Assembly (NCBI GenBank): GCA_049973735.1
Contig: JBMFJL010000004.1
Span: 1-23,874 of the forward strand
DNA length: 23,874 bases
DNA from: Nanopusillaceae archaeon
GTDB lineage: Archaea; Nanobdellota; Nanobdellia; Nanobdellales; Nanobdellaceae
Direction of reading: 5' to 3'
Shown: piece after piece, positions 1-23,874 of the stretch
How positions within the stretch are numbered: position 1 is the first letter of the stretch
How the letters are laid out: each line of letters begins with the position of its first letter
The notes under the pieces: model-generated
The model's input: only the letters and a program-made list of their open reading frames with translations
What the model was told of the DNA's origin: nothing
Database searches by the model: none
Program-made: the position numbers and the translations under genes

Positions 1-693
1 GATGAAGTTCATGAATTATTAAATGAAAAAAGAGGGATACAATTATCTTTGGGATTAGAAAGATTAGTAAATTATGCAGGAGAATTTCAAAGAATTGGAT
101 TATCTGCAACTATAGGAGATTTAGAGGAAGCAGGTAAATTTTTGTTCGGATATAGAGAATTTGATATTGCATACTGGTATGCAGAGAAAAAATACCATAT
201 AGAAATATTTTATCCTCAAATAACAAATGAGGATTTAGAACTAGCAAAGAAATTTAATTGGAATCCAAAAGTTGCATGGAGTTTGAGAAAGATGAAAGAA
301 CTAATGGATAAACACAAATCTGTAATAATTTTTGTAAACACAAGAGAAATGGCAGAATTATTAGTCTCAAGATTTAAAATGTGGATTCCAGATTATCCAA
401 TAGAAATACATCATAGTTCTTTGTCAAAAGAAGTAAGGGAAAGAAATGAAAGATTATTCAAGGAAGGAAAGTTAAAGGCAATTGTTGCAACATCTTCATT
501 AGAATTAGGAATTGATATCGGATATGTAGATGCAATAATTCAATATAATTCTCCAAGACAGGTTATAAGATTTGTACAAAGAATCGGTAGAGCAGGACAT
601 AGATTACATGAGGTTTCAATTGGATATATTATAACATTGGATGCAGATGATTATGCAGAGAGTTTGGCAATAAAAAAATTTATAGAGAAGTAA
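1..693 (+). CDS. lhr: Lhr-type (large helicase-related) SF2 DEAD/DEAH helicase, RecA-core portion only. The 5' end lies outside the window and the ORF stops about 35 aa after motif VI.
   Basis: Frame 1 is open from nt 1. Motif II plus Lhr signature: DEVHELLNEKRGIQLSLGLERL. Motif III: LSATIG. Motifs IV-V: IIFVNTREMAE, HHSSLSKEVRERNERLFKEGKLKAIVATSSLELGIDIG. Motif VI: QRIGRAGHR. Stop at 691-693. Confidence 0.85.
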   Translation, partial: DEVHELLNEKRGIQLSLGLERLVNYAGEFQRIGLSATIGDLEEAGKFLFGYREFDIAYWYAEKKYHIEIFYPQITNEDLELAKKFNWNPKVAWSLRKMKELMDKHKSVIIFVNTREMAELLVSRFKMWIPDYPIEIHHSSLSKEVRERNERLFKEGKLKAIVATSSLELGIDIGYVDAIIQYNSPRQVIRFVQRIGRAGHRLHEVSIGYIITLDADDYAESLAIKKFIEK

Positions 694-766
694 ATATTAT
701 TAGAAATTAAAATAATTAGATGTTTTTAATATTAGAAAAATAAAAAAGGTTGTAATAAAAAAGAAT

Positions 767-1885
767 TTATATAGTTATATGATTTAATGTATTATGTTTA
801 TGTGCATATATTTGGTTGTGCTGACTAATAATATTGTTTATATCCTTAATATATGAATTGTAATCTCCTATAATATTTTTTACATCTCTTATAGCTGCAA
901 AAGCTTCATTCAAATTTCTTAAAGTTTCTTTATCAAGTGCACCTCTAGCATGATGCAAGAAGTTATTGGTAATTCTTTCTAAGTTTTTTATAGATTGAGC
1001 AGTTTCTTCTAGATTTTTATGATTGTTCATCAAGTTATTAATTTCATCTTCTTGTAATATTCGTGTTTTACCAGTTGCAACTAGATTTTTAGTATTATTC
1101 AAAATCCATTCAGACTCTGATCGATATGCCTGAGCTAGGGATTTGATTCCTTCGGACAAACTTCTAGCATCATCTCCAGCCAAAAGTCTTTTAATTTGAT
1201 TAATTCTTCCTATACCCAACAATCTTTTTAATCTGTCCATTTCCTTTTTTGCTATAGCTTTTTTAAGTTGCTTTCTAAGATGTTTTATTTCTTGCTCAAT
1301 ATATTCGTTCTTTTGTTGTAAATATCCAGCTTTTTCTTTCATTGCCTCTGCTTCTGCTCTATATCTTTCTGTAGCAAATTTGGCAGCATGTGCTTTATGT
1401 TTGTGATAGTATGCTTTACCTCTATGATATGCAGCTGTAAATAGGGCAAATAAAACTAGACCTCCTAAGACAATAATACCAACCAATCCTATAAGTCCAA
1501 ATATTACAATTGCAAATGGAGCCATAAAGTAAGCAGACATTAAGGCTAAAATAATGGTTACTAAAATGGATGCTCTTCTGATAGTTTCATCAGATCCTCC
1601 TCCAATCTTATCGATAAGAGGTTTTAGAAATATATAATATATTGCGAAGAAAAACAATACAGTTAAACTGAATAGTATTAAACCACCACCAACTCCAGGA
1701 ATGTTTAATGATTCTGCTGTTGTATGATATACTGAAGGTATGGCAGCATTTAACAAACTTATGGTATATTCAAGTCCTTTCTTAAGCGAATTGGTCAATT
1801 GTTCTATAATGTCGCCATTCTGGGAAAATACGCTATTGAACAATAAGGTGACTATCAATAGATACTTTAATTTTTTGATTTCCAT
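767..1885 (-). CDS. Hypothetical membrane protein: N-terminal signal peptide, about 4 TM helices, long C-terminal coiled-coil/His-Lys-rich domain
   Basis: 372-aa ORF. The N-terminus MEIKKLKYLLIVTLLFNSVFSQ looks like a signal peptide. Hydrophobic segments span aa ~65-160. The remainder is heptad-like and K/E/R/L-rich (ERYRAEAEAMKEKAGYLQQKNEYIEQEIKHLRKQLKKAIAKKEMDRLKRLL). I recognise no family. Confidence 0.6.
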   Translation of the reverse strand: MEIKKLKYLLIVTLLFNSVFSQNGDIIEQLTNSLKKGLEYTISLLNAAIPSVYHTTAESLNIPGVGGGLILFSLTVLFFFAIYYIFLKPLIDKIGGGSDETIRRASILVTIILALMSAYFMAPFAIVIFGLIGLVGIIVLGGLVLFALFTAAYHRGKAYYHKHKAHAAKFATERYRAEAEAMKEKAGYLQQKNEYIEQEIKHLRKQLKKAIAKKEMDRLKRLLGIGRINQIKRLLAGDDARSLSEGIKSLAQAYRSESEWILNNTKNLVATGKTRILQEDEINNLMNNHKNLEETAQSIKNLERITNNFLHHARGALDKETLRNLNEAFAAIRDVKNIIGDYNSYIKDINNIISQHNQIYAHKHNTLNHITI

Positions 1886-1921
1886 AAAAAGTTTAGATAT
1901 TTTTGTTATTTATAAGTTTTA

Positions 1922-2674
1922 TTACTGAAGGTTGGTAATCTTAAAATAATTCAATATCTCTCTTTTCATTATGTTTTTGATTTCTGTAGATTTATCTAAT
2001 GCTAATTTTAATGCCTCTCTCAGTTCACTAGTCTTTATTTCTCCATCTAACTGAATAGAAGTAAATTTTTTTTCAGAAGGGATGATAGCAACGGGTATAT
2101 CTGTTGCCCTACCCTCCCCATAATAATTTATATATTTACTTTTTTCAGGATCATTTTTTAATTTTTCAGAATCATAATCTTCTTCAAATTTGTTTAAATC
2201 TACTACAATTCTTTCTCCAACTTTTCCAACTGCAACAGCTACTACTAGATCTTTCATTGGAATTCCCGCCAATGCTAATGCCAATGATGTAGCATTTATA
2301 CTTGCAGTTCTTGTTCCCGCATCAGCATTTAATATTTCTATATATACATCTATGATACTTCCTGGTAATTCTTCTAAAAATAAGGCAGGCTCTAATGCTC
2401 TTTTTATTACTCTAGATAGTTCTATTTCTCTCCTACCGGGTGCTGGCTTTTTTCTTTCTGGTACAGAAAATGTTAGCATATTATATCTTACCCTTAAGAA
2501 TGCTTTATCATAATCAATCGACATTTTTGATGGTTTTGGTCCATATACTGCTGCTAGAGCTACTGTATCACCAAAAGAAAATATTGCAGAACCTTTGGAA
2601 TTTTCTAGTGGATTTAGTTTAATATTTATTTTTCTTAGTTCGTTATATTCTCTTCCATCAAATCTTTTCATCAT
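1922..2674 (-). CDS. rrp41: Exosome complex exonuclease Rrp41 (RNase PH domain)
   Basis: FDGREYNELRKINIKLNPLENSKGSAIFSFGDTVALAAVYGPKP, LRVRYNMLTFSVPERKKPAPGRREIELSRVIKRALEP and IDVYIEILNADAGTRTASINATSLALALAGIPMKDL track Sulfolobus Rrp41 almost position by position. It lies directly downstream of rrp4 with a 1-nt gap. Confidence 0.92.
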   Translation of the reverse strand: MMKRFDGREYNELRKINIKLNPLENSKGSAIFSFGDTVALAAVYGPKPSKMSIDYDKAFLRVRYNMLTFSVPERKKPAPGRREIELSRVIKRALEPALFLEELPGSIIDVYIEILNADAGTRTASINATSLALALAGIPMKDLVVAVAVGKVGERIVVDLNKFEEDYDSEKLKNDPEKSKYINYYGEGRATDIPVAIIPSEKKFTSIQLDGEIKTSELREALKLALDKSTEIKNIMKREILNYFKITNLQ

Positions 2675-2675
2675 C

Positions 2676-3308
2676 TTAAAATAAATCTTTTTCTATAATT
2701 TCTTTAACCTTTTCGGTCAAGCCTTTTTTATAGGAGTTTTCTTCTATAAACTTTATTATCTTTATTGCTTTTAATATGTTTCTTTCATCACCATTTAAAT
2801 ACACTCTACCATTTTTTCCAACAATTATCTCTATTTTTAAACCTTCTTTTATTAAATTGATCATCGAATTGTTTTTTCCGATTATTCTGGGTAATTTAAC
2901 CGGGTCCACATTTATTATCAATCCATCATTCAATTTTTTCTTTTTTTTTACAGCCAAATTTATTATCTTATTTTTAGTTACTTTTATTATTTGTACTAGA
3001 ATAAAATCTCCATAAGTAAATATGTCGTTTGGATCTATAATTTCTTCTTGTCCCAATAATTTTAATGCTAAAAATCCTAAATATGGCGAGTTTATATCTA
3101 CGAACCACCCGTTTGGGAGAACATCAATGACTCTTCCTATTACAATATCATTTAGTTGTGGTATATAAAATCCTGATAACCTAGTAATTTTCATTTTACC
3201 CACTTTATTTTCTAATAATCCAATGTACTTTGAATAATAATTATTGTCTTTTTCATAAGAATTTTCAACTTTTTTATTACCAACAGGATCACCAGGTATT
3301 ACTATCAT
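2676..3308 (-). CDS. rrp4: Exosome RNA-binding subunit Rrp4 (N-terminal domain + S1 + KH)
   Basis: IVIPGDPVG N-terminal motif. S1-like YIPQLNDIVIGRVIDVLPNGWFVDINSPYLGFL. KH-like PVKLPRIIGKNNSMINLIKEGLKIEIIVGKNGRVYL. Conserved rrp4-rrp41 order. Confidence 0.9.
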   Translation of the reverse strand: MIVIPGDPVGNKKVENSYEKDNNYYSKYIGLLENKVGKMKITRLSGFYIPQLNDIVIGRVIDVLPNGWFVDINSPYLGFLALKLLGQEEIIDPNDIFTYGDFILVQIIKVTKNKIINLAVKKKKKLNDGLIINVDPVKLPRIIGKNNSMINLIKEGLKIEIIVGKNGRVYLNGDERNILKAIKIIKFIEENSYKKGLTEKVKEIIEKDLF

Positions 3309-4411
3309 TAGAGATATTGTATAACATCATTTTTAAAGATGTTTTCCAGGTAATATTCTCTCTCATTTTTATGCTTTATCTTTTCTATTTCATTTTCTAG
3401 TATATTAAATAAATTGTTTACAGTTGAGTAAAATTCATACCCGGATTCTTCTGCATATAATTTTGTTTTTTCTGAAATTAATCTTGCCTTCATCACATAA
3501 TATATTTTTCTCTCTCTTATATTTTCATTTACCTTTTTTACATGAATTATTAATCTAGCTTCTCCAATTACATTTTTATATTTTCTATAAAAAGATTCAT
3601 ATTTATTTTTAATGTATTTTTGATCTATTTCGTCTAAAGGAATTCCAAATACAGTTATATTAATTTCTTCTTCTTTTTTAAGCTGTAAGTAATGTATCAG
3701 TATATCTTTAGCTGTTATTATTGTTACTGGTTTTCCGTTATCTAAAACAGGTACAGAAAATATTCTGTTTCTTATCAGCAAATCAATTACTTTTTCTATA
3801 CTATCATTTTTATTTGCAAATATCAATTGTCTATTTATTATAGATCTTACTTCTACTTCTAAATCAGTTAATTCTGGAGTTCTTAATTTTTCATTATCTT
3901 TTATCAATAAATATCTTAAGATATCTGAAAGAGAAAGTATTCCTATCGCTTCTCCTTTTTCATTTACAACAATCAATCTAGAAACACCCTTATGTTTCAT
4001 AATGCCAATTGCCTTATCTATTGTATCTTTTTCATCTATGGTGTAAACATTTCCACTGAAATCTTCAATTTTAATTTTTTCTAAAATTTTTTTATCATTT
4101 ATTATGGTTTTTAATATATCAAAAATGCTGTAAACAACAATTTTACCATCTTCTTCCACTATAATTGATCTTAAATTAGAATTTATCATCTTTTCAATTA
4201 TTTCAACTATATCCTTTGTTTTTAGAGGTTTTATTTTTATCATTATTTTTTCTATATTGGTTTCTGGTTTGTTTAAATATCTTAAAGCCTTTTCATTTGA
4301 AACCAACCCAATATATTTGCCCTTATTATTTGTTATAACAATATCTTCGCCCTTTGCAATATAATTTACTATATCTTTTATTTTTTTGTCATTTGTAACA
4401 AATACTGCCAT
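3308..4411 (-). CDS. Four-CBS-domain (two Bateman modules) protein with a C-terminal HPF/RaiA-like domain
   Basis: Four CBS repeats (e.g. VYTIDEKDTIDKAIGIMKHKGVSRLIVVNEKGEAIGILSLSDILRYLL; LIFANKNDSIEKVIDLLIRNRIFSVPVLDNGKPVTIITAKDILIHYL). The C-terminal ~100 aa (INITVFGIPLDEIDQKYIKNKYESFYRKY...ARLIIHVKK...YYVMKARLISEKTKLYAEESGYEFYSTVNNLFNILENEIEKIKHK) resemble HPF/YfiA. The stop overlaps the rrp4 ATG (TAATG at 3306-3310). Confidence 0.8.
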   Translation of the reverse strand: MAVFVTNDKKIKDIVNYIAKGEDIVITNNKGKYIGLVSNEKALRYLNKPETNIEKIMIKIKPLKTKDIVEIIEKMINSNLRSIIVEEDGKIVVYSIFDILKTIINDKKILEKIKIEDFSGNVYTIDEKDTIDKAIGIMKHKGVSRLIVVNEKGEAIGILSLSDILRYLLIKDNEKLRTPELTDLEVEVRSIINRQLIFANKNDSIEKVIDLLIRNRIFSVPVLDNGKPVTIITAKDILIHYLQLKKEEEINITVFGIPLDEIDQKYIKNKYESFYRKYKNVIGEARLIIHVKKVNENIRERKIYYVMKARLISEKTKLYAEESGYEFYSTVNNLFNILENEIEKIKHKNEREYYLENIFKNDVIQYL

Positions 4412-4439
4412 AAAAATATATTAATAAAAATTATTTATA

Positions 4440-5093
4440 TTATTTCTTTTTACCAGCAGATTCGTACAGATCATATACTGCCTCACCCGGTGCCAATATA
4501 ATATATTTGTATTTTTTCTTTGGTTTTTTAGGTTGAGGTGGTTTAGTTACCCAGGCTACAACTGCTATTAGCAATCCTATTACTATAATAAGTGGTAGTA
4601 AACCAGTATTAATCAAGAAATCTAATATTGTCAATAATGCGCCAGCAGCAGTTTGTCCAAATTCATCAAATGAAACTGAAGAGGCATACATAAATGCAAA
4701 TAAAACTAATAAACCTAAAATTCCCGTAATTGCATTATTTGCATATCCTTTGTATCTATTGAATGCTTCATCTTTTGGATCATAAGGTCTTGATACCAGT
4801 GATAGTAGTCCTATTACCATTAATATAAAAAATAATACTAGGAATTCAAAGAAGAAGAATGATATAAAGTTTTCTGTAAATATTACAGCTTGTAAATTAT
4901 ATATATAATAAGCGGCTAGAGCAAATGATACTACAGCATATAGTTTTTCTCTTGCAGGATTATCTCTACCAAAGATTCCGGTTTTTCTTAGTAATCCATA
5001 CATTAATGAAAATATTAATAAAAATGGGGCTATAATCGAAAATACACCATATTCAGAAAATGCAGCATATAGGAAAGATGTTATATCCATCAT
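4440..5093 (-). CDS. Multi-pass membrane protein, paralogue 3 of a tandem triplet (unknown family)
   Basis: 217 aa. N-terminal motif EYGVFSIIAPFLLIFSLMYGLL. C-terminal TM ending VVAWVTKPPQPKKP, then a lysine-rich tail. The start overlaps the stop of the upstream paralogue. Confidence 0.75.
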   Translation of the reverse strand: MMDITSFLYAAFSEYGVFSIIAPFLLIFSLMYGLLRKTGIFGRDNPAREKLYAVVSFALAAYYIYNLQAVIFTENFISFFFFEFLVLFFILMVIGLLSLVSRPYDPKDEAFNRYKGYANNAITGILGLLVLFAFMYASSVSFDEFGQTAAGALLTILDFLINTGLLPLIIVIGLLIAVVAWVTKPPQPKKPKKKYKYIILAPGEAVYDLYESAGKKK

Positions 5094-5632
5094 CTAGATC
5101 TTGAGTGATCTCCACCGCTTTGGCCAGGAGATGTTACCCAATATACTATTAAGAATAGTAGCAAGAATATTATTAACAGTGTTAATAAGCCAGATTGGAT
5201 TAGAAAATCTATAATATATCCAAATAATCCTACGAATCCAAAGTTAACATTTGCTTCATTCATTGCATTTACTGCTAGCCAAATCATTATTCCTACAACA
5301 ATCAATCCAAGTATTGCCCTTGCAGGTCCTGGTACATGTCTTCCAAATGCTGCTATAATTACTGCTAATAGGAAAAAGGCTAAAACTGCAAAAGAAGCAT
5401 TTGGAATAAATTTCAATAACCATATGACTAAATTGATGTTTGCCATAGATAGTAAGGCAAAAGAAAATGAAAATAGTATACTTAATTTCCTTCCAACAGG
5501 ATCATTTGGGGAAACTTTCAATAATCCTGAAAGTTCTAATATCATATAAACTAAAGAAAATATTAACAAAAATGGTAATATAAAGTCGAAAAATCCGTAT
5601 TGGCTTAATAATGTTCTTATATCTAATGCCAT
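5090..5632 (-). CDS. Multi-pass membrane protein, paralogue 2 of a tandem triplet (unknown family)
   Basis: 180 aa. QYGFFDFILPFLLIFSLVYMIL at the N-terminus and LIVYWVTSPGQ at the C-terminus. Ends in RSR-stop like paralogue 1. Confidence 0.75.
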   Translation of the reverse strand: MALDIRTLLSQYGFFDFILPFLLIFSLVYMILELSGLLKVSPNDPVGRKLSILFSFSFALLSMANINLVIWLLKFIPNASFAVLAFFLLAVIIAAFGRHVPGPARAILGLIVVGIMIWLAVNAMNEANVNFGFVGLFGYIIDFLIQSGLLTLLIIFLLLFLIVYWVTSPGQSGGDHSRSR

Positions 5633-6207
5633 TATCTAGATCTATTGTCTGGAGATTGAACCTTTGGGGCCTTTGTAACCCAAACAACAAATCCAAATAG
5701 TATTCCTAATATTATCAATGTTTCTATTAGATTTATTAAAAATTCGTTCTGTGCCAATTGACTAAACACTTCTTGCAATGATAATAAATAATTAAATATT
5801 CCGAGTGTAAATAAAACTACAATTGTAAAAATAATGGAAACTAGAGCTATGAATATTCTTTTTTGTGTAGGTCCTAACTTTACTTCACCACCTTCAGATA
5901 TAAATGGCGCTATTGCTAGTAATAAAAAGAATACTGTTAGTATGAATAAAACTATGTATGGTAATAAATTTTTTATGGCAAGGACTATGTTCACAGCACC
6001 AACAACTAAAAACCCTACAGATGCAGAGATCATGGATATTAAACTTCTGGCAACTTTTCCTTCTCTATCATCGCTGAAAGGATTTCCCAATAATTTATAT
6101 TTGGACAATAATCCGTACATGACAGCATACACGAGTAAGAAAGGAATAATCATATTGAAGAATCCAATGTTTTCTAATAATGAAAGTACGCCATTATATA
6201 ATGCCAT
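5632..6207 (-). CDS. Multi-pass membrane protein, paralogue 1 of a tandem triplet (unknown family)
   Basis: 191 aa. NIGFFNMIIPFLLVYAVMYGLL at the N-terminus and FGFVVWVTKAPKVQSP at the C-terminus. Ends in RSR-stop, which overlaps the next ATG (TAATG). Confidence 0.75.
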   Translation of the reverse strand: MALYNGVLSLLENIGFFNMIIPFLLVYAVMYGLLSKYKLLGNPFSDDREGKVARSLISMISASVGFLVVGAVNIVLAIKNLLPYIVLFILTVFFLLLAIAPFISEGGEVKLGPTQKRIFIALVSIIFTIVVLFTLGIFNYLLSLQEVFSQLAQNEFLINLIETLIILGILFGFVVWVTKAPKVQSPDNRSR

Positions 6208-6242
6208 ACATAATTAAAGGACATCATAATTTATTAACTTTG

Positions 6243-6482
6243 CTATTGTTCAGTTATATTTATATAGAATATAGCTTTGACGGGGCAGGCATTGGCTGCT
6301 TTTATTAAATCTTCTATTTCTTCCCTCTTAGTAATTGTTTTCTTTTTTAATACTATTTTACCATTTTTAACCCCAAATATATTTTTATTTATTAAATAGC
6401 ATGCAAAACAATTGATACACTTCTTCTGATCTATATCTACATAATATTTCACTCTTCTACGTTTATTGAATGTGTTGGGCAA
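6243..6482 (-). CDS. fdx: Small mono-cluster [4Fe-4S] ferredoxin. The true start is probably the GTG at 6452, which gives a 4-nt GTGA overlap with the upstream stop.
   Basis: CINCFAC (CxxCxxC) plus distal ACP cysteine: YVDIDQKKCINCFACYLINKNIF...AANACPVKAI. The ATG at 6482 would overlap the upstream ferredoxin by 34 nt. GTG 6452-6450 overlaps its TGA. Confidence 0.75.
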   Translation of the reverse strand: MPNTFNKRRRVKYYVDIDQKKCINCFACYLINKNIFGVKNGKIVLKKKTITKREEIEDLIKAANACPVKAIFYINITEQ

Positions 6483-6646
6483 GCAATAGCAGCATCTTTA
6501 GCTTTTTGTATTAAATTAGGATCATTAGTTTCTGATACTTTTGCTTTAGATTTTCCATCCGAATCCCAATCAAATATTTCTGGTGCAAGGACCATGCATG
6601 TTCCACATGCTATACAAGTATCTTTATTTACCCAGATTTTTACCAT
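6449..6646 (-). CDS. fdx: Small mono-cluster [4Fe-4S] ferredoxin (Pyrococcus/Thermococcus Fd type)
   Basis: MVKIWVNKDTCIACGTCMVLAPEIFDWDSDGKSKAKV...AKDAAIACPTHSINVEE. It has CxxCxxC plus CP and the overall pattern of the 65-67 aa archaeal ferredoxins. Confidence 0.88.
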   Translation of the reverse strand: MVKIWVNKDTCIACGTCMVLAPEIFDWDSDGKSKAKVSETNDPNLIQKAKDAAIACPTHSINVEE

Positions 6647-7131
6647 TTTTTGATTATACTTTCTAGATCTTTATAAACTTTAGTAAAGTTTTCCCTAGTT
6701 AAATAAATATAATTGTTTTTTATAATATGAATATAACTTAAATTAACTGTTGCAATTAGGTTTATTTTCTTATCTTCAATTAGTATATCAACCAATTTTT
6801 TAAAATCATCAGAAAAAAATTCCATTTTTCCAATTTCATCAATTAGAATTATTTTATTTATCATAAGATTATTTAATATTTTTTTGGATACATTATCAAT
6901 GTTCTCTTTTATAACATAGTAATTTTTTATTCTATATTCTGTTTTAATATTTTTTGAAGCAAGTAATAATTCCTCGCCCCAAGTAGTAATTATTTTAAAT
7001 CCTATTCTCTCCTTATTTTCTCTAATCTCTTCAGTATAGAATCCGAAAAACTTGTCTGGATAGTTTTGGTATAATTTTTTTATTAGTGTAGTTTTTCCTA
7101 TACCCGGTTTGCCTGTTATAAATATTTTCAT
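6640..7131 (-). CDS. Nucleoside-triphosphatase THEP1 family (P-loop NTPase)
   Basis: MKIFITGKPGIGKTTLIKKL (Walker A), GFYTEEIRENKERIGFKI, ILIDEIGKMEF (Walker B, THEP1 signature). About 160 aa, typical for the family. Confidence 0.85.
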   Translation of the reverse strand: MKIFITGKPGIGKTTLIKKLYQNYPDKFFGFYTEEIRENKERIGFKIITTWGEELLLASKNIKTEYRIKNYYVIKENIDNVSKKILNNLMINKIILIDEIGKMEFFSDDFKKLVDILIEDKKINLIATVNLSYIHIIKNNYIYLTRENFTKVYKDLESIIKKW

Positions 7132-7466
7132 TTTATAAATCTGTTTTTATTTTTTTCTAATTTTTTTAAATATTCTTTTTCTAGGTCAATATCCAATAAT
7201 AGACATAATAATATAATGTATATAAATATATCTGCAAGTTCTTCTCCAATTTTTTCTTTATCAATTTCAATCTTTTCATTTTTAAAAAATTTAGACCTAT
7301 ATAACTTTTTGATCATGTTATTTAATTCTCCTACTTCTCCAGAAAGAGCTAAACCTAAATATAATAACTTATTATAGAAGTCTTTTTCATCTTTTATTTT
7401 CCAAAAATCTGGAAAAGCCTCCATTTGAAATTTATTTTGAATTTCAAATATCTCTTTCATATCCAT
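7128..7466 (-). CDS. MazG-like nucleotide pyrophosphohydrolase (all-alpha NTP-PPase)
   Basis: LALSGEVGELNNMIKKL and IGEELADIFIYIILL are the paired EXXE/EXXD helices of the MazG/dCTPase family. 112 aa. 4-nt overlap with the THEP1 start. Confidence 0.8.
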   Translation of the reverse strand: MDMKEIFEIQNKFQMEAFPDFWKIKDEKDFYNKLLYLGLALSGEVGELNNMIKKLYRSKFFKNEKIEIDKEKIGEELADIFIYIILLCLLLDIDLEKEYLKKLEKNKNRFIK

Positions 7467-7501
7467 ATATCTATATAAAAATTCTCATTTAAAAATAAAA
7501 T
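7467..7501. promoter_or_regulatory. 35-nt bidirectional promoter spacer between the MazG-like gene (-) and the Cas4-like gene (+)
   Basis: atatctatataaaaattctcatttaaaaataaaat holds two TATA-like elements (ctatataaaa, tttaaaaataaaa), each about 20-30 nt from a start codon. There is no room for 5' UTRs, so the transcripts are probably leaderless. Confidence 0.4.
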
Positions 7502-8329
7502 GTGGAGGAAAGATTTGTAAGAGTGACAGATATAACAGATTATTTATTTTGTCCTAGAAAGGTTTATCTTAAAAGAGTTTTGGGTTATGAGGAAGAAACA
7601 AATGAAAAAAAGATATTTGGATCGATAGTACATAACATTTTGGATAATTTAAATGAGAGGGAATATGAAATTGTCTATAATATAAAGGAAAATAGAGGAT
7701 ACGAATATGTAAAAAAATTATATGAAGATTTTGTTTTAGAATTAATTGATAAATCTATAAAAAAATTTGAGAAAGATATAAAAAAACTAAATATAGATGT
7801 GGAAAAAATTAAATTTCAAGTATTTTCTTATATATATAAAGAAATAGAAGATAGATCGAAAAATATATTTAATTTCATGAGCGAAAATGATTTATATGGT
7901 ATAGAGTTATGGTATTCTTTGGAACCAAAGATTTTGACAGAATTCGATACAATATCTAGAAAGTATAATATAATTGGTAGAGTTGATAGAATAGAAAAAT
8001 ATAATAAAAGAAAAGAAATTATTCCATATGAAATAAAATCGGGATTTTTCAGTAGAGATCATATAACTCAAATATATACCTATTATTTATTGTTGAAAGA
8101 TGAGTTCCCAGATTATAAAATATACAAAGGATATATCTATTATGTTAAAGATAATAAAAAATTTGAAATAGAATTTACAAATAAAAACGAGATAAAAAGA
8201 ATTTTGGAAATAAAGGATAAAATATTAGATATGATTGAAAGTGAGAAAGATCCGGGAAAAGTATATAAAGAAAAATGCCAAAAATGTGTATTTTACAATG
8301 TTTGTTGGAAAAATGGAAATAAAAATTGA
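7502..8329 (+). CDS. Cas4-family / RecB-like PD-(D/E)xK exonuclease with a 4-Cys Fe-S motif (stand-alone, GTG start)
   Basis: N-terminal ITDYLFCPRKVYLKRVLG. Nuclease core GRVDRIEKY...IIPYEIKSG. QIYTYYLLL (QxxxY). C-terminal CQKCVFYNVCW (Cx2Cx5C). This is the classic Cas4/DUF83 layout. Confidence 0.82.
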   Translation: MEERFVRVTDITDYLFCPRKVYLKRVLGYEEETNEKKIFGSIVHNILDNLNEREYEIVYNIKENRGYEYVKKLYEDFVLELIDKSIKKFEKDIKKLNIDVEKIKFQVFSYIYKEIEDRSKNIFNFMSENDLYGIELWYSLEPKILTEFDTISRKYNIIGRVDRIEKYNKRKEIIPYEIKSGFFSRDHITQIYTYYLLLKDEFPDYKIYKGYIYYVKDNKKFEIEFTNKNEIKRILEIKDKILDMIESEKDPGKVYKEKCQKCVFYNVCWKNGNKN

Positions 8330-9107
8330 CATAACTAAAAGTATATACGAGAATATTAACGATATTTATGAAAAAATTAAAGAATTAAAAAGAAAAAAGG
8401 AAAAAATAGAAGAAGTAATTAAAGAATTGGAAAATAAATTGAATAATATTGAAGAAAATATAAAAATTGAAAAGAAAAAAGAAGAAAAAAAGAGAAATAA
8501 AAAATGGTATGAAAAGTTCAGATGGATGATAACTTCTAATAATTTTCTTTTGATTGCTGGTAGGGACAGCAAGCAGAATGAACTATTAATAAATAAATAT
8601 TTAGAGGAAAACGATTTAGTATTTCATGCAGATATAGTCGGATCTCCGTTTGGTATATTAAAAAATGGGAAAAATGCAAAAGAGCAAGATATATATGAAG
8701 CAGCGAAATTCGTTGGATCATATTCTAGAGCATGGAAAATCAAATTATCCTCAGTAGACGTATATTATGTATATCCTGAACAAGTGTCTAAAACTGCACC
8801 ATCTGGCATGTATATTAAAAAAGGGTCATTTATGATATATGGAAAGAGGAATTATATAAAAGTAAAGCTTGAAATTGCATTGGGATTTGAAGAATATACT
8901 GTAATTCCTGGTATACCGGAGAATATAGTCAACAGGTATAAAAGTTATGTTATACTAGTCCCTGGAAATAAAAAACCATTGGAAATTGCCAAAGAATTAA
9001 GTAAAGTTTTTAAAGTTGATGTAGAAGATATAATAAGATATCTTCCTGGTGACAGTGATATATACTTATTGCAGGATGGTAACATTTATAAAGATTACCG
9101 TCAATGA
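8313..9107 (+). CDS. NFACT-R (DUF814) protein, equal to the C-terminal half of the archaeal NEMF/Rqc2 ribosome-quality-control homologue (coiled coil + NFACT-R only)
   Basis: KWYEKFRWMITSNNFLLIAGRDSKQNELLINKYLEENDLVFHADIVGSPFGILK, AAKFVGSYSRAWKIKLSSVDVYYVYPEQVSKTAPSGMYIKKGSFMIYGKRNYIKV. The ORF is open from 8235. ATG 8313 (MEIKIDITK...) cuts the overlap with the upstream gene from 95 to 17 nt. Confidence 0.8.
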   Translation: MEIKIDITKSIYENINDIYEKIKELKRKKEKIEEVIKELENKLNNIEENIKIEKKKEEKKRNKKWYEKFRWMITSNNFLLIAGRDSKQNELLINKYLEENDLVFHADIVGSPFGILKNGKNAKEQDIYEAAKFVGSYSRAWKIKLSSVDVYYVYPEQVSKTAPSGMYIKKGSFMIYGKRNYIKVKLEIALGFEEYTVIPGIPENIVNRYKSYVILVPGNKKPLEIAKELSKVFKVDVEDIIRYLPGDSDIYLLQDGNIYKDYRQ

Positions 9108-11095
9108 TTATTATTATGAACCAATCAGGCAAACTATTTAAAAGGTTAGTATTTTTGTTACCGTTATTAGTAGTAGCAGCAACAGGAGTACATGCAGAGA
9201 AAATAATAATAGAGCCAATGACAGCAAATCTATTAGCAAACTATATAGATAATGGATTAACATTTACAGTAAAGTTGTTCGATGTAAATGGCACACCAAT
9301 AGAGTCAGATTTGTACTTTAATATATATGATCAGAATGGACAATTAATTTATCAGTACTATAGATCAATTGATGTATCATGCTGCATTGTACAACCAAAT
9401 AAATCAGGAGGTGCACCATGTGTATATCAAATACCAGTAAATCCACAAGTTTTACAACAATTATTACAGACACAAAGAACAGAATGTGGCAATAATTATT
9501 ACTGTTCTACATCTACACCATCAAATTCATTTAGAGTAGAAGCAAAAGTAGCATTAGTATACAAAGGAGGAAATGTAACTACTGTAACTAATTCTTCAGT
9601 TTATAACTTAGTATATGTACCATACAATTTATCATTACAAATGATACAATTACCACCAACAATTTCAAAACAATACTTATTACAATATGGATTGAACTTA
9701 CAATCAATAGTATATCTACAGAATTCTGAAACAAGAATACAGAAATCAACATTGATGGTAACATTGTATGATTCAACAGGTAAGATATTATATCAAACAC
9801 AACAAGATGTAAGATTGACTCCAGGAGAAAACTTATTAACAGTTCCAGTATCTGGAGGATATTTTGCAGATGTATCTGGAAAGGTATTTGTAGAAGAGCA
9901 ATTAACAATAGTATTAGTCAATGGAAAGGTATTGACAGATAAAAAGACAGGATACTTCTATGTATCTGATAATCAATTTGGAGGAGCATTAGAATTAATG
10001 TCAATATCACCAGATTTCACAAAAATGACAAACTTAGAACCAAATAAATTCTATACAGTACAATTATTATTCAATAATCCATCGAGAGTATCATTAACAG
10101 CAGCAGTTCAATTGTTAGTATATGATCAATATGGAAACATAGTAGTAAATCAAAAGTCCTCAAATACAATAGGATCAAACCAACAAGGATCCGTATTTGT
10201 ACCATTCAGTACATATGGTTTAAAACCAGGATACTACCTATTAAAATTATACATATACCAGAATGATGCATTAGTAGATCAAAGAGAATATACAGTAACA
10301 GTAAATGCAGATTCTATAAATGCAGTAAGAGTATTAAGAGTAGATTTGAATACATTTGATGTAAAGCCAGGATCATTCATAAAATTATATGTATACTTAA
10401 AGAGCAACTTACCAATGGATGTACAAGTAACACCAACAGTAATGTCAAAAGAATTAAACCTATATCAGCAATTATCTACAATAACATTATCTCCAAACTA
10501 TGAAACACAATTGCCAGTAGTAATATATATACCAGCAGGATTGAAAGCAGGATATTATCCAGTTAAATTAGTATTTGACTACAATGGAGTAAGACAAGAA
10601 TACACATATGAATTATATGTAAATGGAACAGTACCAGTTTATTATCCAGTAAAGGCAGCATTAATTGGACCATCTGTAGTAGGAACAAATACAACATTTG
10701 ACATAGTAATAGTATCAAATTCAACACAAATATATACAGTAGATGTTTATCTAGATGTTGATGGTGGATATGCAATGCCAAGCCAAGCAAGAGTACAAAT
10801 AGGAGGATATTACTCTGAAAAAATACCAGTAAATATAACAGCAACAAGCTCAAATGTAACAGTAAAGGTTAGAGTAGTAAATGCAGATACAGGAGAAGAG
10901 TTGTATACATTTACACAATCATTACAAGGACAACCAGCACAAAGGATAACAACACAACAAGCAACACCAGATTTGTTCAGAGGAATAACATTCTGGATAC
11001 TAGTAGTAATAGCATTAGTAATAATAGGATTAATAATATATGAATCAAGAAGAAGAAAAGGAAAAGAAAAGAAAGGTAAAGAAGTAGAAGAATAA
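9104..11095 (+). CDS. Secreted, C-terminally membrane-anchored surface (S-layer-like) glycoprotein candidate with repeated beta-sandwich-like modules
   Basis: Signal peptide LFKRLVFLLPLLVVAATGVHA/EK. C-terminal TM ITFWILVVIALVIIGLIIY followed by RRRKGKEKKGKEVEE. Many N-x-S/T sequons. Recurring motif hhhh-[YF]-D-x-x-G-x-hh-Y (VKLFDVNGT, YFNIYDQNGQLIYQ, MVTLYDSTGKILYQ, QLLVYDQYGNIVV, VRVVNADTGEELY). Codon choice (cca/gta/aca/gca/caa) resembles the EF-2 gene. Confidence 0.7.
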   Translation: MIIIMNQSGKLFKRLVFLLPLLVVAATGVHAEKIIIEPMTANLLANYIDNGLTFTVKLFDVNGTPIESDLYFNIYDQNGQLIYQYYRSIDVSCCIVQPNKSGGAPCVYQIPVNPQVLQQLLQTQRTECGNNYYCSTSTPSNSFRVEAKVALVYKGGNVTTVTNSSVYNLVYVPYNLSLQMIQLPPTISKQYLLQYGLNLQSIVYLQNSETRIQKSTLMVTLYDSTGKILYQTQQDVRLTPGENLLTVPVSGGYFADVSGKVFVEEQLTIVLVNGKVLTDKKTGYFYVSDNQFGGALELMSISPDFTKMTNLEPNKFYTVQLLFNNPSRVSLTAAVQLLVYDQYGNIVVNQKSSNTIGSNQQGSVFVPFSTYGLKPGYYLLKLYIYQNDALVDQREYTVTVNADSINAVRVLRVDLNTFDVKPGSFIKLYVYLKSNLPMDVQVTPTVMSKELNLYQQLSTITLSPNYETQLPVVIYIPAGLKAGYYPVKLVFDYNGVRQEYTYELYVNGTVPVYYPVKAALIGPSVVGTNTTFDIVIVSNSTQIYTVDVYLDVDGGYAMPSQARVQIGGYYSEKIPVNITATSSNVTVKVRVVNADTGEELYTFTQSLQGQPAQRITTQQATPDLFRGITFWILVVIALVIIGLIIYESRRRKGKEKKGKEVEE

Positions 11096-11098
11096 GGT

Positions 11099-11119
11099 CT
11101 TTATTTTTTATCTGTTTTT
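11099..11119 (+). terminator. Oligo-T archaeal terminator after the surface-protein gene
   Basis: ctttattttttatctgttttt lies immediately after the TAA at 11093-11095. T-runs of this kind are the usual archaeal termination signal. Confidence 0.45.
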
Positions 11120-11161
11120 AAAATTTCATCATTTTTCAGCCTGGGACGGTTTCTTCATGAT

Positions 11162-11217
11162 TGTACCCCTGCCAACTCTACCTTTTCATTAGATCGAAGG
11201 TAACCCTCGGCAGGGGC
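11162..11217 (-). ncRNA. Candidate single-hairpin archaeal H/ACA box guide sRNA
   Basis: Minus-strand RNA: GCCCCUGCC-GAGGGU-UACCUU-CGAUCUAAUGAA-AAGGUA-GAGUU-GGCAGGGGU-ACA. That is a 9-bp GC-rich lower stem, an internal loop (6+5 nt pocket), a 6-bp upper stem, and an apical loop with tandem G.A/A.G (K-loop-like, GAUCUAAUGA). ACA follows the lower stem directly, 14 nt from the upper stem. It is the only GC-rich island in a 182-nt AT-rich spacer between convergent genes. Confidence 0.6.
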
Positions 11218-11277
11218 ATTATTTTAAATTATATTAAAATTTAATATTACTTATTTATTTAAAACTTTTTATTTTGA

Positions 11278-11958
11278 TTACTCTAAATGAGCCTTTTTAA
11301 TTATATACTCAGCATAATTTTTTTCTACTCTAATTTCATATTCATCAATAACAATTTCTTTTTTAAATAATGGTTGATATAATACGAATGTTTCATATTC
11401 TCCACCTTCTCCAACCAAGTTTATTTTGTATTTTTTATTATAGTCTATTAGTTTGTTCAGAATGTTTTTATCAAAAATCTTCCCAAGGATACTAATATCT
11501 AAAGGATAAGCATACCAGCCGGTTATTATAAATTTAAAATTATTTCTTAATAATTCATTTAAGTATTCTATTTCATCCTTTAACCATAGAGGATTAAAAC
11601 ACGATAAGTTTAGCTTTTTACATATTTTTTGGAATCTTGTTGCTTGATATTCTGATCTTATTGCTCCGGTAACTACTCCTTCAATTTTATATTCTTCTTT
11701 CAAATATTCTAATGCATTTTCAAGCGTTTTTTCTTCATCAAGATCGCTATGAAATATTTCTATTGGAATTTCTAGGGCTTCTGCCTGTAATCTAGTATAT
11801 TCATGGTTTATATAATGATATAAATAACTCTCACTATTTTTAGGTACAATATTTAATAAAACTTTAATTTTATGAGATTTTGACGCTATATATAAAGAAT
11901 AATTTGAGTCTTTTCCACCAGAATATAAAACTGCTAAGTTCATCCTAAAATTATCCAA
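11278..11958 (-). CDS. dph6: Diphthine-ammonia ligase (Dph6 / MJ0570-type PP-loop ATPase). The likely true start is ATG 11943, an ATGA overlap with the upstream stop.
   Basis: MNLAVLYSGGKDS (PP-loop SGGKDS), VVTGAIRSEYQ, LWLKDE, VGEGGEYETFVL. These are characteristic motifs of the diphthamide synthetase family. Confidence 0.85.
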   Translation of the reverse strand: MDNFRMNLAVLYSGGKDSNYSLYIASKSHKIKVLLNIVPKNSESYLYHYINHEYTRLQAEALEIPIEIFHSDLDEEKTLENALEYLKEEYKIEGVVTGAIRSEYQATRFQKICKKLNLSCFNPLWLKDEIEYLNELLRNNFKFIITGWYAYPLDISILGKIFDKNILNKLIDYNKKYKINLVGEGGEYETFVLYQPLFKKEIVIDEYEIRVEKNYAEYIIKKAHLE

Positions 11959-12566
11959 TTGGTTCTATAATTTATCATCTGACGGATCAAATTATCTAGA
12001 TAATCATCTGATAGTCTTGTTACATTAATTTCACATTCTCCAATACAATATAGATTATTATTATAACTTATTATATAAGTCTCTCCAATAGATAGATTTA
12101 CTATAAAGTTATTAAAATCAAAATATTGTTTAACAATTAGGATAGGATATGAAATATTTATGTAGTATGTTTTATTATAACAAAATGGATTACAAGGATA
12201 GCAAATATTTTCATTACAGTTCATTGTGCATGCTATAGGTATACATGTTTCAACCGTTTCATTAATTACAATATTTTCATTACATATAATTACATCTGAA
12301 GTATTTAGGTAATCTATAAAAATTAATGCATCATTGAAGTTTATTGCAATATCTACAGGATGAATTATAAAATAGCTGTTGCTCGAATTTAATTTATAAC
12401 ATCCATATTTATAAAAAATAATTCTTTGTGCAGATATATTTTGATCATTTATGCTCAAAACAACATTTTCTGTATAATAGTCACCTACTTTAGATAAATT
12501 TGAAAGTAAAAATAAAATAACTAATGATAATATCGCATATATGATCAATTTAAGATTTTTTATCAT
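11940..12566 (-). CDS. Hypothetical secreted or signal-anchored Cys/Asn/Tyr-rich protein
   Basis: 208 aa. N-terminal hydrophobic anchor LKLIIYAILSLVILFLLS. A 12+ Cys ectodomain (CIPIACTMNCNENICYPCNPFCYNKTYY, LYCIGECEIN) with many N-x-S/T sequons. No family recognised. Confidence 0.55.
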   Translation of the reverse strand: MIKNLKLIIYAILSLVILFLLSNLSKVGDYYTENVVLSINDQNISAQRIIFYKYGCYKLNSSNSYFIIHPVDIAINFNDALIFIDYLNTSDVIICNENIVINETVETCIPIACTMNCNENICYPCNPFCYNKTYYINISYPILIVKQYFDFNNFIVNLSIGETYIISYNNNLYCIGECEINVTRLSDDYLDNLIRQMINYRTNWIILG

Positions 12567-12709
12567 AAAATAATTTTTATAATATTTTTATATAAATTTT
12601 GGTGGCCGAGACCTTTGTATTATTCATTTATTATATGTTTATTCAAAATAATCAGAATTTAAATTAGAAATTATAATAGGGATAATTTTTAAATTCTTGC
12701 TTTTCATGG

Positions 12710-12718
12710 TTTATAAAA
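12710..12718 (+). promoter_or_regulatory. TATA box of the EF-2 gene (leaderless transcript predicted)
   Basis: tttataaaa is centred about 26 nt upstream of the ATG at 12740, the canonical archaeal TATA-to-TSS spacing. This places the TSS at or next to the start codon. Confidence 0.45.
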
Positions 12719-12739
12719 TATTTTAAATTAAAATAGTAA

Positions 12740-14944
12740 ATGGCAACTATTACCGAGAGAGTATTGAAATTAATGAATAACCCAAATAATATTAGAAACA
12801 TAGGGATAATAGCGCATATCCATCATGGAAAAACAACATTGACAGATTCTCTATTAGCGGGTGCAGGAATGTTGGCAGAAGAACTAGCCGGAGAAGCTAT
12901 GTTTACATGGTGGCATGAAACTGAAAAAGAAAGGGAGATGACAGTTTATGGTGCCGCAGTATCGATGGTTCATGAATATGAAGGACAGGATTATTTAATT
13001 AATCTAATAGATACGCCTGGTCATGTAGAATTTTCTGGACAAGTTACTAGAGCTGCTAGAGCAATCGATGGTGCAATAGTTGTAGTAGATTTTGTTGATG
13101 GTGTTATGCCTCAGACAGAATCTGTACTGAGAACCGCATTGAAAGAATATGTAAAACCTGTATTATTTATAAATAAAACTGATAGAGCTATTACTGAATT
13201 AAAATTATCTCCTCAACAGATTATGGAAAGAATTGGAAAAATAGTGATTGAAGTAAATAGATTAATCGATAAATATTCACCCGCAGAATTTAAAGGTAAG
13301 TGGTTGGTAAATGTAAATGATGGATCTGTAGCATTTGGTTCTGCAAAATTCCATTGGGCACTATCCGTTCCATTTATGAAAAAATATAATGTATCATTCA
13401 AAGATGTAATAGAAATATATAATAAGTATGGTAATGATAAGGAAAAATTGAAGGAAGAAATGAGAAAGAAGGCACCTGTTGCTAAGGTTGTTTTGGATAT
13501 GGTAATAAGGCATTTGCCATCTCCTGTTGAAGCTCAAAAATATAGAATACCACATATATGGAAGGGAGAAATAGAATCTGAAGTAGGCAAAGCAATGTTA
13601 AACTTAGATCCAAATGGACCATTAATAATAAATGTTACAAATGTAATAATTGATAAAGTATCAAAGCAAGAAATTGCAACTGCAAGGATATTTTCTGGAA
13701 CATTATCTAAAGGTGATGATGTATTTTTATCTCAGGCAAATAGACAAATAAAGATACAACAAGTAGCTATATGGAAGGGAATACAGAGGATAAATGTAGA
13801 TTATGCAAAAGCCGGAAACATTATTGCATTAGTTGGAATCAAAGGATTATATCCTGGAGAAACAATTATTGGAAAGGTACAAGATCCAAAGTCTGTAGCA
13901 ACTTTTGAAGAGCTGAAACACTGGTTAGAACCAGTAGTTACAAAATCTTTTGAACCAAAGAATCCAAATGATTTACCAAAATTAATTGAAACATTAGAAT
14001 TAATTAAAAGGGAAGACCCAACAATAAAAGTAGAGCAAAGAAAGGATACAGGAGAAATATTGGTATCTGGTTTGGGAGATTTGCATTTACAAATAATAGA
14101 ATATAGAGTACAAAATGATTTTGGAATACCAATAAAGGTTGGAGAACCAATTGTAGTATACAGAGAATCTGTATTAAAGCAAACTCAGATACATGAAGGA
14201 AAATCTCCAAACAAACATAATAAACTATATTTCCAAGTAGAACCATTGCCACCAGAGATTTATGAAAAACTTAGAGAATATATAAGGGAAGGAAAGATAC
14301 CGGAAGGAAGGATTAAGAAAGAAGATTTGTGGAAGGTATTTGCAGAAATAGGATTTGATAAAGAAGAAGCAAGAAGAATAATAATGGTATGGAATGGAAA
14401 TGTATTGATTGATATGACTAGAGGTATAGTACATTTGCCAGAGGTAATAGAATATATAGTAGAAGGATTTAAGGAAGTAATGGAACAAGGACCAATAGCT
14501 TGGGAACCTGGAATAATGATGAAAGTAAAATTGATTGATGCTGTGTTACATGAAGATGCCATACACAGAGGTCCAGCTCAAATAATACCTGCTGCAAAAG
14601 ATGCAATAAAGGAGGCAATATTGGAACAGGCAGTTTTATATGAACCATTACAAATCATAAGAGTAGATGCACCACCAGAAAATGTAGGAGACGTAAGTTC
14701 ATTATTACAATCTAGAAGAGGACAAATAATTGAGATGAATATGGAAGAGGATAGAGTAATAATAAAGGCAAAGATCCCTGTAGCAAATATGTTTGGATTT
14801 ACAGATGAGTTAAGATCTGTAACATCTGGAAAAGGTGTATGGTTCTTGGAAGATCAGGTATTCGAAAAGGTACCAAGAGATTTGCAAGAACAAATTATAC
14901 AAAATATAAGAAAAAGAAAGGGAATACCAGAGGGGGTTCACTAA
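12740..14944 (+). CDS. fusA: Translation elongation factor 2 (aEF-2)
   Basis: IRNIGIIAHIHHGKTTLTDSLL (G1), LINLIDTPGHVEF (G3), FINKTDR (G4), diphthamide loop HEDAIHRGPAQ. 734 aa, full length. Confidence 0.97.
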   Translation: MATITERVLKLMNNPNNIRNIGIIAHIHHGKTTLTDSLLAGAGMLAEELAGEAMFTWWHETEKEREMTVYGAAVSMVHEYEGQDYLINLIDTPGHVEFSGQVTRAARAIDGAIVVVDFVDGVMPQTESVLRTALKEYVKPVLFINKTDRAITELKLSPQQIMERIGKIVIEVNRLIDKYSPAEFKGKWLVNVNDGSVAFGSAKFHWALSVPFMKKYNVSFKDVIEIYNKYGNDKEKLKEEMRKKAPVAKVVLDMVIRHLPSPVEAQKYRIPHIWKGEIESEVGKAMLNLDPNGPLIINVTNVIIDKVSKQEIATARIFSGTLSKGDDVFLSQANRQIKIQQVAIWKGIQRINVDYAKAGNIIALVGIKGLYPGETIIGKVQDPKSVATFEELKHWLEPVVTKSFEPKNPNDLPKLIETLELIKREDPTIKVEQRKDTGEILVSGLGDLHLQIIEYRVQNDFGIPIKVGEPIVVYRESVLKQTQIHEGKSPNKHNKLYFQVEPLPPEIYEKLREYIREGKIPEGRIKKEDLWKVFAEIGFDKEEARRIIMVWNGNVLIDMTRGIVHLPEVIEYIVEGFKEVMEQGPIAWEPGIMMKVKLIDAVLHEDAIHRGPAQIIPAAKDAIKEAILEQAVLYEPLQIIRVDAPPENVGDVSSLLQSRRGQIIEMNMEEDRVIIKAKIPVANMFGFTDELRSVTSGKGVWFLEDQVFEKVPRDLQEQIIQNIRKRKGIPEGVH

Positions 14945-14986
14945 TTTTAAAAAAATTTTTATACCACATTAAAAATTTTTAATTTT

Positions 14987-15205
14987 CTAATATTTATTTT
15001 GATATTTTACTAAGTCTAAGAATCTTCTTTTGTTTAATTCATACATATATATTATTGCAGATACTGCTAAGTTTAATATACCATATTTATCATTTGTTGG
15101 TATAGTAGATATTAAGTCACAAAGTTTTAATTCTTCATATGTTAATCCATTACCCTCTCTTCCAAATACTAGATAAACAAAATAAAAGTAAATAATATGG
15201 AGAAA
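14987..15205 (-). pseudogene. C-terminal remnant of a SpoU/TrmH-type (SPOUT) RNA 2'-O-methyltransferase, with no start codon and an in-frame TAG upstream
   Basis: Minus-frame translation: FLHIIYFYFVYLVFGREGNGLTYEELKLCDLISTIPTNDKYGILNLAVSAIIYMYELNKRRFLDLVKYQNKY-stop. LVFGRE..GL and IP......LNLAV...I..YE are SpoU motifs 2 and 3. The frame is closed by TAG at 15206-15208. There is no ATG/GTG/TTG before the motifs. Only about 115 nt separate it from the next gene. Confidence 0.6.
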
Positions 15206-15322
15206 CTAATTGGTAAAATGGATTATAGGATTGAATATTTTTATAAAGATGAAAAAGACCTTAAAAGAATGATAAATAAGTTGGAAGAAATATATGTAAA
15301 GGATATTCAAATATTGAAATAG

Positions 15323-16156
15323 TTATATTTTAGGTTGATATATATGTATCATATATAGATAGGTAATATATGAAAAAGGAAGAATTACTACGAAGAAAAA
15401 GGTTAATGATGATAAGATTGATGGATTACCGGATGCGAATGAGAATAGAAATGCAAGTATTAACAATACTATTGGAAAAGTTATGAAGAAAAATGCATAT
15501 AATGTTATCCATAAATTTGTTTTTTCGTTGTATGCTTTCAACTGTATTTCATATTCTCCTAATCTTTCTTTTGCATATATTTTGGCAAAATCTCTTAAAG
15601 ATCCTCCAGATTTAATTACAGATACCAATCCATAAAGGAATTCTTTGAACTTTTCAGATGGTGTCGAATTTGCAACTTTTATTAATGCAGATACTATATC
15701 ATATCCGAATAGATCAATTAGCAATATTAAGTATGATAATTCTTTATTAATTGCGCCGAAGTTCTTCTTTTTATTCAATAGCTTAAATATTTCTATTATA
15801 TTCATTCCAGAACCGGAATAAGAGTAAAAGTATAAGGCAAAGAATGGTAGATTATCTTCTAAATCTTTTATATAATCTGCTCTAGCCATATCTGGATAAA
15901 AATAAAAATAAATAAAAACTAATGAAGAAACTATTATTGAAAACAATAAGTTCATTAAAAATAAAACTATGTCATAAAATCCTGCAGTTAATATTAATAT
16001 AAAAAACATAGAAATAAAACTAAGTATGAAGAATAATATTACATAGTCTATTACAATTTTTACATATTCTTCTACAGTTACTTTGAAACTAGTATAGACT
16101 AAAGATCCTTTTTTGTTTACAAAGTACGGATATAGTTTTCTTACAAGATATTTCAT
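15323..16156 (-). CDS. Type IV filament platform membrane protein with a single T2SSF domain (FlaJ/TadC-like, half-size)
   Basis: 277 aa. TM hairpins flank a cytoplasmic T2SSF-like segment (LPFFALYFYSYSGSGMNIIEIF...LIKVANSTPSEKFKEFLYGLVSVIKSGGSLRDFAKIYAKERLGEYE). 4-nt overlap with the upstream ATPase gene. Confidence 0.75.
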   Translation of the reverse strand: MKYLVRKLYPYFVNKKGSLVYTSFKVTVEEYVKIVIDYVILFFILSFISMFFILILTAGFYDIVLFLMNLLFSIIVSSLVFIYFYFYPDMARADYIKDLEDNLPFFALYFYSYSGSGMNIIEIFKLLNKKKNFGAINKELSYLILLIDLFGYDIVSALIKVANSTPSEKFKEFLYGLVSVIKSGGSLRDFAKIYAKERLGEYEIQLKAYNEKTNLWITLYAFFFITFPIVLLILAFLFSFASGNPSILSSLTFFFVVILPFSYITYLYMIHIYQPKI

Positions 16157-17703
16157 TTTATTTTTGATAGTAAAGCGTCTTTATCCAGATAATATAGCTT
16201 TATATAATCGCTAATCTTCTTTTGGTCTCTTATATTCTTTTTAACTAAATATTCTATTATTTCTTCTTTTTCTTCTATTGCATCCTTTATTGGCTTTTTG
16301 TAACCTCTCCTATATTTTAATTCTTCTTCTATTAATTTTCCTAGATTTTTTATTTCATATTTATCTTCATCTACATTCCATTTTACAGTTATTTCTGTCT
16401 CTATTTTTTCATTTTTGAATTTTCCAACTTCAACTATTTCTCTGATCCTTCTAGATGATGGAGAAATACTTCTCGCTCTAATCATAAATATAACTGCATC
16501 TAATAATGCTACATGATCAATTGGAAGATTTATTGGCGGTGTTGTTAGCCTTCTTATCAATGATCTCCATGTATCTGCGTGTATTGTTGATAGTGAAGAA
16601 TGACCAGAAGCCATACCTTGGAACATTACATATGCCTCTTCTCCTCTAACTTCTCCAACTACTACATAATCAGGATTTTGTCTAAAAGATTCTGCAAGTA
16701 AAGTATACATATTAATTTCTCCATAGTATTTATCTCCTATCATAAATCCTTTTCTTGTTGTTGCAGGTATCCAATTTTCATGATATAATTGTAATTCTCT
16801 AGTATCTTCTATGGATATTACTTTTGCATCCGGTGGTATAAACATTGATAAAACATTTAGTAGAGTTGTTTTACCTGAAGATGTAGGACCTGCAACAAGA
16901 ATATTAGCTCTATATTCTACTAAAGTCCAAAGATATGCAGCAACCTTTATATCTAAAGTATTTAATTTTATTAAATCTACTAACGATAACATCTGTTTTT
17001 TAAATTTTCTAATATCGAAGGTTGGACCTCTTGTTGTAATTTCCTGTGAATATGTTATATTTATTCTAGAACCATCTGGTAGGGTTGCATCTAAAAGTGG
17101 TTCTGCATATGATATATGTTTACCAGCTTTTTGAGCCAATTTTATTATAAATTTGTCTAGTTCTTCTCTTGAGAAATATATATTCGTTTTTAATGTACCA
17201 AATTTACTGTGATATACATATATAGGAGAGTCATAACCATCACAAGAAATATCTTCTATAAATACATCATGAAACAGAGGTTCTATTTTTTCAAGTCCCA
17301 ACATATCCCTCCATAAATAATAATAATATTTCATAAATGTTCTGGGATTTATTTTTATTTTAAATTTTTTTACATATTTATATAGTGCTTCAATTAATAT
17401 TGATTTTTTATCAGTATTCAAATACTTATCAGGATCAATATACATATCATCTAATACGAATTGTTTTACTTTATTTAAGAAAAATATCTCTTCATTAGAC
17501 AGTTCAGGTTCTAATACTTCATAAACCAACTCTTCTGATATTAAATCATAGTAAATATGAGCATATGCGAAATTTCCTATTAGTGGATAGATAATATTTA
17601 CTTTTTCTTTTTTCTCTTTTATTTCAAAATTTGGAATGTAATTTTGCTTTTTTATTTCCTCATCAAATTCTTTCAATATATCATTTACATTAATCTTTTT
17701 CAT
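16153..17703 (-). CDS. FlaI/PilB-type secretion ATPase (archaeal type IV filament assembly, VirB11/GspE superfamily)
   Basis: YEVLEPELSNEE N-domain motif. LVAGPTSSGKTTLLNVL (Walker A). PDYVVVGEVRGEEAYVMFQGMASGHSSLSTIHA (Walker B + His box). IEDTRELQL (Asp box). Confidence 0.9.
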   Translation of the reverse strand: MKKINVNDILKEFDEEIKKQNYIPNFEIKEKKEKVNIIYPLIGNFAYAHIYYDLISEELVYEVLEPELSNEEIFFLNKVKQFVLDDMYIDPDKYLNTDKKSILIEALYKYVKKFKIKINPRTFMKYYYYLWRDMLGLEKIEPLFHDVFIEDISCDGYDSPIYVYHSKFGTLKTNIYFSREELDKFIIKLAQKAGKHISYAEPLLDATLPDGSRINITYSQEITTRGPTFDIRKFKKQMLSLVDLIKLNTLDIKVAAYLWTLVEYRANILVAGPTSSGKTTLLNVLSMFIPPDAKVISIEDTRELQLYHENWIPATTRKGFMIGDKYYGEINMYTLLAESFRQNPDYVVVGEVRGEEAYVMFQGMASGHSSLSTIHADTWRSLIRRLTTPPINLPIDHVALLDAVIFMIRARSISPSSRRIREIVEVGKFKNEKIETEITVKWNVDEDKYEIKNLGKLIEEELKYRRGYKKPIKDAIEEKEEIIEYLVKKNIRDQKKISDYIKLYYLDKDALLSKIK

Positions 17704-17736
17704 AATATTTTATGAGGTCTTCAATATATTTAAGCT

Positions 17737-17976
17737 TTATTTGTTTATGAATGTTATGTTACCTATTCCATAGTAATATACATAAGCGAAAACTATATTT
17801 GATTGATTGTATAAAGTTATATATTTATGAATAAGGTTGTTTATATTTTCTTTTGTTGTACTAATACCAGATGACATATTATTTAAAATATTATAATAAA
17901 ATACAAGTGAAGAAAATATAAAAAATGATATTAGAGAAATAAATAATACTTGTTCTAATAATATTTGTCCTCTCAT
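17737..17976 (-). CDS. Small type IV pilin-like protein (class III signal peptide)
   Basis: MRG/QILLEQVLFISLISFFIFSSLVFYY: a short basic leader, Gly at -1, Glu at +5, then a hydrophobic helix. 79 aa. The start overlaps the stop of the upstream ORF by 4 nt. Confidence 0.65.
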   Translation of the reverse strand: MRGQILLEQVLFISLISFFIFSSLVFYYNILNNMSSGISTTKENINNLIHKYITLYNQSNIVFAYVYYYGIGNITFINK

Positions 17977-18494
17977 GAGTATATATATGAATAAAAGGCT
18001 GTGCCATTCTTGATTAACCTTATATTACAATTTCCTACACACATTCCTGTACAATTATTTGTTAATATTATAATTGATAGATAACTTTCATAGCATCCAT
18101 AGAGTATAGAATTATATCTATTTTCTAATAAATAATAACCATTGAATTTTGGGTCATAAAAATAATAACTTCCATAATATTCTATCAAATCTCCCTGATA
18201 AGTAAAATTGTTTAAAGTTGTTTGACAAAGATTATCAGATTGTATAACAGTAAAATTATTTACACAAAATATATTGTAGTTTTCTAGGTTATATTGTATA
18301 TTAAAATATAAGCTATTTTCTAAATTATATAATTCTTGAGCTATAAAGTTTGCCTGATATTCAAAGTTTCCTCTATTTAAAAAATTTATTGCATATATTT
18401 TGTTATTTTCCCACCAGGAATAAACTAAATAAAAAGATATTGCAGATAACAGTATTAGAAGAATATATTCGATATATATGTGTATAGACCTCAT
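17973..18494 (-). CDS. Hypothetical pilin-like or secreted Cys/Asn/Tyr-rich protein
   Basis: 173 aa. MRS-IHIYIEYILLILLSAISFYLVY N-terminus (possible degenerate class III signal). Asn/Tyr/Cys-rich ectodomain with sequons (NFT, NCT, NGT). Translationally coupled to the pilin gene. Confidence 0.5.
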   Translation of the reverse strand: MRSIHIYIEYILLILLSAISFYLVYSWWENNKIYAINFLNRGNFEYQANFIAQELYNLENSLYFNIQYNLENYNIFCVNNFTVIQSDNLCQTTLNNFTYQGDLIEYYGSYYFYDPKFNGYYLLENRYNSILYGCYESYLSIIILTNNCTGMCVGNCNIRLIKNGTAFYSYIYS

Positions 18495-18509
18495 AAGAAT
18501 ATTTTGTTT

Positions 18510-19838
18510 TTATACAATAAATATTTTTCTCTGATGATCTTCAACAAAGAAGATATCCTCTCCCAATGTATATCCCATGCTAGATACTATATTATAGTAT
18601 GAAGCTTTTTTGTTTATATCTCCATGGTTTGGAATAATATACTCTGGATTAAGCATCTTTATCAACATTTTGTGATCTTGTGCCTTAGCATGTCCAGATA
18701 CATGTACATCTTTTATGATAGATGCTTTTTTCCTTTTTAATCTTTCTTCTAGTATTTTTCTATTTGCTTCATTTATTGGATGTGGAACTACAGTATTTGC
18801 AAATATTACAGTTGTATCTTCCAGATTAAATTTTATATCTCCTCTTGCGATTCTATCAAGTATAGATCCTGGTTCTCCTTGATGACCTGTACAAACTACA
18901 ATGTACTCCTCCTTGTTTTTTTCAACCCTCTCAAATACTTTTTTATAATCTCTAGGATCTCCGTAAATTTCTGCTTCTGAAGAAAAATTAACCAAACCAA
19001 TTTCTTCAGCAGCTCTAATATATCTTAATAAACTTCTCCCTACAAAAACTACTTTCCTATTCATTTCTTTTGCCAAATCAATTATACTTTTCAATCTTGC
19101 GATATGGGAGGAAAATGTAGTAATAAAGATACCTTTAGTATCTATAGATCTTAGTACATCATATAACATATATTTTTCGATGATTTCTGATTGTGTCTTA
19201 GATTCTTCATCAGCTCTAGTAGTTTCTGTTATTAATAATAAAACATCTTCATTTCCTATTTCCTTTAATTTCTTATAATCTGGTCTTTTTCCAAGTAATG
19301 GAAAATTATCAAACTTAAAATCACCAGAAAATATTATATGACCTTTTTTAGTTATTATATCTATCATTAGTGATTGTGGTATTGAATGTGTCATATTAAT
19401 AAATCTAATTTTTATATTTTCTGAAATTTCAACTGTAGAATTTGGAGATATTTTCTTTAAATCATTTGGTAATATTATTCCATATTCTTTTTCTTGCATT
19501 TTAACTAGTTCTATTGTATATGGAGATCCGTATATAGGTACATTATATTTTGGTGCAATGAAATTTACTGCTCCAATATGATCTAGATGTCCATGGGTTA
19601 ATACAATAGCTTTTACTTTATTTTTATATTCTTCGAGTATACTATCGTTTGGAATTATATCTAAATCCAATAATTCTTTTATTGGTTTATTTATGAAATC
19701 TTCTCTTTCACCAAATTGCGATATTTTATCAACATTTAATCCTATATCTATTATTATAATTTCATCATCAATTCTAATTGCGCTCATGTTTTTTCCAATA
19801 TACGAATATCCTCCTATTGGTATTAATTCTATTTCCAT
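18510..19838 (-). CDS. rnj: Archaeal RNase J (beta-CASP metallo-beta-lactamase 5'-3' exoribonuclease)
   Basis: MEIELIPIGGYSYIGKNMSAIRI, VLTHGHLDHIGA (HxHxDH), FSGDFKFD, VVCTGHQGEP, VHVSGHA. About 440 aa, typical of the compact archaeal RNase J. Confidence 0.88.
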   Translation of the reverse strand: MEIELIPIGGYSYIGKNMSAIRIDDEIIIIDIGLNVDKISQFGEREDFINKPIKELLDLDIIPNDSILEEYKNKVKAIVLTHGHLDHIGAVNFIAPKYNVPIYGSPYTIELVKMQEKEYGIILPNDLKKISPNSTVEISENIKIRFINMTHSIPQSLMIDIITKKGHIIFSGDFKFDNFPLLGKRPDYKKLKEIGNEDVLLLITETTRADEESKTQSEIIEKYMLYDVLRSIDTKGIFITTFSSHIARLKSIIDLAKEMNRKVVFVGRSLLRYIRAAEEIGLVNFSSEAEIYGDPRDYKKVFERVEKNKEEYIVVCTGHQGEPGSILDRIARGDIKFNLEDTTVIFANTVVPHPINEANRKILEERLKRKKASIIKDVHVSGHAKAQDHKMLIKMLNPEYIIPNHGDINKKASYYNIVSSMGYTLGEDIFFVEDHQRKIFIV

Positions 19839-19878
19839 TTACTAAGACTTTTAAGAATAATTTTTTAATAATTTCTAA
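19839..19878. promoter_or_regulatory. 40-nt bidirectional promoter spacer between rnj (-) and glyS (+)
   Basis: ttactaagacttttaagaataattttttaataatttctaa. The TATA-like ttttaagaataa is centred about 25 nt upstream of the glyS ATG, and the complementary A/T box serves rnj. Confidence 0.35.
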
Positions 19879-21816
19879 ATGAATTCTATTGAAGATCTAA
19901 TAAAGGTATTTAAGGAAAAAGGATTCTTTTACGAGTCTCAGGAGATATATGGAAGTAGATCTGGTTTTTATGATTATGGATCAATAGGTACATTGCTAAA
20001 GAGAAAATTCGAAAATTTGTGGAGATTATATTTCGGAAAACTCTTTGATAATATATATGAAATACAACCTTCAGATATTATGAATAAGAATGTTTTTGTT
20101 GCATCAAGACACTTAGAATTATTTAATGACCCTATAGTAGAATGTAAAAATGGTCATAGATTTAGAGCAGACAAATTGATTGAAGAGGAATTAAAGATCA
20201 AAGCAGAGACTTTAAAGATTGAGGATATGAATAGAATATTTGAAGAAGGAAAAGTATTATGTCCTATATGTAAATCAAAACTATCTAATGTTAGGTTATT
20301 TAATTTAATGTTTCCAATATTTGTAGGACCAGAATCTGACTTATTTTTATATTTAGAAGATATTAGGAAAAGATATAATCTATATAAGGAACTAATTAGT
20401 AAGAAATTTAGAAGAATAAATGAAAAAAACGCTTCCTATATCTATAAAAAATATTTAATAAATAAAAATCTATATGCAATTGAAAATGAAGGTAAATTAT
20501 ATATTTTCGATGAAAATAAAGAAATAATAATAAGATATGATGAATTATCCAGAGAATATTACTATTATTCTGATAAAAATATTGATATTGGGGAAGAAGA
20601 AATAATTTATTTAGAAGAGTTATTCAATAAAATAAAATATATAGAATTATTTAGAGAAAAAGATTTAGAAAAAATAATAGAAAAGTATAATGATTTGTTG
20701 AATAATCAAATGTTTTTAAGACCAGAAACCGCACAAGGACCTTATGTCAACTTTCCTGAAGAGATAATAATAAATAGGTATAGATTGCCTTTAGGATTAT
20801 ATGTTATTGGGAAAGCATATAGAAATGAAATATCTCCAAGAAATGCTTTATTAAGAATGAGGGAATTTACCCAGGCAGAATTACAGATATTCTTCGATTA
20901 TTATAATAATAGGTTTAATGATGAGTTTGAAAAGGTAAAGGATAAAAAAATAAATGTTTTATTAGTTAAGGATAGAGATAAAGGAAGAGATTTCTTTGAA
21001 AAAAGTTTAAATGAAATATACATAGAAACTAGGATAGATAAATTCTATTTATACTTTTTGTATAAAGTATTTTTATTTTATACAGAAATATTAAAGGTAG
21101 ATAAAAATAAAATAAGATTTTATCAATTATCTGATGAAGAAAAATCTTTTTATAACATGTATCACTTTGATTTAGAAATAAATATAAAAAATATAGGATG
21201 GACAGAGGTTGGGGGAATACACTTCAGAGTATTGAAATTCAGAAAAGATATAATAGAAAGGGTTCCGGATGAATTAAAAGAAGATGTAAAGAAATTATTT
21301 GATAAAGATGAGATATTTGTTGGATATGATTTATGGAATCATTTCATCTTATCAAAGGATAGAAGATTTATATTAACAAGACCGGATGGAACAAAGTTCA
21401 TTCCAGTTGAGTTGGAACTATCTTTTGGAGTAGATAGAAATATATTTATGCTACTAGTAAATAATTATGAAAATATATTAAAATTGCCAGAATATTTGGC
21501 ACCAATACAAATTGCAGTATTTCCATTACTAGAAAATAATAATGATCATGTGAGAATTGCAAAAGAAATATATGAAAAGTTGAGGAAAAGATTTGATGTA
21601 TATTATGATGATTCTGGAAGGATTGGAATAAGATACAGAAGGCAGGATGAGATTGGAACACCATATTGTATTACTGTTGATAATCAAACTTTGAATGATA
21701 ATACAGTTACAGTAAGATTTAGAGATACAAAAGAGCAAATTAGAATAAGTATAAATGATTTGGAAAGATTTTTTGAGGAAAAATTTAACTATTGGAAAGT
21801 AGTAGATATAATATGA
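19879..21816 (+). CDS. glyS: Glycyl-tRNA synthetase (archaeal/eukaryal alpha2 type) carrying a ~125-aa insertion
   Basis: FYESQEIYGSRSGFYDYGSIG, NLMFPIFVGP, FLRPETAQGPY, GKAYRNEISPRNALLRMREFTQAELQIF (motif 2), LSFGVDRNIFMLL (motif 3), anticodon-binding FPLLENN...YDDSGRIGIRYRRQDEIGTPYCITVD. Confidence 0.93.
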   Translation: MNSIEDLIKVFKEKGFFYESQEIYGSRSGFYDYGSIGTLLKRKFENLWRLYFGKLFDNIYEIQPSDIMNKNVFVASRHLELFNDPIVECKNGHRFRADKLIEEELKIKAETLKIEDMNRIFEEGKVLCPICKSKLSNVRLFNLMFPIFVGPESDLFLYLEDIRKRYNLYKELISKKFRRINEKNASYIYKKYLINKNLYAIENEGKLYIFDENKEIIIRYDELSREYYYYSDKNIDIGEEEIIYLEELFNKIKYIELFREKDLEKIIEKYNDLLNNQMFLRPETAQGPYVNFPEEIIINRYRLPLGLYVIGKAYRNEISPRNALLRMREFTQAELQIFFDYYNNRFNDEFEKVKDKKINVLLVKDRDKGRDFFEKSLNEIYIETRIDKFYLYFLYKVFLFYTEILKVDKNKIRFYQLSDEEKSFYNMYHFDLEINIKNIGWTEVGGIHFRVLKFRKDIIERVPDELKEDVKKLFDKDEIFVGYDLWNHFILSKDRRFILTRPDGTKFIPVELELSFGVDRNIFMLLVNNYENILKLPEYLAPIQIAVFPLLENNNDHVRIAKEIYEKLRKRFDVYYDDSGRIGIRYRRQDEIGTPYCITVDNQTLNDNTVTVRFRDTKEQIRISINDLERFFEEKFNYWKVVDII

Positions 21817-21846
21817 TTATAAATGTGGAAATTATTTAAATAGATA

Positions 21847-23451
21847 ATGAAAAAGATTGCATTTATATCTCAGGAATTTTCCATAGAAAAGTTACCAACG
21901 TATGCGGGTGGATTGGGAATACTGGCAGGAGACCTTTTATATTCATCAAATGATCTAAAATATCCTATATACGGGATAACTTTTGTAAATAAAAATGGTT
22001 ATGGTTATTATGAGATAAAGGGAAAGGAAATAATATATAATGAGGAAAGTTATGATCCTATAGAGTATTTTTTAGAAGTAGAAGATACCTTTTATATAGA
22101 TTTAAAAGGAAAAAAAATATACTTTAAAGTTTGGAGATATAATTTACCATATTCTAATTTATTTTTATTTGATACAGATATGCCAAAGAATGATCCACAA
22201 ATTAGAAAATTAACTGGTAGATTGTATTATGAAGAAAGTCAGGAAGAGAGATTGTTGAAGGATTTATTATTGGGTCTAGGTGCGTTGGAATTCTTCGATA
22301 AAATTGGTATAGAAATAAATAAATATCATCTAAATGAGTCGCATGGAGGATTTCTGGCAATAGAATTATACAAAAGATATAAAAATATAGAAGAAGTTAG
22401 GAAAAGAATAATATTTACGACACATTCAATAATTGCTGGTCACGATTCATTTGATTATAATTTAGTAGAAAAATATTATGACATACCAAATGAAATAAAG
22501 TATTTATCTCCAGAAAAATTAAATTTAACAAAAATATTATTGAATTTGGCTGGATTTAAAAATGCAGTATCTTATAAACATAAAGTAATAACTGAGAAAG
22601 TATTTGGTGTAGAATTAGAATATATAACTAATGGTGTAAATCACATAAGATGGACAGATAGAAAGATAAAGATGTTATATGATACATATTTACCTGGTTG
22701 GAGAGATGAACCTTCAAAGTTATCTTATGCGCAAATAATAGATAGATCCCAATTCATTAAAATAAAAAATATGTTAAGGAAGGAATTAATAGATTATATA
22801 AATGTAAATGCATATTTAAATAAAGAATTTGAAGAAGATAGAATAATATTAACTGTTAAAAGAAGATTAGCAGAATATAAAAGATTTCATATGTTATTGT
22901 GGAGATTAGAAAGATTGGAAGAATTAAATAGAAAATATAGAATACAGTTCATATTATCTGGATCTTTCCATCCAAAAGATGAATTTACAAAAAATACAAT
23001 AAAATGGATCGTAGATATAATGTCAACTTTGAATTTACCAGTTGGATTGTTATTAAGGAGAGGATATGAACAGGAAAAAATAATATTATCTGGAACTGAT
23101 TTGTTTTTACACATTCCAAGACCACCATTTGAGGCATCTGGTACTTCATGGATGAGGGCAGGAATTAATGGAACTCCTACATTATTTTCAAGAGATGGTT
23201 CTCCACTAGAAATAATAATTGATGATTATAATGGATGGTTTTTTGGAGAAAATAATTATGATATAAATAGAAATACTGATGAAGAAGATGTAAAAGACTT
23301 CTATAATAAATTAGATTATATATTGAATCTTTACAGAAACAATTATAACAAATATATAGATATATCTATAAATGCTATAAAGACAATTGGACCTTTGTTT
23401 AATTCTCATAGGTGTTTGCTAGAATATATACATAGGGCATATGAGAAATGA
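21847..23451 (+). CDS. glgP: Short alpha-glucan (glycogen/maltodextrin) phosphorylase homologue, GT35, with substituted PLP-site lysines
   Basis: IAFISQEFSIEKLPTYAGGLGILAGDLL, HLNESHGGFLAIE, IFTTHSIIAGHDSF, ITNGVNHIRWT, KRRLAEYKR, PRPPFEASGTSWMRAGINGT. This matches the TIGR02094-type phosphorylase pattern, but with EASGTS-W-M-R where the family has M-K. Confidence 0.8.
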   Translation: MKKIAFISQEFSIEKLPTYAGGLGILAGDLLYSSNDLKYPIYGITFVNKNGYGYYEIKGKEIIYNEESYDPIEYFLEVEDTFYIDLKGKKIYFKVWRYNLPYSNLFLFDTDMPKNDPQIRKLTGRLYYEESQEERLLKDLLLGLGALEFFDKIGIEINKYHLNESHGGFLAIELYKRYKNIEEVRKRIIFTTHSIIAGHDSFDYNLVEKYYDIPNEIKYLSPEKLNLTKILLNLAGFKNAVSYKHKVITEKVFGVELEYITNGVNHIRWTDRKIKMLYDTYLPGWRDEPSKLSYAQIIDRSQFIKIKNMLRKELIDYINVNAYLNKEFEEDRIILTVKRRLAEYKRFHMLLWRLERLEELNRKYRIQFILSGSFHPKDEFTKNTIKWIVDIMSTLNLPVGLLLRRGYEQEKIILSGTDLFLHIPRPPFEASGTSWMRAGINGTPTLFSRDGSPLEIIIDDYNGWFFGENNYDINRNTDEEDVKDFYNKLDYILNLYRNNYNKYIDISINAIKTIGPLFNSHRCLLEYIHRAYEK

Positions 23452-23500
23452 TGAATTTGCCGAGTACTGATAAATGATGACTTTTACCCGTTCTGAGTCT
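23445..23500 (+). ncRNA. C/D box sRNA (2'-O-methylation guide), fully canonical
   Basis: C box AUGAUGA 23448-23454. 12-nt guide AUUUGCCGAGUA 23455-23466. D' CUGA 23467-23470. 3-nt spacer UAA. C' AUGAUGA 23474-23480. 12-nt guide CUUUUACCCGUU 23481-23492. D CUGA 23493-23496. The box spacing is exactly the archaeal 12/3/12 architecture. Confidence 0.88.
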
Positions 23501-23571
23501 TTTTAAGATTGAATCTAATTGAATAGCACTTATAAAAGGATATTATTCCTAATATTTCGGAAATATTTTTA

Positions 23572-23874
23572 TTATTTTCCAAAGAAAGACAGAATATTTT
23601 TCTGAGTACCTTGTTTATATGCTTTTTTCAATTCTTCAATCGCTTTATTAACTCTTTCTTCTGAAAAATCATGTTCATCAATTAATATTTTCCTTATTTT
23701 TTCTTCATCAATTTCTCCAAACTTTATATCTTCTTTATTTACTTCAATTACTGGTGGATCTAAGAAAAATTCTTCCAATTCTTTCCATGAAATATCTTTA
23801 TAATATTTTTCCCATCCAACATATTTAAATAATCTTTCAGGATCGTTATTATTTTTTACCAATTCATATGCAGT
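23572..23874 (-). CDS. fen: Flap endonuclease 1 (FEN-1), C-terminal part. The 5' end lies outside the window.
   Basis: The frame is open to the window edge (TAYELVKNNNDPERLFKYVGW...). IDEHDFSEERVNKAIEELKKA matches the FEN-1 C-terminal region. It ends in a PCNA-interacting PIP box, QKNILSFFGK. Confidence 0.8.
   Translation of the reverse strand, partial: TAYELVKNNNDPERLFKYVGWEKYYKDISWKELEEFFLDPPVIEVNKEDIKFGEIDEEKIRKILIDEHDFSEERVNKAIEELKKAYKQGTQKNILSFFGK

What the first reader, a model, noticed from the sequence alone, without database searches (positions are those of the whole stretch)
3308..4411. Four CBS domains fused to an HPF/RaiA-like ribosome-hibernation fold, translationally coupled to the exosome genes
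Residues ~1-245 are four clear CBS repeats, that is two Bateman modules, which are classical adenosyl-ligand (ATP/AMP/SAM) sensors. Residues ~250-350 (nt 3362-3664) read INITVFGIPLDEIDQKYIKNKYESFYRKYKNVIGEARLIIHVKKVNENIRERKIYYVMKARLISEKTKLYAEESGYEFYSTVNNLFNILENEIEKIKHKNE. By eye this follows the beta-alpha-beta-beta-beta-alpha pattern and conserved positions of bacterial HPF/YfiA. For comparison, E. coli HPF as I recall it reads [78 protein letters not shown]. HPF/RaiA is regarded as a bacterial/plastid family, so finding it in an archaeon, fused to an energy-charge sensor, would be unusual. The fusion suggests nucleotide-gated ribosome silencing. The gene's stop overlaps the rrp4 start (TAATG), so it is co-expressed with the RNA-decay machinery.
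Basis: partly seen in the sequence, partly recalled or inferred. Interest (0 to 1): 0.78.

Follow-up and report, generated by a model that had tools for sequence, protein, structure and literature searches.

The report
Nanoarchaeal HibA ribosome hibernation factor

Summary
ORF 3308-4411 (-) encodes 367 aa. [quoted passage not shown] Its TAA stop overlaps the rrp4 ATG (TAATG), and rrp41 follows.

Evidence for the fold:
- A C-terminal profile hits only HPF/RaiA chains plus P. abyssi HibA in the PDB.
- The top 29 Foldseek hits of the AlphaFold model of that domain are all HPF/RaiA/pY.
- The clade profile aligns over 325 columns with experimentally characterised Thermococcales HibA (hhalign 99.6%, E=1.4e-24).

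This architecture is no longer unusual. HibA (Nat Commun 2026; preprint October 2025) and AHA (bioRxiv 2026) have cryo-EM structures on ribosomes, AMP/ADP/ATP binding data and knockout phenotypes. HibA is reported in about 47% of archaeal genomes.

The source is a Nanopusillaceae (DPANN) MAG. Two points go beyond the papers:
- hibA-rrp4-rrp41 is tightly coupled in 13/13 species genomes of this clade, and in none of three confirmed HibA loci outside it.
- The clade has a shorter PTC loop without the GEK-type motif, and it lacks the conserved 'ERQL' arginine.

Verdict: a new member of a known kind, of low-to-moderate interest.

The parts
3308..4411 (-). hibA/AHA-family gene, 367 aa; the stop codon TAA is at 3308-3310
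   Evidence: ORF list. BLASTP to P. abyssi HibA gives E=6e-19. hhalign of the clade profile against Thermococcales HibA gives 99.6% probability, E=1.4e-24, over 325 columns.
3671..4411 (-). N-terminal CBS tetrad, residues 1-247. The four CBS motifs span roughly residues 2-46, 53-105, 113-170 and 186-246, forming two Bateman modules.
   Evidence: Pfam CBS E=2.9e-28. AF2 secondary structure. Foldseek matches to MJ1225, AMPK-gamma, and ribosome-bound SriA and Dri. The canonical G-h-h-S/T-x-x-D motifs occur in CBS3 (G157-D163) and CBS4 (T230-D236).
3851..3904 (-). CBS3-CBS4 linker, residues 170-187. It is the equivalent of the Pa-HibA 'PTC loop' (residues 190-207), but it is shorter and lacks the G-E-K type motif.
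   Evidence: The loop region is 18 aa here, against 22 aa in Thermococcales and as the family median. The G[ED][KR] motif is present in 0/10 members of this subclade. Pa E201 maps to P179, K202 to E180, and Y195 is deleted (contact list).
3314..3664 (-). C-terminal HPF/RaiA-like domain, residues 250-366. Elements: beta1 251-255, alpha1 264-282, beta2 285-297, beta3 302-313, beta4 317-324, and a long alpha2 327-366.
   Evidence: AF2 models. Top 29 Foldseek hits are all HPF/RaiA/pY. Profile against PDB sequences. Sub-threshold hits to PF02482 and TIGR00741.
3503..3523 (-). beta2-beta3 hairpin insertion, N297-I303. It matches the archaeal-specific insertion 324-KFRGVHL-330 of Pa-HibA, which contacts uS12 and h44 A1461.
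   Evidence: Aligned without gaps to Pa-HibA. E. coli HPF has a 9-residue gap at this position. The insertion is defined in the paper.
3306..3310 (-). TAATG junction: the hibA stop (TAA) overlaps the rrp4 start (ATG) by one base
   Evidence: Sequence read directly. In 13/13 related genomes the same junction is either an overlap or a spacer of 1-2 nt.
2676..3308 (-). rrp4, the exosome cap subunit (S1 + KH domains), 210 aa
   Evidence: NCBIfam Rrp4 E=3.1e-56 (190 bits; cut-off 200). Pfam RRP4_S1, KH_6 and S1.
1922..2674 (-). rrp41, the exosome RNase PH ring subunit, 250 aa. It starts 1 nt after the rrp4 stop. No rrp42 follows.
   Evidence: TIGR02065 E=6e-75. Pfam RNase_PH E=7e-34.
4412..4439 (-). 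28-nt AT-rich spacer upstream of hibA with TATA-like runs. It is a possible promoter for a transcript with a short leader or none.
   Evidence: Sequence. A T-rich, TATA-like element lies about 7-20 nt upstream of the ATG in the related loci. Promoter function is inferred only.

Best explanation
The gene encodes a nanoarchaeal orthologue of the archaeal ribosome hibernation factor HibA (also named AHA).

By homology with the cryo-EM structures of P. abyssi HibA and H. volvanii AHA (H. volcanii), the mechanism would be as follows. [quoted passage not shown] The N-terminal CBS tetrad docks on the 50S subunit over the tRNA sites. One polypeptide therefore bridges both subunits. It blocks mRNA and tRNA binding, keeps idle 70S ribosomes assembled, and shields them from nucleases during starvation or stress. 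The CBS3/CBS4 pair binds adenine nucleotides.

Shown here:
- the architecture, the fold, and homology to the characterised proteins;
- conservation of the gene across the Nanopusillaceae-type clade;
- a tight hibA-rrp4-rrp41 gene arrangement in that clade.

Inferred:
- ribosome binding and nucleotide binding by this particular protein;
- co-transcription with rrp4-rrp41, and translational coupling to rrp4 through the TAATG overlap.

The clade's PTC loop is short and lacks the conserved contact residues. I therefore expect the PTC-plugging conformation to be weak or absent, with 30S channel occlusion as the core activity.
For: - Full-length homology to Pa-HibA: phmmer against PDB 9sr9_H gives E=9.7e-18 over query residues 15-342. 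BLASTP to P0260 gives E=6e-19. hhalign gives 99.6% probability, E=1.4e-24, over both modules.
- HPF fold: Foldseek ranks 1-29 are all HPF/RaiA/pY. All 17 profile hits in PDB sequences belong to the HPF family or are HibA.
- CBS tetrad: Foldseek matches to AMPK-gamma, MJ1225, SriA and Dri.
- The archaeal-type beta2-beta3 insertion is shared with Pa-HibA.
- Family-conserved positions retained: Pa R336 maps to R310, R157 to K139, Y317 to H290, and there are basic residues at K344 and K348.
- The gene is conserved at 43-66% identity in 13 species genomes.
- Function of homologues: cryo-EM on 70S and 30S, in-vitro translation inhibition that requires the C-terminal domain, AMP Kd 12 uM, and a delta-hibA strain with about 60% fewer 70S ribosomes and delayed regrowth. 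For AHA: two AMP molecules bound and a knockout phenotype.
Against: - There is no direct evidence for this protein. Identity to Pa-HibA is only 23%.
- Of the 53 Pa-HibA residues that contact the 30S subunit, only 4 are identical and 16 similar.
- The 'ERQL' arginine (Pa R366) is also present in E. coli HPF and YfiA. It is N340 here and non-basic in 21/21 clade members, against K/R in 35/49 other HibA representatives.
- PTC-loop contact residues K192, Y195, E201 and K202 are not retained, and the loop is 4 residues shorter.
- The window protein has T230 where 56/57 family members have the Gly of the CBS4 nucleotide-site motif.
- Hits to the curated HPF models are below threshold. However, Pa-HibA and Tb-HibA do not hit PF02482 at all.
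Confidence: 0.85

Rival explanations
1. Exosome-linked factor. In this clade the protein has been recruited as an accessory or regulatory subunit of the reduced exosome, which lacks Csl4. It would use the HPF-like RNA-binding domain and the adenylate-sensing CBS tetrad to tune RNA decay, or to couple the exosome to ribosomes. It would not act as, or not only as, a hibernation factor.
For: - hibA-rrp4-rrp41 has an overlap or a 1-2 nt spacer at the hibA/rrp4 junction in 13/13 genomes spanning Nanopusillus, Nanobsidianus, Nanobdella, Nanoclepta and YN1.
- Ribosome-contact residues have diverged, including loss of the ERQL arginine and of the PTC-loop motif.
- Cluster 2 DPANN are reported to lack the Csl4 cap subunit.
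Against: - The adjacency sits inside a larger block of conserved gene order: ferredoxins, three TM paralogues, hibA, rrp4, rrp41. It may therefore reflect synteny within one family rather than function.
- One clade member has an extra gene between hibA and rrp4.
- There is no exosome linkage at P. abyssi hibA or at two other confirmed HibA loci.
- No known exosome subunit has this fold.
- The full HibA architecture is maintained.
Confidence: 0.07
2. Generic CBS-domain regulator. On this view the C-terminal domain is an unrelated alpha/beta regulatory module, such as an ACT or ferredoxin-like domain, or a transcription-factor module as in the CBS-tetrad regulator HhpR. The resemblance to HPF would be coincidental.
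For: - Public annotations are generic or wrong: 'CBS domain-containing protein', 'predicted transcriptional regulator', 'homoserine O-acetyltransferase'.
- Scores against PF02482 and TIGR00741 are below the curated cut-offs.
- NCBIfam HhpR hits the CBS part at E=4.8e-10, but with only 39 bits against a cut-off of 520.
Against: - Foldseek: 29 consecutive top hits are HPF/RaiA/pY, and the first other fold has TM 0.26.
- The profile search returns only HPF-family chains.
- The end-to-end alignment with HibA includes the C-terminal domain.
- HhpR-type proteins are standalone tetrads without this domain.
Confidence: 0.02
3. Decaying or functionally reduced copy. In a genome-reduced ectosymbiont the protein may be losing hibernation activity. 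It would retain the fold but no longer bind the ribosome productively.
For: - Low conservation of the Pa-HibA contact residues, and the T230 substitution.
- In the N. acidilobi complete genome, hibA carries an apparent frameshift in a poly-A run, giving a stop at codon 11.
Against: - Full-length intact ORFs at 43-66% identity occur in 12 of 13 species genomes of very small size (about 0.6-0.8 Mb). That argues for purifying selection.
- The AF2 models are confident.
- The gene keeps its place at the head of an essential-gene operon.
- Divergent contacts can equally reflect co-evolution with fast-evolving nanoarchaeal rRNA and ribosomal proteins.
Confidence: 0.06

Closest known systems
HibA (Pyrococcus abyssi Q9UYR4 / Thermococcus barophilus F0LKU5; PDB 9sr9 series; Madru et al., Nat Commun 2026, PMC13324472; preprint 10.1101/2025.10.11.676729)
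   Same: [quoted passage not shown]
- Homology runs over the full length.
- Both carry the beta2-beta3 archaeal insertion.
- Both have canonical nucleotide-site motifs in CBS3 and CBS4.
   Different: - 23% identity, and 25 residues shorter.
- The PTC-loop region is 4 residues shorter and has no GEK-type motif.
- The beta1-alpha1 insertion (Pa 283-SAL-285) is reduced.
- The ERQL arginine and most of the basic 30S contact residues are not conserved.
- The gene heads an rrp4-rrp41 operon, whereas P. abyssi hibA is unlinked to the exosome genes.
[quoted passage not shown]
   Same: It is the same family under another name. The HPF domain sits in the 30S channel, the CBS tetrad covers the A and P sites of the 50S subunit, and AMP binds at the CBS3/CBS4 junction.
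   Different: In AHA the extended 'loop 3' of CBS3 inserts into the PTC. The equivalent loop here is short and divergent. Haloferax has no exosome, so no operon link is possible there (abstract of PMC10470531).
Bacterial and plastid HPF / RaiA (YfiA) / pY (Pfam PF02482, TIGR00741)
   Same: The C-terminal domain has the same fold (TM up to 0.83). It aligns end to end with E. coli HPF at E=1.1e-4.
   Different: - The bacterial proteins have no CBS tetrad. Long HPF instead carries a C-terminal dimerisation domain.
- The archaeal hairpin insertion is absent.
- The bacterial 'xRQL' arginine is replaced by Asn here.
- The window protein scores below the curated family cut-offs.
Standalone or doubled CBS-tetrad ribosome factors: SriA-D / ARC-A/P (Methanosarcina) and Dri (Thermoproteota)
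   Same: They are CBS tetrads that bind ribosomes. They are structural neighbours of the N-terminal module: 9znf_4 E=2e-15 and 9e6q_3 E=1.5e-14.
   Different: They have no HPF domain. The papers report that their phyletic distribution is largely complementary to that of HibA.

Membership tests
HibA/AHA archaeal hibernation factors | N-terminal module of four tandem CBS motifs (a CBS tetrad) | tested here: met
   Pfam CBS E=2.9e-28, with 2-3 repeats seen by sequence. The AF2 model shows four units. Foldseek aligns 257-296 columns to known tetrads.
HibA/AHA archaeal hibernation factors | [quoted passage not shown] | tested here: met
   AF2 topology. Foldseek top 29 hits are all HPF/RaiA/pY. The profile hits only HPF-family chains and 9sr9_H.
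HibA/AHA archaeal hibernation factors | Sequence homology to experimentally characterised members across both modules | tested here: met
   phmmer against 9sr9_H E=9.7e-18. BLASTP to P0260 E=6e-19. hhalign 99.6% probability, E=1.4e-24, query 20-348 against template 33-373.
HibA/AHA archaeal hibernation factors | Archaeal-specific insertions in the HPF domain: beta1-alpha1 (Pa 283-285) and the beta2-beta3 hairpin (Pa 324-330) | tested here: inconclusive
   The hairpin insertion is present at full length, N297-I303. The beta1-alpha1 insertion is reduced: 2 residues shorter than in Pa-HibA, and no gap relative to E. coli HPF. The paper shows that deleting both insertions does not abolish inhibition.
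HibA/AHA archaeal hibernation factors | Extended loop in CBS3 (the PTC loop, or loop 3) that inserts into the peptidyl-transferase centre | tested here: not met
   The loop region is 18 aa, against 22 aa in Thermococcales and as the family median. The G[ED][KR] motif occurs in 0/10 members of this subclade. Pa Y195 is deleted, E201 maps to P179, and K202 maps to E180. This concerns one of the three binding states and is not the architecture that defines the family. Family representatives range from 17 to 32 aa.
HibA/AHA archaeal hibernation factors | Adenine-nucleotide site at the CBS3/CBS4 interface | tested here: inconclusive
   The G-h-h-S/T-x-x-D motifs are present in CBS3 (GILSLSD) and CBS4 (TIITAKD). 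However, the window protein has T230 where 56/57 family members have G. Binding itself cannot be tested with these tools.
HibA/AHA archaeal hibernation factors | Binding in the 30S mRNA/tRNA channel and inhibition of translation | not testable with these tools
   Only indirect evidence is available. Of the 53 Pa-HibA 30S contact positions, 4 are identical and 16 similar. Family-conserved R336, and the basic positions aligned with Pa Q370 and L374, are retained. The R366 equivalent is lost.
Bacterial HPF/RaiA (Pfam PF02482 Ribosomal_S30AE; NCBIfam TIGR00741 yfiA) | Score at or above the curated family threshold | tested here: not met
   PF02482: 22.1 bits against 23.7 for the isolated domain, and 18.6 bits for the full protein. 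TIGR00741: 26.1 bits against 40.9. PF02482 matches 7 of 21 clade members at E<=0.01. The characterised Pa-HibA and Tb-HibA give no hit at E<=1. The domain is homologous to, but is not a member of, the bacterial equivalog families.
Archaeal exosome operon (rrp4-rrp41-rrp42) | Downstream genes are Rrp4 (S1 + KH) and an Rrp41-type RNase PH subunit | tested here: met
   NCBIfam Rrp4 E=3.1e-56 and Rrp41 E=6e-75. Both are the best hits but lie slightly below the equivalog cut-offs. The Pfam domains are above threshold. No rrp42 is adjacent.

The most novel reading that the evidence does not exclude
In Nanopusillaceae-type Nanoarchaeota, ribosome hibernation and exosome-mediated RNA decay would form one functional module. 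HibA is made from the same mRNA as the exosome cap and ring subunits and is translationally coupled to rrp4. The ribosome protector and the main 3'-5' RNase would then be produced in a fixed ratio. Alternatively, HibA might physically bridge ribosomes and the Csl4-less exosome. Its degenerate PTC loop and its lost 'ERQL' arginine would mark a changed binding mode on the nanoarchaeal ribosome.
Probability: 0.12. Interest if true: 0.55.

Novelty: new member of a known kind. Interest (0 to 1): 0.27.

Why it matters
For annotation, this gene and its relatives should be renamed HibA/AHA. They are currently labelled 'CBS domain-containing protein', 'predicted transcriptional regulator' or 'homoserine O-acetyltransferase'.

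Biologically, obligate ectosymbionts with genomes of about 0.6-0.8 Mb keep a hibernation factor, which suggests that ribosome preservation matters for their host-dependent lifestyle.

Two lineage-specific features are cheap, testable leads into how HibA binding modes evolve and whether ribosome protection is coordinated with RNA decay:
- hibA heads the rrp4-rrp41 operon in this clade.
- The clade has lost the PTC-loop motif and the conserved ERQL arginine.

Tried and rejected
- **The search for related loci on genome contigs.** Diverse alignments A4, A5 and A6 failed because no stretch was conserved enough. The broad synteny test therefore rests on few loci outside the clade: P. abyssi (L012), P0176 (L010) and P0128 (L011).
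- **P0022 (L008).** It was dropped as evidence because its C-terminal domain did not match the HPF-like profile or PF02482.
- **Word-indexed searches.** The searches with A4 and A6 returned almost only Nanoarchaeota or Thermococcales.
- **Foldseek PDB copy.** It runs only to 8 April 2026 and evidently lacks the 9sr9 HibA entries. Structural identity to HibA itself was therefore shown by sequence and profile, not by fold search.
- **First loop-motif regex.** My first regex was too permissive, since 'NEK' counted as a match. A stricter count replaced it.
- **HVO_2833_C (PF24271).** The hit was weak, E=0.019 against a cut-off of 34 bits, and I did not pursue it.
- **ACT or ferredoxin-like fold for the C-terminal domain.** Rejected on the fold-search result.
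- **tRNA genes.** None are present in the window.
- **Bacterial sigma-70 promoter/terminator scan.** Not used, because it does not apply to archaea.
Full report
**1. Observation**

The window carries an ATG-initiated ORF at 3308..4411 on the minus strand, encoding 367 aa. It is 100% identical to an NCBI protein annotated 'MAG: CBS domain-containing protein [Nanopusillaceae archaeon]', from a contig of exactly the window's length. The window is AT-rich, with about 23-32% G+C.

The hibA stop and the rrp4 start overlap as TAATG, read directly from the sequence. The next two genes are:
- an Rrp4 homologue at 2676-3308 (NCBIfam Rrp4 E=3.1e-56; Pfam RRP4_S1, KH_6 and S1);
- an Rrp41-type RNase PH subunit at 1922-2674 (TIGR02065 E=6e-75), which starts one base after the rrp4 stop.

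All three elements of the observation are therefore in the sequence at the stated coordinates.

**2. The N-terminal module**

Pfam CBS scores E=2.9e-28 but resolves only two or three of the repeats by sequence. An AlphaFold2 model built on 21 clade sequences is confident, with mean pLDDT 90 and pTM 0.87. It shows four beta-alpha-beta-beta-alpha CBS units in residues 1-247.

Foldseek against the PDB aligns 257-296 columns to known CBS tetrads:
- MJ1225, E=2e-16;
- AMPK-gamma;
- ribosome-bound SriA (9znf_4, E=2e-15);
- Dri (9e6q_3, E=1.5e-14).

The canonical ribose/phosphate motif G-h-h-S/T-x-x-D is present in CBS3 (GILSLSD) and CBS4 (TIITAKD). These are the repeats that bind AMP or ATP in the characterised relatives. 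The window protein is unusual in having T230 where 56 of 57 family members have Gly.

**3. The C-terminal module**

The isolated 124-residue C-terminus hits PF02482 (Ribosomal_S30AE / sigma-54 modulation protein) over profile positions 2-87 of 88. The score is E=2.6e-4 and 22.1 bits, against a gathering score of 23.7. It also hits TIGR00741 (HPF/YfiA) at E=8.8e-6. Both hits are below the curated thresholds.

Three further lines of evidence show that this is not a chance resemblance.
- A profile of 13 clade C-termini, searched against all PDB sequences, returns 17 hits at E<1. Every one is an HPF, RaiA/YfiA, pY or PSRP1 chain, or 9sr9_H. E. coli HPF aligns end to end at E=1.1e-4.
[quoted passage not shown] Its Foldseek ranks 1-29 are all HPF/RaiA/pY structures, with TM up to 0.83 and rmsd 2.1-3.7 A. 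The first unrelated fold appears at rank 30 with TM 0.26.
- The experimentally validated P. abyssi and T. barophilus HibA proteins do not hit PF02482 at all at E<=1. A sub-threshold Pfam score is therefore normal for this archaeal branch, and even generous.

Neither is met.

**4. What it is**

phmmer against PDB sequences gives a full-length hit to 9sr9_H, labelled 'Dehydrogenase', 392 aa. The hit has E=9.7e-18 and spans query residues 15-342, crossing the domain boundary.

A literature search identified this chain as HibA of Pyrococcus abyssi (Madru et al., Nat Commun 2026, PMC13324472; preprint October 2025). The same family is described as AHA in Haloferax volcanii (Souza et al., bioRxiv 2026, PMC12934967). 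Later searches returned the P. abyssi protein itself as P0260. BLASTP of the window protein against it gives E=6e-19 and 23% identity over residues 23-342. hhalign of the 21-sequence nanoarchaeal profile against a Thermococcales HibA profile gives 99.6% probability and E=1.4e-24 over 325 columns, covering both modules.

A profile search of 1.84 billion representative proteins found many proteins of 360-400 aa matched over their full length. One JGI orthologue is already annotated 'CBS domain-containing protein/ribosome-associated translation inhibitor RaiA'.

**5. How it most likely works**

This section is inferred by homology. The experiments were done on relatives.

- In P. abyssi, the HibA C-terminal domain sits in the 30S mRNA/tRNA channel, as bacterial HPF does. 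It contacts h44, h18, h31, h24, h28, h23, uS12, uS19, uS9, uS7, uS11 and eS28.
- The CBS module occupies three alternative positions on the 50S subunit: the PTC, uL5 and the L1 stalk. Together these cover the A, P and E tRNA sites.
- Recombinant HibA inhibits translation in lysate. The C-terminal domain is required and the N-terminal module alone is inactive.
- A delta-hibA strain of T. barophilus has about 60% fewer 70S ribosomes in stationary phase and a doubled lag on regrowth.
- The isolated CBS module binds AMP (Kd 12 uM) more tightly than ADP (65 uM) or ATP (113 uM). Saturating AMP or ATP did not substantially change the conformational landscape on the ribosome.
- AHA shows two AMP molecules at the CBS3/CBS4 junction and a loop of CBS3 inserted into the PTC.

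For the window protein I infer the same two-subunit clamp mechanism. 'Nucleotide-gated' silencing remains a hypothesis even for the type members.

**6. How this member differs**

I mapped the Pa-HibA ribosome contacts in the PTC state (Supplementary Data 1) onto the window protein through a 79-sequence alignment. Conservation is low.
- Of the 53 contact positions with the 30S subunit, 4 are identical and 16 similar.
- Of the 28 contact positions with the 50S subunit, 1 is identical and 4 similar.

Some of this divergence is family-wide, but two features are specific to the clade.

First, the PTC-loop region (Pa I187-M208) differs.
- It is 18 residues in the window's subclade, against 22 in Thermococcales and as the family median (range 17-32).
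- The G[ED][KR] motif occurs in 9/9 Thermococcales sequences. Elsewhere the E201 column is E/D in 38/49 and the K202 column is K/R in 35/49. The motif is absent in 0/10 members of the window's subclade.
- Pa Y195, which stacks on the universally conserved A2834, has no counterpart here.

Second, the arginine of the 'ERQL' motif differs.
- It is Pa R366, which contacts h44. The same motif appears as 'ARQL' in E. coli HPF and 'ERQL' in YfiA.
- It is N340 in the window protein and non-basic in 21/21 clade members.
- It is K/R in 35/49 other HibA representatives and R in 9/9 Thermococcales sequences.

Several features are retained:
- Pa R336 maps to R310, and this column is K/R throughout the family.
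- Pa R157 maps to K139.
- Pa Y317 maps to H290, and H is the family majority at this column.
- Basic residues are present at K344 and K348.
- The beta2-beta3 hairpin insertion N297-I303 is present. Its Pa-HibA equivalent contacts uS12 and A1461.

I therefore expect 30S-channel occlusion to be preserved, perhaps with re-wired contacts. I expect the PTC-plugging state to be weakened or lost. This is inference. Alignment error at 23% identity could shift individual positions.

**7. The exosome linkage**

Neither paper mentions an operon or exosome link for hibA. A further literature search found none.

Within the clade the arrangement is invariant. In 13/13 GTDB species-representative genomes recovered by the scan, hibA is followed by rrp4 and then rrp41. 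These genomes are Nanopusillus spp., N. acidilobi, Nanobsidianus stetteri, Nanobdella aerobiophila, Nanoclepta minutus, strain YN1 and MAGs. The hibA/rrp4 junction is either TAATG or a 1-2 nt spacer. This agrees with the individual look-ups. One more distant member (36% identity) has an extra 149-aa gene between hibA and rrp4.

The adjacency is embedded in a longer conserved block: ferredoxins, three paralogous membrane proteins, hibA, rrp4, rrp41. It may therefore simply reflect synteny within one family.

Outside the clade there is no link.
- P. abyssi hibA lies between a NikR-like gene and unrelated genes.
- Two other HibA genes with confirmed HPF-like C-termini lie next to an M48 peptidase gene, and next to genes for S17e and tRNA-splicing endonuclease.

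The coupling is real but lineage-specific. Co-transcription and termination-reinitiation at TAATG are inferred from spacing only. It is curious that a factor believed to protect ribosomes from nucleases is co-encoded with the main archaeal 3'-5' RNase. Cluster 2 DPANN are also reported to lack the Csl4 cap subunit. I keep a functional link as the 'novel case', at about 12% probability.

**8. Novelty and verdict**

The claim of unusualness has been overtaken by publication. HibA/AHA is reported in about 47% of archaeal genomes, or 2,723 species in 17 phyla. Nanopusillaceae genomes were in the surveyed database.

The gene is a new, uncharacterised and mis-annotated member of a known kind. The residual interest lies in three points: the clade-specific hibA-rrp4-rrp41 operon, the degenerate PTC loop with the lost ERQL arginine, and the retention of a hibernation factor in genomes of about 0.6-0.8 Mb.

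- Confidence that it is a HibA homologue: about 0.97.
- Confidence that it functions as a ribosome hibernation factor: about 0.85.
- Interest: 0.27.

Noticed in passing
window 4440-5093, 5090-5632, 5632-6207 (all minus strand): Three tandem paralogous multi-pass membrane proteins of 217, 180 and 191 aa, 27-33% identical to each other. They have no significant Pfam family and their stops and starts overlap. They lie directly upstream of hibA. The same order is conserved in 12 of 13 related genomes; the 13th contig is too short to tell. They are not found near hibA outside the clade.
   Followed up: partly
L020 (Candidatus Nanopusillus acidilobi 7A, CP010514.1), about 30 nt into hibA: The hibA start reads ATG ACA GTA TTT ATA TCT AAG GAT AAA AAA TAG. 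The poly-A run has one A fewer than in relatives, which gives a stop at codon 11. The tblastn match resumes at residue 10 in another frame. This could be a homopolymer sequencing error, a pseudogene, or a slippage-prone site. The window gene has the same A7 run near its 5' end.
   Followed up: partly
window 767-1885 (-) and the region downstream of rrp41; L001, L003: No rrp42 follows rrp41 in the window or in any related locus. Instead there is a 372-aa ORF with N-terminal TM segments and a long coiled-coil region, which has no convincing Pfam hit. The literature reports that Cluster 2 DPANN encode Rrp4/41/42 but lack Csl4, so rrp42 is presumably elsewhere. I did not verify this.
   Followed up: partly
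window residue T230 of HibA (nt 3722-3724): The window protein has Thr where 56 of 57 HibA-family sequences have the Gly of the CBS4 G-h-h-T-x-x-D nucleotide-site motif. All other clade members have the Gly. This is a single-MAG variant of unknown significance.
   Followed up: no
window 7502-9107 (+), 11278-14944, 18510-21816: The neighbourhood is rich in translation and RNA-metabolism genes: a Cas4/PD-(D/E)XK-like nuclease (7502-8329), an NFACT-R domain protein related to ribosome quality control (8235-9107), diphthamide synthase (11278-11958), aEF2 (12740-14944), RNase J (18510-19838) and a class II aminoacyl-tRNA synthetase (19879-21816). A T2SS E/F-type ATPase and membrane-protein pair lies at 15323-17703.
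   Followed up: no
P0260 / P0246 compared with the window protein: The nanoarchaeal HibA C-terminal domain is closer to the bacterial Pfam HPF model (22 bits) than are the experimentally characterised Thermococcales HibA proteins, which give no hit at E<=1. Public names for clade members are misleading: 'homoserine O-acetyltransferase' in Nanobdella aerobiophila, and 'predicted transcriptional regulator'.
   Followed up: yes
Genome-contig scan: Nanoarchaeum equitans did not appear among the 13 loci recovered with the clade patterns. Either it lacks hibA, or its copy is too divergent for the two peptide patterns used.
   Followed up: no

Follow-up and report, generated by a model that had tools for sequence, protein, structure and literature searches.

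The stretch of DNA analyzed here (the window, 23,874 nucleotides, G+C content 27%) is located on contig C4 of a genome assembly of 786 kb with a completeness of 86%. Among named organisms its closest relatives include Nanobsidianus stetteri, Nanopusillus, YN1 and Nanobdella aerobiophila. The window includes three consecutive ORFs on the minus strand, named gene A (nucleotides 5632 to 6207, 191 amino acids), gene B (nucleotides 5090 to 5632, 180 amino acids) and gene C (nucleotides 4440 to 5093, 217 amino acids), which are the first, second and third genes of a tandem cassette; these limits and sizes agree with those given in a preliminary description of the locus. A 127-amino acid ORF on the plus strand, antisense to gene A (nucleotides 5834-6217), was considered and rejected as it has no support. 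The genes surrounding the cassette are arranged in the order NTPase/MazG pair, two ferredoxin genes, cassette, CBS-domain gene, rrp4 and rrp41, and this order is kept in three complete genomes of the same genus. Gene A is separated from the ferredoxin gene upstream of it by a 35-nucleotide spacer (nucleotides 6208 to 6242, minus strand), which reads as A+T-rich sequence. Within the spacer, the segment TTAATAAA, located about 25-32 nucleotides before the ATG, could possibly be the TATA box of a leaderless transcript.

The products of the three genes are paralogues, as had been proposed. They can be aligned over their full length with 27-34% identity and 28 invariant columns, and BLASTP comparisons gave E values of 1e-11 (A-B), 2e-15 (B-C) and 6e-14 (A-C). 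The N-terminal motif G-x-F-x-x-I-x-P-F-L-L, located in the first transmembrane (TM) segment, is present in all three proteins (GFFNMIIPFLLVYAVMY, GFFDFILPFLLIFSLVY and GVFSIIAPFLLIFSLMY). A second motif that the preliminary description ascribed to the C-terminal portion of all three proteins, W-V-T-[KS]-[PA]-P, is found in A (WVTKAP) and C (WVTKPP) but not in B, which has WVTSPG at this location. The C protein has a longer, Lys-rich cytoplasmic tail including 9 Lys or Arg residues. Gene A is an ortholog of N. equitans NEQ218 (66 bits by BLASTP), and its product shows 51-54% identity to YN1_2640, Nanobdella MJ1_0713 and Nanopusillaceae proteins.

Hydropathy analysis and AlphaFold2 both gave five TM helices, in agreement with the four or five originally counted, along with an amphipathic helix at the N terminus and a further helix in a loop. 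Two AlphaFold2 models of the gene A product were obtained, one from an alignment of 38 sequences (mean pLDDT 88, pTM 0.52) and the other from an alignment of 150 sequences (mean pLDDT 85, pTM 0.58). Both are all-helical and consist of an amphipathic helix (residues 2-14), TM1 (16-37), two helices spanning residues 48-103, TM4 (113-134), a loop helix (137-152), TM5 (155-178) and a basic tail. Lys and Arg residues are concentrated in the C-terminal tail and in the loop that follows TM1, for which the positive-inside rule predicts an N-out, C-in topology. TM1 and the short segment that follows it are the most conserved region of the family: residues G15, P22, F23, L25, F27, L34, K36, G41 and V75 are conserved in at least 90% of the 150 sequences, and G15, P22, F23 and L25 show little or no variation in both alignments, which include A, B and C. 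The family can be recognized by a set of characteristics that the three proteins share, namely a TM1 motif of the form G-x-[FY]-x-x-x-x-P-F-L-L with a basic loop on the cytoplasmic side after it, a size of about 180-220 amino acids, five TM helices, a basic C-terminal tail, and encoding by three co-oriented, closely spaced or overlapping paralogous genes.

The stop and start codons overlap at both junctions within the cassette, as previously noted. At the A/B junction (nucleotides 5632 to 5643, minus strand) the sequence AGATCTAGA-TAATG includes a one-base overlap, and at the B/C junction (nucleotides 5090 to 5101, minus strand) the sequence AGATCTAG-ATGA includes a four-base overlap; overlapping stop and start codons are also seen in the relatives. 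The decamer ATCTAGATCT is found at both junctions, and exactly two copies of it exist in the window (nucleotides 5092-5101 and 5634-5643) against an expectation of 0.15; two copies were reached in 2 of 100 shuffled sequences. The decamer encodes the R-S-R ending of A and B, and it had been taken as an indication that the duplication unit included the gene junction. This interpretation did not hold. The R-S-R ending is limited to the window and part of one relative (the p2 protein of Nanopusillus only, see below for the positional groups), and it was not found in the other relatives compared, YN1 and Nanobdella. The paralogues are far older than the time over which identity of a 10-nucleotide DNA segment can survive, so the decamer does not date back to the duplication. 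Most close relatives do not have the R-S-R ending, which identifies the decamer as a recent local feature that originated either by chance or by a short gene conversion. Such short conversions between tandem members do occur, as evidenced by a C-terminal stretch that is almost identical in NEQ250 and NEQ249 of N. equitans (FKIDENILAFLAV.LPIG.MVG.LY.AT).

The preliminary description could not assign the proteins to any family, and searches of Pfam, NCBIfam, PDB sequences and Foldseek gave no consistent match. Scans of A, B, C and 38 family members against Pfam and NCBIfam resulted only in scattered matches below threshold, each to one or two members and typical of hydrophobic bias (MFS_2, DUF6097, Acyl_transf_3 and T4SS_pilin). 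The best match of a profile search against PDB sequences was MscK with an E value of 0.02, which is not credible, and neither AlphaFold model had a match in the PDB by Foldseek (best E values 0.14 and 0.39, TM-score about 0.2). A relation to the T2SSF/TadC/FlaJ platform proteins was not found either: hhalign against the alignment of the neighboring platform protein described below gave a probability of 0.85%, and PF00482 was absent from A, B, C and the family members in the Pfam scans. All named homologues are annotated as 'hypothetical protein'. Among them NEQ218, NEQ250, NEQ249, NEQ273, MJ1_0713 and YN1_2640 are true members of the family and are uncharacterized; a search of the literature at the level of main texts found no mention of these six, and neither the paper on the YN1 attachment organelle nor the 2026 preprint on Nanobdellota genomes mentions the family.

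A profile built from the three window sequences gave matches in 393 of the 401 genomes that had been sampled from the phylum, all of them within one class, usually with two or three matches per genome, and a deeper profile matched one more, bringing the count to about 394 of 401. An exhaustive search of 1.84 billion representative sequences identified 2,720 clusters at 50% identity. The named matches are all Woesearchaeota or Nanoarchaeota. A few matching records of metagenome-assembled genomes are labeled Methanosarcinales or Alphaproteobacteria and are probably mislabeled bins. The family is nearly universal among members of the GTDB phylum Nanoarchaeota, including Woesearchaeales, Pacearchaeales, Nanoarchaeales and other orders. 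A tandem cassette was present in almost every locus examined; both in 30 loci of distant families and in 80 named loci, the matching genes form tandems with a common orientation. In a tree of 79 proteins the positional groups p1, p2 and p3 from distant genomes separate from each other, and the p3 clade has a support of 100/100. The triplet is thus not a local triplication of this reduced genome, since the cassette is found throughout the phylum and its three positional groups are old.

Profiles of the positional groups made from distant genomes identified gene A as a p1 ortholog (104 bits, against 61 for p2 and 40 for p3). Gene B leans to p2 (65.5 bits, against 48.4 for p1), an assignment that is weak because its same-genus orthologs score about equally with both profiles. 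Gene C scored 75, 50 and 34.5 bits with p1, p2 and p3, respectively, and in the tree it falls in the clade containing p1 with a support of 82/98. The genome from which the window originates also includes a fourth, diverged member of the family at another location (G000:C23:446-1084), which resembles the p3-like N. equitans copy NEQ273; a fourth member recurs throughout the archaeal family as a dispersed gene in addition to the three tandem copies. To judge from these sequence comparisons, gene C may be an additional copy, with the dispersed gene representing the old p3, or alternatively gene C may be a p3 that has kept ancestral characters. N. equitans, with a genome of 0.49 Mb, has retained four copies (NEQ218, NEQ250, NEQ249 and NEQ273), which unlike the three-gene tandem of the window are dispersed, the only tandem pair being NEQ250 and NEQ249, adjacent to rrp41.

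Seven of the 401 genomes had no convincing match after the search with the deeper profile. In four of them (G014, G044, G233 and G336) the ortholog of the ATPase that usually neighbors the cassette, described below, lies at the end of a contig or at most about 1.1 kb from it, so the cassette would be located past the assembled sequence. Two others (G090 and G331) have neither the family nor the ATPase ortholog. This joint absence supports a coupling of the two, but the support is confounded by the physical linkage of the cassette and the ATPase genes in fragmented assemblies: both are metagenome-assembled genomes, and one missing contig could explain each case. In the last one (G302, 92% complete) the ATPase and coiled-coil genes are followed by unrelated genes, and no cassette was found there or elsewhere in the genome.

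In taxonomic orders other than that of the window (Nanoarchaeales/Nanobdellales), the arrangement is different and very regular: the p1, p2 and p3 genes are located on the same strand and are followed by two convergent genes encoding coiled-coil proteins (about 220 and 150 amino acids), and then by a divergent gene for an ATPase of approximately 765 amino acids and a gene for a protein of approximately 735 amino acids with about eight hydrophobic segments. The ATPase matches T2SSE in Pfam, and archaeal GspE (afGspE, 2oap), CpaF and FlaI in the PDB. The 735-amino acid protein had no match in Pfam or the PDB, and its size, topology and position suggest that it is a TadC/FlaJ-like platform. This coiled-coil/ATPase module is located within 6 kb of the cassette in 38 of the 42 loci that come from other taxonomic orders and have at least 3 kb of downstream flank, while the commonest upstream neighbor is present in 17 of 53 loci, which indicates that the linkage goes beyond ordinary synteny. 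The upstream genes elsewhere in the phylum include those for translin, PRC-barrel proteins and AspRS, among others. The cassette and the coiled-coil genes are convergent and therefore cannot be part of one transcript, leaving adjacency as the sole link between them.

The cassette of the window does not adjoin the module, whose components are found on two other contigs of the same genome. Contig C2 includes the ATPase gene (C2:27084-29327, 789 bits) together with both coiled-coil genes, and contig C8 includes the platform gene (C8:11070-13040) among six small genes whose products have pilin-like hydrophobic N-termini. A candidate prepilin peptidase gene is located at C19:4937-5242 (25.8 bits, against a cut-off of 26.5). 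With the ATPase, coiled-coil, platform, pilin-like and candidate peptidase genes all present, the machine appears to be complete but scattered. In complete genomes of relatives that belong to the same taxonomic order as the window, a distance of 155-170 kb separates the cassette and the ATPase gene, so adjacency is not required. The T2SSE/T2SSF pair found inside the window itself (nucleotides 15323-17703) is a different, shorter paralogous system.

The retention of the triplet as a set by nearly all archaea of the Nanoarchaeota type (DPANN), usually beside the motor, suggests that its products are membrane parts of the machine. We consider it somewhat more probable than the contrary (a probability of about 0.55) that A, B and C are hetero-oligomeric membrane subunits of a type IV filament-like machine. 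A hetero-oligomeric membrane complex had already been put forward in the preliminary description, and it fits with the finding that in every relative examined the copies are intact and translationally coupled. In the ancestral state, a fixed and translationally coupled p1-p2-p3 cassette would have adjoined the coiled-coil/ATPase/platform module. Together with the fourth, dispersed member, the three proteins would form a hetero-oligomeric sub-complex of fixed stoichiometry within the membrane, where it could act as a scaffold, as a stator-like element or as a conduit surrounding the platform, with the conserved TM1 and the cytoplasmic segment after it (G..P-F-L-L...L-E-K-T-K-I-L-G) as the putative interaction core. 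Genome scrambling would then have split the cassette from the motor in the taxonomic order of the window (Nanoarchaeales/Nanobdellales); the window's genome still encodes all partners at other locations. The modest pTM values of the gene A monomer models (0.52-0.58) count against the interpretation of the proteins as motor subunits. In whole-cell proteomics of N. equitans NEQ249 was detected with 5 spectra, and NEQ218, NEQ250 and NEQ273 were not detected; small hydrophobic proteins like these are often missed, and the data are therefore weak evidence either way.

The same proteins could instead form a membrane complex independent of the machine, for instance one that transports solutes, forms a small channel or maintains membrane integrity, the location beside the module being an inherited gene order without coupling. 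We take this to be a real but clearly less probable alternative. The convergent orientation of the cassette with respect to the module is consistent with it, as are the complete unlinking of the cassette in Nanoarchaeales and N. equitans with the loss of neither partner, the module without a cassette in G302, and the near-universality of the family, which fits a housekeeping membrane function. On the other hand, the downstream linkage (38 of 42 loci) is far above the background synteny (17 of 53) and extends over many families, both genomes that lack an ATPase ortholog also lack the family, and the proteins show no similarity to any transporter family in Pfam, NCBIfam, the PDB or by Foldseek. 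A pure channel or uptake role is possible.

The remaining alternatives are much less probable. The conserved Gly before TM1 is reminiscent of a prepilin-peptidase cleavage site, and A, B and C might be unusual substrates of the machine whose pilin-like TM1 enters a filament or a membrane-proximal structure. Gly15 is indeed invariant, the hydrophobic helix after it is strongly conserved and has a Pro at +7 and, in the majority of p1 proteins, an Asp at +3, and Makarova et al. 2016 (PMC4858521) did not find cognate pilins for the nanoarchaeal ATPase of the module's clade. However, the residue before the Gly (position -2), where Lys or Arg would be expected, is hydrophobic, so that there is no short basic leader ending in [KR]-[GA]; the 14 residues that precede the Gly are confidently predicted to form an amphipathic helix (pLDDT above 90); TM1 is followed by four more TM helices instead of a globular domain; and ordinary pilin-like genes surround the platform gene on contig C8. 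We hold this reading to be very improbable. It is also very improbable that the proteins are the membrane components of a small redox or electron-transfer complex with the two ferredoxins whose genes lie immediately upstream: the window and the three complete genomes of the same genus all have between one and three ferredoxin genes ahead of the cassette, but such genes do not neighbor it elsewhere in the phylum, and A and C have neither Cys nor His while B has no Cys and two His, a scarcity that leaves no obvious cofactor ligands. We also regard as hardly credible that A, B and C are the prepilin peptidases of the machine, as highly diverged representatives of the A24 family. Members of the family do have five TM helices, a similar size and, in most p1 members, an acidic residue in TM1, and two nanoarchaea were noted to have no recognizable peptidase (Makarova et al. 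2016, PMC4858521). Yet Peptidase_A24 (PF01478) was not matched by A, B, C or the family members even at an E value of 10, neither a second conserved Asp nor a GxGD motif is present, A and C do not conserve the Asp of TM1, and the genome has the separate candidate at C19:4937-5242.

The reading of A, B and C as membrane subunits of the machine can be compared with the systems described to date. Two conserved type IV pilus-like loci including coiled-coil proteins, CpaF and TadC have been described in cluster-2 DPANN archaea, with proteomic support in Nanohaloarchaeum and a proposed role in host interaction (Hamm et al. 2024, Nat Commun 15:6449, PMC11291902). They consist of the same parts as the module that flanks the cassette, all of which are encoded in the window's genome, where unlike in the cassette-flanking loci the triplet is found apart from them. 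The term 'membrane protein' is absent from the main text of that report, and the triplet thus appears to be undescribed there. The scattered machine of the window's genome agrees with the scattered type IV filament loci reported for Nanobdellati in a recent survey (PLoS Genet 2026, PMC13705601). Archaeal type IV filament systems include a core of ATPase and platform with poorly conserved, lineage-specific accessories, and those catalogued in two surveys are pilins, single-TM, S-layer-like and cytoplasmic proteins, with no five-TM paralogue triplet among them in the text searched (PMC4858521, PMC13705601). By analogy only, the arrangement proposed here would resemble that of the archaellum, in which the ArlF/G stator and the ArlX or ArlC/D/E scaffold are non-filament proteins, including coiled-coil scaffolds, that surround ArlI/ArlJ. 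ArlF/G have a single TM segment and a globular domain while A, B and C are almost wholly embedded in the membrane, and the archaellum accessories show no sequence or fold similarity to them. To our knowledge, five-TM accessory subunits of this kind are present in no known type IV filament system.

Cultivated relatives of the organism exist, namely Nanobdella aerobiophila, YN1, Nanopusillus acidilobi and N. equitans. Cultivated Nanoarchaeota need direct contact with their host. The preliminary description mentioned a host-contact device among the possible functions of the triplet, and the adjacency to the module, as read from gene order, would give the idea of a surface or host-contact device a concrete anchor. 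A decidedly tentative extension, which we hold to be unlikely as it stands, is that the triplet and the fourth member form a membrane ring or conduit, specific to Nanoarchaeota, of a device for host attachment or exchange of material, working with the coiled-coil/CpaF/TadC motor. Few sets of membrane proteins are retained, as this family is, in almost all genomes sampled from the phylum, and for these nameless proteins, with no known fold relative, the very strong genomic tie to a pilus-type motor is the sole functional lead. Of what this analysis adds, the link between the triplet and the DPANN coiled-coil/CpaF/TadC module is the most useful. If the ring or conduit reading is true, the family would provide type IV filament machines with polytopic subunits of a new class.

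Besides the three five-TM paralogues of the cassette (genes A, B and C), the genome of the window includes a fourth member of the family, a 212-amino acids protein encoded on the minus strand of another contig (G000:C23:446-1084). Its sequence is strongly diverged from the rest of the triplet family and the PFLL motif of TM1 is absent, but the helix layout is that of the family and it has a basic tail. Across the Nanopusillaceae this member is kept as a dispersed gene, and N. equitans NEQ273 is its likeness. N. equitans also harbors two family members in tandem, NEQ250 and NEQ249 (locus L124, G059:C1:220.6-221.7 kb), whose C-terminal segments are almost identical, which suggests recent gene conversion between the two genes. 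The NEQ249 reading frame reaches 217 amino acids as opposed to 178 in the deposited protein.

In the genus of the window the cassette always follows small genes for monocluster ferredoxins, one to three in number (window coordinates 6243-6646; also loci L033-L035), an order found only in this lineage. A functional tie of the ferredoxins to the cassette membrane proteins is doubtful because the latter have no Cys ligands. A 127-amino acids plus-strand ORF (5834-6217), antisense to gene A and located entirely within it, was rejected as a gene as nothing supports it.

The minus-strand T2SSE (516 amino acids) and T2SSF (277 amino acids) pair at positions 15323-17703 of the window is a second, shorter secretion-ATPase/platform system, paralogous to and yet distinct from the approximately 747-amino acids ATPase encoded on contig C2, which is the type that accompanies the triplet in other genomes. 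An ortholog of the ATPase in G044, a genome without a convincing family match, matches the profile in two pieces (positions 8-556 and 555-760) separated by about 1.5 kb within a single 1265-amino acids open frame (L129, G044:C14:1109-4861), a pattern suggestive of an intein, or of another insertion in frame, close to the ATPase core. Outside the window, a 656-amino acids TadC/FlaJ-like platform is encoded on contig C8 within a run of six genes (G000:C8:7965-13815) whose products each have a hydrophobic N-terminus like that of a pilin, such as MIIMKKRAIDMAVQLVFVILIML. These genes likely code for the pilins of the scattered type IV filament-like machine.

Follow-up and report, generated by a model that had tools for sequence, protein, structure and literature searches.

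The window analysed here, a stretch of 23,874 nucleotides from a Nanopusillaceae archaeon, contains a spacer of 182 nt between two convergent ORFs, 9104-11095 on the plus strand (663 aa) and 11958-11278 on the minus strand. The latter encodes diphthine-ammonia ligase, and the gene for aEF-2 is located beyond it. The ligase shares 98% identity with a 'Nanopusillaceae archaeon' protein and 69% with that of Nanobdella aerobiophila. Downstream of the ligase gene and on the same strand, the spacer includes a hairpin (11217..11162), the 3-nt linker AUC (11159..11161) and a complete C/D box sRNA (11158..11111). In the relatives described below, the ligase gene and the RNA are separated by a 175-aa GATase-like gene, not present in the window, whose stop codon directly adjoins or overlaps the first hairpin base. 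In Archaea, UTRs and overlaps with coding regions are frequent locations of guide RNAs (PMC3849170). The A/T-rich upstream flank has TATA-like strings, which are uninformative at 27% GC.

Read from 11217 to 11162 on the minus strand, the hairpin has the order GCCCCUGCC / GAGGGU / UACCUU / CGAUCUAAUGAA / AAGGUA / GAGUU / GGCAGGGGU / ACA. The 9-bp lower stem is formed by GCCCCUGCC (11209..11217) and GGCAGGGGU (11165..11173), with G.U as the terminal pair, and the 6-bp upper stem by UACCUU (11197..11202) and AAGGUA (11179..11184). Between the stems lie the two strands of the putative pseudouridylation pocket, GAGGGU (11203..11208) and GAGUU (11174..11178). The 12-nt apical loop CGAUCUAAUGAA (11185..11196), which can be divided as C GA UCUAAU GA A, is a candidate K-loop and L7Ae site. 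The ACA box (11162..11164) is situated 14 nt 3′ of the upper stem, this distance being made up of GAGUU (5 nt) and GGCAGGGGU (9 nt). The initial annotation had described a 56-nt GC-rich island in the spacer with a minus-strand hairpin, and all of its coordinates and elements were confirmed; the 9-bp lower stem, the GAGGGU/GAGUU loop and the 6-bp upper stem agreed base for base. The C/D box sRNA starting 3 nt after the ACA had been overlooked; together with the hairpin on its 5′ side it makes up a composite.

The GC content of the hairpin is 52.5% versus 27% for the window. The minimum free energy of its RNA is -29.4 kcal/mol versus -15.0 ± 3.0 kcal/mol for dinucleotide shuffles (n = 200; z = -4.85), none of which was equally stable; the fold exceeds chance. 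In the free RNA the lower stem can gain two extra pairs (GA/UU), and because of this extension the internal loop is smaller without substrate. In all five species compared, the folding energy favours the minus strand over its reverse complement by 2.7-8.3 kcal/mol. Based on these energies and on the G.U pairs in the five species, the minus strand was fixed as the strand of the RNA.

The same composite was found at the same syntenic position, on the ligase strand, in AP031373.1 (L001), Nanobdella aerobiophila AP019769.1 (L003), a MAG (L006) and a JGI contig (L022). The copy in a further locus, L007, is identical to that in L006, and the alignment was built from five sequences, namely the window, L001, L003, L006 and L022. 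Standard pairs occupy 98.7% of the pair cells in this alignment versus 37-55% after a shift of the 3′ partners by 1-3 columns. Changes on both sides affect three pairs, namely two in the lower stem and the one that closes the pocket in the upper stem. All nine lower-stem pairs are kept in the five species, two via changes on both sides, with the compensatory variants CUGCC/GGCAG, CUAUC/GAUAG and CUACC/GGUGG. In the upper stem, five pairs are invariant, and the pocket-closing pair occurs as U-A, A-U, G.U and, in one species, A.A. It should be noted that, with only five sequences, the shuffle control for covariation is weak (6 of 500 shuffles score at least as high as the alignment).

The unpaired elements vary in a different manner. 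In the 5′ strand of the pocket, AGGGU is invariant in the five species and the outermost base alone varies (G/A). In the 3′ strand, GAGU is invariant and is followed by U in four species; L022 has A instead (GAGUA), which results in the loss of one guide pair. Both GA dinucleotides and the ACA are invariant, and the stretch between the GAs varies in sequence and in length (5-6 nt). The base preceding the first GA can be C, A or G, and the A that faces it is invariant. This conservation, with covarying stems and fixed pocket cores, GAs and ACA, matches the expectation for a guide RNA. The hairpin is kept in related genomes with compensatory changes in its stems, the behaviour that the initial annotation had demanded of a real guide.

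According to the rules for archaeal H/ACA RNAs, the lower stem comprises 7-9 bp and the ACA lies 14-16 nt from the pocket-closing pair (PMC4652768). In each of the five species, the lower stem is 9 bp long with the ACA directly 3′ of it, and the distance is 14 nt; both had been recognized earlier for the window. The rules also include 8-11 stacked layers from the pocket-closing pair to the second G.A of the K-turn or K-loop, with 10 in the crystal structures (PMC4652768). The hairpin would have nine, consisting of six Watson-Crick pairs, one non-Watson-Crick pair (C.A, A.A or G.A) and two G.A pairs. The apical loop N-GA-(5-6 nt)-GA-A fits a K-loop with tandem sheared G.A pairs in its predicted geometry, and the GA...GA of the 12-nt loop reported for the window is present in all five species. 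The loop strands of 6 and 5 nt fall within the range of 5-11 nt used by Muller et al. (PMC2377435), with the pocket at the short end (11 pairs in total, two bases of which pair with each other in the free RNA).

A search of the window and of eight loci against Rfam at gathering thresholds gave no match, and the hairpin did not reach the gathering threshold of RF00065 (snoR9), HgcE, HgcF or HgcG. At E <= 10 on 11050-11330 no H/ACA family was found, and RF00065 (snoR9/Pab21) was absent from the matches. The covariance-model scan proposed in the initial annotation thus returned no H/ACA family, but weak matches to C/D models 3′ of the ACA instead. The proposed reading as an H/ACA guide is nevertheless supported by the sequence-level geometry and by the guide-like conservation pattern, and in all probability the hairpin is a genuine guide RNA for pseudouridylation, of the archaeal H/ACA type.

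The C/D half, identified by eye and by script, follows the order C, D′, C′, D with the arrangement AUGAAGA-12-CUGA-4-UGAUGA-11-CAGA on the minus strand (11158..11111). The boxes, though non-canonical in general, are typical of Nanoarchaeota, and the spacings are canonical for this phylum, under the rule of guides of about 12 nt and a C′/D′ loop of 3-9 nt. The C box AUGAAGA (11152..11158) is the nanoarchaeal variant of RUGAUGA. It is followed by the D′ guide AACCGUCCCAGG (11140..11151), the invariant D′ box CUGA (11136..11139), the 4-nt loop AAAA (11132-11135), the invariant C′ box UGAUGA (11126..11131), the D guide AAUUUUAAAAA (11115..11125) and the D box CAGA (11111..11114), a CUGA variant associated with C boxes of the UGAAGA type. 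The weak Rfam matches in this region (E <= 10, 11050-11330) were to archaeal C/D models, namely snoPyro_CD, sR9 and sR44, and remained below threshold (17.5 bits versus a threshold of 45). In the five-sequence alignment, position 4 of the C box covaries with position 2 of the D box, so that UGAAGA is combined with CAGA and UGAGGA with CUGA in the window and its relatives. In sequence terms, this box pairing is a covariation next to the predicted sheared pairs (A.A versus G.U). A similar preference exists in Nanoarchaeum equitans, where 8 of the 10 sRNAs with UGAAGA carry CAGA, as do none of the 15 sRNAs with UGAUGA (PMC3491384).

The D′ guide is predicted to pair with CUGGGGCGGU in the 23S P loop. 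On E. coli rrlH, it pairs with C2248-U2257 over 10 consecutive positions, including one G.U, and the fifth nucleotide upstream of the D′ box faces G2251. Two of the archaeal LSU loci described below (L013 and L017) contain the P loop, and in both, as well as in E. coli 23S, it was the best site for the D′ guide. The guide core CCGUCCCAG is present in four of the five species, and Nanobdella has a 2-nt insertion (CCAUGUCCCAG). The relatives' versions of the guide are AACCGUCCCAGU or UACCGUCCCAGU, and the core is common with sRNA4 of N. equitans (90898-90954). The D′ guide of the latter, GGCUGUCCCAGG, has the predicted 23S target GCUGGmGGCGGCA in the P loop (Randau 2012, PMC3491384). It shares with AACCGUCCCAGG the 3′ end GUCCCAGG and the core GUCCCAG, and addresses the same P-loop G (Neq 23S G2330); the box variants AUGAAGA and CAGA are also common to both RNAs. 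The C/D half is orthologous to sRNA4 of N. equitans, and 2′-O-methylation of G2251 is the predicted outcome of its D′ guide.

The second guide of the C/D half is more variable. That of the window contains A/U only and is probably degenerate and inactive, and the D guides of the relatives contain G/C (CAGAGAGACGAU, CGGAGAGACGACU, AGGAGAGACAAU, AAGGAGUAGCUA). The Nanobdella D guide is that of Neq sRNA14. No convincing target was found for the D guides of the window and relatives, and for the window guide no site exceeded background. Two candidates were rejected. For the L001 guide CAGAGAGACGAU, helix 81 just 3′ of the P loop was considered, and a search of genome contigs with the pattern ACTGGGGCGGTN{0,5}TCGTCTCTC gave one chance match to a non-rRNA sequence of Acidobacteriota. 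For the A/U-only window guide, a UUUUAAGG stretch beside helix 69 was considered, with a score within background.

To turn to the distribution of the composite, it was absent from the more distant ligase-homologue loci L008/L009, L010/L011 and L023/L024; L021 and L025 end before the position of the composite. In L008/L009, where the ligase is 65% identical, a C/D RNA of the form AUGAAGA GGCUGUCCCAGU CUGA AAAA UGAUGA CAGAGAGACGAU CAGA stands by itself and is located elsewhere in the genome; its upstream flank is A/T-rich and lacks the hairpin. N. equitans sRNA4 likewise stands alone, without a hairpin in its 40-nt upstream flank, in contrast to the fused C/D half described here. Since both of these C/D RNAs are free of the hairpin, the fusion is confined to a subclade: it occurs together with ligases that share 69% identity or more with the one in the window and is absent at 65% (L008). 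The fusion thus appears, from these sequences, to have arisen within Nanopusillaceae, which makes the event datable within the family.

Based on the pocket sequence, the target of the H/ACA half would be 5′-AACUC-U-N-ACCCU(C/U)-3′. The initial annotation had derived the form AACUC-U-N-ACCCUC, and this corresponds to helix 69 (H69) of 23S rRNA with U1917 (E. coli numbering) as the predicted target. The 5′ part resembles the universal H69 loop (E. coli A1912-U1917 = AACUAU) and the 3′ part the 3′ strand of the helix. GAGUU is accordingly predicted to pair with AACUC in the loop (E. coli 1912-1916) and GAGGGU with ACCCU(C/U) in the 3′ strand. A metagenome scan with the pattern AACTNTNACCCTTNTAAGGTAGC, in which position 1916 was left open, gave eight LSU-like contigs. 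Three of these (L013, L017 and L020) are archaeal LSU (Rfam RF02540) with C at 1916, and their H69 reads GGGGGU-AACUCUG-ACCCUU. As the guide itself had supplied the search pattern, independent evidence is limited to the C at 1916 and the archaeal LSU context. None of the metagenomic H69 loci is assignable to Nanopusillaceae, and the H69 of the window lineage is inferred. A scan of viral contigs for this H69 variant gave no match. With the metagenomic H69, an AAGGGU/GAGUU pocket forms 11 Watson-Crick pairs and the GAGGGU/GAGUU pocket 10 plus one G.U. In an alignment to rrlH, the target U coincides with E. coli U1917, which in the fully paired state occupies the canonical 15th position from the ACA.

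Pseudouridines are universally present at 1915 and 1917, and both Haloferax and eukaryotes use H/ACA guides for them (PMC7075261). In Haloferax volcanii, the corresponding positions are 1940 and 1942, whose pseudouridines are guided by stem-loop 2 of sR-h45 (PMC7075261). This is an archaeal H/ACA hairpin with an ACA directed at the conserved H69 pseudouridines (PMC7075261), as is predicted for the RNA described here. However, sR-h45 is a double stem-loop with K-turns, and it produces two pseudouridines from one pocket, in which UAUG is left unpaired and the distances between the ACA and the two targets are 17 and 19 nt. The RNA of the window, on the other hand, has a candidate K-loop, a canonical pocket and one predicted target.

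A second comparison is provided by N. equitans, in which an H/ACA sRNA is abundant and a COG0130-type synthase gene is present (PMC3491384). This RNA (339411-339574), the only H/ACA RNA of the organism, has a locus of its own and comprises two hairpins in 159 nt, unlike the single hairpin of the composite. The H69 of N. equitans, GGGAG-UAACUGUAA-CUCUC, was obtained from the overlapping targets of Neq sRNA11 and sRNA22 (PMC3491384). Position 1916 accordingly varies within the phylum to which both organisms belong, a further argument for the H69 reading. The pocket of hairpin 2, AGAGUC / UGUUAG, complements this H69 (ACUCUC, UAAC). It would leave UGUA unpaired, an atypical UNUN mode with the ACA at 16 nt, in contrast to the canonical UN mode with 14 nt of the pocket described here. 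The UNUN mode also occurs in stem-loop 2 of Haloferax sR-h45, and the N. equitans pocket supports the H69 reading. The pairings GAGAGU:ACUCUC in N. equitans and GAGGGU:ACCCUC here look like a co-variation of guide and target at the sequence level. It is worth noting that the RNAsnoop targets given by Randau for the N. equitans H/ACA RNA differ from the reading given here.

Taking the two halves together, we suggest, with a probability of roughly 0.78, that the minus strand from 11217 to 11111 encodes a composite H/ACA and C/D guide RNA with H69 U1917 and P-loop G2251 as its targets. The following course of events is proposed. The two modules, 2-3 nt apart, would most likely be made as one transcript, which would either start at the adjacent A/T-rich promoter-like stretch or form the end of the mRNA from the preceding gene. 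If the RNP is built like the archaeal H/ACA RNPs characterised so far, L7Ae would bind the K-loop, and Cbf5-Nop10-Gar1 would contact the ACA box together with the lower stem of 9 bp. The pocket strands would then pair around U1917, GAGUU with AACUC and GAGGGU with ACCCU(C/U), and the unpaired U at the 15th position from the ACA would be converted to pseudouridine. The C/D half would assemble with L7Ae and Nop5-fibrillarin, and the D′ guide, placed on the P loop, would lead to 2′-O-methylated G2251. The composite probably exists both unprocessed and cut into separate guides, as is the case for Pab21 of Pyrococcus abyssi.

The point most exposed to an alternative is the target of the pocket. The hairpin could be a genuine H/ACA guide for a different uridine, in 16S rRNA, in a tRNA or elsewhere in 23S rRNA. 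When 23S sequences are shuffled, about 2-3% of them contain a perfect site for an 11-pair pocket with G.U allowed, and one-mismatch sites number about 0.4-0.7 per shuffled sequence; the H69 used for comparison is metagenomic and not assignable to Nanopusillaceae. Moreover, N. equitans has G at 1916; if the window lineage had A or G there, a mismatch would adjoin the target U. Against this, H69 is the sole perfect pocket site in the three archaeal LSU loci. AACU (four of the five bases of the 5′ side), the target U and A1919 are common to the H69 loops of E. coli, N. equitans and all eight metagenomic loci. The canonical distance of U1917 from the ACA and the matching pocket of N. equitans hairpin 2 for its own H69 also argue for helix 69. 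On balance, a target other than U1917 seems unlikely, and we put the assignment of the pocket to H69 U1917 at roughly two in three. The identity of the hairpin as an H/ACA RNA is rated considerably higher than this assignment.

The remaining explanations concern the nature of the hairpin itself. It might be a structured 5′ extension of the C/D sRNA, such as an extra L7Ae K-loop or an element for processing or stability, with the ACA and the pocket being incidental. The hairpin is indeed always fused to the C/D RNA, which in turn can stand alone in the relative L008; its internal loop partly closes in the free RNA, and Rfam does not recognize it. But a stability hairpin would not need invariant loop strands, an ACA at exactly 14 nt, a 9-bp stem and a GA stem of nine layers, and its loop strands would not be expected to jointly complement a universal pseudouridylation site, which leaves this explanation improbable. 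Even less credible is a role in termination or in forming the mRNA 3′ ends of the convergent genes for diphthine-ammonia ligase and the 663-aa protein. The location would suit such a role, between convergent ORFs and directly downstream of a same-strand gene, and in the relatives the upstream stop codon reaches the hairpin. As a rule, however, archaeal termination relies on oligo-T and not on hairpins, and the hairpin is followed by the C/D RNA rather than by a U tract. The conserved loops, the ACA and the K-loop signature would also be left unexplained.

The arrangement proposed for the composite has a precedent in Pyrococcus. As proposed for the window, Pab21 of P. abyssi and Pf1 of P. furiosus (RF00065, snoR9) consist of a single H/ACA K-loop hairpin on the 5′ side and a C/D RNA on the 3′ side in one transcription unit. 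In Pab21, the H/ACA motif precedes the C/D motif, and forms with and without the C/D part occur in vivo (PMC2377435; PMC4652768). Pab21 guides 16S U891, in contrast to the predicted 23S U1917 for the Nanopusillaceae RNA, whose C/D partner is a P-loop guide. No similarity in sequence or model between Pab21/snoR9 and the composite was detectable at E <= 10. Since the lineages differ (Thermococcales versus Nanoarchaeota), the tandem arrangement probably arose independently in each, and the locus would represent a second archaeal H/ACA-C/D tandem after Pab21.

Both H/ACA and C/D guides are already known in Nanoarchaeota (PMC3491384), and no H/ACA-C/D hybrid is described for N. equitans by Randau 2012 (PMC3491384). 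In the literature searched, we found no guide RNAs described for Nanopusillaceae and no report linking Nanopusillus or Nanobdella with guide RNAs. The kind of RNA is thus known from Pyrococcus, and the Nanopusillaceae example is new. It supplies the family with a guide of each type, H/ACA and C/D, and the predicted targets, helix 69 and the P loop, are functional ribosomal sites that are conserved universally. One short locus in a strongly reduced genome appears to serve two universally conserved modifications of the large subunit.

Eukaryotes have composite scaRNAs such as U85, which carry a methylation-guide and a pseudouridylation-guide domain on one RNA. These scaRNAs reside in Cajal bodies and act on snRNAs, and their H/ACA part is nested inside the C/D part. 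The modules described here are, in contrast, placed in tandem and predicted to be aimed at rRNA. The question arises of how two RNP assembly pathways proceed on one transcript with a linker of 2-3 nt. A more speculative possibility, which we consider doubtful but worth stating, is that the modules stay joined as one bifunctional particle on nascent 23S rRNA and install both pseudouridine 1917 and Gm2251. If so, sites in helix 69 and in the P loop, about 330 nt apart, would be served by a single particle, which could also hold domains IV and V of 23S together during folding. The composite would then be an archaeal tandem counterpart of the eukaryotic scaRNAs, created within Nanopusillaceae by the fusion of a stand-alone P-loop C/D guide to an H69 hairpin. 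Among the species carrying the composite, Nanobdella aerobiophila is cultivable.

The C/D half (11158..11111, minus strand) of the composite RNA, in which it follows an H/ACA hairpin (11217..11162), was compared with its counterparts in L001 (AP031373.1), L003 (Nanobdella aerobiophila, AP019769.1), L006 (a MAG), L022 (a JGI contig) and L008, a more distant relative with a stand-alone C/D RNA. In the window (11111-11158) and these five loci, the C box (position 4) and the D box (position 2) covary: a UGAAGA C box occurs with a CAGA D box, and UGAGGA with CUGA. The covariation is the replacement of the usual U.U pair adjoining the sheared pairs by A.A or G.U. It is worth noting that in the N. 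equitans table a CAGA D box was found in eight of ten sRNAs with a UGAAGA C box vs. none of the 15 with UGAUGA.

The D guide of the Nanobdella aerobiophila composite, AAGGAGUAGCUA (11279-11290 of AP019769.1), is the same as that of N. equitans sRNA14, AAGGAGUAGCUG, and not as that of sRNA4, the orthologue of this C/D half; guides have been exchanged between sRNA families. The D' spacer of the same composite carries a 2-nt insertion. In the window, the D guide AAUUUUAAAAA (11115-11125, minus strand) consists of A and U only, and its best complement in archaeal LSU loci, with a score no better than the 11-mer background, was CUUUUAAGGUA. This site lies directly 3' of helix 69 of 23S rRNA and therefore adjoins the predicted H/ACA target, U1917 (E. 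coli numbering).

The N. equitans H/ACA sRNA (NC_005213, 339411-339574; PMC3491384, supplement 2) was assigned the RNAsnoop targets 23S U614 and 16S U796 (PMC3491384). Its hairpin 2 pocket, AGAGUC / UGUUAG, complements the organism's own helix 69 (UAAC ... ACUCUC) and leaves UGUA unpaired, which suggests that hairpin 2 guides the helix 69 pseudouridines rather than those at U614 and U796. In L013, a metagenomic archaeal LSU rRNA locus, helix 69 position 1916 is C. The peptidyl-transferase region of this rRNA (about 2575-2590) reads GCUAUCGGCUU vs. GAUGUCGGCUC, with C in place of E. coli A2503 and A in place of G2505.

In all four relatives carrying the composite, a 175-aa GATase-like gene (10663-11190 in L001) separates the diphthine-ammonia ligase gene from the RNA, and the stop codon of this 175-aa gene touches the hairpin at its first base. 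In contrast, only 60 nt (11218-11277) remain at this place in the window, so the gene has been lost from this genome. Other genes in the window code for an RNase PH domain protein and an Rrp4-like S1/KH protein, both exosome-like subunits (1922-3308, minus strand), for an RNase J/beta-CASP nuclease (18510-19838, minus strand) and for a Cas4/Csa1-like PD-(D/E)XK nuclease (7502-8329, plus strand); guide-RNP core proteins are not encoded within the window.

A second complete C/D box sRNA was found at 23448-23497 (plus strand), with the organization AUGAUGA AUUUGCCGAGUA CUGA UAA AUGAUGA CUUUUACCCGUU CUGA; a glycosyltransferase-like ORF (21847-23451) runs into this sRNA with its 3' end. The D' guide of this second sRNA is similar to that of N. 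equitans sRNA21 and forms 10 contiguous pairs with AACUCGGCAAA in archaeal LSU loci, and the best match of its D guide was AACGGAUAAAAG (E. coli 23S 2425-2436).

Follow-up and report, generated by a model that had tools for sequence, protein, structure and literature searches.

A phosphorylase-like gene of a Nanopusillaceae archaeon ends in letters that can also be read as the beginning of a C/D box sRNA. This locus raises the question of whether the gene end encodes a guide RNA, and if so, which rRNA nucleotides the RNA would guide and how it would be made from a place that it shares with a coding sequence. We analyzed the whole stretch of DNA that carries the gene end (23,874 nucleotides, hereafter the window), which belongs to a metagenome-assembled genome of 199 contigs and 786 kb that is 86% complete. 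We conclude, with a probability of about 0.9, that positions 23444-23499 of the forward strand encode a dual-guide archaeal C/D box sRNA that is predicted to guide methylation of the 23S rRNA. The conclusion is based on the motif itself, on its non-random occurrence, on the RNP genes of the host, on orthologues and their synteny, and on guides that are complementary to, and covary with, their targets in relatives. The Nanopusillus group consists of uncultured or co-cultured ectosymbionts from hot springs, and no paper describing their C/D sRNAs was found in the literature that we searched.

Box layout at the end of the phosphorylase-like gene

The ORF at 21847..23451 (+) encodes 534 aa and matched the Pfam families PF00343 (1.3e-13) and PF00534 (1.2e-8), identifying it as a phosphorylase-like/GT-B glycosyltransferase gene, the probable carrier transcript of the sRNA. 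Its TGA stop codon (23449..23451, +) forms nucleotides 2-4 of the C box, in agreement with a preliminary description of this DNA that had placed the stop of the upstream coding sequence within that box. The C box AUGAUGA (23448..23454) matches the consensus RUGAUGA perfectly and is followed on the same strand by the 12-nt D' guide AUUUGCCGAGUA (DNA ATTTGCCGAGTA; 23455..23466), the D' box CUGA (23467..23470), the 3-nt D'-C' linker UAA (23471..23473), the C' box AUGAUGA (23474..23480), the 12-nt D guide CUUUUACCCGUU (DNA CTTTTACCCGTT; 23481..23492) and a perfect D box CUGA (23493..23496), all of which were read directly. The four perfect boxes, the two exact 12-nt guides and the 3-nt spacer had been described correctly to the base, and both guide complements quoted at that time were also right. 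The extent of 23445-23500 given there holds as well, with a boxed core at 23448-23496 and short flanks making up the remainder. We infer that the sRNA is expressed and that its RNA ends lie at approximately 23444..23499 (+; ~55-56 nt), as indicated by sub-threshold Rfam alignments together with the box layout.

Only 3-4 weak pairs (AGA/UCU) are possible in a terminal stem (RNAfold, -4.2 kcal/mol), which fits the unpaired ends of the sRNAs of N. equitans (PMC3491384). A run of five T residues at 23500..23504 (+) is likely an archaeal oligo-T terminator for the mRNA/sRNA transcript; T-stretch terminators have been described for nanoarchaeal small RNA genes (PMC3491384). The intergenic space is bounded by a convergent downstream ORF (23572..23874, -) that runs off the window and whose orthologue is 79-92% identical in three genomes of the same genus (G001, G005 and G010).

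The genome also encodes the proteins of a C/D RNP. Nop5 (PF01798, 5.9e-58) and fibrillarin (PF01269, 2.2e-86) are adjacent to each other (C34:2121-3430), and L7Ae is encoded on contig C119 (PF01248, 1.3e-30). In the proposed mechanism, the C/D and C'/D' boxes would form a kink-turn and a kink-loop as binding sites for L7Ae, Nop5 and fibrillarin; the 12-nt guides would then each pair with the 23S rRNA, and fibrillarin would methylate the 2'-OH opposite the fifth guide base upstream of the D' or D box. The sRNA gene lacks space to itself, and its C box provides the TGA stop of the phosphorylase-like gene.

Orthologues, synteny and the proposed route of expression

By the upstream protein, the closest relatives are Nanopusillaceae, among them 'Nanoarchaeota archaeon YN1' (G001), Ca. 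Nanopusillus acidilobi 7A (G004) and Ca. Nanobsidianus stetteri (G006). A pattern search with the C box and the D' guide detected the sRNA in 13 of 61 related genomes, and both guides were present in seven relatives, three of the same genus (G001, G005 and G010) and four others (G014, G015, G017 and G018). In a synteny search, the last 200 aa of the upstream protein served as the anchor. The total number of sRNA orthologues was 15, every one with a D'-C' linker of 3 nt. The sRNA was located directly at the gene end in all 11 Nanopusillus genomes in which the locus was found (G001, G005, G010, seven others and the window); in each of them the TGA of the gene coincided with nucleotides 2-4 of the C box, and the C box R-TGATGA and the D guide were kept. 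The last sense codon of the upstream gene, on the other hand, varied (E, K, G, R or V), while its third base always kept the purine of RUGAUGA. The D box adjoins the stop of the convergent gene in the relatives, so the sRNA fills the entire intergenic gap there, as compared to ~75 nt of extra sequence between the D box and the convergent gene in the window.

The sRNA was also present in two sister genera, and the synteny of gene and sRNA was kept in two genera. In one sister genus (G014, G017 and G018) two sRNAs in tandem come after this gene. The TGA of the gene again falls within the first of them, whose C box is AUGAAGA and whose D box shares one base with the C box of the orthologue of the window sRNA; unlike in Nanopusillus, the same gene end is thus taken by another sRNA. 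In G015 the orthologue lies elsewhere in the genome. The boxes, the Rfam matches to C/D families, the RNP proteins and the orthologues in genus and family all bear out the earlier assignment of the element as a canonical archaeal C/D box sRNA.

The preliminary description had reasoned that the sRNA must be cut from the 3' end of the mRNA or be made from a promoter inside the coding sequence, which is logically sound and agrees with the literature. Of these routes, the most likely appears to be one in which sRNA and phosphorylase-like mRNA are transcribed together as far as the T5 run (23500-04) and the transcript is then trimmed, and we lean towards it with some reserve. Assembly of the RNP would protect the sRNA while the body of the mRNA is trimmed off. 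We favor this route because the sRNA has remained joined to the gene end in two genera and because it is the majority route in the literature. Transcription of the same sRNA from its own promoter within the final codons of the phosphorylase-like gene is possible but rather doubtful. Some sRNAs of N. equitans do have promoters of their own (PMC3491384); a promoter motif was nevertheless present in only ~20% of archaeal C/D sRNA genes, according to the review of Tripp 2017 in PMC7994747. In G001, G005 and G010 the strings TTTCAAAG/TTTCAAGG, which differ from the N. equitans box A TTTAAA by a single base, occur at ~-29..-22 from the C box, near the position expected from the box A elements that precede start sites by ~26 nt in N. 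equitans (PMC3491384). The codons that make up this element are not kept in the window, which has TTG CTA instead. The last codons of the window do contain an AT-rich, TATA-like AATATATA, but an extra AAA codon moves it to -25..-18, so that the start would fall inside the C box. The element is neither conserved nor at a fixed spacing across the genus, which is a further reason for favoring co-transcription, and TATA-like strings occur everywhere in a genome of 27% GC.

Predicted targets in 23S rRNA

Only the first 310 nt of the host 23S rRNA are assembled (found by BLAST at the end of contig C37), and since the gene is missing beyond these, targets were taken from the 23S and 16S rRNAs of relatives. 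A search of the assembly with Rfam gave no match to an LSU rRNA, and a 41-mer specific to the host 23S had no match in metagenome_contigs. The preliminary description had proposed aligning both guide complements to the rRNAs and tRNAs of the genome. This check succeeded for the 23S rRNA of relatives, which both complements matched, but not for the host's own RNAs, since its 29 tRNAs, partial 16S and 23S fragment offered no convincing target for either guide. A loose genome-wide scan for guide complements was discarded, as it gave hundreds of meaningless matches in the coding DNA of this AT-rich genome.

The D' guide paired with the 23S sequence GGGAACUCGGCAAAU at 10 of 10 positions (guide positions 2-11, all Watson-Crick) in G001, G010, G014, G015, G017 and G018, and at 9 of 10 positions with the same site in G005. 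Over the full guide, 11 of 12 positions matched the 23S of relatives, the sole mismatch being guide position 1 beside the D' box; the conserved LSU segment that had been named earlier for this guide, also with 11 of 12 matches, is therefore the segment that the relatives carry. A perfect 10-mer in the rRNAs of G001 was found by 0.27% of shuffled guides. The N+5 nucleotide is the C of AACU[C]GGCAAAU, which corresponds to E. coli 1672 in a MAFFT alignment. The D' guide is thus predicted to direct 2'-O-methylation of the C at the equivalent of E. coli 23S 1672, and the position given earlier by the +5 rule, the C in ACU-C-GGC, agrees with the 23S of relatives.

As a separate observation, the D' guide has decayed in seven Nanopusillus species, and the 23S C that would be methylated is now a U. 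An rRNA nucleotide may have been released from constraint upon loss of its guide, or the reverse may have occurred.

For the D guide, the preliminary description had predicted methylation on the second G of its complement but could not place the target. We located it in the 23S of relatives at GAUGGGUAAAAA (E. coli 2048-2059), ~345 nt downstream of the D' target. [quoted passage not shown]

The D guide and its 23S site have changed together. The guide UUUUACCC faces the 23S sequence GGGUAAAA in G001, G002, G005, G006 and G012, UCUUACCC faces GGGUAAGA in G010 and G015, and UUCUACCC faces GGGUAGAA in G014, G017 and G018, while G003, G004 and G007 combine UUUUACCC with GGGUAAGA through one G-U pair and represent G-U intermediates. 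The D guide of each orthologue thus pairs at 10 of 10 positions with the 23S of its own genome, by Watson-Crick pairs or with one G-U. Double compensatory changes were found at two positions, no core pair was broken in the 13 genomes, and every change went in the direction that preserves pairing. Because the species are related, these data represent few independent events, with about two compensated positions.

The window's own D guide forms nine Watson-Crick pairs and one G-U pair with the 23S of relatives. It has a G at 23490 where all 14 orthologues have an A, and this G stands opposite a U in the 23S of every relative, giving a G-U at guide position 3, two positions from the methylation site. 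For the host, we infer the methylation and the state of the 23S from these relatives; if its 23S has a C opposite G23490, this would be a third compensated change. A search of public metagenome contigs for such a 23S variant gave no match.

It is quite improbable that the real or additional target of the D guide is the 16S sequence AAUGGGUAAAAG near position 376 of the G001 16S and not the 23S. The guide does pair at 10 of 10 positions with this 16S site in G001 and G005, and the window guide would form 11 Watson-Crick pairs and one G-U with the G001 16S. The host's own 16S, however, reads AAUGGGUUAAAU, which introduces a mismatch at the center of the duplex. The same U is present in G010, where pairing between the guide and the 16S is poor, and G014 has no 16S match at all. 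As a conserved D target the 16S site was consequently rejected, having failed in these three genomes, and the changes in the guide follow the 23S site and not the 16S site.

Occurrence of the box pattern in the genome

The full four-box pattern (R-TGATGA, 10-13 nt, CTGA, 2-9 nt, R-TGATGA, 10-13 nt, CTGA) occurred nine times in the 786-kb genome of 27% GC. It was absent from each of 20 genomes simulated by a first-order Markov model, and the analytic expectation was ~3e-5 per genome. When the box variants UGAAGA and CAGA were allowed, the genome contained 17 loci with guides of 35-60% GC; the guides of the window sRNA have 42% GC. A second C/D locus of the genome (C8:872-921) has the same +1 stop offset. 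Boxes that arose by chance or as a by-product of coding sequence where a gene ends, and that lack any RNA function, might be imagined because C and D boxes containing UGA are few mutations away from stop-codon contexts (PMC7994747), but this reading is effectively refuted by conservation of the element in three genera while the last codon and 3' flank vary and by the covariation of guide and rRNA, and the excess of observed over expected loci and the guide GC content, high for this genome, also oppose it.

A search of the whole window with Rfam at gathering thresholds gave no match. At permissive thresholds, 20 of 24 matches were to C/D sRNA or snoRNA families on the + strand at ~23442-23502, and many of these C/D alignments (sR3, sR17, sR1, sR9 and others), including the top scorers, spanned ~23444-23498. 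Membership in a specific family such as sR3, sR11 or snoPyro_CD was rejected, as sR3 scored 25.1 bits against a gathering threshold of 41 and sR11 scored 23.2 against 39. The matches rest on the boxes, and the sRNA was accordingly placed in no Rfam family. Since each Rfam family is specific to its guides, guide RNAs normally lack a match at gathering level.

Relation to published sRNAs

The closest counterpart in the same phylum is sR21 of N. equitans, which has the same compact C-12-D'-3-C'-12-D layout and was detected by RNA-seq with 43,700 reads (PMC4644070 Additional file 1; Randau 2012, PMC3491384). Its D' guide GUUUGCCGAUUA is identical to the window D' guide at 10 of 12 positions (Dennis 2015, PMC4644070 supplement) and has been assigned to the 23S block that contains the window D' target as well (E. 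coli 1630-1720). The D guide of sR21, AACCAGGCGCUG, is unrelated to that of the window, which limits the similarity to one half of the RNA, and the boxes of sR21 are variants (AUGAAGA, GUGAAGA and CAGA), unlike the perfect boxes of the window. The D guide AUUUGCCGAGUG of P. calidifontis sR38, an sRNA that has likewise been detected experimentally, is identical to the window D' guide at 11 of 12 positions (PMC4644070 supplement); it occupies the D and not the D' position, alongside a second guide that differs from that of the window. The consensus D' spacer of Rfam sR11 from Pyrococcus, UUUGCC.AGUUAC, also resembles the window D' guide, with scores of 23-25 bits against gathering thresholds of 39-41. 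What the window sRNA has in common with Pca sR38 and Rfam sR11 is the predicted target and not the gene family. The guide identities with sR21 and sR38 indicate that the D' site is targeted across archaeal phyla. The site lies in the area of helix 61 (domain IV), which has been named a hotspot of conserved methylation (Dennis 2015, PMC4644070). A 100-nt alignment block around the D target likewise contains predicted sites from several species (PMC4644070), and Pca sR58 seems to target a nucleotide 4 nt downstream of the D target of the window.

The stop codon of a same-strand upstream ORF lies inside the window sRNA, as in the class of 3'-ORF-overlapping C/D sRNAs (Tripp 2017), where it is typically placed in the C box, its position here as well. 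A stop codon within the C box is a documented and common arrangement (PMC7994747, PMC6009581, PMC3491384). [quoted passage not shown] In Pyrobaculum the C box supplies the stop codon in 23 cases, and a D box within the C box of the next sRNA has been reported as well (Lui 2018, PMC6009581). N. equitans has 26 abundant C/D sRNAs by RNA-seq (Randau 2012, PMC3491384), most of which overlap mRNAs and lack promoters. The overlap described here resembles those of Tripp 2017 and Lui 2018 in that both genes are on the same strand, the UGA of RUGAUGA serves as the stop, the guides are free of coding constraint and both guides retain rRNA targets. There is no qualitative difference from those overlaps; here the overlap is conserved genus-wide (11 genomes). 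The window sRNA is an ordinary archaeal C/D guide RNA and an additional case of a described class and arrangement.

Discussion

The predicted sites lie at the start of domain IV (E. coli 1672) and the start of domain V (E. coli 2052) of the 23S rRNA. Going by the E. coli secondary structure, we take the 5' edges of these domains to be near each other at the central junction. The sRNA may therefore also help to join them during folding; such help has been proposed for other distant dual guides (PMC7994747, PMC4644070).

The genus-wide overlap of the stop codon with the C box may represent functional coupling and not just compaction, a reading that also takes in the paired decay of the D' guide and the C-to-U change; we consider it unlikely. 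Under such coupling, the 3' end of the phosphorylase-like mRNA would be the sole source of the sRNA, and assembly of L7Ae and Nop5 over the UGA would be mutually exclusive with terminating ribosomes, so that a given transcript would give rise to protein or to guide RNA but not to both. If this were true, the supply of the guide would be tied to the expression of a phosphorylase-like gene of carbohydrate metabolism.

The known working of C/D guide RNAs is unchanged by these findings. The only mildly noteworthy extras are the guide-target covariation, which makes a clean teaching example when tabulated by genome, and the decay of the D' guide paired with the C-to-U change in the 23S. The annotation of Nanopusillus gains from this analysis one guide RNA that is well supported, together with two 23S sites predicted to be methylated, the equivalents of E. 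coli 1672 and 2052. That the stop codon overlaps the C box throughout the genus supports the published view of ORF ends as seeds and hosts of C/D sRNA genes.

Phosphorylase-like genes and C/D box sRNAs

We found that the association of a C/D box sRNA with the 3' end of the phosphorylase-like gene was extended in three genomes of a sister genus (G014, G017 and G018), where this gene is followed directly by two tandem C/D sRNAs (loci L056, L057 and L058, respectively). The first of these has the C box AUGAAGA and carries the guides UGGACGAAAAAU and UGGACCAAAACA. The TGA stop codon of the phosphorylase-like gene lies within this first sRNA, and its D box overlaps by one base the C box of the orthologue of the sRNA studied here (window 23448-23496, + strand). 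A relative of the first tandem sRNA was detected in the window's own genome at another place, contig C7:4201-4250 (-).

Genome-wide, at least 17 C/D sRNA candidates were identified in the window's genome, on contigs C1, C2, C5, C7, C8, C19, C20, C33, C36, C40, C65 and C137 and in the window itself at 11111-11158 (-). The latter candidate, the second C/D sRNA of this window, has the C box AUGAAGA and the D box CAGA. In the candidate at C8:872-921, nucleotides 2-4 of the C box form the TGA of an ORF, as in the studied sRNA.

Upstream of the phosphorylase-like gene, the window encodes a class II aminoacyl-tRNA synthetase (19879-21816, +) with tRNA-synt_2b and HGTP_anticodon domains. On the 3' side, ~75 nt (23497-23571) separate the D box from the stop of the convergent gene; within them, positions 23551-23567 form an almost perfect palindrome, AATATTTC-G-GAAATATT. 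This stretch is absent in the genus relatives, in which the stop of the convergent gene directly adjoins the D box.

The D' guide and its predicted 23S target

Both the 16S and 23S genes of the window's genome are interrupted by contig ends (C48:3733-4514 and C37:5508-5817). The complete genome of the relative G001 carries these two genes on opposite strands with ~6 kb between them (C1:242589-244081, +, and 250043-252974, -), and they are therefore unlinked.

The D' spacer of the orthologous sRNA had degenerated to A/T filler of 10-11 nt in seven Nanopusillus genomes (loci L046, L047, L049 and L051-L054, in G004, G007, G012, G002, G006, G011 and G003), and no rRNA match was found for these decayed spacers. 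The D guide was still intact in the same seven genomes. At the predicted D' target, we compared the 23S genes of six of them (loci L011, L014-L017 and L020; all but G011, for which a full 23S was not available), and the predicted methylated C was changed to U (AACUUGGCAAAU) in all six. Since the outgroups retain both the C and the guide, the loss of the D' guide and the C-to-U change were derived together, and may possibly represent one single event.

Follow-up and report, generated by a model that had tools for sequence, protein, structure and literature searches.

Can a glucan phosphorylase of family GT35 do its work without the lysine that anchors pyridoxal phosphate (PLP)? This question is raised by a gene at positions 21847–23451 (forward strand) of the window analyzed here, a stretch of 23,874 nucleotides from a Nanopusillaceae archaeon. 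The gene is an intact, complete ORF encoding a 534-aa homologue of the TIGR02094-type alpha-glucan phosphorylases and belongs to a clade that carries the motif GTSWMR at the cofactor site. PLP acting via its phosphate group and not its aldehyde has its textbook case in glycogen phosphorylase; a conserved and expressed clade that lacks the anchoring lysine and has an intact substrate site tests whether PLP is chemically indispensable or a historical solution. The best reading of the sequence data, which we hold tentatively and with confidence falling just short of an even balance, is that the protein is a still-catalytic glucan phosphorylase working without covalent PLP. If true, this would be the first cofactor-independent GT35 enzyme and a natural experiment on the contribution of PLP to phosphorylase catalysis.

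Family membership was assessed with profiles and a structural model. As proposed in an earlier note on this DNA, the protein is a TIGR02094-type homologue, matching the TIGR02094.1 profile over its whole length at 290 bits (curated cut-off 191.7), and it also matches Pfam PF00343 at 50.5 bits (cut-off 27). Its score of 216.6 bits against the Thermococcales maltodextrin phosphorylase equivalog NF041129 is below the cut-off of 1500, which places it outside that group. The AlphaFold2 model (mean pLDDT 93.4, pTM 0.91) displays the two-Rossmann GT-B fold and is superposable on solved phosphorylases. The top Foldseek matches of the model were 9l6i and 20yr (E = 1e-37, TMq 0.88–0.91), followed by classical glycogen phosphorylases (GPs). 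The short TIGR02094-type ("more_P_ylases") enzymes include Segatella copri GP (ScGP; PDB 9l6i) as a solved example and the Thermococcus maltodextrin phosphorylases as archaeal examples. The window protein resembles them in profile match, fold, Gly-rich loop, the conserved His and Asn, and the RR..YKR and EA(S/C)GT motifs, and it is phylogenetically nested among them. The classical GT35 enzymes (rabbit muscle GP, E. coli MalP, GlgP) have the same fold and catalytic-site residues that map one to one, but identity to them is ~16% and the window protein is without their regulatory N-terminal insertions, tower helix, allosteric sites and PLP lysine. Contrary to what had been suggested, a length of 534 aa does not mark the small extreme of the family, since lysine-retaining relatives of 479–502 aa exist.

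In the case of the cofactor lysine, two alignments agree. HMMER alignment to PDB 9l6i set EASGTSWMR437 on EASGTSGEK609 and sgSfhp on sgKahp, and an L-INS-i alignment paired R437 with MalP K646 and S373 with MalP K574. In the ScGP structure PLP is reported to sit on K609, and a review gives K646 as the PLP lysine of MalP; the rabbit equivalent is K680. R437 (codon AGG, 23155–23157, forward strand) therefore occupies the Schiff-base position, the lysine of EASGTxxxK that characterizes GT35 members is absent, and alignment to profile and structure placed no other lysine at the PLP position. The Lys-to-Arg replacement read from the sequence by the earlier note is thus confirmed. The clade set comprises 37 clusters, 36 of them with a full-length sequence. 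GTSWMR is invariant in all 36, and W435 and R437 are both present in 36/36 clade members and in 0/82 canonical relatives. No clade-specific invariant lysine that might substitute for the cofactor lysine was found in the 36-sequence alignment; just two lysines are invariant there, K345 (rabbit K574) and K244, and the position of K244 is variable in canonical enzymes.

Residues for substrate and phosphate are retained. Although only 70 of the 534 columns are invariant among the 36 clade sequences, 15 of the 17 residues equivalent to known glucosyl- or phosphate-contact residues are invariant, and the other two vary conservatively (L23, which is Leu in 35/36, and position 431, which is Ser or Cys as in canonical enzymes). 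The phosphate-binding motif K338-R339-R340-L-A-E-Y344-K345-R346 (22858–22884, forward strand) is kept, with ScGP R507, R508 and K513 and rabbit K568, R569 and K574 as alignment equivalents. The reported phosphate-contact residues of ScGP are R507, R508 and K513; these map to R339, R340 and K345, and together with H316 all four ScGP substrate contacts are present in the window protein. Among the MalP phosphate contacts named in a review (K534, K540, K554), K534 and K540 map to R339 and K345. Position 338 holds an extra basic residue (Arg or Lys) that is specific to the clade and precedes the RR motif. Also kept, all on the forward strand, are the Gly-rich loop of the N-terminal domain, Y19-A-G21-G22-L-G24 (21901–21918; MalP G114–G117), the substrate-binding H193 (codon CAT, 22423–22425; ScGP H316, MalP H346) and the glucosyl/phosphate loop E429-A-S-G-T433 (23131–23145; rabbit E672–T676). 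Four residues of this last loop (E, A, G, T) never vary, either in the clade or in canonical enzymes, and at position 431 each group has S or C. Consequently, the phosphate-binding set (R339, R340, K345, G21, G22) and the glucosyl- and glucan-subsite set (H193, N262, E429, A430, G432, T433, N163, E164 and H166, for which H377, N484, E672–T676 and the N338/D339/H341 equivalents are the references) are each invariant across the clade.

The loss of the lysine is accompanied by other replacements on the forward strand. S373 (codon TCT, 22963–22965) replaces the lysine of AGKAHP (MalP K574), as the earlier note had observed; elsewhere in the clade, too, position 373 holds T, V, S or A and never Lys. 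With Arg437 in 36/36 members, the absence of both lysines is common to the whole clade. The description of this lysine as phosphate-contacting is not established: the ScGP contacts map to the three kept residues R339, R340 and K345, and even among relatives with the PLP lysine the AGKAHP lysine can give way to I, R, L, M or Q. R405 (codon AGA, 23059–23061) lies at the position of MalP Y614 and rabbit Y648, where canonical enzymes have Tyr and clade members R or N. The clade-invariant E410 (codon GAA, 23074–23076) takes the place of Ala or Ser (MalP A619, rabbit A653), and the clade-invariant H422 (codon CAC, 23110–23112) replaces an Asn that is invariant in canonical TIGR02094 enzymes. W435 (codon TGG, 23149–23151) stands where GTSG(M/Q/E)K has an invariant Gly, and its presence correlates with loss of a WW pair at 452–453. 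These changes, including the extra basic residue before RR, distinguish the clade from the short TIGR02094-type enzymes. The rabbit positions K680, Y648, A653 and K608 are what we take, from the rabbit GP literature, to be PLP-pocket positions, with Y648 and A653 presumably contacting the PLP ring; nothing usable in the way of lists of PLP-contact residues was found in the literature searched. At the last three of these positions the clade has changed from Y to R/N, from A to E and from K to T/V/S/A.

Clade members were found in Nanobdellales, in MAGs labelled Aenigmatarchaeota and in Thermofilaceae, at 43–82% identity. In a scan of species-representative genomes, the members among the matches listed came from Nanopusillus, YN1 and Aenigmatarchaeota, with none from Thermofilaceae. 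Neighbor-joining (NJ) trees recovered the clade as monophyletic (bootstrap 50/50 and 39/40) and nested within canonical, lysine-containing short enzymes. Because of this nesting the clade is derived and not ancestral, and the idea that it represents an ancestral PLP-less link from NDP-sugar transferases to phosphorylases was rejected. Its sister group in the NJ tree (35/40 bootstraps) consists of Altiarchaeota "GTSWMK" homologues (P0308, P0333, P0345, P0358), which resemble the clade in having W435, in lacking the WW pair and in varying at the AGKAHP lysine. They differ in keeping the PLP lysine, Tyr at 405 and Ala at 410, and are therefore presumably still PLP enzymes. As W435 is common to both groups, it predates the loss of the lysine. 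This weakens the notion that W435 is a built-in ring substitute filling the PLP pocket, since the Altiarchaeota combine it with both the lysine and the Tyr. Pyrobaculum arsenaticum GlgP is a characterized enzyme; no named Pyrobaculum protein is among the 37 clade clusters. Selection on the gene is purifying, with dN/dS of 0.13–0.19 between the window gene and its two closest orthologues. R437, E410, H422 and W435 are themselves invariant, a pattern that would not arise if selection had been relaxed once function was lost.

The neighboring genes identify orthologues. Upstream lies a glycyl-tRNA synthetase (GlyRS) gene (19879–21816, forward strand), a syntenic marker without functional link, and downstream lies the C-terminal part of a FEN1/XPG flap endonuclease gene (23572–23862, reverse strand) that runs past the window end. 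Only housekeeping genes surround the gene inside the window, and this context is uninformative about function, as are the contexts in Thermofilaceae and at four other loci (L087, L088, L008, L009). In Nanopusillus acidilobi, FEN1 and GlyRS flank Nps_03060 ("glucan phosphorylase") as they do the window gene, and the Nps_03060 protein has been detected by LC-MS/MS proteomics. The gene table of N. acidilobi has no other "phosphorylase" entry, and no other GT35 homologue is listed for this organism. At another locus (L085), a clade member adjoins GH57, GT5/GT4 glycogen-synthase-like and GDE_C debranching-type genes. The same three kinds of gene are also clustered in N. acidilobi, and a separate synthase candidate therefore exists.

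Physiology gives this protein weight. Published genome reconstructions count the gene as glycogen breakdown. A gene for converting glucose to glucose-6-phosphate is missing from YN1, the closest cultured relative among the matches listed (82% identity), so that only phosphorolysis would feed stored glucan into glycolysis. Whether these host-dependent nanoarchaea can mobilize stored glucan thus hinges on this protein working. Nanobdellales are described as being without vitamin synthesis, and the cofactor could be imagined to have been lost because the organisms lack PLP. This explanation is unsupported, as N. acidilobi expresses the PLP-dependent cysteine desulfurase SufS, and clade members at two loci (L086, L008) have aminotransferase genes nearby. 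The organisms are not PLP-free, so that no selective advantage in discarding the cofactor is apparent, which weighs against the proposed reading.

As a phosphorylase without covalent PLP, the protein is predicted to catalyze reversible phosphorolysis, converting alpha-1,4-glucan and Pi to glucose-1-phosphate. Phosphate would be held at the retained R339/R340/K345 and Gly-loop site, and the glucosyl residue by the retained H193, N262 and E429–T433. The substrate phosphate itself might then protonate the glycosidic oxygen in a front-side (SNi-like) step, comparable to that proposed for the cofactor-free GT4 trehalose phosphorylases. R437, E410 and H422, with R/N405 and R/K338, may occupy the vacated cofactor pocket or give it a new lining, and may tune the phosphate; for R437, E410 and R405 a place in the pocket is suggested by homologous positions and Rossmann-fold topology. 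That GT35 phosphorolysis is cofactor-independent in this way, with the side chains of R437, E410 and H422 or a second free anion replacing the PLP 5'-phosphate, seems possible, and we propose it with some doubt.

GT4 trehalose phosphorylases have a GT-B fold and work without PLP. These retaining fungal enzymes (Schizophyllum commune, Grifola frondosa, Pleurotus) make alpha-Glc-1-P, as the window protein may do in a like manner, but they differ in belonging to another CAZy family and in using a disaccharide acceptor instead of glucan; the sole sequence tie is a weak Glycos_transf_1 domain match. The GT35 apoenzyme is inactive, which counts against a phosphorylase without covalent PLP. So does the role described for the PLP 5'-phosphate in characterized GT35 enzymes, where it is the acid/base partner that the substrate phosphate cannot do without. 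Nothing usable on a PLP-independent GT35 enzyme was found in the literature searched. The precedent lies in the GT4 trehalose phosphorylases, whose mechanism is thought to be SNi-like with phosphate as proton donor.

The earlier note had raised the possibility of a dead enzyme or of a repurposed fold. A pseudoenzyme would keep the GT35 fold and bind alpha-glucan, and perhaps phosphate, without catalysis, in a glycogen-binding, scaffolding or regulatory role. The cofactor lysine of all characterized GT35 enzymes is gone, the Y648, A653 and K608 equivalents have changed with it, PLP is described in the literature as required for GT35 catalysis, and the clade stem is long (mean distance 1.46 between the clade and its canonical relatives vs 0.94 within the latter), all of which would fit such a loss. 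Nevertheless, the phosphate-site, Gly-loop and glucosyl-binding residues have stayed invariant over 36 sequences at identities down to 43%, and a protein that only bound glucan would have no use for those at the phosphate site. R437, E410 and H422, all newly acquired, are likewise invariant and not drifting. The low dN/dS, the detection of the N. acidilobi orthologue by proteomics, its standing as the only GT35 homologue listed for a genome with other glycogen genes, and the missing glucose-to-glucose-6-phosphate step in YN1 also speak against a dead enzyme, which we consider unlikely, if the most credible of the alternatives.

A second alternative is an active phosphorylase that holds PLP non-covalently, or has free phosphate, phosphite or a different ligand with a phosphate group in the 5'-phosphate site; Arg437 would pair with the ligand in place of a Schiff base. 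The phosphorylase imine is not itself catalytic, as the borohydride-reduced enzyme stays active, and pyridoxal-reconstituted phosphorylase is activated by free phosphite. The equivalents of W491 (W269), T676 (T433) and K568/K574 are kept in the window protein, the extra basic residues at 338, 405 and 437 could hold a free anion, and the hosts contain PLP-dependent enzymes. Non-covalent PLP, however, would have to be accommodated where the Tyr of the Y648 position is Arg or Asn and the Ala of the A653 position is an invariant Glu, which makes a hydrophobic pyridine pocket unlikely. The probability of this alternative is accordingly low, below that of a pseudoenzyme.

Lower again in probability is a repurposed GT-B glycosyltransferase that has changed its acceptor or its donor (to NDP-glucose or a different sugar phosphate) and is no longer an alpha-1,4-glucan phosphorylase. 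The GT35 cofactor pocket coincides with the nucleotide site of GT5/GT4 enzymes in GT-B superpositions, and several new charged residues are predicted to line it. Clade members, unlike their canonical relatives, also match Pfam Glycos_transf_1 (E = 1.2e-8) and, weakly, Glyco_transf_5. For the window protein, only the generic PF00534 domain passes among the GT5/GT4 profiles tested (35.1 bits, cut-off 26.4); the scores for the GlgA profile TIGR02095 (26 bits, cut-off 328) and for PF08323 (Glyco_transf_5; 21.1 bits, cut-off 22.7) are below threshold. A transferase identity is countered by the nested, derived position of the clade. In addition, an aromatic platform, the counterpart of the adenine-stacking Tyr in GlgA, has been lost and not gained. 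The glucan- and glucosyl-subsite residues are all unchanged, and a separate GT5/GT4 synthase-like gene is adjacent or in the same genome. Finally, although AGG is one transition from AAG, an error in sequencing or assembly, or a pseudogene in decay, has a negligible probability and was rejected, since Arg437 is encoded by four codons (AGG, AGA, CGG or CGC) at 15 independent loci from different assemblies, which makes resequencing of position 23156 unnecessary, and since full-length ORFs in 36 clusters, the dN/dS range and the mass-spectrometric detection of an orthologue point the same way.

In sequence databases, members of the clade are labelled "alpha-glucan family phosphorylase", a name that masks the lysine difference.

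The phosphorylase homologue is encoded by an intact ORF of 534 aa at 21847-23451 (+). With 290 bits its product cleared the cut-off of 191.7 for NCBIfam TIGR02094 ('alpha-glucan family phosphorylase'), and it fell far under the threshold of the Thermococcales maltodextrin-phosphorylase equivalog (217 bits vs 1500). The Pfam matches were Phosphorylase (50 bits) and the generic Glycos_transf_1 (35 bits). An AlphaFold2 model, with 36 sequences of the lysine-less clade described below as input, was confident (mean pLDDT 93.4, pTM 0.91), and its top structural matches were the Segatella copri glycogen phosphorylase (ScGP) entries 9l6i and 20yr (TMq 0.88-0.91); classical phosphorylases ranked next. 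By sequence and fold the protein is a member of GT35 / TIGR02094, and it fails the cofactor feature that defines this family.

The earlier note had claimed that the PLP lysine is replaced by Arg, and the two codons it named were confirmed: AGG at 23155-23157 (+), encoding R437 at the PLP-lysine position, and TCT at 22963-22965 (+), encoding S373 at the position of the AGKAHP lysine. In a HMMER alignment, EASGTSWMR437 pairs with EASGTSGEK609 of 9l6i and 'sgSfhp' with 'sgKahp'. The 9l6i structure paper assigns PLP to Lys609 and substrate or product contacts to H316, R507, R508 and K513; all four contacts are kept, as H193, R339, R340 and K345. An L-INS-i alignment that took in E. coli MalP and GlgP from MG1655 placed R437 on K646, the PLP lysine of MalP, and S373 on MalP K574. 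The replacement is thus borne out against both ScGP K609 and MalP K646, and profile alignment placed no other conserved lysine at the PLP position. Just two lysines are invariant across the clade: K345, which binds phosphate, and K244, at a position where canonical enzymes have L, K or R. No alternative lysine is thus available. The AGKAHP substitution is also real; however, it is not diagnostic, because several relatives with K437 intact have I, R, L, M or Q in place of this lysine. The phosphate-contacting role attributed to it was not established, since the ScGP phosphate contacts lie in the RR..YKR motif, as do two of the three MalP lysines.

A sharp divide was seen among the 120 best homologues. 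The first group, P0001-P0037 (E <= 1e-139, 43–80% identity), reads GTSWMR and SG[STVA]xHP throughout, whereas all later matches (E >= 1e-95) read GTSG[MQE]K where the region is present, nearly all with the AGKAHP lysine. Named members of the GTSWMR clade come from Nanobdella aerobiophila, Nanoclepta minutus, Nanopusillaceae, 'Nanoarchaeota archaeon' and Thermofilaceae/Thermofilum. Scanning species-representative genomes added three Nanopusillus MAGs, two MAGs labelled Aenigmatarchaeota and the cultured Nanobdellota archaeon YN1, whose protein is the closest relative (82% identity). In databases these proteins are entered as 'alpha-glucan family phosphorylase' or 'starch phosphorylase'. The use of four codons for Arg437 over 15 loci (AGG, AGA, CGG, CGC) and a dN/dS of 0.13–0.19 between the window gene and its two nearest orthologues rule out sequencing error and decay into a pseudogene.

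Residues were compared between 36 clade members and 82 canonical relatives. Four positions carry an invariant new residue in the clade: 437 (MalP K646, rabbit muscle K680; K to R), 435 (G to W; TGG at 23149-23151 (+), the G position of GTSG[MQE]K), 410 (rabbit A653; A or S to E) and 422 (N to H). Position 405 (MalP Y614, rabbit Y648) changes from Y to R or N, 338 from A to R or K, 138 from Q to K, 307 from H to K, and 373 (MalP K574) from K to T, V, S or A; the WW pair at 452-453 becomes G/S then V/P/I/T. Rabbit Y648 and A653 presumably line the pyridoxal ring. Seventeen positions are equivalent to glucosyl, glucan or phosphate contacts (G21, G22, L23, N163, E164, H166, H193, N262, R339, R340, Y344, K345, E429, A430, S/C431, G432 and T433). 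Fifteen of them never change within the clade, and the remaining two show conservative variation (35 of 36 members have L at 23; 431 is S or C); over the full alignment only 70 of 534 columns are invariant. From these alignments, the cofactor pocket appears remodelled and the adjoining substrate site untouched, with the new residues themselves under strong constraint. A glucan-binding pseudoenzyme would accord with the accepted view that PLP is essential, but it is hard to square with the invariant phosphate site and is considered unlikely. Somewhat less probable again is that non-covalent PLP or a free anion occupies the 5'-phosphate site; the extra basic residues fit such a ligand, whereas a pyridine pocket is made less likely by the lost Tyr and gained Glu.

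The clade was monophyletic in neighbour-joining trees (50/50 and 39/40 bootstraps), on a long stem branch, and nested within the short K-containing enzymes. When 1.84 billion representative proteins were searched with a profile, 9038 relatives were returned; of the best 150, just two have SWMR, the full-length P0272 and the fragment P0408. The search also turned up a small group from Candidatus Altiarchaeota MAGs (P0308, P0333, P0345 and P0358; 479–502 aa), which reads GTSWMK and was the sister of the clade in 35/40 bootstraps. Like the clade, these proteins have W435 and lack the WW pair at 452-453; unlike the clade, they keep the PLP lysine, Tyr405 and Ala410. Because the sister group has GTSWMK, W435 predates the loss of the lysine and so does not by itself substitute for the cofactor. 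Confined to the lysine-less clade are K437R, Y405R/N, A410E, N422H and A338R/K. Several of the Altiarchaeota proteins also replace the conserved His equivalent to H166 and the AGKAHP Lys. Separately, the PLP lysine is replaced in four otherwise canonical short GT35 proteins (P0280, P0329, P0351 and P0370), three with K to C (EASGTSGMC / STSGIC) and one with K to G; P0329 represents a cluster of six members from several sources. These suggest that the lysine was lost more than once in GT35.

The window neighbours are all housekeeping genes (exosome subunits, EF-2, diphthamide synthase, archaellum ATPase and membrane protein, RNase J, GlyRS and FEN1), and the order GlyRS - phosphorylase homologue - FEN1 is kept across Nanobdellales. 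In the supplementary gene/proteome table of Nanopusillus acidilobi, the 'Glucan phosphorylase' Nps_03060 is flanked by Nps_03055 (5'-3' exonuclease) and Nps_03065 (GlyRS). Synteny marks it as the orthologue of the window gene, and SWMR was found in all three Nanopusillus loci compared, which come from genomes other than that of N. acidilobi. The Nps_03060 protein was detected by LC-MS/MS. It is the sole 'phosphorylase' entry in that table, the only place checked for a canonical paralogue, and the table also lists a cluster of debranching enzyme, glycosyltransferase and GH57 genes.

At another locus, L085, a clade member directly adjoins such genes. This compact glycogen cluster (L085:8001-13628; JBPNRH010000027.1, GCA_054030715.1) comprises the phosphorylase homologue (+), a GH57 gene (-), a GT5/GT4 glycogen-synthase-like gene of 387 aa (-) and a GDE_C debranching-type gene (+). 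Since the tblastn match starts at 8130, the start called for its phosphorylase gene probably lies some 43 codons upstream of the true one. Close homologues of the L085 synthase (P0161, P0162 and P0163) lie on contigs that match in length those of clade members P0016, P0020 and P0029. A separate synthase candidate therefore exists, which leaves a degradative role to the clade protein. A changed donor such as an NDP-sugar would fit the Glycos_transf_1 match but is the least probable reading, given the separate synthase candidate, the derived position of the clade and an aromatic platform that was lost, not gained.

YN1 is reported to lack both a gene for the glucose to G6P step and the synthesis of cofactors or vitamins. 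These organisms are not devoid of PLP: the cysteine desulfurase SufS is expressed in N. acidilobi, and aminotransferase genes lie close to clade members in other lineages. These PLP-dependent genes are within a few kb in two lineages (L086:2190-3185 and 10342-11706; L008:3800-4678). L008 also has a fusion of chorismate mutase and prephenate dehydratase, an unusual feature in a genome labelled Aenigmatarchaeota.

The reading tentatively preferred, at somewhat short of even odds, is a still-catalytic enzyme that would carry out reversible phosphorolysis of alpha-1,4-glucan without covalent PLP. The retained substrate site, the constrained new residues, expression, linkage to glycogen genes and the missing glucose phosphorylation step of YN1 point to activity, although none proves it. 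The retained site (R339, R340, K345, Gly loop) would hold phosphate, which would itself protonate the glycosidic oxygen from the front side; the pocket vacated by the cofactor would be lined anew by R437, E410, H422 and R/N405. GT4 trehalose phosphorylases are not known to use PLP. A front-side mechanism with phosphate as proton donor, as suggested here for the window protein, has been proposed for both retaining GT-type phosphorylase families, of which the GT4 enzymes form one. Reviews hold that PLP is required for GT35 phosphorolysis and list only alpha-1,4-glucan phosphorylases as characterised members. A literature search found no report of a lysine-less GT35 clade or a PLP-independent alpha-glucan phosphorylase, and a conserved, expressed homologue without the PLP lysine would surprise a specialist.

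Elsewhere in the window, a 663-aa ORF at 9104-11095 (+) has a marginal Mannosidase_ig match and no other Pfam family, and five ORFs have no Pfam match: 767-1885 (-), 4440-5093 (-), 5090-5632 (-), 11940-12566 (-) and 17973-18494 (-). A Cas4/PD-(D/E)XK nuclease-like ORF (7502-8329, +, GTG start) overlaps an NFACT-R RNA-binding ORF (8235-9107, +, TTG start) by about 95 bases; their start codons may have been mis-assigned by the mechanical ORF list. The interval from EF-2 to the archaellum membrane gene is a variable spot (window 14945-15322 vs L003:286-3012 and L005:2040-3499). The window has almost nothing there, Nanobdella aerobiophila a 908-aa ORF without Pfam matches, and a JGI relative a SpoU methylase and an HTH gene.
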